Counted from the first letter of the stretch, positions 1 to 64,000 are shown. The stretch: 64,000 bases of DNA from an uncultured delta proteobacterium (GCA_963708295.1 CAVPSJ010000014.1:306491-370490); one strand, 5' to 3'. Notes: a model not told the origin generated them from the letters alone. Made by a program: numbers and translations.

Positions 1-594
1 TTCACCAGCCCCCAGGCATCGTTGGAGAGCTTGGAGTTTGCGGAGGAGGCCGGCCTGGCGGTGGTCATCGGCACGACCGGTTTGAGCCCCGAGCAGATTG
101 AAAGAGTCAAGGATCTTTCAAAAAGCGTCCGGTGTGTCTTCTCGCCCAACATGAGTGTCGGAGTGAATGTGATGTTCAGGATCGTCCAGGAAGTTGCCCG
201 GGTTCTCGGTCCGGATTATGACATCGAGATTGTCGAGGCCCATCACCGCCTGAAAAAAGATTCACCCAGCGGAACAGCAGTCAAACTGGGAGAGCTGATC
301 GCCAAGGCCGTCGGACGGGATTTTGGCAAGGTGGGCGTCTACGGCAGAAAAGGGATGGTGGGCGAGAGGACAAAAGACGAGATCGGGATGCAGGTGATCC
401 GGGCTGGAGACATCGTGGGAGAACACACGGTCCTCTTCGGAGGAATCGGCGAGAGGCTGGAGATCATCCATCGTGCTCACAGCCGGGACAACTTCGCCCG
501 CGGTGCAGTCAGGGCGGCGTTCTGGGTGGTGAATCAACCGAACGGCCTTTACGATATGCAGGATGTGCTGGGACTCAGAGAAAGGGAAAAATAG
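1..594 (+). CDS. dapB: 4-hydroxy-tetrahydrodipicolinate reductase (5'-truncated by the window edge)
   Basis: Frame is open from base 1 (FTSPQAS...). Motifs VIGTTG, SPNMSVGVN, EAHHRLKKDSPSGTA, RAGDIVGEH and FARGA. Confidence 0.96.
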   Translation, partial: FTSPQASLESLEFAEEAGLAVVIGTTGLSPEQIERVKDLSKSVRCVFSPNMSVGVNVMFRIVQEVARVLGPDYDIEIVEAHHRLKKDSPSGTAVKLGELIAKAVGRDFGKVGVYGRKGMVGERTKDEIGMQVIRAGDIVGEHTVLFGGIGERLEIIHRAHSRDNFARGAVRAAFWVVNQPNGLYDMQDVLGLREREK

Positions 595-979
595 TCCACA
601 CTGATCACGACGTAAATCTTGCGCTTTCCCGCAATCTTATTCGGGAACAATCCACTAGGCCTGTCCGTTTTTTTGAAGTCGTCTACCGATTGGAAAAGAA
701 CTCTTCTTGTCTGTTCCTTTTACGGCATTCCCCGTTAAAATAGCGCGCTTTTGACCTCAGAATACAAATTTACCCCTATTCCGCAAACACACCTTTTTCG
801 GTATCGTGAAAAAGGCCTGGATAAGAAGCCATGATCGTGTCTTCTTAGCACCCTTCGGATTCCAAAGCCTTGAGTGCTAAACTCTGGCTCTTTTGATCGC
901 CCTGGAAGCAACGATCAGAATCTGGTCATCGGTCACAGGCCGCCGAATCTCCGCAAGGGTTTGAACTTCAACCTTTGTG

Positions 980-2242
980 CTATCTTCGTTCCACAATGGT
1001 GCATATGCCGAGCCCGCCGCCGCCACAGATGGTCAGCAGGCCGTATCTCACGCGCCTTCGCACCATCTCATGCACCAGGGTGACCAATCTCATGACACCC
1101 GTCGCCCCGATCGGATGGCCGAGAGAGATGCCCGAGCCGTTGACATTCACCTTCGTCTCAAGGTCTTGAGGCTTCAGGCCCATCAGTTTCGCATCGGCCA
1201 GGGTTTGGACAGCGAAGGCCTCTTGAATCTCGATCAAGTCCATCTGGTCAATGGTGAGGCCGGCCCTCTTGAGAGCTTTGCTTACCGCAATCGGTACAGC
1301 CGGATAAGTGAGAGTGGGATCCGCCCCGCCGATGCCGAACGATTTGATATAGGCCAACGGCTTGAGACCGTGCTGACTTGCTTTTTCCAGTGTCATCAGG
1401 ACGATCGCTGCCGCCCCGTCGTTCTCGCTCGACGAGTTGCCTGCGGTACATACGCCACCCGCATAAACAGGTTTTAGTTTAGCCAGCTGTTCCAGTGTTG
1501 TCTCACGACGGGGGGTCTCATCTATACTGAAGAGATCTTCCCCGCCTTTCCCGGGAACGGGCACAGGAACAATCTCCTCCTTGAATTTTCCCGAATCCAT
1601 GGCGGCAATCGCTTTCTGATGGGAACGGATCGACCATTGATCCGCTTCGGACCGACTGATGTTTTCGTTCTTTGCAGCTGTTTCTGCCCAGGTCATCATA
1701 GAGTTGAGCTCGCCAAAACGCTCGATCGGTTGATGCATGGGCCGGCCGCGCTGTATCCTATCGTAGAGGGGAATCCCCCACAAATTCAGGCTTCCGTGCT
1801 GTCTCGGGAAAAATCCCCACTTGGGATCTGTTTTGCCCCCGACCCCCCACTTGAGGAACTCGCCGGGAATATAGAACTCTGCACGGCTCATGCTGTCTGC
1901 CCCGGCGGAAACGACGACCTCCGCATATTCAGCCTGTATTTCCATGGCCGCGGTCCACAGGGAGGCGACTCCGCCGCAACAACGCCTGTCAACCGTCATA
2001 CCCGGAACCTCAACCGGCCAGCCTGCCTTGAGCAGAGCCAGCCGTGCAAGGTTGGGCGATTCACCTCCGGCGTAGGCCTGCGATAAAACGACATCATCGA
2101 CCTCTATCGGCTTAACGTTTGAAAGCTTCACGACCTCATTCAGAACCGTGGCCGCGAGTTTCTCTACCGGTACTTCGCGCATTGTTCCGCAGTAAGCTCC
2201 GATGGGTGTTCGTACGCCTGCAGTGATGACGACTTCCTTCAT
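980..2242 (-). CDS. Thiolase (acetyl-CoA C-acyltransferase family)
   Basis: RTPIG at the N-terminus, active-site Cys in DRRCCGG, ENDGAAA, QEAF (NEAF variant), GHPIGATG and CGGGG. SD aaggagg upstream. Confidence 0.93.
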   Translation of the reverse strand: MKEVVITAGVRTPIGAYCGTMREVPVEKLAATVLNEVVKLSNVKPIEVDDVVLSQAYAGGESPNLARLALLKAGWPVEVPGMTVDRRCCGGVASLWTAAMEIQAEYAEVVVSAGADSMSRAEFYIPGEFLKWGVGGKTDPKWGFFPRQHGSLNLWGIPLYDRIQRGRPMHQPIERFGELNSMMTWAETAAKNENISRSEADQWSIRSHQKAIAAMDSGKFKEEIVPVPVPGKGGEDLFSIDETPRRETTLEQLAKLKPVYAGGVCTAGNSSSENDGAAAIVLMTLEKASQHGLKPLAYIKSFGIGGADPTLTYPAVPIAVSKALKRAGLTIDQMDLIEIQEAFAVQTLADAKLMGLKPQDLETKVNVNGSGISLGHPIGATGVMRLVTLVHEMVRRRVRYGLLTICGGGGLGICTIVERR

Positions 2243-2429
2243 TAGGATACCCTCCTTCTCAGCGTTAGATGATTTAAATAAGTCTCAGGGGACTCCCGAT
2301 TTAAGATCCCCGTGCTTCCCGTGACGTGCAAAATGACTGATTGATATATACACAATTTAAGGAATTTGTTCAATCAGAACTTTCGTCTTGCCACCCCAGT
2401 TATTCTTCTGGTCACAGGATGGTTATCGA

Positions 2430-2479
2430 TAACCCCCCTTCATCCCCCCTTAAATTAAGGGGGGAATAGAGGGGGGTTA
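2430..2479. repeat. REP-like intergenic palindrome (same family as 18271-18314)
   Basis: taaccccccttcatccccccttaaattaaggggggaatagaggggggtta, a nested inverted repeat. Confidence 0.7.
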
Positions 2480-2690
2480 GTTTGGCTGCATGAGCATCAA
2501 CGAGGGAGAGTGGGATTGAATGTCATTAAGAGCCTTGATCTCGATTACCTCAACGCGGGCCTTGTGAAGCCTCGGAGGGGATTTACCCTGGTGGCGGGAA
2601 AGGAACTTTCGTTAAGTCAAGAAATAAGGTGCATTCACCCGGGCATATCTCACAAGGAGATTTGAAGTGGCTGGTTCTCGAAGGGTTTCT

Positions 2691-2963
2691 TTATCTCCAT
2701 TTATAAATGATACCGTTTGAATCGACGAAGAACGTATACGTCCAAAGATAGCCGCCATACCATCCTGTGGGAACCCATTGCTCCCAGATATAGACACTTC
2801 CGCCTTTCCCATCAGGAGTCACTCGTGTAGGGGGACCCAGGTGTTCTCTAACCGTGGAAATAGGTTGGCCAATTTCGCCCCGCGGGAGTTGGTCGATTGC
2901 GGAACATCCGAAACTCAAAATGAATAATAACAAAATCACCCATTTAGCAAATATTGGCTTCAT
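2691..2963 (-). CDS. Small predicted lipoprotein of unknown function
   Basis: Basic N-terminus, hydrophobic core and lipobox-like SFGC. LGPP motif. SD gaagga. Confidence 0.6.
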   Translation of the reverse strand: MKPIFAKWVILLLFILSFGCSAIDQLPRGEIGQPISTVREHLGPPTRVTPDGKGGSVYIWEQWVPTGWYGGYLWTYTFFVDSNGIIYKWR

Positions 2964-3014
2964 TCAGATTCCTTCTTCTTTTTTTAATATATCTATTACA
3001 CTCATCATTATCAA

Positions 3015-3054
3015 TAAAAAATAAGAAACCCCATTTCCTTTTGAGAAATGGGGT
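3015..3054 (-). terminator. Rho-independent terminator downstream of the Mo/W enzyme gene
   Basis: 10-bp stem accccatttc/gaaatggggt followed by a U-rich tract on the minus strand. Confidence 0.65.
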
Positions 3055-3100
3055 CCTAAATTCACTTCCACGTTCTTATCGGTAACGGCGACCAAAAATA

Positions 3101-5446
3101 TTACGCCTTGGTCATTCTGCAGGGGACGCCCCTGATCTGTCCGGCGCCGTCGATCGGATCAAGCGGGCCATCCAGCGTGTGTGAAAGGTTGATATTGGGC
3201 TGCAACCTTTTTGCCATTTCCCTCTCCTCCGCCTGGTGAAAATGTGAATTGCCCCAGATGACCTTCGGATGAAGTTGAGGAGCGAAGACGACTTTCCTTC
3301 TGAAACGGTTCTTGTTTTGATGGGTCTCGATCCACACCCACTCCCCTTCCTTTATTCCCATCTCTTTTGCTGTCTCCGGATGAACCTCAATAATCGGGTC
3401 CGGCACCCTTTTTCGGCGGGTCGGCAGATTCAGGCCGAGCCCGTGGTAGATCTCCAGTGTCCTGCCGTCCGTGAGGATGAGGGGATAAGCGTTCAAGACA
3501 TCTGAGGAGGGATACTTCTCCTCATAGTAGGGGAGGGGATGATATCCGTACTTCTCCAGTTTGGTCGACCAGATTTCGCATTTCCCGGTCGGGGTATCGA
3601 CGCCCGGTTTGCCGTCAGGACGAAGGAGCCCCTTTTCATATTTTTTCTCAACGAGAGGGACGGAGAGAATGCCAAGCTTCTTCAATTCGGCGAATGTGAT
3701 TCCTGCCTTCTTCAGTCTGAGATTGAAAAGATCTTCAGGGGTCTTGACCTGCTCCCCAAAAGGGAGAGCCACGCCCATCTTGTTGAGGACGTCGAATAGC
3801 ACCTCGTACTCGTCACGACACTCCCCCAAAGGCTCGATCACCTTCTGCCGGGCAGCGATGAAATTGGGGTAGTTCTGAGCGTCGGCAATCTCGTCCCGCT
3901 CCAGCCAGGAAGCAGGAGGAATGATATAATCGGCGATATCCGCCGTCGGTGTTCTGAAGAAATCGACCACGACCAGGAGATCCAGTTTCTTCAGAGCCTC
4001 GATTACCCTCATACTGTCCTCGGAATGGACCACGGGGTTGCTGCTCGTCCAGAGAGCCTTGATCAGGCCGCCTTTTTCCAGATCCTTGTACCAAAGCCCG
4101 GGATGGACCTTCGACCGGATCGAATTCGGTCCGGCGAAGAGGGGATACTCCGCCGCTCCGATCTGTTTTTCCTCAGCCTTTAGGTTTCGCAAATCCCTTG
4201 ACGTATCGAGATAGGAGCTGATCGGAAACTGGACGACCCCGTTCCCTTCTCTGGCATCAAAGTTCCCGGTGACCGTGATCAGCAAACTGAGAAGGCGTGT
4301 CGTCTGGATGACATTATTATGCATGGTGGTTCCCATATGGGACAGGAGCGCAGCGGGTTTGCTCGTGGCGTAGGTCCTGGCCGCATCGATCATCTGCTTT
4401 GCGGGAACCCACGTGATCTCTTCCACTTTTTCCGGCGTAAACGGTTCAACGACCTTTGCGAACCTTTGCCAGACCGTCTCGCAGGCAACCTCTTTTCCAT
4501 CCTTTAAGGCGACCCTGAAGGTGCCGGAAAGGGCCGGCGTCATATCCGTCTTCTCATATTTCACCTCTTGGGTGTCATAGACGACAGGACGGTTTGATTT
4601 CGGGTCCCAGGCGAAATAGTTGTCAGACTTCCCTCCCTCATTTAGATCGCTCTCACGAAGAAGCCTCTTTTCATCGGTCCGTACGAGAAAGGGCGCGTTC
4701 GTCCAATCCCGGACAAAAGGCTCATCGTATAGCTTCTCCTTGATGATGACATTCAGCCAGCCCAGGGCCAGGGCATCATCGGTTGCAGGTTTGACCCTCA
4801 GCCATTGATCCGCCTCTTTAGCCACTTCATTTTTTCGGGGATCGACGACGATGAGCTTGGCGCCCTTCTTATGTCCTTCCTGGATTCTCCACCACTTCGG
4901 CGGAAAGGAGACGGCCATATTATGTCCCCACAGGACAATCGCCTTGCTGTCATAAAAATAGGACCCGGTCAGCTCGCATTTCACGTTGATCCCGTAGGTC
5001 AGGACGTCGGCCATAATATGGGGAGTGAAGCAATAGGGGCCATCGATCGTCAAATGTTGCGGAGATCCGATAGCCTGGCAAAACATACGACTGGGAATGG
5101 CTCCCCCTTTCGGATAAGTTCCGAAGCCCGCGGTAATCGATTCCGGGCCGTGTTTCTTGATGATGTCATTCAATTTCGCCGCAATCTCACCCAGCGCCTG
5201 GTCCCACGATATCTCCATCCATTTTCCTTCGCCCCGTTCGCCCGCGCGCTTCATGGGATGTCTGATTCTATCCGGATGATAGAGAAGCTCGTCATACGTG
5301 AGGCCCTTGATGCAGAGCCTTCCTTTGTTTTGAGGGTGATCCGGGTCGCCCGCGATCTTTGTGACCTTTCCGTTTTCCTTATGAACCAAGACGCCACACC
5401 CGGACATGCAACCCTCGCAAACCGTCCTGACGATCTCTTTTTCCAT
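3101..5446 (-). CDS. Mo/W-bis-PGD oxidoreductase, acetylene-hydratase-like subfamily
   Basis: N-terminal [4Fe-4S] motif CEGCMSGC...C, YHPDRIRHP, ISWDQAL, candidate metal-ligand Cys in GSP...PYCFTP, ADYIIP and a C-terminal MGD-binding domain. Start moved to MEKEIV (SD aggagg). No Tat leader. Confidence 0.88.
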   Translation of the reverse strand: MEKEIVRTVCEGCMSGCGVLVHKENGKVTKIAGDPDHPQNKGRLCIKGLTYDELLYHPDRIRHPMKRAGERGEGKWMEISWDQALGEIAAKLNDIIKKHGPESITAGFGTYPKGGAIPSRMFCQAIGSPQHLTIDGPYCFTPHIMADVLTYGINVKCELTGSYFYDSKAIVLWGHNMAVSFPPKWWRIQEGHKKGAKLIVVDPRKNEVAKEADQWLRVKPATDDALALGWLNVIIKEKLYDEPFVRDWTNAPFLVRTDEKRLLRESDLNEGGKSDNYFAWDPKSNRPVVYDTQEVKYEKTDMTPALSGTFRVALKDGKEVACETVWQRFAKVVEPFTPEKVEEITWVPAKQMIDAARTYATSKPAALLSHMGTTMHNNVIQTTRLLSLLITVTGNFDAREGNGVVQFPISSYLDTSRDLRNLKAEEKQIGAAEYPLFAGPNSIRSKVHPGLWYKDLEKGGLIKALWTSSNPVVHSEDSMRVIEALKKLDLLVVVDFFRTPTADIADYIIPPASWLERDEIADAQNYPNFIAARQKVIEPLGECRDEYEVLFDVLNKMGVALPFGEQVKTPEDLFNLRLKKAGITFAELKKLGILSVPLVEKKYEKGLLRPDGKPGVDTPTGKCEIWSTKLEKYGYHPLPYYEEKYPSSDVLNAYPLILTDGRTLEIYHGLGLNLPTRRKRVPDPIIEVHPETAKEMGIKEGEWVWIETHQNKNRFRRKVVFAPQLHPKVIWGNSHFHQAEEREMAKRLQPNINLSHTLDGPLDPIDGAGQIRGVPCRMTKA

Positions 5447-5690
5447 GTTTCTCCTCCTGGAAGCAACTCTGGTCTTCATCATATGCTTTTCTTCCGGGTT
5501 TTTCAATCTAGACTTGGTTCACGGGAAAAAGAAGGATATCTATGCAGAACGTGCCTCACAGGAAAATTAGGATGATTGGCTCCTGGAGGACAAGGATTGG
5601 GGAGAAAAGACTGTTGTCAGAATAGGTTGGACTAAGATATCGGCCTGGCCAGGTACGTCCCGCACGAACTTTCCCTAAACCGAACGTATC

Positions 5691-6854
5691 CTAAACTTTC
5701 ACCGGTGCAGAACCTTGTTCTGCATTTTTTCGCCGTTTATACTGATTCCTAATGATGTTCTGTATCGGACGCTCGAAACCAATAAAGGTAAGATACGATA
5801 GAGGAATAAGTATTAAGAAGTAAAGCACAAAATAGACAGGATTCAAATAAAATTCAGGGTTCAACATCCCATAGCTGACCAATAGCCCAAACACTAGCTG
5901 AAGAGGGAAATGCAATAGATATAATGAGTATGTGATATCTCCAATCCAAGAAAGTTCCTTTAAAAAGTGGTTCTTGTCAATCTCGATTAGAGCGAGGCCG
6001 CACACTGTGAAAGGATAGAAAATATAATAACGAAATCCGGTTAAAAGAACTTTTCCTGTAATTCCAATTTCAAAAATAAAATCACTAAATTTAAAAACAT
6101 AGAAATCAAGTATAATGAGCACCCAAGAAAGTGCCGCCACAATATAAACGAACAACTTTGCTTTATGCAACTTTGCTGATATAAGAAACGTCAAGTGAAA
6201 TACTGCTCCTCCTAAAAAAAATAACGCCAACCCTGTAAAAAAAACATGGTGAGCAAATAGAGCAACGGCAAAGGACAGGATCGAAGTGCCTAAGCAAAAG
6301 AACACTCCTCCTTGGCGGAAATACGCGACAGCAAAAAATACAAAATATAGAAGAATCTCAATTGATACTACCCACACAGGGGCATTAAATGACCAACCAC
6401 GCTCCAAGCCCCATTTGGAAGCAAAGCCTAAATTTAGAATAAAATGATAAATATCATTAAACGGGTAAACAAACGAATTACCATTATGTAAGATGTACAC
6501 ATGCTGAAGCAATGCAACAATGAGTAGTGTCAAAAAATGTAAAGGCCATAATCGGGAAAAGCGCTTTAGCCAAAACTCACCAAAACTTAAGTGCTTATTT
6601 TCTATAGGCGTCCTATAAAGCCAAAAGAAAGTAAAACCTGAAAGAATAAAGAAGTATTCAACGGCCGTAAAACCTTTTTCATAAAAAATCCTAAATATTG
6701 CATATAAAGGCTCGCCTGCTCTGTTAAAGTTCTCGGAAAGAGAATTGCTAATGGATCCGAAATGCTGCCAATGCCATATCACCACCGCCAACGTAGCGAT
6801 ACCTCTCGATACATTCAAGGCGTAAAACCTTTTTGGCCAGGTATTACTATTCAT
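5691..6854 (-). CDS. Membrane acyltransferase (Acyl_transf_3/OafA-like)
   Basis: RGIATLAVVIWH, AVEYFFILSGF, KRFSRLWPLH, WVVSIEILLY, GDITYSLYLLH. Visibly AT-rich relative to its neighbours. Confidence 0.88.
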   Translation of the reverse strand: MNSNTWPKRFYALNVSRGIATLAVVIWHWQHFGSISNSLSENFNRAGEPLYAIFRIFYEKGFTAVEYFFILSGFTFFWLYRTPIENKHLSFGEFWLKRFSRLWPLHFLTLLIVALLQHVYILHNGNSFVYPFNDIYHFILNLGFASKWGLERGWSFNAPVWVVSIEILLYFVFFAVAYFRQGGVFFCLGTSILSFAVALFAHHVFFTGLALFFLGGAVFHLTFLISAKLHKAKLFVYIVAALSWVLIILDFYVFKFSDFIFEIGITGKVLLTGFRYYIFYPFTVCGLALIEIDKNHFLKELSWIGDITYSLYLLHFPLQLVFGLLVSYGMLNPEFYLNPVYFVLYFLILIPLSYLTFIGFERPIQNIIRNQYKRRKNAEQGSAPVKV

Positions 6855-6869
6855 CGTTGTTATTATGCT

Positions 6870-8138
6870 TCATGGAAGATTTTCAGGTGAACCATCAGAA
6901 AGGAGTTTGTCGACCAGTTGAAGAGGATGAAGGACTTGGATGCGGTCTTTCTCGGTCAGATTCCCGCCGATGGTGACCCGGCAGCCCGGGCATCCGGTAA
7001 CGACGATAGAAGCTCCTGTCTCCCGGATGTTCTTTAATTTATTTTCCGTGATTCCTCTGGAAATCTGGGGAAAGTCGAACTGGAAAGACCCTCCGCCCCC
7101 GCAGCAGATGTTGGCATCTTTCATTTCGACAAATTCCACCCCGGGCAGAGCCTTCAATATCTTTCGAGGTGGCTGGCTTATACCTTGTGCCCTTACCAGG
7201 TGGCAGGGGTCGTGGTAGGTCACCCGAATCTTCTCCCCGCTTCCGTCCTTTCGGAACGGGAGAAGATGAATCCTCTCGGCGACATATTCCATGACATCAA
7301 CGGTTTTCTTACTCAAGGCTTCGGCCTGGGTTGTATCCATTCCTTTTCTTTTCAGCAAGGCGATATATTCTTTCTTAAAGGCCGCTCCGCACGTGGCGCA
7401 GTCCACAATGACGGTTTGGACCTCCTCGCGCGCCATGGCCGCAATATTCTTCTCCACATTGCTGAAAGGGATATCCGCTTCTCCTGATAAGATGGGGGCG
7501 ATGCCGCAGCAGTCCTGCCCGGATGGGATGTCTATCTGCAATTGCAGCTTCTTCAGGATGCTTACCACTGCCTGACCGACATCCTCTGCAAAATAGTTGG
7601 TGAAACAGCCAGTGAAGTAGTAGACCCGGCCACTCGGCGTACCGTCCGGAAGAATAGTTCCATGGAAGCGGTCCCGGAAGGGTTTCGGATTGACCTTAGG
7701 CAATTTTTCGACGGGGATGTTTCCAACCCGCATGCTCTTGGCAAAGGTTTGGAGCAGCCAATTGCGTCCGAGTCTGGCGAAGATCTGCGAAGCGTGGAGA
7801 AGTTTCTCGTTTGTCAGCAGACGGAAGATGAACTGTTTTTTCCAGTTCAGTCCGTATTTCTTGATCAGCTTCGTCCGCAAATCCGTGAAGACCTGATCGT
7901 GCCGGACGCCGCTGGGGCAATTCACGACGCAGTTTTCACAGAGGAGGCAGGTCAGGATGATTTCTTTGAAGCGCTTTGAAAGCTCGACGTCGCCTTCCAG
8001 GAAGTTTTTTACCAGCTGGACTTTTCCCCGGGGGCTTGCGGCCTCCATGAGGACCTGCTGGTAGACCGGACACGCAGGGATGCAGAGGCCGCACTTATTG
8101 CACCGATCAACCATCTCCCGTGTCTCTTGTAGTTCCAT
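6870..8138 (-). CDS. glcF: Glycolate/lactate dehydrogenase iron-sulfur subunit (GlcF-like)
   Basis: Two CxxCxxCxxxCP ferredoxin motifs plus two CCG domains (YFTGC, CCG, YHDPCH, CCGGGG, GCPGC). Adjacent to glcD. Confidence 0.88.
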   Translation of the reverse strand: MELQETREMVDRCNKCGLCIPACPVYQQVLMEAASPRGKVQLVKNFLEGDVELSKRFKEIILTCLLCENCVVNCPSGVRHDQVFTDLRTKLIKKYGLNWKKQFIFRLLTNEKLLHASQIFARLGRNWLLQTFAKSMRVGNIPVEKLPKVNPKPFRDRFHGTILPDGTPSGRVYYFTGCFTNYFAEDVGQAVVSILKKLQLQIDIPSGQDCCGIAPILSGEADIPFSNVEKNIAAMAREEVQTVIVDCATCGAAFKKEYIALLKRKGMDTTQAEALSKKTVDVMEYVAERIHLLPFRKDGSGEKIRVTYHDPCHLVRAQGISQPPRKILKALPGVEFVEMKDANICCGGGGSFQFDFPQISRGITENKLKNIRETGASIVVTGCPGCRVTIGGNLTEKDRIQVLHPLQLVDKLLSDGSPENLP

Positions 8139-8243
8139 CTAATTACCCATATGGGGGATTAGGGAGATGCGGAGGTAGGGAGAAAATGAAAAGATCCTTT
8201 TTTCTCCCCAAACCCCAAGCTCCCCAAATCCCCAAATCAGAAT

Positions 8244-9626
8244 TTATGTTAGCCGGACGACTTTATCCGGGTTCAAGATATTGAGGGGATCAAAAACTCT
8301 TTTCAGATTTCGCGTAATCTCCATTGCTGCTTCCCCAATTTCAAAGGAGAGGATCTCCCTTTTTGCGATTCCGATCCCGTGTTCCCCGGTCAGGGTGCCG
8401 CCCAGCTCGACCGCTTTGAACGAAATCTCATCGATCGCTTTGACCACCCTCTCCATCTCTTCCTTATTCCGGATATCCGTCAGGATCTGGGGATGTAAGT
8501 TCCCGTCACCGGCATGAGCCACGATCGGAATCAGCAAATTGTATTTCTGGGCGATCTTGCCGACCTCCTGAAACATGGTCACCAGCTTTGTCACGGGGAC
8601 TGTGCAATCCTCTGCGATGGCGGTTGGTCTTAACCGGGCTTCGGCCCCATAGGCGGAGCGCCTGGCCCTCCAGATCTCTTCATTCTCGGCTGCAGTCTTG
8701 GCGAGCTTCACCTCATGAGCCCCCATCTCCTGTAAGAGTTTGGTCAGCCGTTCTGCCTGGTCGATGACGCCGGCCTCCGGTCCGTCGACCTCAATCAAGA
8801 GCAGGGCTTCAGCTTCCCGGGGAAGACCGATATGGGTGTAATCTTCAATAATGTTGATAAAAGTCTTGTCCAGGAGCTCCAGCGCCACGGGGAGAATTCC
8901 CATATCCAGGACTTTGAGCACTGTCTTCCCGGCATCGGCTAAATTCTTATACGCAGCCTGGAGCGTTCTTTTGGCCTCCGGTAAAGGAATCAACTTCAAG
9001 ATGATTTCGGTGATAAGGCCCAGGGTTCCCTCCGAGCCGCAGAAGAGTTGGGTCAGATTGTATCCCGTGACATTCTTAATCGTCTTTCCCCCTGTCCGCA
9101 AAACCTGACCGGAGGCCAGGACGACCTCCATCCCGAGAAGGTAATCCTTGGTCACGCCATATTTTACGGCCCTGGGGCCGCCCGCATTTTCCGCCACATT
9201 TCCTCCCATCGTCGTGACCGCCATGCTTCCGGGGTCAGGAGGATAGTAGAGACCGTATTTGGCGAGCTCTTTCTGAAAATCCATATTGACCACACCGGGT
9301 TGAACGACGGCAACCCGATTCTCTTTATCGATATCGAGAATTTTGTTCATTTTGGTAAAGGTGAGGGCGATCCCTCCACGGATCGGAACGGATCCGCCGG
9401 TGAGGTTGGTAGCAGCTCCCCGGGCCGTCACGGGGATTTTTTCCCTGGTGGCAACTTTCATAATCTTTGAGACTTCTTCGGTCGTCACCGGGAAAAGAAC
9501 GACGTCCGGTTGGCTTTTCACCATGAAGGCGTCGTAGGAATAGATCAGGAGATCTTCCTTCTCGTCCAGGTACCTATCGGGCCCCACAATGCCTTTCAAC
9601 TCCGCCTTAAGTTCATTGCTCAGCAT
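8244..9626 (-). CDS. glcD: FAD-linked 2-hydroxyacid dehydrogenase (GlcD-like)
   Basis: YPPDPGS, GGNVAENAGG, KYGVT, GSEGTLG, AHAGDGNLHP, GEHGIG, LNPDK. Start MLSNEL follows SD ggagg. Confidence 0.9.
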   Translation of the reverse strand: MLSNELKAELKGIVGPDRYLDEKEDLLIYSYDAFMVKSQPDVVLFPVTTEEVSKIMKVATREKIPVTARGAATNLTGGSVPIRGGIALTFTKMNKILDIDKENRVAVVQPGVVNMDFQKELAKYGLYYPPDPGSMAVTTMGGNVAENAGGPRAVKYGVTKDYLLGMEVVLASGQVLRTGGKTIKNVTGYNLTQLFCGSEGTLGLITEIILKLIPLPEAKRTLQAAYKNLADAGKTVLKVLDMGILPVALELLDKTFINIIEDYTHIGLPREAEALLLIEVDGPEAGVIDQAERLTKLLQEMGAHEVKLAKTAAENEEIWRARRSAYGAEARLRPTAIAEDCTVPVTKLVTMFQEVGKIAQKYNLLIPIVAHAGDGNLHPQILTDIRNKEEMERVVKAIDEISFKAVELGGTLTGEHGIGIAKREILSFEIGEAAMEITRNLKRVFDPLNILNPDKVVRLT

Positions 9627-9660
9627 GGGTTCCAACCTCCCGGCCACACATGAAATGTGT

Positions 9661-9800
9661 CAAATTCCAAGCACCAAATCCCAAACTCCCAAGAATACTA
9701 CTCCGCCATATACACCCCATCCCCCTCCTTGCCTCCCCCTTGAAGGGGGAGGAATACCGATTTCCCTCCTCCTGAAGGGGAGGGAAATGGTGGGAGTGTG
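9661..9800. repeat. Heptamer-like repeats plus REP-like paired hairpins
   Basis: caaattccaagcaccaaatcccaaactcccaa, then cctcccccttgaagggggagg and ttccctcctcctgaaggggagggaa. Confidence 0.65.
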
Positions 9801-9811
9801 ATGATACCATT

Positions 9812-11038
9812 CTACTTCTTCGCCGATTTGACTTCCTTCACGATTTTCTTAAACTCGCTCTCTTTCACCGTTCGCTTCAGGTCATTGGCCTTCAGTTTTA
9901 CCCGCCGAAGGACTTCCATGCCGTCTTCATCGGAGAGTTTGATTCCCAGCTTAGTTGACCAGAGCGCGATGTTGTCGACCCCGCTCTTCTTACCCATCAG
10001 GATCTCGGGCATGTCATGACCGATGAATTTCGGGTGTACCGGGAAAACGATGGTAGGATCTTTCTCGAAAGCATTTTTATACCAGCTTGTGACGATTCCC
10101 GACTCGACCGCGTAGGCCTTATTGCCGATAAAGGGCCGGTTTTCAGGAGATTCGATCCCTGACAGGTCACTCACGAGTCTTGAAAGTTCATTCAGTTTAC
10201 CGTAGTCGATTCCCACGTCGATTCCGTAAAACGTTAATAGCGCCAAAACCGTTTCTTCCATAGGGGCATTGCCGCATCGTTCGCCAATTCCGCCAATGGT
10301 TGTATGAAGTACTTCTGCCCCGGATAGGACCGCCATGAGGGTGTTGGCGACGCCGAGGCCGAAATCGGAGTGGAAGTGGATTTCGAGAGGCTTCTTCACA
10401 TTCTCTTTGATCTTTCGGGTAAAATAAGTTGCCGCTTGAGGGGAAAGCACACCGAAGGTGTCCACGAGGGTGAAGGCATCCATGTGCCCTTCCGTGGCTA
10501 CCCGATTCACCAATTTGAGCAACCAGTCCATGTCGGTTCGGGTGCCGTCGATCGTGAAGAAGACGGTATACAGTCCCTGCGTCTTGGCGAAAGCGGTGGC
10601 CTTGATGGAAAGGTCGATAGCCTTCTCCAACGGCCATTTGTAAGCATGTTCAACCAGATGGGCACTGGCAGGAATTTCGATCACAATCCCTTTGACACCG
10701 CAGTCCACTGCCTTTTTCACATCGTCCACCATGCAGCGGGTGAAACAGAAAATCTCCGGACCGAGATTCCGTTTCACGATCTCCTTGATCGCCGCCTCAT
10801 CCGGAGGGGAGACAGCCGGCATGCCGGCCTCGATTCGATGCACGCCTACTTCAGCCAATTTTTCGGCGATCCGCACTTTATCGTCTTTGGTGAAGATCAC
10901 TCCCGCCTGTTGTTCCCCGTCACGGAGCGTAACATCGTGGACGATCACTTTCTTCGGGGGAGTGAAATCCTTGGTCACTTCGGTCAAGTAGTTCCAAGGG
11001 CTCACAAACCAATTGTCAGTCTTCCAGGGTGTACTCAT
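9812..11038 (-). CDS. DRE-TIM metallolyase, LeuA/homocitrate/citramalate synthase-like (HMGL-like domain)
   Basis: DVTLRDGEQ, IEAGMP, HFHSDFG, GIGERCGNA, GKKSG. About 408 aa with no LeuA regulatory domain. Confidence 0.85.
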   Translation of the reverse strand: MSTPWKTDNWFVSPWNYLTEVTKDFTPPKKVIVHDVTLRDGEQQAGVIFTKDDKVRIAEKLAEVGVHRIEAGMPAVSPPDEAAIKEIVKRNLGPEIFCFTRCMVDDVKKAVDCGVKGIVIEIPASAHLVEHAYKWPLEKAIDLSIKATAFAKTQGLYTVFFTIDGTRTDMDWLLKLVNRVATEGHMDAFTLVDTFGVLSPQAATYFTRKIKENVKKPLEIHFHSDFGLGVANTLMAVLSGAEVLHTTIGGIGERCGNAPMEETVLALLTFYGIDVGIDYGKLNELSRLVSDLSGIESPENRPFIGNKAYAVESGIVTSWYKNAFEKDPTIVFPVHPKFIGHDMPEILMGKKSGVDNIALWSTKLGIKLSDEDGMEVLRRVKLKANDLKRTVKESEFKKIVKEVKSAKK

Positions 11039-11136
11039 TCTTCAAATCCTCCTTTTTTGTTTTTTGTCGAATGTTCATAATAACATAGCTTGCCTCGTCT
11101 CTGCCACGGATGGACAGCGCGAATCAACCTATAATG

Positions 11137-11329
11137 AGGTTGCTGAAAAACGCCCATCAGTCCCGGGCTTCAAGGGATTTCCCTCATCCTTCCCCGTGTC
11201 AAGTACGGGGCAGGCTTATTGCAGCACCGTAGGGGACGCATATATGCGTCCCCTACAAAGGATTTTGGATGGCCCCGGTAAACGGGATTTCGAAGACTCA
11301 ACTTGCATCTGACCATTTTTGAGCACCCT
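11137..11329. mobile_element. MITE-like element, family A, with nested REP insertions
   Basis: Ends aggttgctgaaaaa / tttttgagcaccct. Shares internal blocks with 44236-44360. Contains the perfect 28-bp palindrome gtaggggacgcatatatgcgtcccctac (11229-11256). Confidence 0.65.
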
Positions 11330-11453
11330 TAAAAAGATGACTTTTTCAAGATCCCGTTAATCAATCAATAGGTCATTTTTTGGGATTGCTTCGTCGCCCC
11401 GCCGGAGCGGGACACCTCGCAATGACAGCTTTCTCTTGGCCTTCACTATAGTT

Positions 11454-12811
11454 TTACGACGTCTTTTCTCGGGTGACGAATCTTCCCCAGCCCGGCTCTC
11501 CGATCACCTTTCCGTCGCTCATCACCACTTTACCCCGGACCATGGTTAATACGACATCCCCTGCTGTTTCCTTCCCATGATAGGGGGTCCATCCGCATTT
11601 AGAAAGGATCTGGCTGTCCTCCAGGCGCCGTTTGCGCTTCATGTCAACGAAGATCAAATCTGCGTCATTGCCCACGCGCAAAAATCCCTTCTGTTCGACC
11701 AGGCCATAGATCATGGCAGGTTTCTCACTTCGTACCTCCGCCACTCGAGAGAGTGTCCACTTTCCGGCTGCAACGCCATCCAACAAAATGGCGATCGCTG
11801 TCTCCACTCCGGGGATGCCAAACGGCGCACGCCAGATATCTTTCAGCCCGGCTTCCTTTTCTGAACGGGGATAAGGACAGTGATCGGAGTTGACCATGTC
11901 GATCAGGCCCTGGGCGAGGCATTGCTCCATCTTCTCCACTTCGTCCTTTTTGCGCGGCGGCGGAGTGAACTTGGCAAACGGTCCTTTTGACTTCAGATCC
12001 TCCTCGGTTAAGCAGAGGTACTGAGGGCACGTCTCCGTATAGACGGAGACTCCTTGAGCCCTTGCTGCGGCCTGGGCAAGAACGAGAAGAGGAAGGCTGG
12101 TGTGAGCCACTGCAACCCGGGCCCCTGTCTTCTTTGCGGCATAGATCAGGGTCCGGACCGCAGATTTCCTCTGCTTCGGGCGACCGCCACTCCGAAACGA
12201 TCAAAGGATCCTTCCGGCCCTCTCTCCGCAGCCGCTCTTCTGCCTTCTTGAGGAGGGAATCATCTTCGCAATGGAAGAGAGCGATGCCGTCGAATTTCCG
12301 GATCTCCGTTAGAATCTCCATCAGGTTGCCGATGCTGAGGGCTTCGGCCTCATGCAGCTCACACGTGAATCCCTTGAAGCCTAAAGCCCCTTCCTCCCAC
12401 AGGCCCTTCAGATTTCCAAGATTGGTCAGGCTCAAACCGCCCAACAACCCAAAATCGACGACGGAACGGGTCTTCAGGTATTCCCTCTTTTCCAAGAGCT
12501 CCTTTGCGCCGAAGACCTGGGGCTTTGTGCGGTGGTGATCGATGACCGTGGTGACTCCTCCTCTGGCGGCTGCGCTGGTTCCTGTTGATGAAATCCTCCC
12601 GGTCGGTGTAGCCCGGGTCCATCATGTGGACATGTCCGTCGATCGCTCCGGGAAGGACATAGAGACCCTTGGCATCGATCAGTTCCCGAGGGTGGTTCTC
12701 CAGGGATCGGGTGATCCCGACGATCTTTCCTTCTTTGATATAGAGAACACCCGGCCGGATAATTTTAGAATCGACCAGAAGACCATTGGTGATCGCAAGA
12801 TCCGCATTCAT
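11454..12811 (-). CDS. Cyclic amidohydrolase (allantoinase/dihydroorotase/hydantoinase family), two frameshifts
   Basis: Three ORF pieces join into one protein: PGAIDGHVH, AARGGVTTVIDH, GFKGF, ETCPQYL, SDHCPY, GNDADL. Apparent +1 bases near 12585 and 12165. Confidence 0.85.
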
Positions 12812-12946
12812 AGAACAACCTCCAGAATATCTTCCCTCATCTCGGGAGAAGCGAGGAATGTGAAATTTTATTAAAATTGCACCTAAAAAACCCCATCTTG
12901 TGGGCGAGGACGAAAGGTGCGTTTGCTGAAGGCAAAAAAACAAACC

Positions 12947-13026
12947 AGATGCTGAAACAAGTTCAGCATGACATGACGGTTTGGCTCTGTTCTTTTTGTC
13001 ATCCCGAACTTGTTTCGGGAATCTCT
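12947..13026. repeat. Intergenic inverted repeat pair
   Basis: agatgctgaaacaagttcagcatgaca ... tgtcatcccgaacttgtttcgggaatct. Confidence 0.6.
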
Positions 13027-13079
13027 ATTTTGGGTTCAAAAATTCAGGTGTTAACGTCCCGCCCTGTGGGCGGGGTTAT

Positions 13080-13928
13080 TTACTTCCTTACGTGCGACTC
13101 GAAAGAGGTCCTCACGATGGGAGGAACCTTTGGGACCTTGATCCCCAATCTTTCGAGAGCCAGCAGGCTCAACTCCTCTGGGGATGTCTCAGGAGCCATC
13201 ATTCTCGAAAGTTCGCCTACGATCCGATCGATTCGCTCGATATAGCGAATCCCTTCTTCCATTGTGGTTGAAATTTGGCTTCCGGTGATAGGCTCATGCC
13301 ATGACGATAAGAGATACTTTACCCCGGATAGCTTCTGCAATTTCTGAATGGATTTTATCGATGTTTGGGGATCTATATAGACCGGAACAGTTCCAACAGA
13401 AGGGATTGCGTCTCCTGAAAAAAGAACCCCCTCCTTCTCGAAGAGGAAGGACAGAGCGCCCTTGGCGTGTCCGGGTGTTTCAAGAACCCTGAGGTCCTTT
13501 CCCTTTTCCCAAGAGATGGTCTCTCCATCCTTCAAATCCAGATCCACAGGAACCGAGCCTTCGACGAGCTCAAAGAAGTTGAGGATGGGCCTCTCACGGT
13601 ACTGTCTCTCCACATCCTCTATCCATGGCTTCTCGGCAGAGTGAGCCCCGAAGGAGGCCGGGGAGATTTTTTTTATGGCCAGACATCCACCGATATGATC
13701 CGGGTGAGCGTGGGTTAGGAGGACCAGAGAAATTTCATCCGGAGATCGGCCTATTTCTTTCAAGTAACCCTGGAGAAGGAGGCTTGTCGAAGAAACCCCG
13801 GTATCGATGAGGCAGATCTTATCTCCTATCAGGAGGTAGGAATAAACCGATCGGTCCGCATATTGGCCTTCACCAAGAGCCAATCGAAAAGGATGTTTAA
13901 ATGCATGGATCGTTTCCGTAATCCTCAT
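13080..13928 (-). CDS. MBL-fold metallo-hydrolase
   Basis: LIDTG, THAHPDHIGG, TPGH, FSGD. ATGA overlap with the upstream gene. Confidence 0.92.
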   Translation of the reverse strand: MRITETIHAFKHPFRLALGEGQYADRSVYSYLLIGDKICLIDTGVSSTSLLLQGYLKEIGRSPDEISLVLLTHAHPDHIGGCLAIKKISPASFGAHSAEKPWIEDVERQYRERPILNFFELVEGSVPVDLDLKDGETISWEKGKDLRVLETPGHAKGALSFLFEKEGVLFSGDAIPSVGTVPVYIDPQTSIKSIQKLQKLSGVKYLLSSWHEPITGSQISTTMEEGIRYIERIDRIVGELSRMMAPETSPEELSLLALERLGIKVPKVPPIVRTSFESHVRK

Positions 13929-15187
13929 TCTCGGTCCTTCTTCTTGCTGAGCATTGCCTCCAGCTCGCGAACGGCCCTCTCTGCAAAGTCTGGCTCGTTG
14001 ACGTGCATGGAGAGTTCATGATAGCGAATTCTTGAGTAGTCAATATTTTCTTTGAGGGCCTGATAGAATGCCTGGTCAGACTCCGGCCAGAACCATGACC
14101 TGGGTGCCGGGCCTCCTTGAAGGTTAATCGCCTTCGGCCCGCGGGGGCTGTCATAGGCAGAAAAGCCCCGGGCAGGAATGAGAACGACGGTCTGGCCCCT
14201 GGCCTGATTGATCTTTTTTGCGAAGAGCCGTCCGAGAGAAGCGCTTTCTTCCGGATTGGTCCGCATCAGGGTGATATGAGGTGTATGGCGATAAAAGACC
14301 CGATCCTTCCATTTTTGAGGAACCGTCTCAGGGGTTTTGAAATTGATGAGGTCGATCGCGCCCGGAACGATCACCTGAGGGATGCCCACGTTTCCGGCAG
14401 CCTCCATCCGATGGGGGCCTGCACTCAGGACGCCTCCGACGACTTCGTCGGCGAGTTCCGTGGTGGAGATGTCGAGAACGGCATCGATCTCTCCCTGTTT
14501 TACCAGATCCTCCAGGGCCATGCCGCCGGTGCCTGAGGTGTGGAAGAGGATCACCTCAAATCCCTTTTCCTCCAGGAGTTCCTTCGCGTGCTCCGCGCAA
14601 GGCTGGACGACTCCGAAGACTGTCACCGCCACCTGGATTCTTCTCTCCCCCTCATGAAGATTTTCCCCTTTCAACATTCCCGCGATCGCTCGAACGGCGT
14701 TTAGAAAAATCCTCTTCGTCACCCGGTTGATCGAGATATCCCCCACGGGGTTAAACATCACAATGTCTTTGTATCCGACATAGCCCCGCACATCTCCTGA
14801 AGCCATGGTAGACACCATGATCTTGGGCATCCCAATCGGGAATTGCTGCATGACGGCGCAGGCGATCGCACTCCCGTTCGACCCTCCGAGGGCCATGATG
14901 CCGTCAAACTTGCCCTGTCGGAAAAGCTCCTCAGAAAGTTTGATCGCGCCATCGGTCATCACCTTCTGGGCAGGCACCCGCTCCAGTTGACTGACCGAGG
15001 CGAAATCCGCGTTTGCGGCTTGAGCCACTTCGTGGCATGGGATATCCGAGGAAAATTCTGAGGGAGACCGCTTACAGCTTACATCCATGAGAAGAGGGTG
15101 GACCCCCTCCTCCTCAAGTTTCTCCCGGAGATACTGATATTCTTTCCCCTTCGTATCGAAGGTTCCTATGAGAAGTACCGTCTTCAT
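13925..15187 (-). CDS. Tm-1-like ATP-binding domain protein (UPF0261)
   Basis: IGTFDTKG, GGSNGS, PKIMVST, FHTSGTGG, DISTTE, AGPHRM, TLMRT, HVNEPDFA. Confidence 0.88.
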   Translation of the reverse strand: MKTVLLIGTFDTKGKEYQYLREKLEEEGVHPLLMDVSCKRSPSEFSSDIPCHEVAQAANADFASVSQLERVPAQKVMTDGAIKLSEELFRQGKFDGIMALGGSNGSAIACAVMQQFPIGMPKIMVSTMASGDVRGYVGYKDIVMFNPVGDISINRVTKRIFLNAVRAIAGMLKGENLHEGERRIQVAVTVFGVVQPCAEHAKELLEEKGFEVILFHTSGTGGMALEDLVKQGEIDAVLDISTTELADEVVGGVLSAGPHRMEAAGNVGIPQVIVPGAIDLINFKTPETVPQKWKDRVFYRHTPHITLMRTNPEESASLGRLFAKKINQARGQTVVLIPARGFSAYDSPRGPKAINLQGGPAPRSWFWPESDQAFYQALKENIDYSRIRYHELSMHVNEPDFAERAVRELEAMLSKKKDRE

Positions 15188-15221
15188 CGCGGCATTCGAT
15201 AAAATGGAAGGTAGGGTAGGT

Positions 15222-15917
15222 TCACACTCCTAAATAATGTTCTTTGGTCTTACGATCTTCCCAGAGTTCTTTGGGCGTTGAAGAGTGGACAATTTTCCCC
15301 TTGCTCATCACGTGGGTATAGTCTGCGAATTTGATGGCAAAGGAGAGGTTCTGTTCAACAAGAAAGATGGACAACCCTTCCTCTTTGAGCCGTCGGATGG
15401 CGTCCCCGACTTCTCGGACCAGAACCGGCGCCAATCCCTCTGTAGGTTCATCCATGAGTAGAAAGACGGGGTTGGATATCAATGCCCTGGCGATGGCCAA
15501 CATCTGTTGTTCCCCGCCGCTCAGTTCGTTCCCCCGGTGGTGCCCCCTTTCCTTGAGACGGGGAAAAAGAGCGAAGACCTTCTCGAAATTCCATGCCTGG
15601 CTGCCAGCACCCCGTGAGGCAATCGCCAGGTTTTCTTTCACCGTCAATGACGGGAAGATCCGCCGGCCTTGAGGAACGAGGCCTATCTGCATGCGGACGA
15701 TCTTGTAAGCAGCCACGTGAGCGATGTCCTTCCCATTGAACAGGATTTGACCTCGCCGGGGCGGGGTGAATCCGACGATGGATCGAATCAGGGTTGTCTT
15801 CCCCACTCCATTTCGCCCCAGTAGGGCGACAACCGTTTCTTTCCCGACCTCCAGACTAACCCCCTGGAGGACATAACTATCGCCGTAATAAGTATGAATA
15901 TCCACAATCTTGAGCAT
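15222..15917 (-). CDS. livF: Branched-chain-type ABC transporter ATPase (LivF-like)
   Basis: GRNGVGKT, LSGGEQQM, DEPTEGL, VEQN. Start taken at MLKIVD. Confidence 0.9.
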   Translation of the reverse strand: MLKIVDIHTYYGDSYVLQGVSLEVGKETVVALLGRNGVGKTTLIRSIVGFTPPRRGQILFNGKDIAHVAAYKIVRMQIGLVPQGRRIFPSLTVKENLAIASRGAGSQAWNFEKVFALFPRLKERGHHRGNELSGGEQQMLAIARALISNPVFLLMDEPTEGLAPVLVREVGDAIRRLKEEGLSIFLVEQNLSFAIKFADYTHVMSKGKIVHSSTPKELWEDRKTKEHYLGV

Positions 15918-15921
15918 AAAA

Positions 15922-16740
15922 CTACTCCGAGCCCAAATAGATCTCCTGCACGGTCGGATTATTCTTGATCGCTTCCTTTGTGCCTTCGGCAAGAAATTTT
16001 CCCTGGTAGAGGACGGTGATCCGTTCGGCGAACTCGAAGGCCACGTCCATATCGTGTTCGATCAGCAGGATCGTAATGGACGGATCGAGTTTCTTGAGCA
16101 AGAGGGTTAAGGCATGGGTTTCAGCGGAGGAGAGCCCGGCCGCGGGTTCGTCCAGGAGGAGAAGGCGAGGCTTTTCGGCAAGAGCCAGAGACACTTCGAT
16201 CTGTCTTTGATCTCCGTGAGAAAGGTTCTTGACCAATTCGTTTCGCTTCTCCCATAAATCAAACTCTTTCAAAAGGTCGTTGCACCGATCCATGAGGCGA
16301 TGATAGGAAGAAAGCGGTCGGAACATCACAAATTTCGTCCGAACCAGAGCCTGGCAGGCCATGAGAATATTGTCCAATACGGTTAGGTTCGGAAAGAGAT
16401 TGGTGACCTGATAGGTTCTTGCGATTCCCAGAGCTGCACGACGGTAGGAAGGTAACCTGGTAACATCCTTCTCAAAATAGAGGATCCGTCCCCCACTTGA
16501 AGGATAGACACCGCTGATAAGATTAAAGAGGGTCGTTTTCCCGGCGCCATTCGGCCCCATCAGGACTCGCCTCTCTCCCGGTTCAATCCTCAAATTGACT
16601 CCGTCCACAGCTCGAAGGCCGCCGAAGTCCTTTGTGAGATCCTCAACGAGCAGGCAGGGAGTCCCGTCCTTCGCAGATAGAACACACTCCCTTCCGTTTT
16701 CTGTCTGAACGACTGCCATGAATTTTGACTCTTCGTCCAT
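15922..16740 (-). CDS. livG: Branched-chain-type ABC transporter ATPase (LivG-like)
   Basis: GPNGAGKT, LSHGDQRQ, LLDEPAAGL, IEHDMD. Confidence 0.9.
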   Translation of the reverse strand: MDEESKFMAVVQTENGRECVLSAKDGTPCLLVEDLTKDFGGLRAVDGVNLRIEPGERRVLMGPNGAGKTTLFNLISGVYPSSGGRILYFEKDVTRLPSYRRAALGIARTYQVTNLFPNLTVLDNILMACQALVRTKFVMFRPLSSYHRLMDRCNDLLKEFDLWEKRNELVKNLSHGDQRQIEVSLALAEKPRLLLLDEPAAGLSSAETHALTLLLKKLDPSITILLIEHDMDVAFEFAERITVLYQGKFLAEGTKEAIKNNPTVQEIYLGSE

Positions 16741-16849
16741 TTCTCGGTTATTCCACGTTGAAGGCCTGTCTACTCCTCCGACATTTCTCAGAGAGAATGG
16801 AGGGCTTTACTTTCTCCTATCTTTGGGAGTGATGACTCTACCTAACCAT

Positions 16850-16945
16850 TCCCCCTCCCTTGGCGGGAGGGGATGAAGGGGAGGGGGCTGAGATTTCTTA
16901 TGTCCGCCCTCACCCTGCTAACCCTCCCCCGTCAAGGGGGAGGGT
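16850..16945. repeat. REP-like paired hairpins
   Basis: cccctcccttggcgggagggg ... ccctcccccgtcaagggggaggg, similar to 9730-9790 and 28168-28192. Confidence 0.65.
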
Positions 16946-16973
16946 GCATTGAGTGAATTCCAAATATCTTTGG

Positions 16974-18218
16974 TTACGGTTTCAGCGGAGGATATTCACG
17001 CGAATAGACAGGCTGCTTCAAAAACTCCTCGGGTTTGTACTTCCAGAACTGCGAAACGTTGGGATAAGTATAGATTACCTTGTTCTGAAGCTCTCCTCCT
17101 ACCCTTTCCACCTTTCGGATGTACACGCTTTGAATCGGATTCCCATAAGCGTCCAATTTAAATGCCCCACGAGGAACATCCTTGAGCTCTACCTTTCTCA
17201 GAGCCTCCATGAACTTGGGCCTATTCTCGACATCGCCATTAACGGCCTTGATCGCTTCCACAATCCATTTGGCTCCCGTATAGGTTCCCTCCGAATAGTA
17301 GGAAGCAGCCTTCTTGGCCTTTTCGCGGTAAGCCTTCACGAATTTTTTGTTGGCCGGATTATCCAAAGCCTCGCTGTAATGCAGGGCGGTGATAACACCG
17401 ATCGCTTCATCCCCCATCTGAGGAAGGGCATGCTCGTCGGTGGTCGTCCCTCCTCCAATCAATGGGATTTTTCCCTTCAGGCCAAATTCCTGATATTGCT
17501 TAACGAGCTGGAGTGTTGTGCGACCCGTAAACATAGCATAAACCCCATCCGCCTCCTTTGAAATCTGCGACAGGTAGGGGCTGAAGTCCTGAACCGTCAA
17601 AGGAGTCCAGATCTTCTGAACAATCTTCCCTCCTGCTTCTTCAAAGGTCTTCTGGAACCCCCCCACATTCTCCCATCCGAAGGCATAGTCAAGGGCTATC
17701 ACTGCGATCTTCCTGAACTTGAGGGTATTATAGACATACTCCCCGAAGGGGTGGTTTGGCTGGCTGCTGTTCCATCCCGTGCGGACAATCCATTTGGCTC
17801 GCTGCCGCTGGGTCAAATCATCCGGAGCCATGATCGGATAGGTCATCGGAATCTCCTTGGAGTCAATGTAGGGCATGAGGGCATAACCGGTGGAAGCCAT
17901 CAACCCCCCAGACATGACATGGACCCCATCCTTCTCAACCAATTTTCTCGTCTTCGTGAGGCCCGTCGCCGGAACAGCCTCATCGTCCTCAACGATGAGC
18001 TCAATCTTGCGGCCCGCTGCCTGGTATCCGATCTCTTCAAGGGCGAGTTCGATCCCCGCCAGCATGTCCTTTCCATTGGCTGCCATCCCGCCGGAAAGAG
18101 GCGAGATGAAGCCAATCTTGATCGGGCCTTTGGCCTGTGCCCACGAGGTGACGGGGTTAAATGCGATTAAACTAACTATAGCCACAACACAAAATACCAA
18201 AACGAAAACCTTTTTCAT
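16974..18218 (-). CDS. ABC substrate-binding protein (PBP1, Liv/aromatic-acid type), paralog 2
   Basis: Signal peptide, PIKIGFISPLSG, DYAFGWE, QDFSPYLSQ. Long identical stretches shared with 21130-22374. Confidence 0.92.
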   Translation of the reverse strand: MKKVFVLVFCVVAIVSLIAFNPVTSWAQAKGPIKIGFISPLSGGMAANGKDMLAGIELALEEIGYQAAGRKIELIVEDDEAVPATGLTKTRKLVEKDGVHVMSGGLMASTGYALMPYIDSKEIPMTYPIMAPDDLTQRQRAKWIVRTGWNSSQPNHPFGEYVYNTLKFRKIAVIALDYAFGWENVGGFQKTFEEAGGKIVQKIWTPLTVQDFSPYLSQISKEADGVYAMFTGRTTLQLVKQYQEFGLKGKIPLIGGGTTTDEHALPQMGDEAIGVITALHYSEALDNPANKKFVKAYREKAKKAASYYSEGTYTGAKWIVEAIKAVNGDVENRPKFMEALRKVELKDVPRGAFKLDAYGNPIQSVYIRKVERVGGELQNKVIYTYPNVSQFWKYKPEEFLKQPVYSREYPPLKP

Positions 18219-18270
18219 AAATTCCTCCCTTCTTTTTGATCAGATGATATTACGTAAAAAGTAGCTTCCA

Positions 18271-18314
18271 AATCCCCCCATCCCCCCTTTGCTAAAGGGG
18301 GGTAAAGGGGGATT
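18271..18314. repeat. REP-like intergenic palindrome
   Basis: aatccccccatcccccctttgctaaaggggggtaaagggggatt. Confidence 0.65.
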
Positions 18315-19170
18315 ACCGTTTTTTTTCGGGAAGCTGAATGTTTTTGAAGCCCCTGACCGCTTCGGTAATCGATTTCTCAACAGGAATTCGTTCGGCCGTT
18401 GATCCTCCCACGTACCCGTCTAGCCCCTTCACCTTAGATAAGAGATAGTTTATGTCCTGAGGGGTCTCCGCTGCCCCTCCGTGGCAGGTTACAATCGTCT
18501 CGGGTTTTTTCTTCTTCACTCTGTCGATGATCGCCTGGATGAGGTTTGACATGTCATCCAGGGAGGTCACGGTCTTGGATCCGATAGAGCCTCCGCTGGT
18601 GTTTCCCCCGTGAGCAATGATGTTATCGCATCCCGCTTCCAGCATTTTCTGCGCTTCTTCCGGCGTGGTGCAAAAGGCCTTTGTATAGAGCCCTTTTCGA
18701 TGGGCGATTCCGATCATTTCGACCTCTTTATGATACGTCACCCCTGTTTCCTCCAGGGTCCTTCGGAAATTCCCGTCGATCAACGCCAGGGTCGGACAAT
18801 TCAGGATTCCTGAAAAGCCGGCGGCGATGATCTCATCCAAGAAGGCGTCCATGTTTCGCGTGGGATCGGCCCCCAGAAGGCCCGCCAAGACCGGGGTATT
18901 CTTAATCACGGGGATGATGTCCCTTTTTCCCAGCTCGAGCGTGACGGCATTGGCATCTGCAATCGACAAATAACCTGCCATGGAAGAGAGACCTGCCATC
19001 CGGAACCTTGCCAGGATGTGGGTGGTAATCATATCGGCACCGCCTGCCTCGGCAAATTTGGCAGAGATTCCCGTGCCGGCAAAGGCATCGAAAAGGGCGT
19101 GGCCCTTCTCAACCTCGGCCTTGAATCTGTCGATGATCTCCTGTCTCGTAAACTTCTTTACCATATCCAT
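18313..19170 (-). CDS. Phosphoenolpyruvate-hydrolase-like TIM-barrel protein (homolog of the Tm-1 C-terminal domain)
   Basis: AGTGISAKFAEAGGAD, RFRMAG, DANA, GFSGI-N-PT, LEETG, HGG, GGSTAERIP. Confidence 0.87.
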   Translation of the reverse strand: MDMVKKFTRQEIIDRFKAEVEKGHALFDAFAGTGISAKFAEAGGADMITTHILARFRMAGLSSMAGYLSIADANAVTLELGKRDIIPVIKNTPVLAGLLGADPTRNMDAFLDEIIAAGFSGILNCPTLALIDGNFRRTLEETGVTYHKEVEMIGIAHRKGLYTKAFCTTPEEAQKMLEAGCDNIIAHGGNTSGGSIGSKTVTSLDDMSNLIQAIIDRVKKKKPETIVTCHGGAAETPQDINYLLSKVKGLDGYVGGSTAERIPVEKSITEAVRGFKNIQLPEKKR

Positions 19171-19177
19171 TCCTTTC

Positions 19178-20155
19178 TCAGCCTGTCTCTTCCGCCTGGG
19201 GTCTCTTCCGGCCCCCTTTGAGCCAATCTTTGAGAAGGTTCATGAGTCCCTGAGGGGCATAGAGGATGGTGAGGATATAGATCGTTCCCAGGATGAGAAG
19301 CCAGCGCTGCGTATAGGCACTGATAAAGTTCTTGAGGAAAACAATGATACCCGCACCCAGGGCCGGCCCGATCAGGGTTCCCGGGCCACCCAGGATGACC
19401 ATCAGGATAATTTCGATCGATGCGGTCAGATCCATGTTGTAGGGACTGATGAAACCATCGAAATAAGCCCAGAGGGCTCCTGCAACGCCTCCGAAGGCCG
19501 ATGCAGAAACATAGCTCAAGTACTTATGGAGCCAGGTATGATAACCCAGAACGCGCATGCGGGATTCACTCTCCCGAACCCCCTTGAGGCTGTGACCGAA
19601 AGGAGACCGGACGTAAATCGCCATCAGGAAGAGGCAGACCAGAAAGAAAACGAGAATGAAATAATAGAATGTGAGAGGGTCCTTCAAGGAGATCGGCAAG
19701 CCCAGATCCGGCCTGGGAATTCCGGAGATGCCGTTGTCACCGCCGGTCATATTGACCCAGCGGAAGGCAAGGCCCCAGAGGGTCATCCCCAGCGCCAGCG
19801 TGATAATCAAAAAATAGACGCCCGTCGCATGGGCCACGAGGAATCCGAAGATCATACTGATCACTGTTGCCACGACTACCCCGCTGACAAAGCAGGTTAG
19901 AAACCCCATCTTATACCGGGTTGCAAGAACAGCAACCACATACGCCGAAGATCCAAAAAAGCCTGCATGACCGAAGGAGGACAGCCCCGTGTATCCTATC
20001 AGGATGTCCAGACTCATGGCCAGGATGCCATAGATGAGCATCTGAGTGAAGAGTGTGATCCAATAAGAGGTATAAAACGGCGGCATGACCACCAGGATGA
20101 AAAAAGCAAGGATGAGACCGATGATTTTGGTTTTTGAGGCCAGAGAATCTTTCAT
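19178..20155 (-). CDS. livM: Branched-chain-type ABC permease (LivM-like)
   Basis: GYTGLSSFGHAGF, TGGDNGI, SPFG, VILGGPGTLIGP. Start taken at MKDSL. Confidence 0.9.
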   Translation of the reverse strand: MKDSLASKTKIIGLILAFFILVVMPPFYTSYWITLFTQMLIYGILAMSLDILIGYTGLSSFGHAGFFGSSAYVVAVLATRYKMGFLTCFVSGVVVATVISMIFGFLVAHATGVYFLIITLALGMTLWGLAFRWVNMTGGDNGISGIPRPDLGLPISLKDPLTFYYFILVFFLVCLFLMAIYVRSPFGHSLKGVRESESRMRVLGYHTWLHKYLSYVSASAFGGVAGALWAYFDGFISPYNMDLTASIEIILMVILGGPGTLIGPALGAGIIVFLKNFISAYTQRWLLILGTIYILTILYAPQGLMNLLKDWLKGGRKRPQAEETG

Positions 20156-20159
20156 CTTT

Positions 20160-21017
20160 CTATTCTTTCCCGAATAGCCCGGTGGGCTTGAAAGCCACGA
20201 TAAGAGCCATGGGAGCAAACAACGTGAAATAGGAGAGTTCGGGGACAAGGGCCTTCCCGAAGTTGTCGATCAGGCCGACCAGGATGCTCCCCACTGCGGA
20301 ACCTTTTAGGCTTCCCCTCCCGCCTACGATCACGACGACGAAGCCCAAAGAAAGGAGCTCGAAATCCAACCCCGGATACACTCCGAAGATGGGGCCACCG
20401 ATGACCCCACCGAAGGCAGCCAAAAAGGCCCCTAAACCAAACATGCATCCCGAGATCAGAGGAACGTTGAGACCCACTCCGCTCGCCATTTCGTGATCAT
20501 CCACTGCCGCCCGCAACTTGGCCCCAACGAGCGTTTTATCGTTGAAGAGCCATAGGGCGATGGCGACGAGAGCAGCCACGACGATAACGAAGAGGCGATA
20601 GACCGGAAATACGACTTGATAGATTTGCGTGGATCCTCTCAAGAATTCAGGGGAAGGAAGCGTGTAGGGGTCCCCTCCCCAGATCAAAAGTGCCAGGTCA
20701 CGAAACACCAGGGCAAATCCCAGGGTGATCATCATTTGCGGGAGCGCCTTCAAAGGAAACTTTCTCAAGAACCCCCGCTCCATGATCAAACCGACCACCC
20801 CGACGACCAGGCCTCCGGCAAAGGCCCCGAGAATGAAGCTCTTTGTGCGCAAGATCACGGAAAGACCGACATAAGCCCCCAGCATAAAATACGATCCATG
20901 GGCGATATTGACAATCTTCATCACCCCATAGATGAGAGAGAGCCCGCTGGCCAGCAAAAAGAGAAGGGCTCCGAAGGAAAGCCCGTTGAGTGTTTGAACC
21001 AATAAAAATTGACTCAA
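20160..21017 (-). CDS. livH: Branched-chain-type ABC permease (LivH-like)
   Basis: NGLSFG, ASGLSLIYG, NIAHG, LRAAVDD, VVIVGG, PTGLFG. TTG start chosen after SD gggag. Confidence 0.9.
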   Translation of the reverse strand: MSQFLLVQTLNGLSFGALLFLLASGLSLIYGVMKIVNIAHGSYFMLGAYVGLSVILRTKSFILGAFAGGLVVGVVGLIMERGFLRKFPLKALPQMMITLGFALVFRDLALLIWGGDPYTLPSPEFLRGSTQIYQVVFPVYRLFVIVVAALVAIALWLFNDKTLVGAKLRAAVDDHEMASGVGLNVPLISGCMFGLGAFLAAFGGVIGGPIFGVYPGLDFELLSLGFVVVIVGGRGSLKGSAVGSILVGLIDNFGKALVPELSYFTLFAPMALIVAFKPTGLFGKE

Positions 21018-21129
21018 GATAAGTTCTCCCGCGAGCGGGTGCAAAATAGGAATGTCCCTATTTTGCACCCGCCATGTTCAAAATCATTACTTGCTCTGTC
21101 TTTTCCATTCTGCCCTCGTTGCAAGAGCT

Positions 21130-22374
21130 TCAGGGCTTAACGGGTGGATATTCACGCGAGTAGACAGGCTGCTTTAGGAACTCCTCGGGTTTAGACTTCC
21201 AGAACTGCGAAACATTGGGATAAGTTTGAATCACCGTATTCTGAAGCTCTCCGCCCGATTTCTCAACTTTCCGGATATAGATGTTCTGAATCGGATTCCC
21301 GTAGTCGTCCAGCTTCATTGGCCCGCGAGGAACATCCTTGAGCTCAACCTTTCTCAAGGCCGCCATCAGCTTCCCTCTGTTCTCTACGTCTCCGTTAATA
21401 GACTTGATGGCTTCTACAATCCACCTGGCTCCCGTATAAGTCCCTTCGGAATAGTAAGAAGCGGCCTTCTTCGCTTTTTCACGGAAGGCCTTGACGAATT
21501 TCTTGTTGGCCGGGTTGTCCAGGACTTCGCTGTAATGAAGAGGAGTGATGATTCCTATGGCCTCATCACCCATTTGGGGGAGGGCATGTTCATCTGTGAC
21601 CGTCCCTCCGCCGATCAAAGGGACCTTTCCTTTGAGGCCGAATTCCTGGTATTGTTTGCAGAATTGCATCGTCTGCCGTCCGGAGAAGACCGCGAAAACG
21701 GCATCCGCGTCCTTCGAAAACTGAGAGAGGTAGGGGCTGAAATCCTGGGCGGTCAAAGGGACCCATATTTTTTGAAGGATCTTTCCTCCCGAATCCTCAA
21801 AAGCCTTGTGGAAGCCTCCGACGCACTCCCATCCGAAGGCGAAATCATATGCGATCACAGCGATCTTCTTGAATTTGAGGACATTATAAGCATATTCTCC
21901 AAAGGGCTGATGCGGTTGGCAGCTCGCCCACCCCGTCCGGATAATCCACTTGGGGATCTTTCTTTGAGTGATGTCATCGGCAGACATGATCGGGTAGGTC
22001 ATGGGGATTTCTTTGGAGTCGATATAGGGCGCGAGCGCGTATGCCGTCGAGGCCATCAGACCCCCTGTCATCAGATGGACTCCGTCTTTTTCAACCAGTT
22101 TTCTCGTCTTTGTCAGACCTGTGGCGGGATTCGCCTCGTCGTCCTCCACCAGGAGTTCGATCTTACGTCCCGCAACTTGATACCCAATCTCCTCAAGGTA
22201 GAGCTCGATACCTGTCAACATGTCCTTTCCATTTGCCGCCATGCCGCCAGAAAGAGGTGAGATATAGCCAATTTTGATCGGGCCCTTGGCTTGAGCGAAT
22301 GAGGCCGAAGGGCTTACCATAATGAGGCTGACTGCAATGACCACCGCAAAAACCGTCCATAACGCTTTTTTCAT
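21130..22374 (-). CDS. ABC substrate-binding protein (PBP1, Liv/aromatic-acid type), paralog 1
   Basis: Signal peptide, PIKIGYISPLSG, DFAFGWE. SD aaggagg. Confidence 0.92.
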   Translation of the reverse strand: MKKALWTVFAVVIAVSLIMVSPSASFAQAKGPIKIGYISPLSGGMAANGKDMLTGIELYLEEIGYQVAGRKIELLVEDDEANPATGLTKTRKLVEKDGVHLMTGGLMASTAYALAPYIDSKEIPMTYPIMSADDITQRKIPKWIIRTGWASCQPHQPFGEYAYNVLKFKKIAVIAYDFAFGWECVGGFHKAFEDSGGKILQKIWVPLTAQDFSPYLSQFSKDADAVFAVFSGRQTMQFCKQYQEFGLKGKVPLIGGGTVTDEHALPQMGDEAIGIITPLHYSEVLDNPANKKFVKAFREKAKKAASYYSEGTYTGARWIVEAIKSINGDVENRGKLMAALRKVELKDVPRGPMKLDDYGNPIQNIYIRKVEKSGGELQNTVIQTYPNVSQFWKSKPEEFLKQPVYSREYPPVKP

Positions 22375-22480
22375 CCTTCCGTTCCTCCTTCCTTAGTTTC
22401 TAAATGACCGAATTCTACCCACTCTTCTGCAAATTATAAAGCAGAGCATATTTATTATAGTTTGCATTAACCCCAGTTGG

Positions 22481-23068
22481 TCATGGCGAGGAAGAGTTTT
22501 TTTCCACAAACCTCCGAAGGCTCTTTGGCATCGTGCATTCGGGGACGAGCCCGGGTGCGGAAAGAGCCACCTCAACGGCCAGCTCAGCCCCTTTCTTATA
22601 AATCTCCCTGCACGAATTCTCCCTGTCGATCTTCTTGTAAAAGGGCCGAAGCATCGCGCAGCATTTCCCTCCCAGCTCTTCCTGAAACCGGTTGTGGAGA
22701 TGGGCCGACAAACGGCTGATGCATCCATACCTGGGTCCCACAGGTCCTGTCCTACCATAGAGGATACCGAGGATCAGGACTCCGGAGGCCAAAGCCCCGC
22801 ACATACATCCCGTCGGAGTTCCTTCCATTCCTGCTTCGTCAATCTTCACGGCTCCACCTCCTCCGTGGAATCCGGAGACCATCTTAGGAGGGGCAGGATT
22901 AACTTTTAGTTCGAGGATCTCTGCGACCGCAGCGAAGACGGATTCGCTTCAATGGTATCCCTGCTTACGGTTCAAATTGGCCAGCTGGCCTGCCCTTTTG
23001 GCAAGGGCGGCGATTCGGCGGGCCTTGATGCGATTGGCCGCAGGCGTTGTTTTGATCGGTTGCCTCAC
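22481..23068 (-). CDS. C_GCAxxG_C_C-family redox protein, probable selenoprotein (in-frame TGA at codon 40)
   Basis: GTG start at 23068 overlaps the upstream stop (GTGA), with SD gaggag. The frame is open for 39 codons to GYH-TGA(22949-22951)-SESV and continues in frame into CMCGALASG...KCC...SC. 195 aa if read through. Confidence 0.82.
22914..22948 (-). promoter_or_regulatory. Putative bacterial SECIS element
   Basis: After UGA the mRNA reads AGCGAAUCCG-UCU-UCG-CUGC-GGUC-GCAG-AGA. The G-initiated 4-nt loop begins 20 nt after UGA. Confidence 0.65.
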
Positions 23069-24327
23069 TTCAGCATCTCCTCTTCATACGGAAAGATCGT
23101 GAAGACCTCATGCCCCTTATCCGTAATGACCAGGTCCGATTCCAGGCGGACTGTTTGCTGAAGCAAAGGATGTCCGGCAAAGGTCTCCACGGCAAAATAC
23201 ATATTGGGTTTGATTTCAGCGGGATATTTCAGAGAATAGGCCCTCGAAATCCACATCCCTTCATAAAGGGTTAGCCCGATGGAATGGGCAAACTGCTGAA
23301 GGGTCACGGTTCCGTACTTGTCATCGTCGTAGAGAGGGAACTTTTCGGCCACATCCTTGCTGGTCTTGCCGGGTTGCATCATTTCAATGGCCGCCTGAAG
23401 GGAGTCATAGCATTCCTTATACAGGTCCTTTTCCTTCGGGGTTGGCTTTCCTTCGACCTTCCAGCAGCGCACATAGTCCACGAAATATCCGGAGGGTCCG
23501 ACGGTATTATTGTCGATAATGATCAGATCTCCTTGACGGATGATCTTGTCCGTGGGCCAGCGCCGGTAGGGGCTCGTGTTTCCGCCGGAGGCGACGATAA
23601 TCTCGTAGACGATTTCGCATCCCTTTTCGTACATGTACTCGATCATTTTCCCGGAAAGCTCCCGCTCGGTGATGCCTGGTTTGGCCCACTCATAACGCGC
23701 TTTATACGTACAGGCATCTCCAATGGCTGCGGACTGTTTCAAAAGCTCGATTTCATCCGGTGTTTTGATGACACGGGCAGCGGACATGGCCGGCATGGCG
23801 TTCACTACTTTTATCCCCTTCTTCTGAAAGGCGGCAAGCGAAGCCATATCGAGAGAATCGATTCCGATCTTTTCCTTCTCCACCTTGTGTTCCCGCAGGA
23901 CTTCGAGAACACTGTCAACCATGCGATCCACCATGTATTCCACGGCCCCTTCGGACCATCTCCAGGTGATGGCCGGGCGGATCCTTCCTTCCATCCAGGG
24001 AAGGTCCATCTTGGCGCAAACAAGGTCGGAGCCGGCCGTTTCGAAGAGGATGGGCTCTCCCCCTCTCGGAAGGACGGCGTAGCGGATGAAGATGTTATAT
24101 TTCCAGTTCCCCTGGAAAGAACTGGTCAGATAACGAATGTTCGCTCCGTCATATACGACCAGAGCCCCCAGATCATGGAGTTCCATCTGCTCCTTGGCTT
24201 TCGCCAGGCGGTCTTTCCGGAGCCGTTCAAAATTGACCCTTTCCTGCCAATCCGCACCCGTCAGGGAATAGACCCTCCGGGCATCGTACTCATGAGGTTT
24301 TCCGATAAACGAAATATCCTTTGCCAT
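23065..24327 (-). CDS. M24-family (Xaa-Pro peptidase/creatinase-like) metallo-enzyme
   Basis: Creatinase_N-like region (NIRYLT), RVIKTPDEI, and candidate metal ligands IIID, FVDY, AHSIG, AVET, RLES. Confidence 0.88.
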   Translation of the reverse strand: MAKDISFIGKPHEYDARRVYSLTGADWQERVNFERLRKDRLAKAKEQMELHDLGALVVYDGANIRYLTSSFQGNWKYNIFIRYAVLPRGGEPILFETAGSDLVCAKMDLPWMEGRIRPAITWRWSEGAVEYMVDRMVDSVLEVLREHKVEKEKIGIDSLDMASLAAFQKKGIKVVNAMPAMSAARVIKTPDEIELLKQSAAIGDACTYKARYEWAKPGITERELSGKMIEYMYEKGCEIVYEIIVASGGNTSPYRRWPTDKIIRQGDLIIIDNNTVGPSGYFVDYVRCWKVEGKPTPKEKDLYKECYDSLQAAIEMMQPGKTSKDVAEKFPLYDDDKYGTVTLQQFAHSIGLTLYEGMWISRAYSLKYPAEIKPNMYFAVETFAGHPLLQQTVRLESDLVITDKGHEVFTIFPYEEEMLK

Positions 24328-24381
24328 GTTCGTCCTCCTTCCCTTGTTCGGTTATTGAAATTTTGAAATCTCTTCTCAGGT

Positions 24382-25178
24382 TTATCTTTCCTTTCGCATC
24401 GAAGCCATAAGGGCTTCCTCTTCTTCCAGCATATGCTGTTTCATCGCCTCGACTGCTTTCTGGGAGTCTCTCGCCTCTAGGGCGTCGTAGATCTTCTTGT
24501 GGGCGGCGAGGGCTTTTTTGGGCGACCAGGGGATGCGGTATATTTTGGTCTGGCTCTTTCCGAATGAGATTGGCCAGCATGTCCCAGACCAGGATGAGAA
24601 CCTCGTTCTGTCCGATTTCTGCGATCAGGCGATGGAACCGGATTCCCGAAGAGATGAAGGCATCCTGATGGTCGATGTTCTTCTTCATTTCCTCGATGCA
24701 CCACCAGAGGCTTTTCAAAAACGAATCGTTTATCCGTTTGGCGGCGATGTCCACCATCCCCACCTCGAGCATCCTTCGAGTTTGCCAGAGTTTGACCAGA
24801 GTATCCCGCTCGATCTGGAGCCGGGTTCTGAGGGAGATGATTCAGGGATTCGATATAGGGGAGGAAGTTCACCTCCTTGACATAGATTCCGTCGCCCACT
24901 TTGATTTCGATCAGGCCCATGACGTCCAGGATTCGAAGGGCCTCCCTCAGGGAGTGGCGGCTGATGTGAAATTGCTGCGCCAGGCTCCGTTCGGAAGGGA
25001 GGCGGTCTCCGGGGGTGTATTTCTTCCTCAGAATCAACGTCTGAATCTGGTCGGCTGCATTTTCGTAGAGCCGAACCCGCCGGATGGGCTTTAACAGAAT
25101 CTCGCTCTCCGGCTCCGGCTTTTTAGAGGGCGCCGATGGGGGACGCGTTGGGAATCGACGGCCGATGACTTGATTCAC
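24382..25178 (-). CDS. FadR/GntR-family transcriptional regulator, two frameshifts
   Basis: wHTH PGDRLPSERSLA...ISRHSLREALRIL...GDGIYV, followed by an FCD domain (RFHRLIA...N..L, HKKIYDAL, MKQHM). Extra bases near 24840 and 24558. Confidence 0.87.
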
Positions 25179-25264
25179 ATCGAACCCTTTCTTTTTTCCT
25201 CCCAAGAAGTCACTGAGGGGAGAAGCGCGTTCCGAAGGGTGATCCTTCGGAAGACGAGGCGGTC

Positions 25265-25308
25265 AAGTGGTTAGACCAATTCATAGTACGGCTGAAATCT
25301 TTTGTCAA
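25265..25308 (-). promoter_or_regulatory. FadR-type operator next to a putative sigma70 promoter
   Basis: AAGTGGTTAGACCAATT (25265-25281) fits the TGGT-N3-ACCA FadR/PdhR-type palindrome. TTGACA on the minus strand at 25303-25308. Confidence 0.68.
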
Positions 25309-25395
25309 GGGGAAAATCAGGCTTTCCCTCCGAGATGACGGCGGGGTGATTTTACGAGACCGGAGGGTATAAGCAGAGAGGATCGGGTGTTTGGT

Positions 25396-26372
25396 TCAGC
25401 CCTTTGTCTTCTTTCGGACCACTTCGTCCCAGTTGATGCTGTACGAGGGCTTTCTTCCCTCCAGCACATCGACGGCGTTTTGAGCGGCCCCTTCAGCAAG
25501 CTGTGCCACTGCATCCCTGGTTAATGCACCCGTGTGCGGGGTGAGAATCACATTTTCCATTTGAAAGAACGGATGGGACGTTTCTGGGGGTTCCTTCGCG
25601 AAGACATCGAGGCCTGCCCCGGCGATCATTCCCTGCTGAAGGGCTTCGATCAGTGCCGGTTCATCAATGATCTCCCCCCGTGAGGTGTTGATGAGAAACG
25701 CCGTAGGTTTCATCCAGCTCAATTCTTTCTTTCCGATGAGTCTTTGCGTCTCGCTGCTCAACGGCACGTGGACGGAGAGAAAGTCGGACGTCTTGAACAT
25801 CTCTTCTCTCTCTTTGGTAAACACAAGACCGGGAAGATGGAGATCCTCGGGGTTGAGATAGGGATCGTAGCCCCAGACTTCCAACCCCAGGGGTGGCAGA
25901 TGTCAGCCACAATTCTGCCGATCCTGCCCAGACCGATGAGGCCGACCCTTTTTCCGAAAAGGCCCATGGGGCGATATTCGTACCGTGATTTGAAGTTTCC
26001 TTTTCGGACTTCTCTGTTGAGATAGAAGATCTGTTTTGACAGAGCCAGGATGAGCGTCACGGCAAGCTCTGCAACAAAACGGTCCTGGGGGCCCTTGACG
26101 CCGCACACCACGACGCTGGATTCCGTGGCGGCTTCGATGTCTACATTATCGAGTCCTCCTCCGGTCCGGGAGATCACCTCCAGATGGGGTGCTGATTCGA
26201 TCATCGATCGGGTGACTTTGGTGGCCGTCCGGACGATGAGGCCCTGGACTTCTTTCAACCGTTGCCCCACCGATTCTCCTGAGGGGTCCGGACTGATCAG
26301 GAAGTCCACCTTTCCTTCGAGCACCTTGATGCCGGCTTCATCAATGGGTTCTGCCAAGAGTACCTTTTTCAA
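25396..26372 (-). CDS. D-2-hydroxyacid dehydrogenase (SerA/glyoxylate-reductase-like), one frameshift
   Basis: RTGGGLDNVD, GLIGLGRIG, HVPL, INTSRG, GLDVF..EP, TPHTG. Frame change near 25890. Confidence 0.88.
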
Positions 26373-26402
26373 CGTCAACCTCCGGGTCTTATTTGTTACC
26401 CT

Positions 26403-26576
26403 CTACAGCAATTGGTCCAGTAACTCCATGAGTTCTGGATCGCCGCCTGCGGGTGGAGACCAGTTCACATGGATCACCGCCACCCCCTGAATTTGCAGGG
26501 CTTCAGCAAAATCTGCCACTCCGATATTGACCGCGATCGGGCCCTGGTGAAGGAGCTCTTCCAGTTTATTTGGCAC
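26403..26576 (-). CDS. Small FdrA-associated protein (57 aa)
   Basis: GTG start with SD ggagg inside the fdrA 3' end. Motif AVNIGV.DF..AL..QG..V.HV.W.PPAGG. Confidence 0.8.
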   Translation of the reverse strand: MPNKLEELLHQGPIAVNIGVADFAEALQIQGVAVIHVNWSPPAGGDPELMELLDQLL

Positions 26577-28131
26577 GAGTAACCTCCGAAAGACTTGATG
26601 CGAGGAGTGCACAAAACTGGGCCGCCTGAGCGCTGCTTGGGAAAACGGCGACCCCTGCTTCTTCGAGCACCCTGACCTGCTGCGGAAAGTTCTGGGGGTC
26701 TCCTTCTGTTCCGCATATTGAAGCAACGACGCTGAGGGATCCGCCCCTCTTCTTGGCCGCGGCTTTGGCCTCCTGGATTGCCGAGACCAGCTCGCCAGCC
26801 GGGTCGGGGGAAGCATTGAAGCCAAGCACAAAATCGAGAAGAAGAATTGCCACTTGCGGGTCCTGGCCTTCAGCCAGAATGCGATCACAGCGCAGGCGGG
26901 AGTCAATCATGGGATGGGGCTTTCCAACCGTAAAATCATCGGTTCCCATGTCCACCAGGGTGTGCTCCTCACTTCTCATGGGATCGGCCAATTTCACATT
27001 TCCATGGAGCGGGGCGTTCGAGTGGACGACGATGCCTGCGTCTTGGAGAATCTGCTGGGCCTGGAAGCAAAAGGTGCCGCCGGCGAAGATTCCGCGGAGG
27101 TATTGTTGCGCTGGATTCTTATTCACTTGTTCTCTTCCAGCAAGCTTCTGCAAATTGGATGAATTGGCATCAAAACGCGGCGGAGCGTGACCCGTTACCC
27201 TTTGAATGGCCATGGCAGCAGCATCATCCAACGTGCGGGCCGTCTTATAAGGAGCATCTGCGGAGAGAGACCCTTGTTTGAGCCCCAGGAAACAAGCGAC
27301 CAGGGGCTTTTGACACTGGCGCATTTTGGGAATGAGACTGGCAAGCGCCCGTTCTCCGGGGGGCTTGGACAAGATCGTGATGACTTCGGTCTGCGAATCG
27401 GAATCGAGGGCGTCTAAGGCGGTCAGGAAGGAGATGCCACCCACGGCATTCGAAAGGTCCCGGCTGCCGATTCCTATGGCCTGAGAGATCCCCGAGCCCG
27501 CCTGATGGACGAGGGAAGTGAATTCCTGGATCCCTGTGCCGGAAGCACCGATGACGCCAATGGGGCCGCGACGAACGGCGTTGGCGAAGCCAATTCCCTT
27601 GCCGCCGATGATGGCTGTGCCGCAATCAGGACCCATGACCATGAGGCCATGCTCACGGGCATACTCCTTGAGGGAGATCTCGCTCTCAACAGGGACATTA
27701 TCACTGAACAGGAATACGTTCAGGCCGTGCTCCAGCGCCTTCCGGGCTTCTCGGGCAGCATAGAAGCCTGGAACAGAAATAACCGCGAGGTTGGAATAAT
27801 GTTGCATCGCCATAGCTTCATCAAGAGTGCGGATATCGTCCCTCGGAGCAGAACCCAAGTCGATCGTTAACCAGCGATCTATGTCCTCAAGCATTGAGGC
27901 GAGAGCTTCTTGGCTGTCCGCTTTGACCGCTACAATAAGGTCGCTGGGTGTTGCTTCCGAAATCTCCTGACCTCTTACTTCAATTTCTTCGAGCAAGACT
28001 TTGTTCTTTTCCGTTCCCATCAGAGCCGCCGCCTGCAGAATACCCTTTTGCTGGGACAGGCGCTTGGCCACCCGCATCAGAAAAACAGAATCATGATATT
28101 CGTTCTTTCGGATAACGTATCCCGTCACCAT
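26566..28131 (-). CDS. fdrA: FdrA (AllF)-family acyl-CoA-synthetase-like protein
   Basis: YHDSVFLM, ISVPG, FLFSDNV, MGPDCGT, GASGTGIQE, SKPP, FAGGT, GKPHPMID, GTEGDPQ. Confidence 0.92.
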   Translation of the reverse strand: MVTGYVIRKNEYHDSVFLMRVAKRLSQQKGILQAAALMGTEKNKVLLEEIEVRGQEISEATPSDLIVAVKADSQEALASMLEDIDRWLTIDLGSAPRDDIRTLDEAMAMQHYSNLAVISVPGFYAAREARKALEHGLNVFLFSDNVPVESEISLKEYAREHGLMVMGPDCGTAIIGGKGIGFANAVRRGPIGVIGASGTGIQEFTSLVHQAGSGISQAIGIGSRDLSNAVGGISFLTALDALDSDSQTEVITILSKPPGERALASLIPKMRQCQKPLVACFLGLKQGSLSADAPYKTARTLDDAAAMAIQRVTGHAPPRFDANSSNLQKLAGREQVNKNPAQQYLRGIFAGGTFCFQAQQILQDAGIVVHSNAPLHGNVKLADPMRSEEHTLVDMGTDDFTVGKPHPMIDSRLRCDRILAEGQDPQVAILLLDFVLGFNASPDPAGELVSAIQEAKAAAKKRGGSLSVVASICGTEGDPQNFPQQVRVLEEAGVAVFPSSAQAAQFCALLASSLSEVTRAK

Positions 28132-28157
28132 TCTATTTCTCCGGCTATCCTGACCGA

Positions 28158-28325
28158 CCCTCCCTTGTATCCCCTCCCGTCAAGGGAGGGGGAAATAAAT
28201 GATTTCCCTCTCCCCTTATCCCTCCTTCCCTCCCTTTACAAAAGGGAGGAATTCCCCCCCTTTGACAAAGAGAGGTAACCTGCCTGCGCGAAGTCCCGCC
28301 TTGCGGGACGAAGGCAAGGGGAGAT
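28158..28325. repeat. Cluster of REP-like hairpins
   Basis: cccctcccgtcaagggagggg, tccctttacaaaagggagg, gtcccgccttgcgggac. Confidence 0.6.
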
Positions 28326-28410
28326 GCTCTGAAACCTATGTTTTCTTTATTATGAACTCCTTGGTCATTTCAGGTTCTTCTATTCCCCATTCCGCATTCT
28401 GCATTTGCAG

Positions 28411-29676
28411 TTACGATCGGCCCAGCCCGTATTTTCGGCCAAAGCTCAACAGGGCCTTTTTGAAGCATTCCATTGGAGCGCGGACCAGCCCGGCTCCGAT
28501 AATGGAATGACCGGGATTCTTATTGGCGATCGCGGTGTCGATGATGGGAGCAATTCCTGTCTGGACCACTTTACGTATATCGATACCTACTGGAGCTCCC
28601 TGAAAACCAAGCACAGGCATGCGGTAATTGGGACTGGTGCTCACCGTGATCTGACGCATTTCCCGGTTATACGCCATCGCCTCCTCGGGCGTGCCACCGA
28701 CCAGACTCAGGATTCCTGGGGCACCACACAGAACGAGCCCGCCCCAACCTACGGTCTCCGTAATCGCAGAATCTCCCATATCGGCGCCTGCGTCTTTTTC
28801 GCTGTAGCCGGGCAGGTACAGTCCATCCACTTTCGGCGACGGTGCGGTGAACCATTCATCTCCAAGGCCGCTGACACGGATTCCAAACTCCGTCCCATTC
28901 CGTGCCATGGTCACAACGACGGTGCTGTGCTCAATGCCCATTGCAGGGTCCGCCGAAGCTTTACCCGACGCCATGGAAAGACCAAGGAAAATGAGTTCAT
29001 GGTTCGTAATATAATTGATCGTACCCACCAGGTGATCTGTTTTGACGCCCGTTTCAATCATCGGCGCCACCATTGCATTTGCAAATAGACTTGAGGCAGC
29101 CATGGATCGATTATGCAACTCATCCCCCATTTGCAGTGCTTTAGCAATAATGGGCTTGAGAGGAAGTCCTCCCTTTTGAAGGAGACCTTTTCTGAGCGAC
29201 GGTGCCCAGACATCTCGCCAGAGGCGCAAGCCCTGTAGAGCCGAGTCGCTGTAATCGCCGAACTGCTGGCGTCCCTCCACCTGGCGACAGAAAGCCCGAT
29301 TCGCAAAGGCTTTATTCTCGACGACCCACACGGGCATCGACCAAGAGATCGTGCCAGCCATTGGGCCGACCGCGTGGTGGTGATGATTGGGTTCAATCTT
29401 AATGGCTCCGCTCTCGAGGAGCTTCACTGCCTCCTCTTCGTTCTTGGCCCAACCTTCGAAAAGAACCACACCGATCATGGCACCCCTCTGGGCACCGCAC
29501 ATGTGCTGCCAATCAATAGGCGGTCCGGAGTGCAGGATCATTCGATCTTCAAGACCCGGGATGACTTCTCCTGCGGGTGCAATATCGACCAGGACAGGAT
29601 CAGCGGCATTGATCCGTCTCACGGTCTCTAAGTTGGCAGCTTCAATCTTCTGTTTGATGTCTTCTGCAGGTGTCAA
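28411..29676 (-). CDS. ylbE: DUF1116 protein (YlbE/AllG-like)
   Basis: ILHSGPP, AVGPMAG, MGDELHNR, MARNG.EFGI, DMGDSAITE, GIDIRKVV, IGAG. TTG start after SD ggagg. Confidence 0.9.
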   Translation of the reverse strand: MTPAEDIKQKIEAANLETVRRINAADPVLVDIAPAGEVIPGLEDRMILHSGPPIDWQHMCGAQRGAMIGVVLFEGWAKNEEEAVKLLESGAIKIEPNHHHHAVGPMAGTISWSMPVWVVENKAFANRAFCRQVEGRQQFGDYSDSALQGLRLWRDVWAPSLRKGLLQKGGLPLKPIIAKALQMGDELHNRSMAASSLFANAMVAPMIETGVKTDHLVGTINYITNHELIFLGLSMASGKASADPAMGIEHSTVVVTMARNGTEFGIRVSGLGDEWFTAPSPKVDGLYLPGYSEKDAGADMGDSAITETVGWGGLVLCGAPGILSLVGGTPEEAMAYNREMRQITVSTSPNYRMPVLGFQGAPVGIDIRKVVQTGIAPIIDTAIANKNPGHSIIGAGLVRAPMECFKKALLSFGRKYGLGRS

Positions 29677-29831
29677 CGTTCTCCTCCATTCGTATCTTTG
29701 ACCTTCTCTTCTCAACCTCGCTTCCTTCCAGAGTCCTATTCCCTTTGCCTATCAAAGACCGCAATTCTAAAACTTTGAAGATATTCTCGCTCGCCCGACT
29801 CTCCCGATTCTTTCATAGCTTCAGGGAGAGA

Positions 29832-30812
29832 TCAGGCAGGAAGCGCACTCAATTCCCCTTCGACAAAGAGCATGCCGGTCAGCATTCCCGCCAGGATATC
29901 CCATCCGGATGTTTCGCCGATCCCGAGTAAGCGCTCGGTTTCTCCCAGGGTTCGACTTAGGTCTCGGCCATTCAACAATGACACGACCACATCATGGAGC
30001 GGTTTGGGTCCGTGGCCGAGGGCATGATCTCTGAGAATCGCATGGCTGATGGGATGGGTCTGTGTGGACGCCCATTCGATCAGATCCATGACAGGTTCGT
30101 CTTCCCAGCGGAAGTGCTGAGGGTACGCTGTCTTGAGCGCGTGAGCGGCGAAGAGCAGACCTCCGAGAAAATCATCTCCTGAAGGCGTCAGGCCCGGACC
30201 GAGGCCGACCAGTTCCCTGCTTCTCCGCGCCACCTCCGTCATATCGAGGTCCAAACAGGCCGTTGTAAGATCAAGCATGGCATTGCGAGCTTTGGCGAGG
30301 AAGGGATCTGCGTTCGAAATCGCCTGCTTCTTGCCGCCCACGACCGACGAAATGAGTGAAATCATCCGGCCGAGCCCTTTTGCGTTCCCAAGCCTCGTGA
30401 CGGCCTCAACCCACTGGCGGATGTGCGCCTGAACGGTAGGGAGCGGCTCTGCGTTCCCCGGTCCGACGCCGGAGGGCTTCCATTCCGTTGCTGGCTCCAG
30501 ATCAACGGTTGTTCCCTCCGGAAATCGTATCCACGGACCATCGACGAAGAAGTTTTGGCCTACGCTAATAGACCTCGGCCGAAACGAAACCAGAATGCAC
30601 CGCCTGTGCATGGCCAGCCCTTGCTGTGACATCCACAAAATTTCTCCGTCTCCGCTGACCAAGTAGACCGATGCAGAAAGAACAGCAAGCACTTTTCCTG
30701 AGAAACCATGCTGAGCAAGCAGGCCCTTGGCCCTCGATCCGATCTGCTTTGCATGATAGAGAAAAGGCTTCTCGTTTTCATTAAGAACAAAACAATCGGC
30801 AATAGGCTGCAT
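29832..30812 (-). CDS. ylbF: DUF2877 protein (YlbF/AllH-like)
   Basis: LVGLGPGLTPSGDDFLGG, THPIS, IGETSGWDILAG. Confidence 0.88.
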   Translation of the reverse strand: MQPIADCFVLNENEKPFLYHAKQIGSRAKGLLAQHGFSGKVLAVLSASVYLVSGDGEILWMSQQGLAMHRRCILVSFRPRSISVGQNFFVDGPWIRFPEGTTVDLEPATEWKPSGVGPGNAEPLPTVQAHIRQWVEAVTRLGNAKGLGRMISLISSVVGGKKQAISNADPFLAKARNAMLDLTTACLDLDMTEVARRSRELVGLGPGLTPSGDDFLGGLLFAAHALKTAYPQHFRWEDEPVMDLIEWASTQTHPISHAILRDHALGHGPKPLHDVVVSLLNGRDLSRTLGETERLLGIGETSGWDILAGMLTGMLFVEGELSALPA

Positions 30813-30813
30813 C

Positions 30814-31917
30814 TTACTTCGTCTGACCGATGACGCCTTCAACGAGCCAGTCCATTTTCCCCAGGGCTGCGATGGGAAATGCCTCGCCGGCCTTCACCCG
30901 CTCAACGCCTTTGTTATCCTTGATCGGACCCTGGAAAACATTCAGCTTGCCGTTGATAAATTCTTGTTTTTTTGTGTTGACCAGCTTTATTGCATCAGAC
31001 GGGACGGCGGGGCCGAAGGGTGCGATGGTGAGATAATCACTCGCAAGGTTGCCTAAGAGGGCCTCGCTTTTCCAAGTCCCCTCCATGACCTGTTTGGCAA
31101 ACCGGGTGTAGAGTTCACCCCAGGTAAAGGCAACGCCGCTGATCCAGCCCTTGGGAGCGAACTTTTGTACGCCGATGTAATGGTAGCCTACGGAGAAGGC
31201 CCCGCGCTTTTCAGCAGCCTGCACCACCGTAATCGGAGAGTCTACAATGACACCAAGGACATCCACGCCTTGATCCAAGAGGGCGTTTGCAGCGGTCGCT
31301 TCCTTTCCAGGATCCAGGAAGGTTCCGGTAAAGACCACGCGTGTTTCCGCTTTCGGATTGACGGACTGCACTCCAAGGTGAAAGGCGTTCACGTTCGCCA
31401 GGAAAAAGCTGATGGGAAGGGCGACCACATAGCCCAGCTTATTTGTCTTGGTGGTTTTGCCCGCCGCAATACCCATCAGATAAAAGGCCTCCGGAGTGCT
31501 TGCCCAGTAAGTGCCCAGGTTCGGGGCGAGCTTGTATCCCCCGGGGTGCACAAACTTGACGTCCGGGTATTTTTTAGCCACTCTCAAGGCCGGATCCAGA
31601 TAGCCAAAGCTTGCGGGGATGATGAGCTGGGCTCCTTGCCTGATCATGTTCTCCATCACGCGCTCAGCATCGGCGCCTTCCGGGACATTCTCGACTTCGA
31701 TCAGCTCGACGTTCGGAAGATTTTTCTTCATGACCTGCACACCCTCGGCATGGGCCTGGTTGTAACCGGCGTCTGCGATGGAGCCAATATGCAGGATGCC
31801 TACCTTCAATTTTGGCTGTGCAGAGGGTGTTCCTGTAAGGCTCAGTACGATGGCCACGACAAGGCCGGTTAAAAGAACCAGAAACGCAACTCCATTGTTT
31901 GATCTCTTCTTGTTCAT
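30814..31917 (-). CDS. BMP-family (purine/nucleoside-type) ABC substrate-binding protein
   Basis: IADAGYNQAH, SFGY, NAFHLG, DPGKE, MDWLVEGV, with an N-terminal signal or anchor. Confidence 0.9.
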   Translation of the reverse strand: MNKKRSNNGVAFLVLLTGLVVAIVLSLTGTPSAQPKLKVGILHIGSIADAGYNQAHAEGVQVMKKNLPNVELIEVENVPEGADAERVMENMIRQGAQLIIPASFGYLDPALRVAKKYPDVKFVHPGGYKLAPNLGTYWASTPEAFYLMGIAAGKTTKTNKLGYVVALPISFFLANVNAFHLGVQSVNPKAETRVVFTGTFLDPGKEATAANALLDQGVDVLGVIVDSPITVVQAAEKRGAFSVGYHYIGVQKFAPKGWISGVAFTWGELYTRFAKQVMEGTWKSEALLGNLASDYLTIAPFGPAVPSDAIKLVNTKKQEFINGKLNVFQGPIKDNKGVERVKAGEAFPIAALGKMDWLVEGVIGQTK

Positions 31918-32020
31918 TTTTTCCTCCTCTTTCTTAATGGCTGGATGTTCCAGCCCGTTTTTTGAAATTCTTAGTTAATATTCTTCGTTCTAAATTCACA
32001 GTTGGAAACAATTTTGTGAT

Positions 32021-32346
32021 AAATCCTAAATTCAAAACTCTAAACTCTAAATAAACTCAAAACCCAAAACGGACTAAAATCCAAAACTTTCAAATCGAAA
32101 TATTTGATGATCTTGTAGAAAGTCGTCTCACCGGTGAAAACCGGTGTCCAGTGTTCTTAGAAGCTCCAAAATACTGGATGTGCTCGCTCGCTTCGCTCAC
32201 TCCGCCTCCCTTCGGTCGCCCGGCTGGAGTTTACCCCGTACTTATTACGGGGCCGGAATGACGAATTAGGTTTTTGCGACATTTTACGACTGCATCAAAT
32301 TTGGATTTTGGGTTTATTTAGGGTTTGTTGTTTAGAGTTTAGAATT
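32021..32346. mobile_element. Nested MITE-like element inside inverted heptamer arrays
   Basis: Degenerate aaa(t/c)(c/t)ct arrays at 32021-32100 and their complement at 32300-32346. They flank an element with ends atttgatgatcttgtagaaagtcg / cgacattttacgactgcatcaaat and internal hairpins. Confidence 0.6.
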
Positions 32347-32400
32347 CAAGTTCCCTTTTTATAGATGTTATATATAAATTTCCAGACTGAAACAAGTGAG

Positions 32401-33318
32401 TCATTCCGTCCCTCGGAAGATCTGGCCTAAACTGGCCGGCGCTGCATGCCGTCGTGCGCCGCCCCAGACCGCAAGAACTCCCAGGCTCAAAAGATACGGA
32501 AGCATGTCAAGCAAGAAGGGTGAGATGGGCACCCCCCTTGCCTGCATCTGAAGCTGCAGGGCAATCGCACCGCCGAAAAGTAATGCTCCGACGATCGCCC
32601 GGAGCGGATGCCACTTGGAGAAAATGACCAAAGCAACGGCAACAAACCCTCTGCCCGCTGTCATCCATTCGGCCCAAGTCTTTGCCACTGCCAATGAGAG
32701 ATGCGCTCCTGCGATGCCGCCGAGGAGGCCGGCGATGAACAGTGCCTCATACTGCACTCTGTACGGATGCATCCCCGCGGCAAAGGCGGCCGTGGGTTTT
32801 TCTCCGACTGCCCGCAAGCTCAGTCCCCATCGCGTGTAGAAGAGTGCCCACCATACCAGAATGGCAATCGGGGTGACGAGGTAAACCAGTATATCATAAT
32901 GGAAGAGGGCTGCACCAGCGACGGGAAGGTCTGAGAGGATTGGAATTCGGATCTCATTCAGACCTTTGATTTGGCTGCCGATGCAGGGGGCGCCCAGGAG
33001 GGCGCTGAGTCCCACTCCGCAGAACATCAACGCCAGTCCGCTCGCCAGCTGATTTGCCCTGCGCTCGATCACCAGGTATCCGAAGATCAGGTTGAAGAGA
33101 GCCCCTGCCAGAGCGGCTGCGAAGACACCGAGCGCGGGGTTGCCCGTCTTGACCGTTACGTTGAAGCCCACCACCGCTCCCATGAGCATCACACCCTCCA
33201 GGCCCAGGTTAATGATGCCCGCCCGCTCACCGATGACCTCCCCGAGGGTGGCATAGAGGAGTGGTGTTCCGGCGACAATCGACCCTGAGAGGAGACCTTG
33301 TAACGAAGATCCTATCAT
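32401..33318 (-). CDS. Nucleoside/sugar-type ABC permease
   Basis: TPLLYATLGE, ERAGIINLGLEG, ANQLASG, LRAVGE, AGRGFVAVALV, PASLG. ATGA overlap with the upstream permease. Confidence 0.9.
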   Translation of the reverse strand: MIGSSLQGLLSGSIVAGTPLLYATLGEVIGERAGIINLGLEGVMLMGAVVGFNVTVKTGNPALGVFAAALAGALFNLIFGYLVIERRANQLASGLALMFCGVGLSALLGAPCIGSQIKGLNEIRIPILSDLPVAGAALFHYDILVYLVTPIAILVWWALFYTRWGLSLRAVGEKPTAAFAAGMHPYRVQYEALFIAGLLGGIAGAHLSLAVAKTWAEWMTAGRGFVAVALVIFSKWHPLRAIVGALLFGGAIALQLQMQARGVPISPFLLDMLPYLLSLGVLAVWGGARRHAAPASLGQIFRGTE

Positions 33319-34373
33319 TTGACTCCACCCTTTCCCCCCTGACGGGCAAGGACGACGAACAAGATGAGGGCGTTCAGAATGTTTACCGCCGAGCCTGGGA
33401 GCCCATGGGCCATCTGCAGAATGTCGCCGCCCGCCGTGACGATGGCAAGGAGAAAAGCCGCAGCCACGATGCCCAAAGGGTTTCCGCCGGCCATCCAGCT
33501 GATCAGGAAACCGATGAATCCATAGCCCGGTGAGAGACTGGGTCGAAGACGGCCTTGGATTGCAGAGACCTCGATCATTCCGGCCAGCCCGGCGAGTCCG
33601 CCGCCGATAAACATGAGCAGGATAACATAGCGGCTGATCGGAATTCCATTGCGCCGTGCCGCTTCTGGATTGCCGCCGATGGCTCGCATCTCGAGGCCCC
33701 ACCGCGTCCTGGAGAGAGCAAAATAGAACAGGATAAGCACGGCAAGAGGAAAAACGAACCCCCCATGGACTCGCGTGGAGGCAAAAGAGGGCAGGGTGGC
33801 GGCATCGACAAACTGGGCCGTCTGCGGGTAATTTGCGCTTTCCAGGTCTTTCCAGGGGCCAAAGACAAAGAAATTTACGAGCAGGATGGCCACGTAGTTC
33901 AGCAACAGAGTAGAGATGGTCTCACTCACCCAACCCTTGGCGCGCAGGATGCCCGAAATAGATGCCCACAGTCCCCCTCCGAGAACTCCCAGAAGGGAAA
34001 TGAAAGGTAAAAGAATCCATGCGGGTAGGGTGTTTAAGTTGAGGGCTCCCCAGGTGGCAAATAAAGCTCCGATATAGAGTTGACCTTCCCCCCCCACATT
34101 GATGAGCCAGATTCTGGCCGGTACTGCCACAGCGACCGCTGTGAGCGTGAGAGGGATCATCTTCACCAGGATTTCAGAGAGACCGTAGGTGCTCCCGAGC
34201 GTACTCGAGAAAATATCCGCATAGGCTTTGATCGGGTTTTTGCCGAAGGCCAACAACAAAATGGCAAAGACTATGAAGGCAAGGGCAAAGAGTCCGAAGA
34301 ACCGGATTGAGCTCGCCCACCCTGTGCTACGAAAACGGGGAACTTTGTTGGCCTGTTCAGCGGTGAGACCCAT
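33315..34373 (-). CDS. Nucleoside/sugar-type ABC permease
   Basis: NVGGEGQ, ETISTLLLNY, GLEMRAIGGN, GLAGLAG, GYGFIG. Confidence 0.9.
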   Translation of the reverse strand: MGLTAEQANKVPRFRSTGWASSIRFFGLFALAFIVFAILLLAFGKNPIKAYADIFSSTLGSTYGLSEILVKMIPLTLTAVAVAVPARIWLINVGGEGQLYIGALFATWGALNLNTLPAWILLPFISLLGVLGGGLWASISGILRAKGWVSETISTLLLNYVAILLVNFFVFGPWKDLESANYPQTAQFVDAATLPSFASTRVHGGFVFPLAVLILFYFALSRTRWGLEMRAIGGNPEAARRNGIPISRYVILLMFIGGGLAGLAGMIEVSAIQGRLRPSLSPGYGFIGFLISWMAGGNPLGIVAAAFLLAIVTAGGDILQMAHGLPGSAVNILNALILFVVLARQGGKGGVK

Positions 34374-35907
34374 ATTCCCCCCTGGAACCCGTCATCAGAT
34401 AACCCACGTCGTTGAGGGTGAGATCGTGCGGCGTGCCCGTGCCCGCAATCCGCCCGCGAAATACAACCACCAGACGATCGCTTAGGGCGAAAAGCTCTTC
34501 CAGATCTTCCGAAATCAGGAGCACGCCAGCTCCCTCGTTCCGTGATCTCCTGAACAATTCCCGCGCCGCGATCGCGCTCTGCACATCCAGACCCCGTGTC
34601 GGGTAGAAGGCGAGAATCAATCTGGGGTTCCGCGCCATCTCCTGTGCCAGGATCACACGCTGGAGGTTCCCTCCTGAGAGCGCTCCCACGGGTTTGTTCA
34701 TGGAAGGGATTTCAAAGCCCAGAAGCGTCAAGGACCGCTCGATGTCATCCCGAGCCAATTTCCAGTCCATCGAGAGGCCACCCTGGCGGGCATACCTGCG
34801 GATATTACTGAGCGCCATGTTCTCTTCCACGGTCAGACCTGCAACGGCAGCCATTCCCAGCGGATCTTCTGGGATGAAAGCCACGCCGCTCGATCGTATT
34901 CGAGCAACGGACCAGTGGGTCGCATTTTGACCCCACAGATATTTGGCCCCCGTTTCACACCTTTGCAGTCCCAGGATCACGTCCCCAAGCTCTTTCTGGC
35001 CGTTCCCCGAAACGCCGGCAACACCGACGATTTCGCCCGGCAGGACGGTGAGATTGATTTCTTTGAGGCTTGTCGCTTGGTCCTCAACGGGCGTACTGAC
35101 CTGCTTCAATTGTAGGAGAGGCGGAAGATTCTCTTGGGAGGGTTCACGCGGGCTGCGCGGTGATTCAGAGATTCCTTTGCCGAACATCAAAGAGACCAGT
35201 CCGTCCTCCGTTGCCTCGGAACCCTTAAGCGTACCCGTGACCTGGCCGCGGCGCATGACCGTGATCCGATCCGCGCAAGCAAGAACCTCCTTCAGCTTGT
35301 GGGTGATAAAAACCACGGCAAATCCATCGCGCCGCAATTGGGCGAAGACTCGGAAAAGTCCTTCGACTTCGTGCGGGGCCAAGCTCCGGGTCGGCTCATC
35401 GAGGATGAGAATCTGCGCATCTGCGAGCAGGAGCTTGAGAACTTCCACTTTCTGCTTCTCACCCACAGAGAGCCGCCAGACCAGGGCGGGAGGATCCACC
35501 TGAAGGTCGAATCGTTTCGAAATCTCTTCGATTCGTCCGATCATCGCCCTCTTATTTAGAACGACGGGCAGGTTGGGCAAAAAGAGCGAAATGTTTTCAG
35601 TGACGGTCATTGCGGGAATCAGGGTAAAATCCTGGAAGACCATGCCGATCCGCGATTGCTTGGCGTCGTGAGGCGACCGAATCTGCAGACGCTGGTCTCT
35701 CAGTCGGATCTCTCCCGAGTCCGCCCGGTAAAAGCCGTACAAGATCTTCATGAGGGTGCTCTTACCGGCTCCATTCTCCCCCAGCAGGGCATGAACCTCA
35801 CCGCTGTAAATCTCCAGATCGACATGATCATTGGCGATCACGCCCGGAAAAGATTTAGTAATGCCTCGCAAGGCAAGGAGGGGGGAAGATGGAGTTTTAG
35901 CAGGCAC
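34357..35907 (-). CDS. Two-domain ABC ATPase (nucleoside/sugar type)
   Basis: GENGAGKST, LSVGEKQ, ILDEPT, GVSGNGQ, LSGGNLQ, PTRGLD. Confidence 0.92.
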   Translation of the reverse strand: MPAKTPSSPLLALRGITKSFPGVIANDHVDLEIYSGEVHALLGENGAGKSTLMKILYGFYRADSGEIRLRDQRLQIRSPHDAKQSRIGMVFQDFTLIPAMTVTENISLFLPNLPVVLNKRAMIGRIEEISKRFDLQVDPPALVWRLSVGEKQKVEVLKLLLADAQILILDEPTRSLAPHEVEGLFRVFAQLRRDGFAVVFITHKLKEVLACADRITVMRRGQVTGTLKGSEATEDGLVSLMFGKGISESPRSPREPSQENLPPLLQLKQVSTPVEDQATSLKEINLTVLPGEIVGVAGVSGNGQKELGDVILGLQRCETGAKYLWGQNATHWSVARIRSSGVAFIPEDPLGMAAVAGLTVEENMALSNIRRYARQGGLSMDWKLARDDIERSLTLLGFEIPSMNKPVGALSGGNLQRVILAQEMARNPRLILAFYPTRGLDVQSAIAARELFRRSRNEGAGVLLISEDLEELFALSDRLVVVFRGRIAGTGTPHDLTLNDVGYLMTGSRGEYGSHR

Positions 35908-36029
35908 AAAAAGTTTTTAGCACAAATTCCTTTTTTTGTGAATGGAAAAATTTCGGAAGGGAATTACCACGTTAAGAATGATGCCCCACTGCCGCTGCAG
36001 TCCCGCTATGGCGGGATTACAATATCAGG

Positions 36030-36242
36030 TTTACCGCAGAGGCGCGGAAGTCGTTGAGAAAGTTTTTTTCTGATCCAATTGGGAGACGGCAATTGGATCA
36101 GAAACTGCTAACCTTCGAGCAAACGACCTGGACTCGTTGAAGGCCACGCGAGCGAGTGAGCGCCCGATCATAATAGAGTCACAGAACCCTTTTTGTTTGG
36201 CGGCCTCTCACCGCTGCGGCCTTTGCGTCTCTGCGATGAGAA
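36030..36242. mobile_element. MITE-like element, family B, copy 1
   Basis: Ends tttaccgcagaggcgc / gcgtctctgcgatgag. Internal blocks shared with 47720-48017. Confidence 0.6.
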
Positions 36243-36270
36243 TCCTATTTTGGACAAGGGTGAACGGGGT

Positions 36271-37215
36271 TTACTTTGTGATCGTCGTTCCAGCCTCGCC
36301 TTTGAACGCATTTAGAAGATTTTCAGGCGATGTGATGATCGCCTTTTCACCTCCGTTTTCGAGGAAATTTATGATGGCCTCGATTTTTGGCTTCATGGAG
36401 CCGGGCTTGAAATGACCTTCTTCCAGATATCGCTTTATCTCGGGGAGGAAGACACGACTCAGAGGCCGTTGGTCCTTCTGGCCAAAGTTGAGATAGACGG
36501 CATCTATTGCGGTAGAAATGATAAGCGTGTCCGCACCGAGGCCATTCGCCATGACAGCAGATCCCCAATCCTTGTCGATGACGGCCTCGACGCCTTCTAT
36601 TTCACCCTGTTCATTCAGGATCACGGGGACGCCGCCTCCGCCCGCGGCTATAACAATGTATCCCTTTTGCACCAATAATTTGATGACGTCAAGTTCGATG
36701 ATTTTCTTCGGTATCGGAGAAGGGACAACCCGCCTGTAACCCCGGCCCGCATCCTCTGCAACCTCCCAGCCGAAGCCCTTTTTGTTAGCGAGGGCTTCTT
36801 CTTCGGACATAAACGACCCAATGGGTTTCGTGGGCCGTTCAAAGGATTTGTCTTTTCTGTCGACGATCGTTTGGGTCACGACGGCTGTCACTTTTTTATC
36901 AATTCCTCTTCTGTGAAACTCGTTTAACAGGGCCTTTTCGATCATATACCCGATGGCTCCCTGGGTGTCTGCCCCGCATATATCCAGCGGGATCAGAGGC
37001 AGTTCGTTCCGGGACAGCTCGCCTCTTCGGTATATAAATCCCACTTGCGGGCCATTGCCGTGGGTGATCACCAGGCGGACGCCTTCTGCAATCAGTTCGC
37101 CAATGTATTTTGCCGTTTCCTGGACCATTTCATATTGGAAAGACAAAGCGATGTGGTTCTTATCCTTGATAAGAGAATTCCCCCCCATCGCCAAAACAGC
37201 GAGATGAGATCTCAT
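36271..37215 (-). CDS. arcC: Carbamate kinase
   Basis: AMGGNSL, THGNGPQVG, ADTQGAIGY, PTKPIG, EDAGRGYRRVVPSP, EAVIDKD, GSMKPK, GTTI. Confidence 0.95.
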   Translation of the reverse strand: MRSHLAVLAMGGNSLIKDKNHIALSFQYEMVQETAKYIGELIAEGVRLVITHGNGPQVGFIYRRGELSRNELPLIPLDICGADTQGAIGYMIEKALLNEFHRRGIDKKVTAVVTQTIVDRKDKSFERPTKPIGSFMSEEEALANKKGFGWEVAEDAGRGYRRVVPSPIPKKIIELDVIKLLVQKGYIVIAAGGGGVPVILNEQGEIEGVEAVIDKDWGSAVMANGLGADTLIISTAIDAVYLNFGQKDQRPLSRVFLPEIKRYLEEGHFKPGSMKPKIEAIINFLENGGEKAIITSPENLLNAFKGEAGTTITK

Positions 37216-37467
37216 AGGCTAACCTCCTTCTCGTTCAAATCCTCTTCATGTCCCACAAGGTAACGTGATTCCATTCGGGTTACCGATCTATTGTAGTATA
37301 CATCCTTTCAAGACTTTGTGGAAGTGAGTGTTTCTGAAGGTAGGAAGGAGATAGGGCGTGCGAATAACACCTACTTATCTGCAATCGAAGCAGGTTTTAG
37401 GAATCGAGGATTTCCAGCAGAAATCATCGGGTGAAGTCGATATATTAAAATTAAATCCAAGCGTTCT

Positions 37468-38478
37468 TTAACGGATAATATTCACCGCTTCGGGTTTTAC
37501 TGCTTTGAGTCCATCCAGATAAATATAGTCCGAGAAATCAGGTATTCTCCTTTCAGTAGTCAGTTTGTTCTTTATCATCCACCGCGCCTCGTCCTCCATT
37601 GCAACAATTAACGACTGGTCGAGCGAGAGAGAAAATTGATACCCTGACCAAACTTCTGCCATATACTTGTCATCGAAATTCAGTTTCTTCTGCAGCACCG
37701 CCTTTGCTTTTTCAGGATTACGACTGACATATTGTTCGGCTTCGGACAGAGATTTCAGCAAACGCTTCACCAGTTCGGGATGATGGGTCACCCAATCTGG
37801 TTTACCCACCAGAGTGCCGTAAGCCGGTTGGTGACTGTGTGCCGGCCAGACAAACAACTTACTCCCCAGTTGCTGGATTACCAGGTGGAGGTATCTACTA
37901 CTGGCTATGGCAGCGTCAATCTTCCCGCTACTCAGAGAGTCCCCGGCGTCCATCGGTTGAATGTCAACGAGGGTTACGTCCCTTAAATTCAGGCCGTTCA
38001 ACATAAGCAGCCTACCAAGATAGAATTCCATAATGGTGCCCGGTTCAAATCCTATTTTTTTCCCCTTAAGGTCGGAAATATTCTCAATCCCCCGTTCTTT
38101 TAGTCCTACAACAGCCACGGCCTCGGCCTTACTATAAGTTGTAACGATGCTGATGGCTGTTTTTTGTAATGCTTTCCCGACGGTAATAAACTCCGTTGAA
38201 TAAGCCAGGTCTGCTTCCCCACCCAGCATACCATCGGTTGCAGCCAGTCCATTAACATAAGTTTTGAGGGTCACATTGAGACCATTATCCGTGAAATATT
38301 TCTGCTCGTCAGCAATAAATATGAGCGTGTCCCCCGCGTTGGCCCCTGTTCCAATGGTAATGAGTTCCACCTTCCGGAAACAGCTATTTGGCGCGCGAAG
38401 CCACAGAACAAAAGCCGCTCCCAAAACAACGATAACGGCTGCAAGGATTAATAAGATAAGCCTTTTATTGGTTTCCAT
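37468..38478 (-). CDS. NrtA/SsuA/CpmA-like orphan substrate-binding protein
   Basis: N-terminal TM anchor, YF.DNGLNV, DLKGKKIG, SLDQSLIVAMEDEARW. Start taken at METNK. Confidence 0.8.
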   Translation of the reverse strand: METNKRLILLILAAVIVVLGAAFVLWLRAPNSCFRKVELITIGTGANAGDTLIFIADEQKYFTDNGLNVTLKTYVNGLAATDGMLGGEADLAYSTEFITVGKALQKTAISIVTTYSKAEAVAVVGLKERGIENISDLKGKKIGFEPGTIMEFYLGRLLMLNGLNLRDVTLVDIQPMDAGDSLSSGKIDAAIASSRYLHLVIQQLGSKLFVWPAHSHQPAYGTLVGKPDWVTHHPELVKRLLKSLSEAEQYVSRNPEKAKAVLQKKLNFDDKYMAEVWSGYQFSLSLDQSLIVAMEDEARWMIKNKLTTERRIPDFSDYIYLDGLKAVKPEAVNIIR

Positions 38479-38728
38479 GATTGGATGTGACTCACCATGA
38501 CCCTTTATTGATTTGCAGTTGAAATATACACCTTTTTCAAAAATTAGGGAATAGAAAGTTACAGGAAGAAGTCCTCGGACCACCGGTTGAGGACTCCAGC
38601 TTATGCAGATAACGACTGAAATCAGTAGTGGCTGTAGGCCCGTGGACTCACATAGAATAGGAATCCATTGGGCAATCAGTGTCAGCGTAGGAGGTTAGGT
38701 GGAGATTCTCGCCCCTTCTCTTTATTTC

Positions 38729-39393
38729 CTACTCATACCACTTCGTAAACTCATCCGGCTTTTGCTTGAGGCTGCGGTAGGTATTTAATTTGGCCTTCTC
38801 GTCCGGGTAGCCCAGTGATATGCAGATAACCAGCTTTTTGCTCTCCGCTATACCGAGGAATTTTTTTATCTCCAGTGCGTAGTTGGTCACCGAGGCCTGC
38901 AGGCAGCTCTCCACACCAAGCGAGTGCGCCGCCAGAATCAGGTTCTGGGCAAACAGCCCCATGTCGAAGATCGACCACTCTCCCAGCGACCCGTCAATGA
39001 AGAGGAAGACGGCGCACGGCGCGCCGTAGAACTCAAAGTTCATCAGGCGCAATTTTTCTCTTCCCTCCTCATCATCCCTCGCCACCCCGAGCGTGCTGAG
39101 CCTACGGGCGCCATGCTCCCTGGGAGCGCTCCTCCAGCGCCGACGGCCAGCCCTTGGGCATGGGCAGGTCGGGACTGGTCGGCGCCTTTGCCTTCGCCAG
39201 TTCCAGCAGTTTCCGACCCAGTTCATTCTTCTTTTTACCACTTACCACGACCACCTCCCAGGGCTGGGTGTTGGTATAGGAGGGGCTGTTGCTCGCCGCC
39301 TGTAATATCTTTTTCATCACATCTCTGGTGATGGGATTGGGCTTGAAAGCCGCGAATGCTCCGCCTCGTCTTGATACCTTCCAGGATTTCCAT
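38729..39393 (-). CDS. Nitroreductase-family flavoprotein, frameshifted
   Basis: MEILEGIKTRRSIR-AFK, SPSYTNTQPW, FYGAP, DMGLFAQNLILAA, ISLGYPD. Frame changes near 39350 and 39110-39140. Confidence 0.85.
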
Positions 39394-39534
39394 CGGTAAT
39401 ACCTCCAGTCAAATATTTTTAAAATCGCCAATCATTAAAAGATCAGCAAAGCCTAGCCTTTTTCAAAAGGTCGGAGATTATTGACCCGACGTAAGTCATC
39501 TTTAAGTGATAAGAACTCGCTTTAGGATGAATGG

Positions 39535-39563
39535 AATATACTAAGAACGAAGTTGTATGTCAA
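39535..39563 (-). promoter_or_regulatory. sigma70-type promoter of the nitroreductase gene
   Basis: TTGACA-17 nt-TATATT on the minus strand. Confidence 0.6.
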
Positions 39564-39781
39564 CGACAAAAGACCGTTTCAAATCAAGCATACTCTGTAA
39601 AATTATCTGGTTGCGGACTTAAGGAAGAACTCTTTCTTTTTCCAAACTCCCGCAGGTCTCGATGCCGATTTAGCGCGCTTCCACCTACTAATACTCTGGC
39701 CAAAGCTGTTAGAGAATTGATGATTTCCGATTGAAAGTGAGTGGGATGGTGAAGGAATGATTTGTCCTGAAAGATACTTAA

Positions 39782-40120
39782 TCAAACAGACACTGTTAAA
39801 CCGATATGCAACCCCCTGAGAACGCGTTCGGTGCTGGAAAGATCCCCAATCACTCTCTGCATCGGAAGAGGAAATGTTTTTACCAGAGTTGGGATAGCAA
39901 CAATCTGACCTGCTTTTGCAAGCTGGGGATTCCTTAAAATATCAACTACGGTAATTCGGCATTTGTCATTTAGATGTTCCTGGCAGATCCTCGTGAGATT
40001 GGTAAAGGCCGCTATCGATTTTGCTGTCTTCCCTGCAACATAGAGTCGGAAATCGAATACTCCAGTCACCCTTCCTCCCCTTTTTGCCTTTTGCCGTGGT
40101 CTTCTCTTCCGCCCCTTCAT
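39782..40120 (-). CDS. kaiB: KaiB-family protein (third copy)
   Basis: FRLYVAG.T.KS, VVDIL.NPQLA, IVAIPTLVK..PLP, IGDLS. Confidence 0.88.
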   Translation of the reverse strand: MKGRKRRPRQKAKRGGRVTGVFDFRLYVAGKTAKSIAAFTNLTRICQEHLNDKCRITVVDILRNPQLAKAGQIVAIPTLVKTFPLPMQRVIGDLSSTERVLRGLHIGLTVSV

Positions 40121-40144
40121 TTGTGGTTGCCTTTAAGATTCCCC

Positions 40145-41326
40145 CTATCTCTCCAAGGGCCATGATACCCGGATGGTCGTTCCTGATCCATGAATAGACT
40201 CAATGGCAAACGAACCTCCTGTAAGCTCGGCCCGTTCCTTCATGCTGGTAAGTCCTAACCCCCTCCCGGGATTCTCAGCATATAACTTTTCTTCAAGGTC
40301 GAACCCCCGGCCATTATCCTCAATAACCATTTCTATCTTATCAGTTTTCTTCAGGGAGAGGGTCGCAACCTCTGCTTTGCTGTGTTTGGCAACATTGTTA
40401 AAAGCCTCCTGGCAGATTCTGTAGATTACTGTTTTCAGATGATCAGGAACATCTTTTTCTTCTATGTTCATCTGGGTTTTGATATGAATGCTTAAATAGG
40501 TTTTTTGAAATTCCCTGAAGAACCAGTTAAGGGTGGGTAAGATACCCAGATCGTCGAGGCTGGAGGGCCGTAAAGCCATCTGGATTCTCCGAGATTCTTC
40601 GATGGTTTTTTGAATCATAGGGATGATGCTCTCCGCGTCACTACTGGCACCCTTCTGAAGAACTTGTTCCATCCTAAATTTGATAGCCCCTAAGGATCCC
40701 CCAAGGCTGTCATGAATTTCGCTGGCAAGTAGTTTTCTCTCATTCTCTTGTGCGATGAGGAGCTGGGAAGAGAGGTACCTCAGCCGCTCTTCTGACTCCT
40801 TCAACTGCTGTTCCGCTCTCTTGCGCTCGGTCAAATCCATTACCACCATACAAACTGCAGACACTTCATCTGTCATGAGCGGATTGAAGGAAAGATATAC
40901 CGAAACAAGCTGTCCGTCTCCTCTTTTGAGGGAAATCTCTACCCTGCTGGCTTCCTGTTTGCCTCTTTGGAACGCAGATTCAAAGCTGACCGTGTCTGTC
41001 GGACCGATGAATCGGTATATCGAGGAGCCTATCACCTGTTCACTGGGTATTAAAAGTAGTTCTGCAAGGCGGCCGTTACAATAGAGGATCGTTCCACCCG
41101 GGTCCAGTGTCACAGCCCCCTCATTCATGGTTTCGACATAAACACGGTAGGGTTGTTCCGCGCCCTTCAAGGTGTAGACCTGATCTCCTTGAGGGCTTGA
41201 GATAACCAAGGCGTCAACTTCGCCTTTCCGAATGGCACTAAGTGTCTCCTCAGCTTCTTCGAGGCGCATCCGAAGATCTTCTATTTGAAGAAGATGCTTG
41301 TCCTTTCTTTTTGTATCTTTTTTCAT
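40145..41326 (-). CDS. Soluble PAS-domain histidine kinase (HisKA_3 + HATPase_c) within the kai operon
   Basis: N-terminal coiled coil (RLEEAEETLSAIRKGEVDALV), one PAS domain, H-box EIHDSLG, QEAFNNVAKH, DNGRGF, GLGL.SM.ER. Confidence 0.92.
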   Translation of the reverse strand: MKKDTKRKDKHLLQIEDLRMRLEEAEETLSAIRKGEVDALVISSPQGDQVYTLKGAEQPYRVYVETMNEGAVTLDPGGTILYCNGRLAELLLIPSEQVIGSSIYRFIGPTDTVSFESAFQRGKQEASRVEISLKRGDGQLVSVYLSFNPLMTDEVSAVCMVVMDLTERKRAEQQLKESEERLRYLSSQLLIAQENERKLLASEIHDSLGGSLGAIKFRMEQVLQKGASSDAESIIPMIQKTIEESRRIQMALRPSSLDDLGILPTLNWFFREFQKTYLSIHIKTQMNIEEKDVPDHLKTVIYRICQEAFNNVAKHSKAEVATLSLKKTDKIEMVIEDNGRGFDLEEKLYAENPGRGLGLTSMKERAELTGGSFAIESIHGSGTTIRVSWPLER

Positions 41327-41334
41327 AACATCAC

Positions 41335-41676
41335 CTATTTTTTTGGTGTTAAATCTAATCCCAGGACAATCCGTCCCGTATCCGACATGTCGCCGATGAA
41401 TCTGCGTAAGGGCAGAGGAAGTTTCTTGATGAGTGTGGGTGTAGCAATGATTTGTTCTCCTTCGGCAAGCACAGGTCTCTGGTAGATATCGATGACTTCA
41501 AGATCGCACCGGCCATGGAGCTCCTCGTCGCAGATTTTTTTGATGTTCTGGATGGCTCGCGTGGATTTGGGTGTCATGCCTGTCACGTATAAACGCAGCA
41601 CATACTTCTCTTTTAATGACTTTTTTAGAACCCTCTCAAATGATTTAGTTGAATCTTTAACTTTTTTTTGTTTCAT
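41335..41676 (-). CDS. kaiB: KaiB-family protein (second copy)
   Basis: YVLRLYVTGMTPKS, LEVIDI, IIATPTLIKKLPLP, IGDMS. Confidence 0.92.
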   Translation of the reverse strand: MKQKKVKDSTKSFERVLKKSLKEKYVLRLYVTGMTPKSTRAIQNIKKICDEELHGRCDLEVIDIYQRPVLAEGEQIIATPTLIKKLPLPLRRFIGDMSDTGRIVLGLDLTPKK

Positions 41677-41705
41677 AACTTATCTCCTACAATGGCCCCT
41701 TTCTT

Positions 41706-42032
41706 CTACATTTTCGGACGAACGTCAAGTCCAACCAGAACACGCAGGGTGTTTGAGAGATCACCGATGATTTTCTTTATCGGGGGAGGAAGCTTCCTCA
41801 CCAGGGTCGGAATGGCCAGGATTTGATCTCCGCTGGCGAGTTGAGGATTCTTCAGAAGGTCGATAACCTCAATATGATATTTGCCCTCGAGATGCTCCTC
41901 GCAGATCTTCTTGAGATTGGCAAAGGCTGCTAACGATTTCGGTGTCTGCCCTGCCACATAAAGTCTTAATTCCCACGTGTCTTTCTTCGGTTTCGCATTT
42001 TTTCCGGGTCCGGCTGCCACTTTTCTTTTCAT
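41706..42032 (-). CDS. kaiB: KaiB-family protein (first copy)
   Basis: [49 protein letters not shown] overlap with kaiC. Confidence 0.94.
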
Positions 42033-43753
42033 CTATTCCTCCTCTCAGAGTTTTCATCTTCCTTGCGCATGCCGGCTATCTTTTCCCGGAGTTTCGAAAC
42101 ACCGTTTCGTCGCATTTTTTCCTGCTCGGTCAGTTTATTCAGCTCCTGCTCTTCTGCTTGGATCTGGGCACGCAATGAAGCGATCTGGGCTTCCAATGCC
42201 TTGCGCTTGGTCTCCACATTCAGCTTTCTCCGCTCAATCTCCTTCTGATGCGACAATTCAATATCCCTCTCCTGGGTTTCTTGAGATATTCGCGCCGAGC
42301 CTGTCAACACGCCTGACGGGCCGACATAGACATCGATCAGATCGATTCCCTTACCGGTTAATAAGAACTCCCGGATCTGGTTGGAGTGCGCCATGCCTCG
42401 GGATTTGAGGATGTACAGACCACGATTGCGTTCCCCTCCAATTTCGATGTCGCGAAGCAGGAGCCAGGTATCGGATAACGAAGACATTCCCACCTCCGTC
42501 TGTTCAAGAGGGCTACCCGCGCCTGTCAGGGTCGTAAAGAGTGCGGTTGTCTGATTGGATTTCATCTCGTCCAGCAAACGAGTCAGCATGGCCTTGACAT
42601 CAGTTTCACTGGCAACGCTGCCGAGATTAGTCACGGGGTCCACAATAACAACTTTTGGTTTGAACTCCTCAATGAACTTGTGCATGGATGCCAGATGGGC
42701 TTCCAACCCATAGACAGTCGGTCGCTCTGCATGAAATTTTAGAAGTCCCTTTTCCACCCATGGTTGAAGGTCGATGCCAATCGAGCGCATATTGCGAATA
42801 ATCTGAGAGGGGGACTCTTCAAAGGCAAAAAAGGCAGATCGCTCCCCGCGGCGGCACGCTGCATCGACAAAGTGCGCTGCGATGCTGGTCTTACCTGTCC
42901 CAGCGGTTCCAGATACAAGAATACCGCTGCCTCGGAAATATCCTTTTCCTCCCAGCATGGTGTCGAGGCGAGGGATGCCTGTCGAAATTCGTTGGCTTGT
43001 GACAATATGCTGCAATCCAAGGGATGTAATGGGCATGACGTCTATGCCCCGTTCGTCAATCAGGAACGGGAACTCATTGGTGCCGTGGGTCGAGCCCCGG
43101 TACTTGACGACGCGCAGACGGCGGGTGGAGATCTGATTCGCCACTCTGTGATCGAGGAGGATCACGCAATCGGAAACATATTCTTCAAGACCGTGCCGCG
43201 TCAGGGCGTTTTCCCCTCGCTCCCCTGTGATGATGGCTGTCATGCCTTTCTTTTTCAGCCAACGAAAGAGGCGGCGAAGTTCTGCCCGGAGGATGGAAGG
43301 ATTGGGCAGTCCCGCGAAGAGCGATTCAATCGTATCCAGGACGACTCTTTTTGCACCGATCGAATCAATCGCATTGCCAAGGCGAATGAAGAGACCTTCA
43401 AGGTCGTATTCGCCGGTTTCCTCGATCTCGCTCCGCTCAATATGAACATAGTCGATGAAAAGTCTCTTGGAAGCGGTCAGGCGATTCAGGTCAAAGCCGA
43501 GGGAGGCCACATTCTTTGTCAATTCCTCACCGGATTCCTCAAATGACATGAAGACCCCCGGTTCATTAAACTGGATCGCCCCCCGAACAAGAAACTCCAT
43601 GCCGAAAAGTGTCTTCCCGGACCCGGCACCGCCGCACACCAGGGTGGGGCGACCCTTGGGTAGCCCCCCATTCGTGATTTCATCAAAGCCGGCTATTCCC
43701 GTAGGAACTTTCTGCAAACCACCTCTGAGCAATCTTGTCTTTTCTTTGGCCAT
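42029..43753 (-). CDS. kaiC: Double-domain KaiC ATPase/kinase
   Basis: Walker A motifs GGAGSGKT and [12 protein letters not shown] in both domains, EEYVSD, KYRG/KSRG, phospho-loop MSSLSDT and a C-terminal coiled coil. Confidence 0.96.
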
Positions 43754-44235
43754 GATTATCTCCCTCTTGTTCAAGAAATCTGAACCGAAACTTTAAATTA
43801 ACGAGGAAATCTCCCTCATCTAAAATCTAAAGATTTGGAACTTCAGAATTATCTGCACGGTTGAGAGGACAGTATTGCAAACAGTTCAAAAAGTCAATCC
43901 TCTTTTATGTATTTTTTCGGGATCGGTGGGTCCCTCCGTGCATCCAACAATTTTATTGATTTCCAGTCGAAATGTTGCATAAAAGGATAGAAATCGGAAA
44001 ACAAGATTTCAGGAAGTTATCTGCATCTTATTATGGTAGAAACTGGCATCTGGGTTTTCAGAGAAAAGTTAATATCACATTTGGCATTGTGTGCCGGGCG
44101 AAGCACTGACTTTTTCACCTAAATCCGCCGGAATCTCATCCGCGAAAAAAAGAGGGTGCGCTCAAGGTTTTGCTAACCTTGAACGCACCCTCAATAAACC
44201 TCACAAGATGTTTGTGAAGAAGAGTTATTATTTCT

Positions 44236-44360
44236 CAGGCTGCTCAAAAATGCCCAGATGCAAGGCTCCCAAGATCCCGAGGAATGAGGCGTACTTGGAT
44301 GTACGCTGCAATGACGAGGGATGAGGGAAACGCAGCAGATAGGCGTTTTTCAGCAGCCTG
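44236..44360. mobile_element. MITE-like element, family A, uninterrupted copy (125 bp)
   Basis: Terminal inverted repeats CAGGCTGCTCAAAAA / TTTTTCAGCAGCCTG (14 of 15 match), followed by ctag. Confidence 0.72.
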
Positions 44361-44388
44361 CTAGGGTTTATGCCTCGGCCAAGGAAGC

Positions 44389-46129
44389 TCAGGATTTCCT
44401 CGGGATGATCGGGACGAGAACAAAGGAAGATTTCTTCCCGCCTGCATGGATCGTGCTTTTGCCACCGAAGATGGCCTCCGGCCGATCATCGGGATCGTTA
44501 TGGAGGAACGGCCCGCAGCCCCTCAGTTCGTTTGCAAAAGACTTGATACGTATTCCCTCCCCCGGGATGTTCGTAGTCTTTCCCTCGAACGGTCAGGGCA
44601 ATTCGGTACCCGGCCGGCACAACGATACAGGTTGGCCATATCTCGATATCGAGCTCATACACTTTTCCGGGCGTAAGGGGCTCTCTCACGACGTGCGGGT
44701 GATAGGGACGGTATTTGGTGCTGAGGACAGGATCGAGTTTACGATGGGATGCCCGGAGCCACCCCTGTGCAATGGGGGTGTGCGGGTCGAGAGCACCCTG
44801 GAAAACGACCTCTTTGAGATCAGGGGCGAAGACCCGGAGGATGAGAAAGAGGTCGGCGTCCGTCGTCGAGGAGGAGACGAACAATTTTGAGGCAATGGGT
44901 CCGGTGATTTCGGTCTCCTCCTTTAGCGGAGGTGTCATGAAGGTAACGCCGTCACCGAGAGCTTCGAACTCAACCTTTCCCGTTTCTTCCGCCGGTTTCT
45001 TGCTGAGACTACAGTCCGCAGGGTTGAGGTAGAGCTTGGTCCACCGGGTCCGGGCCAGAGGCCATTCTTTTTCGGCACGCTGGACAAAACCGTCAATTTT
45101 TCGGACCTGAAGCTGCACCTTCGGCTGTTTCTTCCAATCATTATCCAGACCTTTTAGGAATCGGTCGAAGAACCGCTTCTGCAGTGTGACGCCGTAACGG
45201 GTGTAGAATTCTGTCCAGTGCTCGATGCCATGGACCTCCAGCCACTTCTGCTTTGAGGCAGACTGTGTGAAGCCCTCAAAATTTCCCCGGGGATGAAGCC
45301 CCTGACCTCCCCAGTTGGCTGAGGAAAACAGAGGAACCGTGATCTTTGACCAGATCGGTGATCTGTCTATATGGTATTGGTCATCCGTGGGATGAGCTTT
45401 GATCGCTGCTCCCAGATCTGTTCGGTTCTTCGCCAATTCTTCATCCGACAGAGTTTCAGGGCCGGATGCCAGCTCTCCTGTATTGGGATTGACGTAACCC
45501 CGCTTTCCGAGGCCATACTGGACTGTCATGACCTGCTTGTTATACCAGTTTGCCCAGAAGGTACAGAGAATCCCTCCGTGGTAGGTCATGTCGCGGTACC
45601 AGTCCGCGGCCCCTTCCCAGGGAATCATCGCTGCCAGGTGTGGAGGCTGCAAAGAAGCCACATGCCACTGGTTGATGGCGTAGTAAGAGATTCCGAGGAG
45701 CCCTACCTTCCCGTTGCTCCACGACTGGATTCCGGCCCACTCAATACAGATAAAAAAATCCCACGTCTCCCTGGGTGAAAAATGGTCGATATATCCTGGT
45801 GAGCGGCCCGTGCCACGGGAGTCGACTCGCACACAGACATACCCGTCCGGCACCCACTTTTCCGGGTCGACTACCTCCCAGTTCTGGTATTTATTGGTCG
45901 AGCCCTCGGTCACATCCGGGTGCTCTTCAGCCATCCTCTGCCATTGATCAGGGTAACCCTCCTGAAAGGCAAGACCTTTTGCATAGGGTCCGTAGGTCAG
46001 AATGACAGGATACTTCCCTTCCTGAGGCGGGCGATAGATATCGGCCCGAAGCACCACGCCATCGTCCAGTGCGATCGGAACATCCCAGTCAATTCTCATT
46101 CCATCTCTCAGCTCGCTCTTCTTACCCAT
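44389..46129 (-). CDS. CocE/NonD-family hydrolase, one frameshift near the C-terminus
   Basis: LRADIYRP, YGPYAK, VDSRG.G.S.G, GISY, PWEG, GWLRASHR, EIWPT. The true C-terminus (PFLHNDP...PIIPRKS*) resumes after an extra G near 44558. Confidence 0.9.
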
Positions 46130-46291
46130 CTTGTCTCCTCCTTCACAACGACCGTTGGAACTGCAATCCGTCTTCATTCGCGGAAAAGATGGCTGTTCCA
46201 GAAAGATTATTATAGGAGGACCTCGATTTCTTTGTCAATCAGTCCGAAAGAATCAATCCCAAATGAGAACAGACAAAATGGAAAGGGCAAT

Positions 46292-46328
46292 AAAAAAGAC
46301 CCCAGTAGGAAAACCCGGGGCCTTTTTT
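46292..46328. terminator. Intrinsic terminator after the cold-shock gene
   Basis: aaaaaagacccc...ggggcctttttt: a stem flanked by A and T tracts. Confidence 0.65.
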
Positions 46329-46353
46329 CTCTTTTAGCTTAATGAAACTCTGT

Positions 46354-46557
46354 TTAGCTCACAACGACAACGTTGGTTGCCTGTGGACCTTTCGGACCAT
46401 CGGAAACCTCGAACTCTACCTCATCGCCTTCATAGAGGGATTTAAACCCATCTCTCTTAATGGCAGAAAAGTGAACGAAGACATCATTTCCGTCGTCTCT
46501 GGAAATGAACCCATAGCCCTTCTTCTCATTAAACCATTTTACACGACCTTTGGCCAC
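46354..46557 (-). CDS. cspA: Cold-shock protein (CspA family)
   Basis: GRVKWFN, KGYGFI (RNP1), DVFVHFS (RNP2), GPKGPQA. GTG start after SD aggagg. Confidence 0.96.
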
Positions 46558-46699
46558 TACAACTCACCTCCTTTCTTCTTTTAAACTTCAGTAAGTTGTA
46601 ATAGCCTTTGGTCCTAAAAAAAAAGCCGCAAAAGTTTTAAGAAGCACTTTTACGACCTTTTGTGATCCAAACAAATACTTCTTACAACCTACAAAAACC

Positions 46700-46728
46700 A
46701 TTATTTCATTTAATTTCTTATATGTCAA
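46700..46728 (-). promoter_or_regulatory. sigma70-type promoter of the csp gene, giving a long 5' leader
   Basis: TTGACA-17 nt-AATAAT, about 140 nt upstream of the start. The leader contains a hairpin and a U run. Confidence 0.55.
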
Positions 46729-46815
46729 GTGTTTTTTACAAAGACATATGTACCTGATTATACTATTAAAATTAACTTGGAGTTGCCCTCTTAGCGTGGT
46801 GCATCCATCACTTCA

Positions 46816-47691
46816 TCATGTCTGGAAACAATTGTGGGTAAGTGTTTGTTCCGCCCGTTCCATTTCAAAGGTGACCGCGTGAAGCTTGGAAATGTCTCTG
46901 GTTGTCATCGTCCATTGCCCTGGATTGATGGAAAGAGTTTCTCCAATCCGGTCCACATAGGTGCCGGACAGTTCTGGCGACTCATGAATGTGCCCGTGAA
47001 GTGTTAGAAGAGGCTGATTTTTTTGGATGAAGGCTTTGATGGATCGACTTCCCACTGGTTTCCCTCCCTGAATGAGGTCCAATCGAGTCCCGAAAGGGGG
47101 CGAATGCATGAGATAGATCGTTCTTTTCGGATGGAGAGGTCCTGGAACTCGATCTAAGTCTTCCTGAATCGTTTCCCGTCCTCTGAGATAGAGATAGGGA
47201 TCGATGGGAATCAATCGATCTCCCTGGTCAGGGGCTCGGATATAAGACGGATTCTTCTGAGGGGGCCAGGGGGCTTCCCGATCATCCATCTTCTCATAGT
47301 CTTTCGGCCGAAACGGGGTCGGAGGAACAAAAGGGTATCCGATGATCTCATACCCGTTCTTGAGTCGACAACTTTTCTGATTAAGGTCGATGATTTTTTC
47401 TGTCGTTTCTCTAAAGAGAAAGGGATAACCCAGGTCCCAGTTTCCCGGGATGAGAAAAATCTTTTCAATCGGCGTGCCTTCTAAAATCTTTTTAAAAAAA
47501 GGGAAAAGAAACTGGTCGATGAAGGTTTTTTGATTTGGGACCATATCCTCGTATCGCTTCGTCGGAGCGAAGGAGGGAAGAAGATCACCTCCGATCGCCA
47601 AGATTTCTGAGGAGGAAGAAATGGCCAGGGATAAGAGCTCCTGATAGAGATGAATTTCACCATGGAGATCCGAGGTATATAGAAACTTCAT
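46816..47691 (-). CDS. Metallophosphoesterase (calcineurin-like)
   Basis: SDLHG, GGD, PGNWD, HSPP, LHGHIHE, NPG. Confidence 0.92.
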   Translation of the reverse strand: MKFLYTSDLHGEIHLYQELLSLAISSSSEILAIGGDLLPSFAPTKRYEDMVPNQKTFIDQFLFPFFKKILEGTPIEKIFLIPGNWDLGYPFLFRETTEKIIDLNQKSCRLKNGYEIIGYPFVPPTPFRPKDYEKMDDREAPWPPQKNPSYIRAPDQGDRLIPIDPYLYLRGRETIQEDLDRVPGPLHPKRTIYLMHSPPFGTRLDLIQGGKPVGSRSIKAFIQKNQPLLTLHGHIHESPELSGTYVDRIGETLSINPGQWTMTTRDISKLHAVTFEMERAEQTLTHNCFQT

Positions 47692-47719
47692 ATCAATGCG
47701 CGCTTACATTAAATCCAGG

Positions 47720-48017
47720 TTTATCGCAGAGACGCAAAGACGCTGAGGGAGTTTTTTATGATCCGATCGGGCCTTCGCCGCGCCGCCCGCCTCGCTCGCG
47801 CTCCGTCGCGGCGGGTAGCGGCTTCGTCCGCGCAGGCGGGAGACGGCGATCGGATCATAAACCCTTACCCTTCGGGAATAGATTCAAGGTGGCATTTCAT
47901 CACGAGGGACTGCGAATAATAGTTGTTTTGACATGAACGAAGGCTTTTTGTTTGGCGGCTTCTCCCCGCCAAACAAGAAAGTCATTTCTCTGCGCCCTCC
48001 GAGCCTCTGCGGTGAAA
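47720..48017. mobile_element. MITE-like element, family B, copy 2, with a GC-rich internal insertion
   Basis: Ends tttatcgcagagacgc / ctctgcggtgaaa. Shares tgatcc.at...gggagacggc.at.ggatca and tttttgtttggcggc with 36030-36242. Confidence 0.6.
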
Positions 48018-48418
48018 TTTCCCTAATTTGAGCTTATTTGGATTTTGAAATTTGGAATTTGGATTTTCCGTCCCACAGGGACGGGTCTATTCCTCAAAAT
48101 CGTCCGAAAGGATCCATTTGTCTTTCGTACTTATTATTTTGAAGGTTACTTTGCAATAGGAACAGAGGACAAGATCCCCTGGCCTCTCGGTTCCTTCAAG
48201 GGGGATATCGGCGTCACAGATAGGACATTCCAATTCTGCGGGCATGGAGGGCCTCCATTAAGTCTTATAGAAGTTCTATTATTTGAAATTCAAGAAAAAA
48301 TCAAGTCCTCTTCCTTCCAGGGGGAAAAAATCGGTGGGAGTAGGGGAATTTGAATTTTTTACTTGCATCATCATCCCTAGTTGTATGAAAATAAGGGTGT
48401 CGAAGGGAGGTTTACGCA

Positions 48419-48709
48419 ATGTTTGGTTTGGGTTTGCCGGAAATTCTCGTCATCTTGGTCATCTTCCTTTTCCTATTCGGGGCAAAGAGGCTTCCTCAAA
48501 TTGGGGAAGGCCTGGGAAAGACGATCAAGGAGTTGGGAAAGATTCGGGATGGGAAGAAGGCAGAGAAAGAGAAAGAGAAGGGGAATCAAAAAGGAAATGT
48601 GATTTCGGATCTGAAAAAGGAAGTTGAAGAAATTCCGGGATTAAAGGAAGTCAAGGAACTTAAGAAAACCGCCGGTCAAATCAAGAACTTTACGAAATTT
48701 CTGAAATGA
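48419..48709 (+). CDS. tatA: Twin-arginine translocase TatA/TatE subunit
   Basis: MFGLG.PE, TM helix, [16 protein letters not shown] ggagg. Confidence 0.9.
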
Positions 48710-48767
48710 ACTTCCCCTCCGGTTCGGGTTAAACTGCGAAAGCCAGGAATTGCTTGCACAAACATTG

Positions 48768-48877
48768 TGAAGCTCCCCCCGGCCTATGCCGGGGGCTTCC
48801 CGGAAAAGAATTATTTTTTTGATTGTGCCCCTCGACCCCGCTTACAAGGCGGGGCTTGCGGGGCACCTACCGGTCAA
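48768..48877. repeat. GC-rich double-hairpin intergenic repeat
   Basis: gaagctccccccggcctatgccgggggcttc ... gtgcccctcgaccccgcttacaaggcggggcttgcggggcac. Confidence 0.55.
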
Positions 48878-49762
48878 GTACAATAGTGACTTCTTCCTGC
48901 AATGATATCCTCTGATTCTTCCCCTCGACATTGGATGTTGGTAATCGATTAAGGTCCCTTGCCTTTTCTATCTACTTCGGTGGAAAAAGAATTCATGTCC
49001 AGCCTCACCTGATTTCAGGTTTCAATATCCTTCTCAAATCAGATCTTCTTAGAAGGGACGAGTATTCTGGCAAATATCTGGCCATCCCGGAGAGCGAGGA
49101 ACCTTTTACCCTAGCGCGTATGTTACTTCCTCTTTGGAAAGTCATTTTGTCCTTATAGAGCAGATTTAGACCCGTAATCGTTATTTTCCAAATTTGCGTC
49201 AGAATTGGAGGTGATCTCATTGTCCAAAAAATCCTCTGTAATTCCCAGTAAAGTCCAAATAATATCCCCTATAAACAATTAAATTTTCCAGAAACGATGC
49301 CTTAACACCCCCTAGTCATTCCTTGGGCGATTGTAGGCCTTCTGCACAATCGCCGAAATAAAGTGCGTAAATATACTCAATCTTCTGTGGAGAATTACAC
49401 ACTAAGTAATCGATGCTTCTAAAGGCCAGGAATTGTTGGTTGATTTTTCAAGGCATTTTATTACTTATGGGCCTCAAGCTTTTGAGGTATAAATCTTGCA
49501 CTCCTAAACGCAGGGTTTAAAGGTGGGGAGTGACTCCTTAAGATTCAAACAAGACTTAATTCTGTTCAATCGAAAACCAACATTGTTGATGTTTTCATAA
49601 TTGGTCGCACTCCGCCTAGGGTGAAAAGATAGGTGAAAACCACCCTTGAAACATCTATTCCGTCTATCAAAGCTATACCTCTGAAAATTAATGACAAGAT
49701 GAAATTAGAAACCAATTCCGATATCTTGAGAGGTCGTAAAAAAGGTAATTTACAAGAATGAA

Positions 49763-49960
49763 ATGAACAAGAAGACCTTCGAACCTGAGAAATATAGTAT
49801 GGTCACCTGTCCATGCTGTAACGGCCATGGATATATTCAAAATCCAGAACGTCAATGTTGTCCAAAATGCGGGGGCTTTGGGTTTGTCAAAAAAGAACTG
49901 GAGGAAGATATGAATACCTCGCCAATAATTGGAAGCGGGAAAGGAGGTAATCCACCATGA
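49763..49960 (+). CDS. Small protein with a DnaJ-type zinc-finger half (2x CxxCxGxG)
   Basis: CPCCNGHG ... CPKCGGFG. Confidence 0.65.
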   Translation: MNKKTFEPEKYSMVTCPCCNGHGYIQNPERQCCPKCGGFGFVKKELEEDMNTSPIIGSGKGGNPP

Positions 49961-50166
49961 AGGAAGGGGATATCTTTGAGAGTCTTTTAGACGGGACGGA
50001 GTATGTAGTTAAGGACATCGTTAACAAAATGGTTGTTCTTCAATCGAGAGAGGGAGATAGACAAATCTTAACCGAGGCTGAGACCTTAAAAGGAAAATTA
50101 TTTTATCGGGAAAAGGAGAAGAAGGTAACCAATGAAATAGGAAGGAAGGACTACTTTCCGAAGTAA
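49957..50166 (+). CDS. Small hypothetical protein
   Basis: SD aggagg and ATGA overlap with the upstream ORF. Plausible beta-rich sequence. Confidence 0.6.
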   Translation: MKEGDIFESLLDGTEYVVKDIVNKMVVLQSREGDRQILTEAETLKGKLFYREKEKKVTNEIGRKDYFPK

Positions 50167-50267
50167 ACCCCTTTCAATGGAAACAGAACAATACTGCTGC
50201 GGAGATACTCGAACACATGAATTGATCGACTAAATAACAAATTCAGAGCTGCTTTTGAGAGAAAGAA

Positions 50268-50489
50268 GTGGCAAATTTTTGGAAGGACAAAGACCATTGC
50301 CGGAAGTTAATGGACTGTCCCGAATATGTTTACAGAAAATGCCCTGCTTATTTTAATCCCGAAAGACCATGCTGGGAAATGGCTTACACTCAGTGTGAAA
50401 TCCTGATCGGCATCCTTAAGGATTGTAAATACTGTAAAGTCTGCCGCCATCATAACAAATCTACTGATCATCCGATGTCAAAAGTTTGA
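50268..50489 (+). CDS. Small Cys-rich protein (two-CW-like metal-binding domain)
   Basis: HC....DC.......CPAY......CWE...TQC.........C..C..C. Confidence 0.55.
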   Translation: MANFWKDKDHCRKLMDCPEYVYRKCPAYFNPERPCWEMAYTQCEILIGILKDCKYCKVCRHHNKSTDHPMSKV

Positions 50490-50797
50490 TTCGCCTTTCA
50501 TCTACTTTTTCAAACGGTAATCATCAGCTTTCTGAACTATATTGAATTGAACATTTATGAAAGCCTCAACATGGTTTTTTTTGATGGGCGGAATTTGCAA
50601 AAATGAAGACTCCTTTCTGTATTATTGTTTCAGGAGTTTTTCATAAAGCTGCAGCATTTTAAACAGGAATCAGTAGTACGAAGAAGGGAATTCTCCAGCT
50701 TGACTATCAATCCGTTTTAGAATACTGTTATCTCCGTCAAACTTGTCTTCCGGAAGCAATCACATTACGGTATTATTTCTATCCCTACAGAGGATTC

Positions 50798-53779
50798 ATG
50801 ATCTTACTTGACATGCGAACACTCGTCTTCAGCAACGTGGTCACCGACATCGTCTGCATGCTGGTCATTTTGCTGTTGTGGCATCAGAGCCGTAAACGAT
50901 TTGCAGGTACAGGCTTTTGGGTCTTCGATTTTGCCTTTCAATCGGCTGCGGCGTTTCTTATCATCTTGCGCGGCAGCATCCCGGACTGGATGTCCATGAT
51001 TCTGGCTAATACCTTGGTGATTGGGGGAGCTATCCTGGGCTATATGGGCCTTGGACGCTTTATCGGAAAGAAGATCTCGCAAGTCCACAATTGTGTCCTG
51101 CTGGTGTTTTTTGCCTCTATCCACGCCTATTTCACCCTTGTCCAACCCAGCCAGGCGGCGAGAAATCTCAACCTGTCGGTGGGGTTGCTGATTATCTGTT
51201 TTCAGTGCATGTGGTTCCTGGTCCATAGCATCGAGCCCCGTATGCGCCGGTTGACGCTTGGTGTAGGTATGGTTTTTGGGGCTTACTGTCTGGTCAGTGT
51301 CGTCCGGATCCTCGGATTTTTCACCGGTACGCGCGTAGCAAACGACTATTTCCATTCCGGCGCCTTTGAATCCCTTATCTTGATTTCTTATCAAATGCTG
51401 TTCATTCTTCTCACCTACAGTCTGGTGCTAATGGTAAACAAGCGCCTGGTCGTGGAGGTCAAGACCCACGAAGAGAAATTTGCCAAGGCCTTTCATTCCT
51501 CTCCTTATGCGATCACGCTTACCCGACTCTCCGACGGACAGATTGCCGAAGTCAACGATGGCTTTTTGAACATCACTGGATACCATTACGCGGAGGTTAT
51601 CGGAAAAACAACGGTCGATTTGCATCTCTGGGATAAAGAGGAAGACCGTGTGGTCGCTGTCAATGGATTGTCAAAGAGCGGCAAGGTGGAAGGTAGGGAG
51701 TTCCAATTTCGGAAAAAGTCGGGGGAGATGATCACGGGACTTTTCTCGGCCGACATCATCCCGATCAACGACCAGGAGTTTGTATTATCGAGCATCAGTG
51801 ACATTACCGAGCGCAAGCGGACGGAGGAGGCGCTGCGGGAGAGCGAGGAGAAGTATAGGAACCTTGTAAATTTCGCTCCTGCCGCTATCTATGAAATGGA
51901 TCTGCAGGGCTCGAAATTCTTAAGCGTAAACGAGGTCATGTGCGACATCCTCAGGTATTCAAGGGAGGAACTGCTTTCAACGAAGCCTACTGACCTTATG
52001 GACCAGGAAAGCAGATCGCTTTTCAAAGAAAGGATTAGAAAAAAATTGGCAGGAGAAAAAATAGACGAAACGATCGAATACCGTATCAGGAGGAAGGATG
52101 GCGAATGGATAGATACAGCTATCAACGTGGGGGCAATTACTTACACAGATGAAAAACCCATCCGGGTTGTGGTTATCGGACACGAGATAACAGAGCGGAA
52201 GAAAATCGAACAAGCTTTGCGGCAGAGCGAGGAGCGGTACCGGCACCTCGTCCAGCATGCGCCTGCGGGCATCTACGAGATCGATTTTACCACGGGGCAT
52301 TTCATTGAAGTCAACGAGGTTATGTGCCAGATCCTCGGCTACACGCGCGATGAGTTCCTTGCTATGATCGCCTTCGACATCCTTGACGATGAAGGAAGGG
52401 CCCGTTTCGCGTCGCGGATTCGCCTCGGACGGTCCGGAGGGCGGCCCGACGAGGCTGCCGAGTACCTGGTGCGGGCGAAGGACGGCCGCCTCATATGGGC
52501 ACTCGTGAACGTCACGTTCCGCTGGAACGGCGACAAGATCGTCGGGGCGACGGTGGTAGCCCACGACATCACCGAGCGCAAGCGGACCGAGGAGGCGCTG
52601 AAAGAAAATCAGGCTCTTCTGAAAACCATCATCGAGAGCACACCTGATTACATCTCCTTGAAAGACCGAGAGGGACGGTATGTCATGGTAAACTCTGCAG
52701 CGGCTGGTTCCCTGAGCTTATCAACGAGTAAATCTGCGACGGAAGTCATCGGTAAGAAGGATGACGACATTTTTCCCTCTGAAGTCGCTCGCCGGGTGAT
52801 GGAGGAGGATCGCCAAGTTATTGCTTCTGGGGAGATGAGATCCTACGACCAGTCGTTTACTATCGGCGATGAGGCTCGAACCTTCTCCACCGTCAAGAGT
52901 CCATGTCTCAATCCTGAGGGAACTGTTATCGGGGTGGTGAGCCTTTCGCGTGATATCACCGAGCGCAAGCGTGCGGAGGAAGAACTTCGCAGATCCCGTG
53001 ACGAGTTGGAAATACGGGTTCAGGAAAGAACCCACGAACTGAAGTCAATAAATGAAGAATTGAAAACAGAAAATGAAGAACGCCTCAAGGTTGAAATTGA
53101 ACTGCGGGAATCGGAAACTCGTCTTCGGCAACTCTCTACGGAACTTCTGAACGCTCAGGAAAAAGAAAGAAGGCTGGTTGCCCAGGAAATCCACGACAGT
53201 ATCGGAGCATCCCTGGCTGCCACAAAATTCAAGGTAGAAGATGTAATCACGAAAGTAGGTGAAAACCGTCCCCAAACAAGAGGCGCCCTGGGGAGCATCC
53301 TCCCCATGCTTCAGGAAATAATTCAAGAAACCCGGAGGATCCAGATGAATCTGAGGCCTTCTATCCTGGACGATCTCGGGATCCTGGCGACCATCAGCTG
53401 GTTCTGCCGACAGTATGAATCAACTTATTCAGCTATTCGCATCAGGCAGGAGATCGATATTAAAGAGGAAGAAGTGGCCGATTCCCTGAAGACAGTCATC
53501 TTCAGAGTCTTGCAGGAGGCCCTGAACAATATCGCCAAGCACAGCAAAGCAGGCGAGGTGCTTCTCCACCTATCTAAAATTGAACAGGCGATACAGCTTG
53601 TTATCCGGGACAATGGTCAAGGATTCGACCCGTCGGAGATACATTCCCGGAATGGTACGACCCGGGGGTTGGGACTTGTCGGTATGCAGGAGCGTGTCGA
53701 GCTTTCGGGGGGATCGTTTACAATAGAGTCCAGCCTAGGGACAGGAACCGTAATCCGGGCATCGTGGCCTTTATCGTAA
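50798..53779 (+). CDS. Membrane multi-PAS histidine kinase (about 7 TM + 4 PAS + HisKA_3)
   Basis: Hydrophobic N-terminus, four PAS/PAC units ending D/EITERK, EIHDSIG, QEALNNIAKH, DNGQGF. Confidence 0.93.
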   Translation: MILLDMRTLVFSNVVTDIVCMLVILLLWHQSRKRFAGTGFWVFDFAFQSAAAFLIILRGSIPDWMSMILANTLVIGGAILGYMGLGRFIGKKISQVHNCVLLVFFASIHAYFTLVQPSQAARNLNLSVGLLIICFQCMWFLVHSIEPRMRRLTLGVGMVFGAYCLVSVVRILGFFTGTRVANDYFHSGAFESLILISYQMLFILLTYSLVLMVNKRLVVEVKTHEEKFAKAFHSSPYAITLTRLSDGQIAEVNDGFLNITGYHYAEVIGKTTVDLHLWDKEEDRVVAVNGLSKSGKVEGREFQFRKKSGEMITGLFSADIIPINDQEFVLSSISDITERKRTEEALRESEEKYRNLVNFAPAAIYEMDLQGSKFLSVNEVMCDILRYSREELLSTKPTDLMDQESRSLFKERIRKKLAGEKIDETIEYRIRRKDGEWIDTAINVGAITYTDEKPIRVVVIGHEITERKKIEQALRQSEERYRHLVQHAPAGIYEIDFTTGHFIEVNEVMCQILGYTRDEFLAMIAFDILDDEGRARFASRIRLGRSGGRPDEAAEYLVRAKDGRLIWALVNVTFRWNGDKIVGATVVAHDITERKRTEEALKENQALLKTIIESTPDYISLKDREGRYVMVNSAAAGSLSLSTSKSATEVIGKKDDDIFPSEVARRVMEEDRQVIASGEMRSYDQSFTIGDEARTFSTVKSPCLNPEGTVIGVVSLSRDITERKRAEEELRRSRDELEIRVQERTHELKSINEELKTENEERLKVEIELRESETRLRQLSTELLNAQEKERRLVAQEIHDSIGASLAATKFKVEDVITKVGENRPQTRGALGSILPMLQEIIQETRRIQMNLRPSILDDLGILATISWFCRQYESTYSAIRIRQEIDIKEEEVADSLKTVIFRVLQEALNNIAKHSKAGEVLLHLSKIEQAIQLVIRDNGQGFDPSEIHSRNGTTRGLGLVGMQERVELSGGSFTIESSLGTGTVIRASWPLS

Positions 53780-53834
53780 GAACAAACGAAAGGCTTCCTT
53801 AAATATGTCACTTTTTTTCTCGGAGAATTAAGAA

Positions 53835-54239
53835 ATGGATTTCAAAGGAGAGGTCAAGTTAAAAGCGTTAATCGTTGAAAACAATGCTTTCTTTAGAAGA
53901 ATGCTTAAAGAAAACCTTCTTGCCCGGTTCCCTTCGATGGTTATTCAAGAAGCGGAGGAAGGGAAGGAAGCACTCCAAAGAGTCCAAGCCTTACAGCCAG
54001 AACTGATCTTTATGGATCTCCAACTGCCTGGAGAAAACGGCCTTCAGCTTACCAAAAAAATAAGAACAAGTCATCCCGGCACTAAAGTTATCATCTTGAC
54101 AGGTCACGATATTCCGGAATACCGGGAAGCCGCGACTCGATGTGGGGCCAACGCTTTTATTACCAAGGACTCTTTGAACGCGGGGCAGGTTGAAGAGTTG
54201 GTCAAATCTCTTCTATCGGAATTGAATAATCCCTATTAG
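53835..54239 (+). CDS. Single-domain response regulator (NarL-like receiver)
   Basis: LIVEN, FMDLQLPGENG, ILT, FITK. No output domain. Confidence 0.9.
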   Translation: MDFKGEVKLKALIVENNAFFRRMLKENLLARFPSMVIQEAEEGKEALQRVQALQPELIFMDLQLPGENGLQLTKKIRTSHPGTKVIILTGHDIPEYREAATRCGANAFITKDSLNAGQVEELVKSLLSELNNPY

Positions 54240-54709
54240 AGCAATCGGGTCTAACGTCTATTGGTAACCCGGGCCAATTTCATGGTAGAAGCGATAAAGG
54301 AGAGGACGAAGGAACTGCCTCTTTCATGGACTTTCAATTACGCTATCGCAGGGTCTGGATATCTGCTATAAACGTTGCGTTTCTAAACCTCCGAAAAGTC
54401 ATTATTTGAAGATCATGCCTTCCTCTTTTTCAACTCGATAGCCGGAGAGGGTTCTGGCAAGATATTCTCTGGTTACAGCTCCAATTCTTCACACCAGAAT
54501 ACTTGCCTTTTCCACTTCCTGATGTTCTTTAAATTCCCTCTCGCAACCGAACGTTTCAACATGACGTCGACACGAAGCCTCAAGACGTAAAGGCCTCAAC
54601 CATTTGACATTCTTGCCAATTTGTAATATCAAGAATACTGTTCCTGTTTTCTCAGAAGCATAAAGACCGATAACCACTGAAATAAAAGGAGAAGACTAAA
54701 GAGAAGAGC

Positions 54710-54818
54710 ATGGCCAAGAAAAACCTCAGTTTCATACCGATCCCTGCTCTCACCGTCATCGCAGCGGCACTCTACTTGTTGGTTAAGCCTTCCCTGTTTT
54801 ATGAACCTTCCTGGCTAG
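54710..54818 (+). pseudogene. Truncated N-terminal fragment of a membrane sensor gene
   Basis: MAKKNLSFIPIPALTVIAAALYLLVKPSLFYEPSWL resembles the start of the next kinase (WLPIPLLLAAII...YESPTLL), then runs into unrelated sequence. Confidence 0.45.
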
Positions 54819-54966
54819 GGTTGCGCGGCCTACGGCTCGTAGGAGCACGGAAGGTTAAGCAGTTTCGGTTAACACGATAGCGGAAAACGATTCTTTTTCA
54901 GGCTGCTGAAGAAAATGATTCAGCGGGCAATAGCCTGCTGCAAATGGATCTTAGGGAGGAGCTGCG

Positions 54967-57326
54967 ATTCCAACGATACAGCCCGAGGCATATCCCCAGA
55001 AGCCCGGTCAATGGGGCCGCCTGGCTTGGTTACCGATTCCCTTGCTGCTGGCGGCTATCATTGCGGCAAGGCTGGCTGGCCTTCGCGGTACTTACGAATC
55101 CCCCACGCTGCTACTCGTCTTGAGCTTCACCTTCTACACGCTGGTCTCGCTGGGCACTCTCTATCTCATCGGACGAAGTTTCCTGGCGTTAGGCTCGCCG
55201 GGACTGTTGCTACTGGAGTGCGGGGTGGTACTTTGGAGTCTGGCCGGCACGGTTGGAGACTTCGTCTCCCATGGTGACGCAAATATCAACGTTACCATCT
55301 TCAATACCGGCATCTTGCTGGCGGGGTTGTGCCATCTGGCGGGCGCCATCCTCGCGCTGAGGCCGCAGCGAGTGCTCCGCGCGAAGCCCATGTGGCTGGG
55401 GGCGGGCTGCGCGTTCGCCCTGGGTGCGCTGGTGGTTGGTCTCGTGGGCGGCGCTATCGGGCTGGCTGCCGGTTTTCTTCATCCCCGGCCATGGGGGCAC
55501 GCTGGTGCGCTACTGTGTGCTCATTTCGGCCATCGCCATGTTCGTGCTTTCCGCCGGCCTGTTGCATGCCAACCAGCGCGCGGCGCGCCTCCCGTTTACC
55601 TCCTGGTATGCCCTTGCCCTGCTGCTGCTGGCGGTGGGGCTGTTCGGCGTAATGATCCAGTTGTCCCTTGGCAGCGTCGTGAACTGGCTGAGCCGCACTG
55701 CACAGTGGCTTGGTGGGCTCTATCTGCTTTTTGCCGCCATCGCTTCGCTGCGCGAGTCACAGCTGCCGCTTCTTCCGCTGGGAAAAAAGTCGCATCCGGC
55801 GTATTACCGGGACGCCATTGCCGTGGCGGTGGTGCTCGCCGCGGCCGCCATACGCCTGTCCTTCCTTTCGGCGCTGGGAACGCAAGCCCCCTTCGTGACA
55901 TTCTACCCTGCCGTGATGTTCGCCTCAATTTACGGTGGCTTGCGCGCGGGCCTATTGGCAACGGTCCTGTCTGCGATATTCGCTGACTACTTCTGGATTG
56001 AGCCGGCGGGCCAGTTCGCCATAGGGCAACCTTCCGACTGGTTGGCGATAATGATCTTCCTACTGAGCGGCGCGATGATCGCCTGGAGTCTCAGATGCCA
56101 TGCACCTCGCCCGCGCGCGTGCCTCCGCGGCTGAGACGCAGGCCGTACTTGCCGCCGAACGCGCGGCAGCAGCGGAGGCGCTGCAGGAGGGGCGGGCGAA
56201 GCTGGAGGCTGCCTTGGCCAGCATGACGGACGCCGTGTTCATTTCCGATGTCCAGGGGCGGTTCATCGACTTCAACGATGCATTCGCAACCTTCCACAAG
56301 TTCAGAGACAAGGACGAATGCGCCAAGACCTTCGCCGAATACCCTGACATTCTGGATGTGTTCATGCCCGACGGGACACTGGCGCCGCTCGACATGTGGG
56401 CGGTTCCGCGGGCTCTGCGGGGCGAGACGGTCACGAATGCTGAGTACACCCTGCGCCGGAAAGACACGGGCGAAACCTGGGTCGGAAGTTACAGCTTCGG
56501 TCCGATTCGCGACAAAGACGGTGCCATCGTCGGGTCAGTTGTGATTGGTCGAGACATCACCGAACTCAAGCGGGCCGAGGAAGAGCTTCGCAGGTCTCGT
56601 GACGAGTTGGAGATGCGGGTTCAGGAAAGGACCGCAGAACTGGAAAAGGCGAATAAGACGCTGAGGGAACTTTCCTCGCGACTCCTGTCAGTGCAGGAAG
56701 AAGAGAGAAAGAGGATTTCCGGAGAGATTCATGATACCTTTGGATCTTGCCTGAGCGGAATTAAATTCAAGGTGGAAGATGTCCTGGAGCAGGTCGGAAA
56801 GGACTCAAACGCTATTGAGGGGTCATTACGCAATGTCATCCCGGTAATACAAGAAGGCATAGAGGAGTGTCGGAGAATGCAGCAAGATCTGCGGCCAGCG
56901 ATGCTGGACGACCTGGGCCTCTTGCCTACCCTGTCTTGGTTCTGTAGGAGGTACCAAACGATTTATGCCGGGATTAAGATCGACTTGGAAAAAACTCTCG
57001 AAGAAGGGGACATCCCCAATTCCTTGAAGATCGTTATTTTTAGGGTAACACAAGAAGGGCTGAACAACATTGCCAAGCACAGCAAAGCGGATCTTGTCCA
57101 TTTGTCTTTGCGGAAGATGGACGGGAGAATCCAACTTATTCTCGAAGACAATGGTCAGGGTTTCGATCTGGCAAAGGTGCTCAGTTTGGAGAGTACAAAG
57201 CGGGGATTAGGTCTAACGAGCATGAGGGAGCGAGTAGAACTCTCACGGGGTTTTTTCGCTATTGAATCTGCGGAGGGAAAAGGAACAACCCTTCGATCGT
57301 CGTGGCCACTAGGCGAAGATGGGTAA
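54967..57326 (+). CDS. Membrane sensor + DUF4118-like + PAS histidine kinase, two frameshifts
   Basis: Three ORF pieces join: multi-TM region, PFVTFYPAV...GGLRAG, PAS, EIHDTFG, QEGLNNIAKH. Extra bases near 55431 and 56087. Confidence 0.82.
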
Positions 57327-57424
57327 ACAACAAAGGCCAGATGGCGAGTACTCAAACTCATACGGTCGCAAAAAACTCGAGACCTTCTATCAGGATCCTG
57401 TCCACATCGTGGAGGATATAGAGA

Positions 57425-60044
57425 ATGATGAATAGATTTTACTCGTGGCCTATACGCGTCCATTTGACAATTTTGATCGCTCTGTTGGCGCTCCCATCCG
57501 TAAGCCTGATTGTCTATTCAGGAATAGCCGGGCGTCGCGAAGCAATATCCGGTGCCAAGGTTGAGTGTTTGAAGTTTGTCAACAGCGTTGAAAGTCAACA
57601 GCAGGCCATGGTTGCAGGCGCGCAACAATTAGTGACCGCCCTTTCTGTTATTCCCCAAATACAATCTCAAAATCCTGCTGCTACCAATGCCCTTCTTGCT
57701 GACCTTCTAAGAAAGAATCCCCAATATACCAACATCATTTTGGGCGACAGATCCGGCCTTGTCTGGGCATCAGGAATACCTCTCGAAGGGAAGTTGTCCG
57801 TGGCTGATAGAAAGCATTATCAGGATGCAATGCGTACCGGAATGTTTTCTTCCGGTGAGTACAGCATAGGCAGGGCAACCGGAAAGAGCGTGATAATGTT
57901 TGGCTATCCGGTAAAAAATATCTCTAATGAGCTGATCGCGGTGATAGGGGTCACTTTCGACTTGGATTATGCCCAGAAGATGTTCGAGAAGCTTAACCTC
58001 CCGCCCGGTTCATCATTCAGCTTACTTGATCATCAGGGTGTCATTCTCATCAGGAATCTTAAAGATCCCTTCTCGGGGAAGCTTGTGGGAAGGCGTGATA
58101 TCAGGGAAGAGAACTTCACCAAGATGAAGGAAGGACCAGATGAAGGGACTTTTGAATCTATGGGAAATGACGACAAGCCTCGTCTTGTTGCCTACAAAAA
58201 ACTAAGTCTTCCGCATGAATCAAAGCCTTATCTTTACATCCGTTCAAGTATACCGCTGACCTCAGCCACTTCGAAGGCAAACGCCGCAATGTTCAAGAAT
58301 CTCTCGGTATTTGTGTCGTTATTTCTTATCGGGCTGTTCCTGGCCTGGTTTATCGGGAAACGCATCATTGTGAACCCTGTTATGGTGCTGAAGCGGGCAT
58401 CCGAGCAATTGGCCGCGGGTACAGAAACCGTTCATGTGTCTCAAGTCGTGAAGGGCGGCGAACTTGGAGAATTGGCTCGTACATTCGATGGAATGTCAGA
58501 GGCTCTTGGTTCAAAGAGAGAATGCCAAGAATGTCGTTGAGGCGGCTCTGCGCGAAAGCGAGCAACGGTGGGCCACCACCCTGGCGAGTGTCGGTGATGC
58601 GGTTATTGCCACCGACGTTGAAGGAAAGATCACGTTCATGAACGCTACGGCGGAAGAATTGACGGGTTGGACAATCAGCGAGTCCGCTATGAAGCCGGCG
58701 ACCGTGGTCTTCAATATTATCAACGAGCAGACCCGCGCGCAAGTTGAGAGCCCTATCACCAAGGTCCTCCGAGAAGGGTCGGTCGTCGGTCTTGCGAATC
58801 ACACGATCCTGGTGAGAAAGGACGGGACAGAAGTTCCCATTGATGATAGTGGAGCGCCGATAAGAGACAGGGAGGGCAAGACTTTGGGCGTCGTGCTCGT
58901 CTTCCACGACATCACCGAACGCAAACAGGCCGAGAGGGTATTGCGGGAGAGTGAGGGGCGACTCCGCCGTTTTTATGAATCCGGCCTGTTCGGCGTAATC
59001 TACTGGAACATGAACGGCGAGATTACGGATGCCAATGATAAGTTCCTGGAAATGGTTGGCTACGATCGGGAGGACCTGGCGGCTGGCCGAATCGATTGGG
59101 AGCACATAACCCCGCCGGAGTATCGGCATCTGGATGAAAACTCTGTTGCAGAACTGAAAGCCACAGGTGTGAACAAGGCGCCCTTCGAGAAGGAATATAT
59201 ACGCAAGGATGGTACGCGCATTCCAATCATCGTTGCTGGCGCCATGCTGGATGAGGCCCGTTTCAACGGGGTAGCATTCGTTCTGGACATCACCGAGCGC
59301 AAGCGGGCCGAGGACGCCCTCAAACAGCGGACATTGGAGCTTCAACATCTGACTGAGACGCTTGAAGAGCGCGTGAAGGAAAGGACTGCGGAGCTCGCCC
59401 ATCTTTCTTCCCGACTTGTTTTTGCCCAGGAGAACGAGAGAAAGCGGGTATCTTATAATCTCCACGATAACGCCCAGCAAGATCTGCTGGCGATTCGGTT
59501 TGACATTGAAAACCTTTTTTCTGGTCAAGATGATTCGGCAACTTTACAAAGCAAATCGAAAAGAGTGATGGCGACCATTCTCGATACGGTTGGGAAAATT
59601 CGTTCTATGCAGGGAGATCTATGGCCCTATGTCCTCGACGACATCGGCATCTTGGCCACGATAGACTGGTATTGCCGGGAATTTGAAAAGAACCATGCAG
59701 GTCTGACCATTGAGAGAGAGGATGGCCTCTCCGAAAATGAAATCCCTTCATCGACAAAGATCGTGATCTATAGAATCTTGCAGGAAACACTGAGCAATGT
59801 CGCGAAACACAGCCAGGCGAGCCGTGTCACTCTGCGCCTCAAGAAGATAGACAGCCGAATGGAATTTACCGTTGAGGATAACGGCATTGGTTTTGACTTG
59901 GCGGAGGCGATTGTTGGAAGTAGTCCCTTGGTAGGATTGGGGCTTTTGAGTATAAAGGCACGAACGGAACTTTCAGGCGGACACTTCGGAGTTGAACCGG
60001 TTACGGGCAAAGGGACAACAGTTCGTGCCTCCTGGCCCATTTGA
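57425..60044 (+). CDS. Cache + HAMP + 2 PAS histidine kinase (HisKA_3), one frameshift
   Basis: TM-Cache-TM, HAMP (GELGELARTFDGM), two PAS domains, NLHDNAQ, QETLSNVAKH. Extra T near 58508. Confidence 0.86.
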
Positions 60045-60886
60045 TTCCAATATTGAACCCGAATCCATGATTTCTACCGGAAATCTTGGATTCTTAAAGC
60101 ACGCCTCGATTGAAAATAAGTAAGTGCAACGTTGAACGAATAGGGAGAGTTTTGGTACTCACCAATCTGATAATCCCTAATAGCCCTCCTCCTAATTCTT
60201 CTTTTGAGGTAAGGGGCTTACAAGTAAGTTCCCCAATCCTGCCTTCGTCTATTTAATTAGCTCAACAGGCTTGTCCCTTAAAATCGGGATCCTCCTATTT
60301 TCCGAGGAGCATCCGCTGATTATGGGGTGAAGTCTTCAGAGGGAATCTTCTGAGTAGGGCATCTGCATGGAAAGAAAAGGCGATAACCCTATACCTTTTG
60401 AAAAAAAATCTTCAGCCTTTGGGATATCCCCTGTTAATCCGTTGCGGGTCTGCTTGCCTACTTCTTAGGCAATCAAGGGGTCTATGATGCGATGTTGCTT
60501 CGTCAATGAAACGCCACTCTTTCCTTCCGATGCAGATTTCAACCAGATATCTTCAGTTTGGGGAAAGTGCAGGAGTGGCAAGAAATCTTTAGCCTTCTGC
60601 GGGTCAGTACCTGACTAATTTCGGACCGTTGCTTCTTTCCTTGTCTATTCAAGTCAAGTGTCCCCTTATTGTGGGAGGGATGGAAACTCTAAATGTGAGG
60701 GGCAGGAGAACTTATTAGGAAGGAAGATTCTTTTCCTAGGCTGAACCTTCCGGGCACTACTTGCCCTCGGGTTGACCATCCGCAGGTCACCGATTTACAG
60801 AATTTTTGTAGATGAGAAGCATTACTTGACATTGTTATAAGGTTATTCTATTAGATTGTTGCAATCGGTACGGAGAACTCTCAGCG

Positions 60887-60970
60887 ATGGCACTTGATCA
60901 AGGTCCGACTCCACTCTACGATCAGCTCAAAAATATCTTAGAGTCAAGAATCCTCTCGAACTATACTTAA
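60887..60970 (+). pseudogene. Remnant of a GntR/HutC-family regulator N-terminus
   Basis: MALDQGPTPLYDQLKNILESRILS then a stop. SD ggag and upstream TTGACA (60826-60831). Confidence 0.6.
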
Positions 60971-61115
60971 GAGGTAAATCAGAGCAACGTGCACCATGTT
61001 GAATCAGCAGAGTTACTAATAATGAAAATAGGATAAATATTCAAAGACATAATAATTTATCAATCCAGCAGAAATTATAAAAATACAAATACAAAGGGAT
61101 AAAGGAGGTTAGGAA

Positions 61116-62450
61116 ATGGCAATATTTGATGAATACAAACGTTACCCCGATGTTCACCCCAATATTATCTTAAAGACAGATTTGGTACGGTTGGGTATAA
61201 AAATCGGCAAAGGGGCTTCAAAGCGATTTCAAGAACTAGATGACTTAGCTTGGAAGGGATACCACTTTTTCTCCTATGATCGGCAGGACACACGAGTCTT
61301 TTCAGATAAAGTTCCTATGCAGTTGCGGCTAGAGGATGGTTGTCCCGTACAACTAGAGACAGATGCAAGTTCTCGATACGTGCTTGACTTCGTAGACAAT
61401 GATTTCACCATAACTGAAAATGGCGAAACAATCGCCAAGAATGTCTATTTTTCCCACAAACCCCGGTGGTATGGTATGAAGTTGGAAGACGGGACGCCCA
61501 TGGAGGCTATCTGTCAGGGCCTCGGGGATAAAGTCGTATTTATTATATTTAATAATTATTGTGAGTTTTGGAATACGAAAGACCAGTGTCTCTTCTGCAA
61601 TATCAATGTAACGTTGAAGGACCAAAGGGCAGGGGGCGAGTATTCCGTCGCTCGAAAAACCGCCGATCAGATCGCCGAGGTACTGGCGACCGCCCTTTCC
61701 ATAGACCCTCTCTACGAAAGATTCATTATCGTATCGGGGGGGACAATCCTGGACAAATACCAGGGGCAGACTGAGCTGGAATTCTTCTGCAGTCGTCTGA
61801 CTGCCATGAAGAAAAAGCTGGGGGCGGCCCCTCCTCTCACCCTGCAGATCGGTGCCCAGACGGATGAGAACTGGAAGGTGATTCGCGATACCGGAATCGT
61901 CACCTCCGTCGAACCCAATATGGAAGTCTGGGACAGGAAATTGTTTGAGTGGATCTGCCCCGGGAAAAATAAATTTGTCGGGTATGATGAATGGATAAGG
62001 CGGATGATCAAAGCAGTAGATATTTTTGGTCCGCGGATGGTCAATCCCAATTTCGTCCTCGGGGTTGAGATGGCAAAGCCATATGGATTTACAGATGTCA
62101 GTACAGCAGTTAAGTCACTGGCAAATGGTTGGGATTACCTGATGGGCCATGGAATACTCCCGAGACATCGCTTCTGGTTTATCGAGAAAGGCTCCGCTTT
62201 TGGCGACCAGACGCCACCGCCTCTCGAGTACTACATGGAAACCCAAAAAGCATACTTTGAGTTGAGACAGAAGCATAACATGGAAATGCCGTATGCAACG
62301 CAAATGGGCGGTTTTTGCAGCTATGTTCCCAGTTGTCAAATGGATTGGGAATATTACCATGGCACGGGGACTCTCTCCAAAAAGACATTGGAGGCAAGAG
62401 GGTACAAAGGGATACCTGATTTCGAGAAGTCAATGTCCTCGAGAAGATAA
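61116..62450 (+). CDS. Radical SAM-like protein with a CX8CX2C motif
   Basis: YCEFWNTKDQCLFC, VSGG, NMEVWD...ICPGK, FVLGVE. SD aggagg. Confidence 0.8.
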   Translation: MAIFDEYKRYPDVHPNIILKTDLVRLGIKIGKGASKRFQELDDLAWKGYHFFSYDRQDTRVFSDKVPMQLRLEDGCPVQLETDASSRYVLDFVDNDFTITENGETIAKNVYFSHKPRWYGMKLEDGTPMEAICQGLGDKVVFIIFNNYCEFWNTKDQCLFCNINVTLKDQRAGGEYSVARKTADQIAEVLATALSIDPLYERFIIVSGGTILDKYQGQTELEFFCSRLTAMKKKLGAAPPLTLQIGAQTDENWKVIRDTGIVTSVEPNMEVWDRKLFEWICPGKNKFVGYDEWIRRMIKAVDIFGPRMVNPNFVLGVEMAKPYGFTDVSTAVKSLANGWDYLMGHGILPRHRFWFIEKGSAFGDQTPPPLEYYMETQKAYFELRQKHNMEMPYATQMGGFCSYVPSCQMDWEYYHGTGTLSKKTLEARGYKGIPDFEKSMSSRR

Positions 62451-62528
62451 TGTCCTGAGGACGTGTATTCAAAAGGACGGATGAGTACCAGTTTGGTCAT
62501 AGGTTTGGATAAAGAGGAAACCTCAACC

Positions 62529-63905
62529 ATGGCAGCCAAATTTTACGCCAAAGGGCCCGGCAATGAAGGCTATATCAAAAACCTGGATGTAATGGCTTTT
62601 GATGATCTCGACGGAGGTACTTTCTTCCAGATGGCCCTTCACAAGACCACCAAAGGCCAATACTACATCTACGGAACCATGAGAGATTCTATCGGTATCA
62701 TCGATGTAACAGATGCTCAGCATCCCAGATTTGTCAAGCGCTGCCAGACGATCGATAAATCGATATATCCAACCACCCTGTATCTCAAGATCCAGGCGGC
62801 GGACGGACTGATGATCGCAGCCATGCTCAGCGGCGGGGGGCCGGCAATCCGGAAATATAATAGTGAAGACAAGTCGAAGATAAAATGTATGAACGGGGTC
62901 CGTATTTGCAGCATCCGGGATGACCCTGAAAATCCTGAATTCCTCAGCTACTGGGACAATGGAGTGCCCCATGCCTTCGGCGTCCACCGCTTCATGTATG
63001 ACGGCGGCAGGTATGTTCATCTCTCATCCGATGCTGTCGGGTTTGAGGGAATGATTTACCGGATACTCGATATCATCGACCCCGAGCATCCGGTTGAAAT
63101 CGGCCGCTGGTGGATGCCTGACCAGTATGCTGACGGCTATCCCGGAAGGACCTTTGATCCGTCCGCTCCCCACAACCCGACCTTCATGGAGAAGAACCAT
63201 CTTCACGGACCTCCGTTTGTCGTGGGAAATAAGGCCTACTTGGGTTATTCCGGAGCCGGCTTGGTTATCCTCGACGTATCTGATATGACTCGACCGCGGT
63301 GCCTCGGGCAGCTCAAGCTGATGCCACCCTTCTGCAGCCAGCTCGCCGGTTCCCGAACGCACACTGCCCTGCCCCTTCCCGGACGCGACTATGTCGTGGT
63401 CACCAATGAAGGCGAGAGATACACCTGGTTTACACCCGAGAGGATCAAGGAGAACCACCGGGCGCAGGCACTGAATAACCTGCATATGGTGGATGTGAGT
63501 GATCCGAGGAATCCTACCCTGGTTGCCGAGTTCCCTTATCCCGAAGTCCCTCCGGGGTTCCCGTTCAGGAACTTCAACGAGGCCTGGCTGGGAGTACAGG
63601 GGCCGTTTGGCCCGCATAATCTCCATGAACCCATGCCCGGCAAGCCCTGGCTGGAGTCCAGAAACGATCGAGTATACTGCTGCTACTTCGCCGCCGGCCT
63701 CCGGGTGTATGATGTTTCAGATCCCTATTACATCAAGGAGATTGCCTATTTTATACCCCCGAATCCACTTAAGTACCTGGGCAGACCGATGCCCGGGCCG
63801 CTGATGGCAATCACTGAAGATGTCGTCGTTGACGATAGAGGGTTCATTTATATCGATTGTTCTAATGACGGCCTGTATATACTCAAAATGAAAGAGCCAG
63901 GATAA
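62529..63905 (+). CDS. LVIVD-repeat beta-propeller protein
   Basis: Repeated I.DV.D..P units, GVHR, HLHGP, RTHTA, FGPHN, YFAAGLRVYDVSDP. Start MAAKF after SD gagg. Confidence 0.85.
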   Translation: MAAKFYAKGPGNEGYIKNLDVMAFDDLDGGTFFQMALHKTTKGQYYIYGTMRDSIGIIDVTDAQHPRFVKRCQTIDKSIYPTTLYLKIQAADGLMIAAMLSGGGPAIRKYNSEDKSKIKCMNGVRICSIRDDPENPEFLSYWDNGVPHAFGVHRFMYDGGRYVHLSSDAVGFEGMIYRILDIIDPEHPVEIGRWWMPDQYADGYPGRTFDPSAPHNPTFMEKNHLHGPPFVVGNKAYLGYSGAGLVILDVSDMTRPRCLGQLKLMPPFCSQLAGSRTHTALPLPGRDYVVVTNEGERYTWFTPERIKENHRAQALNNLHMVDVSDPRNPTLVAEFPYPEVPPGFPFRNFNEAWLGVQGPFGPHNLHEPMPGKPWLESRNDRVYCCYFAAGLRVYDVSDPYYIKEIAYFIPPNPLKYLGRPMPGPLMAITEDVVVDDRGFIYIDCSNDGLYILKMKEPG

Positions 63906-64000
63906 CGAGACAACCGGTACATGATTACTGCTAAATACCGAATCTTATGATTTGAGGTAAACAATGAGTTGAGGTTGATCCCCTGACCTGTCTCAAATGC

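Follow-up and report, generated by a model that had tools for sequence, protein, structure and literature searches.

On the minus strand of the 64,000-nucleotide stretch analysed here (hereafter the window), which derives from an uncultured delta proteobacterium, the default ORF list contains a 133-amino-acid frame at 22481..22882 that starts at the ATG at 22882. 5' of this ATG the same frame stays open up to a GTG at 23068, and is crossed by a single in-frame TGA (22949-22951). We asked whether this TGA is a stop codon or whether it encodes an amino acid. In the reading proposed here, to which we assign a probability of about 0.92, 22481..23068 forms a single, intact selenoprotein gene of the C_GCAxxG_C_C family with a product of 195 residues. 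A hairpin would direct selenocysteine (Sec) to the UGA, and the product would probably be a redox or metal accessory to the M24 hydrolase encoded immediately upstream. The UGA is almost certainly read as selenocysteine, and the gene is almost certainly real and longer than gene callers make it.

A reading frame that continues through UGA

The gene (22481..23068, minus strand, as are its parts described below) comprises 195 codons followed by a stop codon at 22481-22483. Translation with TGA as U yields the 195-residue product announced in the preliminary description, reading ...KQGYH-U-SESVFAAV... around codon 40. The GTG start (23066..23068) overlaps the TGA stop of the M24 gene (23065-23067) as GTGA, and a Shine-Dalgarno-like hexamer, GAGGAG (23077..23082), lies 8 nt upstream of the GTG, within three consecutive Glu codons (EEE) of the M24 gene. 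All coordinates given in the preliminary description hold, as do the overlapping start and the ribosome-binding site that it reported. The upstream partner (23065..24327) encodes a 420-residue protein with Creatinase_N and Peptidase_M24 domains (Pfam). Translation of the selenoprotein would start at the overlapping GTG, either by a ribosome that has just ended the M24 gene or by one that binds GAGGAG inside it. The window shares the GTGA overlap with 5 of 6 related genomes (G034, G069, G030, G023 and G015); in the sixth, G062, the M24 gene stops at TAA and an ATG follows directly. Promoter and terminator scans of 21000-25600 returned matches at chance level only.

With U read as C, the product scores 60.1 bits against PF09719 (C_GCAxxG_C_C; cut-off 27) over residues 38-166, and 54.7 bits against TIGR01909 (cut-off 47.4), which NCBI names 'C-GCAxxG-C-C family (seleno)protein'. 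The match to the family model sets in at residue 38, just two residues ahead of the TGA. A 64-row alignment places the UGA codon (22949..22951; U40) on the family's invariant first Cys: the Sec/Cys column 40, C90 and G91 are invariant, and A92, C137 and C153 are at least 90% conserved. The earlier placement of the TGA at the family's Cys is borne out by this column, which holds nothing but C or U. The second-Cys motif here is CGALASG, its trailing G standing one place later than in CGAxxG.

Sec-containing members of this family were already known, as the preliminary description stated. A table in PMC13188914 lists the family as selenoprotein form 1 (Zhang & Gladyshev 2007) and form 2 (2008), and a table in PMC9312934 includes C_GCAxxG_C_C among selenoprotein families; the name C_GCAxxG_C_C is absent from the main text of Zhang & Gladyshev 2007 and 2008. 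The family is described there as a 'putative redox-active protein'. The gene is an additional member of a family already catalogued as containing selenoproteins: like these, it carries Sec in place of the conserved Cys and passes the PF09719 and TIGR01909 cut-offs. The window's clade differs from them in a 37-residue N-terminal helix and a GFHGGGG motif, in extra Cys residues at 88, 115, 136 and 178, and in its tight coupling to an M24 gene. What is specific to the window's gene, namely this conserved, tight coupling and the resemblance, in fold and in profile, to the split-Soret cytochrome c iron-centre domain described below, is of modest extra value.

Could the TGA nevertheless be a genuine stop, separating a 39-residue upstream peptide from a functional protein of 133 residues that starts at the internal ATG (Met62, 22880..22882) chosen by gene callers? 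Besides the default ORF list, public annotation would agree with such a division, since for 112 of the 120 best public protein hits, coverage of the read-through protein does not exceed 73%; the three of these that were read, P0002, P0011 and P0033, begin after the Sec codon. However, the shorter protein would lack the first invariant Cys, and codons 38-61 are part of the family domain. Cys orthologs of about 203 residues (P0023 and others) run unbroken across the site and conserve the N-terminal helix, which rules out a separate upstream peptide. All orthologs conserve, in frame, the residues that flank the TGA before and after, and helices 9-35 and 40-51, which lie before and from the Sec residue onwards, are confident parts of the fold in the AlphaFold2 model. 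We consider a genuine stop highly improbable. The ortholog alignment has what the preliminary description expected of it, TGA or Cys at codon 40 and a conserved sequence upstream.

The other 8 of these 120 hits extend over 89% or more of the read-through protein; of the six that were read, five are Cys forms and the sixth, P0043, a public gene call, has W at that position. Annotation of the gene, and of most of its public relatives, omits the N-terminal 40-60 residues as well as the selenocysteine. Missed N-termini and missed Sec codons therefore make selenoproteome counts for Syntrophales-like wetland and sediment metagenome bacteria too low. The term 'hidden', used for this selenoprotein in the preliminary description, is apt for public gene calls but not for the literature, where the family is catalogued.

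The hairpin 3' of the UGA and the selenocysteine machinery

A candidate SECIS hairpin occupies 22918..22935, and was assessed by RNAalifold consensus, pair counts, metagenome variants and folding energies. Its core, CUGC-GGUC-GCAG (22921-22932), consists of the upper-stem pairs C17-G28, U18-A27, G19-C26 and C20-G25 closed by the loop GGUC (22925-22928), which begins 20 nt past the UGA. The textbook case of a bacterial SECIS, that of E. coli fdhF, also has a GGUC loop. The core and its spacing are as first proposed, but the UCU/AGA extension that had been drawn beneath it is better replaced by two lower pairs, C15-G30 and U14-A31, across a G16/A29 mismatch. At codon 40 this hairpin would recruit SelB carrying Sec-tRNA(Sec), and selenocysteine would be inserted in place of the family's first conserved Cys.

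Taken alone, the window's hairpin does not stand out from chance: its 61-nt fold has a z-score of 0.20, with 113 of 200 shuffles folding at least as well, and an Rfam scan of 22700-23100 (E <= 10) returned a chance snoRNA match only. That the hairpin goes beyond chance follows from comparison with relatives and not from the single-sequence fold. In 12 distinct Sec-type sequences the pattern CYGC-GGUC-GCRG is kept with its loop 20 nt past the UGA; the four upper pairs are present in 12 of 12 and the GG of the loop is invariant throughout. The second stem pair (21-30) is UA in seven, CG in four and UG in one. The covariation score is 0.260, compared with a shuffle mean of 0.182, and was reached by 1 of 500 shuffles. 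RNAalifold, run unguided, predicts the same hairpin, so that the structure first put forward from one sequence is also the one chosen from the alignment, with covariation. A thirteenth sequence (L055), which had not been used in writing the pattern, matches it.

We also scanned metagenome contigs with a UGA-plus-hairpin pattern in which pair 21-30 was left free (Y, R) and the other three pairs were fixed. The scan gave 82 stretches, for which 80 loci were returned, with 69 distinct 48-mers. At the free pair these 48-mers have U-A in 56, C-G in 10, U-G in one and C-A in two, i.e. the pair is kept in 67 of 69 (Fisher p = 2e-9, a value computed over kin that are not independent).

Constraint is also visible at synonymous sites. 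Among four full-length orthologs, 8 of 9 invariant-residue codons at +1 to +11 past the UGA use a single codon, compared with 25 of 104 in the rest of the gene (Fisher p = 2e-4), and at the nucleotide level the sequence beside the TGA is the gene's most conserved part. A further hairpin can be drawn at +1 to +18 past the UGA (AGCGAA/UUCGCU), which is paired in 88.9% of cells and overlaps the 5' arm of the proposed SECIS hairpin by two bases. As a SECIS candidate it was rejected: its covariation is no better than that of shuffles (164 of 500), and its loop is too near the UGA for the published model.

That model (Zhang & Gladyshev 2005, as given in section 5 and the Fig. 2 legend of PMC13188914) has an upper stem of 4-16 bp, an apical loop of 3-9 nt that opens with G at its first two positions, and a distance of 16-37 nt from the UGA to the loop. 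The window's hairpin falls within these ranges with a loop of 4 nt, a stem of 4 bp, a leading GG and a spacing of 20 nt. The model also sets a minimum free energy of -7.5 kcal/mol or lower, a mark for which its text in PMC13188914 leaves the measured stretch unspecified; the window gives -6.3 kcal/mol for the hairpin alone, -6.5 kcal/mol for the local fold and -9.6 kcal/mol for 48 nt with the hairpin enforced. On its own the hairpin thus falls short of the mark, against which it is borderline overall. A hairpin-bearing fold at -7.5 kcal/mol is found in 4 of 12 relatives (G062, L043, L046 and L051).

The window's genome (4.95 Mb in 20 contigs, 91% complete) encodes the machinery to use such a signal. 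selB (353 bits), selA (625 bits) and tRNA-Sec (81 bits) all score above their cut-offs, and ARAGORN finds a tRNA-SeC with anticodon TCA. Two selD genes (L010 and L011, on contigs C17 and C4), likewise above their cut-off, each contain one in-frame TGA. All four of selA, selB, selC and selD, the genes for which the preliminary description proposed a search, are present. One selD has an 8-bp hairpin of -12.8 kcal/mol whose GGAU loop begins 21 nt past the UGA, according to the same loop scan that gives 20 nt for the selenoprotein gene; in the other, GGAU was located by eye 20 nt past the UGA. The UGA-loop geometry of the genome's own selD hairpins is nearly identical to that of the selenoprotein gene, whose hairpin is much shorter and weaker than the scored selD hairpin.

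These results bear on a second explanation, in which the UGA is read through without selenocysteine, by a near-cognate Cys or Trp tRNA or under a reassigned code, and the hairpin exists for some other purpose. The W at the Sec site of P0043 and the shortness of the hairpin would suit it. But TGA terminates both the M24 gene and the selenoprotein gene, so the genetic code has not been reassigned; the full Sec machinery is present; and the loop and spacing of the hairpin match the published bacterial SECIS model and resemble the selD hairpins of the same genome. We therefore hold readthrough of this kind to be very unlikely, and retain hairpin-directed insertion of selenocysteine.

The hairpin appears to leave its imprint on the protein. 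All Sec forms have Ala-Val-Ala (GCG GUC GCR) at one site, which makes them a clean example of a SECIS constraining a protein sequence. Ala-Val-Val takes its place in the closest Cys orthologs (L047, P0023 and kin), of which L047 keeps a hairpin remnant, CCGC-AGUC-GUGG. Distant long-insert Cys-type homologs have A-I/V-N there and are without the hairpin.

A shorter C_GCAxxG_C_C subfamily (QGFN-U-AES...; L031, L032 and L033, in the related genomes G033, G025 and G008) also has TGA at the first Cys, followed by a different, stronger hairpin, UCCUUGA-GUU-UCAAGGA. A search of the window's genome with that subfamily's query found no copy of it.

Recurrence of the UGA codon among relatives

A six-frame search found an ortholog in 7 of 55 genomes of the order, the window's genome included, and TGA stands at the codon in 7 of 7. 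In total, TGA at codon 40 was found in 13 distinct genome sequences (the window's among them) and in 69 distinct metagenome variants. Across 80 loci from named genome records the first-Cys column holds TGA in 12 and TGT or TGC in 68, a proportion biased towards Cys because one of the two search patterns demanded it. In public sequencing data, contigs from 3 DNA runs belonging to 3 studies bridge the TGA codon, and among the differences listed (40, with 81 further rows beyond them) none falls at 22949-22951. The best share of the stretch's words found in any public run is 0.33, and none reaches half. Independent assemblies thus carry the TGA, in favour of the reading in the preliminary description. 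One RNA-library run of a relative contains two short contigs at 22919-23112, one of them touching the site, which are not a demonstration of transcription.

It is hardly credible that the TGA arose by nonsense mutation, or through misassembly, in a gene that is decaying within a metagenome-assembled genome of low quality, even though a GntR regulator, a 2-hydroxyacid dehydrogenase and an amidohydrolase nearby lie in overlapping ORF pieces and two relatives carry truncated copies of the selenoprotein gene, because the codon recurs across the genomes and metagenomes just listed, the region beside it is the best conserved of the gene, and in the neighbouring GntR gene, whose lesion was traced, the changes are indels of single bases and not substitutions. 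The preliminary description had made this last point for several lesions; it stands for the GntR gene, the one lesion traced here.

Where relatives are represented in metagenome assemblies, 22949-22961 is a point at which many contigs terminate or branch, and the summed depth is highest at 22927-22957. The contig ends and the depth peak around 22916-22961 fit a hairpin region common to many strains.

A quick version of the family tree places the window's protein in a clade of 12 rows (support 99), in which 5 Cys forms are nested among 7 Sec forms. A second Sec clade, of the long-insert type, lies inside the same 36-row clade, and a third lies far away; the Sec/Cys label requires at least 3 changes on the tree. 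Since the first two Sec clades share the hairpin and L047 keeps a remnant of it, the pattern would fit replacement of Sec by Cys within the family.

The M24 partner, the gene neighbourhood and a possible function

The selenoprotein gene lies in a run of minus-strand genes encoding a GntR/FCD regulator (broken into two ORFs), the M24 hydrolase, the selenoprotein, two Peripla_BP_6 binding proteins, two Liv-type permeases, two ATPases, a PF09370 PEP-hydrolase-like protein, a UPF0261 protein, a metallo-beta-lactamase-fold protein and a fragmented amidohydrolase. The order GntR - M24 - selenoprotein - binding protein - permease is found in 5 loci (L040, L042, L043, L044 and L045); L041 has the same order except that the binding protein is missing, and L054 has a truncated selenoprotein gene following M24. 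Across orthologous loci, identity is 90-97% for M24 and 60-88% for the selenoprotein. An M24 C-terminal tail is encoded upstream in 58 of the 72 metagenome hits with at least 150 nt of upstream sequence. Among the 55 genomes of the order, 8 have M24 orthologs and 7 the selenoprotein. M24 is kept in G006 (L120), in which the selenoprotein is reduced to its N-terminal helix codons followed by a metallo-beta-lactamase-fold gene, and in G015 (L025/L054), in which it is cut after residue 86.

The pair formed by the selenoprotein and M24 genes is conserved and tight, but the family's Sec forms are not linked exclusively to M24. Long-insert Sec forms neighbour an aldehyde:ferredoxin oxidoreductase gene in 2 of the 4 loci examined; NosL-like and PF09370 genes are further neighbours. 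A family member is acetone-induced in Desulfococcus biacutus, as described in PMC4103992. The family therefore gives the impression of an accessory that serves a variety of enzymes and does not belong to any single pathway. A link between Sec chemistry and the M24 catabolic pathway, as put forward in the preliminary description, may be drawn from the conserved gene pair, while related Sec forms stand beside other enzymes.

As side observations, the long-insert Sec forms of L048 and L051 lie directly downstream of aldehyde:ferredoxin oxidoreductase genes, and a single contig carries two Sec copies, L046 and L051, separated by about 7 kb. The PF09370 PEP-hydrolase-like gene and the UPF0261 gene of the window's cluster are located at 18313-19170 and 13925-15187 (minus strand), and distant Cys-type homologs often adjoin PF09370/UPF0261 genes (L049, L065, L066 and L068-L070).

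With its Creatinase_N and Peptidase_M24 domains, the partner resembles M24 enzymes of the DddP and prolidase types. Among solved structures it comes closest to 4S01/4RZY ('Peptidase M24', 90 bits), which we take to be DddP structures. Assignment as the DMSP lyase DddP was rejected, since the NCBIfam DddP model gives 112.2 bits where its cut-off is 600; the remaining NCBIfam equivalog models all fall far short of their cut-offs as well. The M24 clade is large and comprises 1491 proteins at E <= 1e-20, which their sources name only 'Xaa-Pro aminopeptidase'; homologs that the sources file under other phyla are 68-70% identical.

The AlphaFold2 model of the selenoprotein has a pLDDT of 91.1 and a pTM of 0.87. 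Foldseek finds one clear PDB neighbour, 1h21_A (probability 0.99, TMq 0.52), to which VIA-align superposes the model with a Z of 8.5 and an rmsd of 3.7 over 140 aligned residues (next best Z 3.8). The same chain is the sole match of the 64-sequence profile (E 7e-4). [quoted passage not shown] The selenoprotein shares the non-haem domain alone with the cytochrome: split-Soret cytochrome c has two CXXCH haem motifs, whereas the 195 residues of the selenoprotein contain no CXXCH. The centre in 1H21 is presumably a Cys-bound iron-sulfur cluster. Reading the selenoprotein sequence by eye, we saw no signal peptide.

The likeliest role for the product is that of a small redox or metal-centre protein in the cytoplasm. 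U40, C90, C137 and C153 would best be explained as parts of a single site for a metal or for redox chemistry, with the non-haem iron centre domain of split-Soret cytochrome c as its homologue, and the chances are about even between a metal or iron-sulfur centre and a selenenylsulfide redox couple. The selenoprotein would then act as an accessory to the co-translated M24 hydrolase within a cluster for uptake and catabolism. A stronger version, in which the protein is a dedicated partner of this M24 clade, Sec40 ligates an iron-sulfur-type centre and the pair carries out a redox step on an imported nitrogen compound, is unlikely; if true, a selenium-ligated metal centre would serve an M24 enzyme, in a step that is redox-dependent and not purely hydrolytic. 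The conserved M24 coupling and the structural tie to the iron-centre domain are two leads on the function of the family, neither of which is new biology yet.

Several neighbouring genes in the window are interrupted. The GntR/FCD regulator (24290-25205, minus strand) lies in two overlapping ORFs, with the GntR HTH at 24477-25205 and FCD at 24290-24772; compared with its L040 ortholog, the window has single-base insertions near 24838 and 24561. A D-2-hydroxyacid dehydrogenase gene (25396-26378, minus strand) is likewise split into overlapping ORFs, 25758-26378 and 25396-25884, probably by a frameshift, and the amidohydrolase (11454-12943, minus strand) is in three overlapping ORF pieces, a probable indel lesion or assembly error. 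At 26566-30842 (minus strand), FdrA-like, AllG-like (PF06545) and AllH-like (PF11392) genes stand in a row and make up an oxamate carbamoyltransferase gene set, upstream of which lies a Bmp/PnrA-type ABC transporter (30814-35907).
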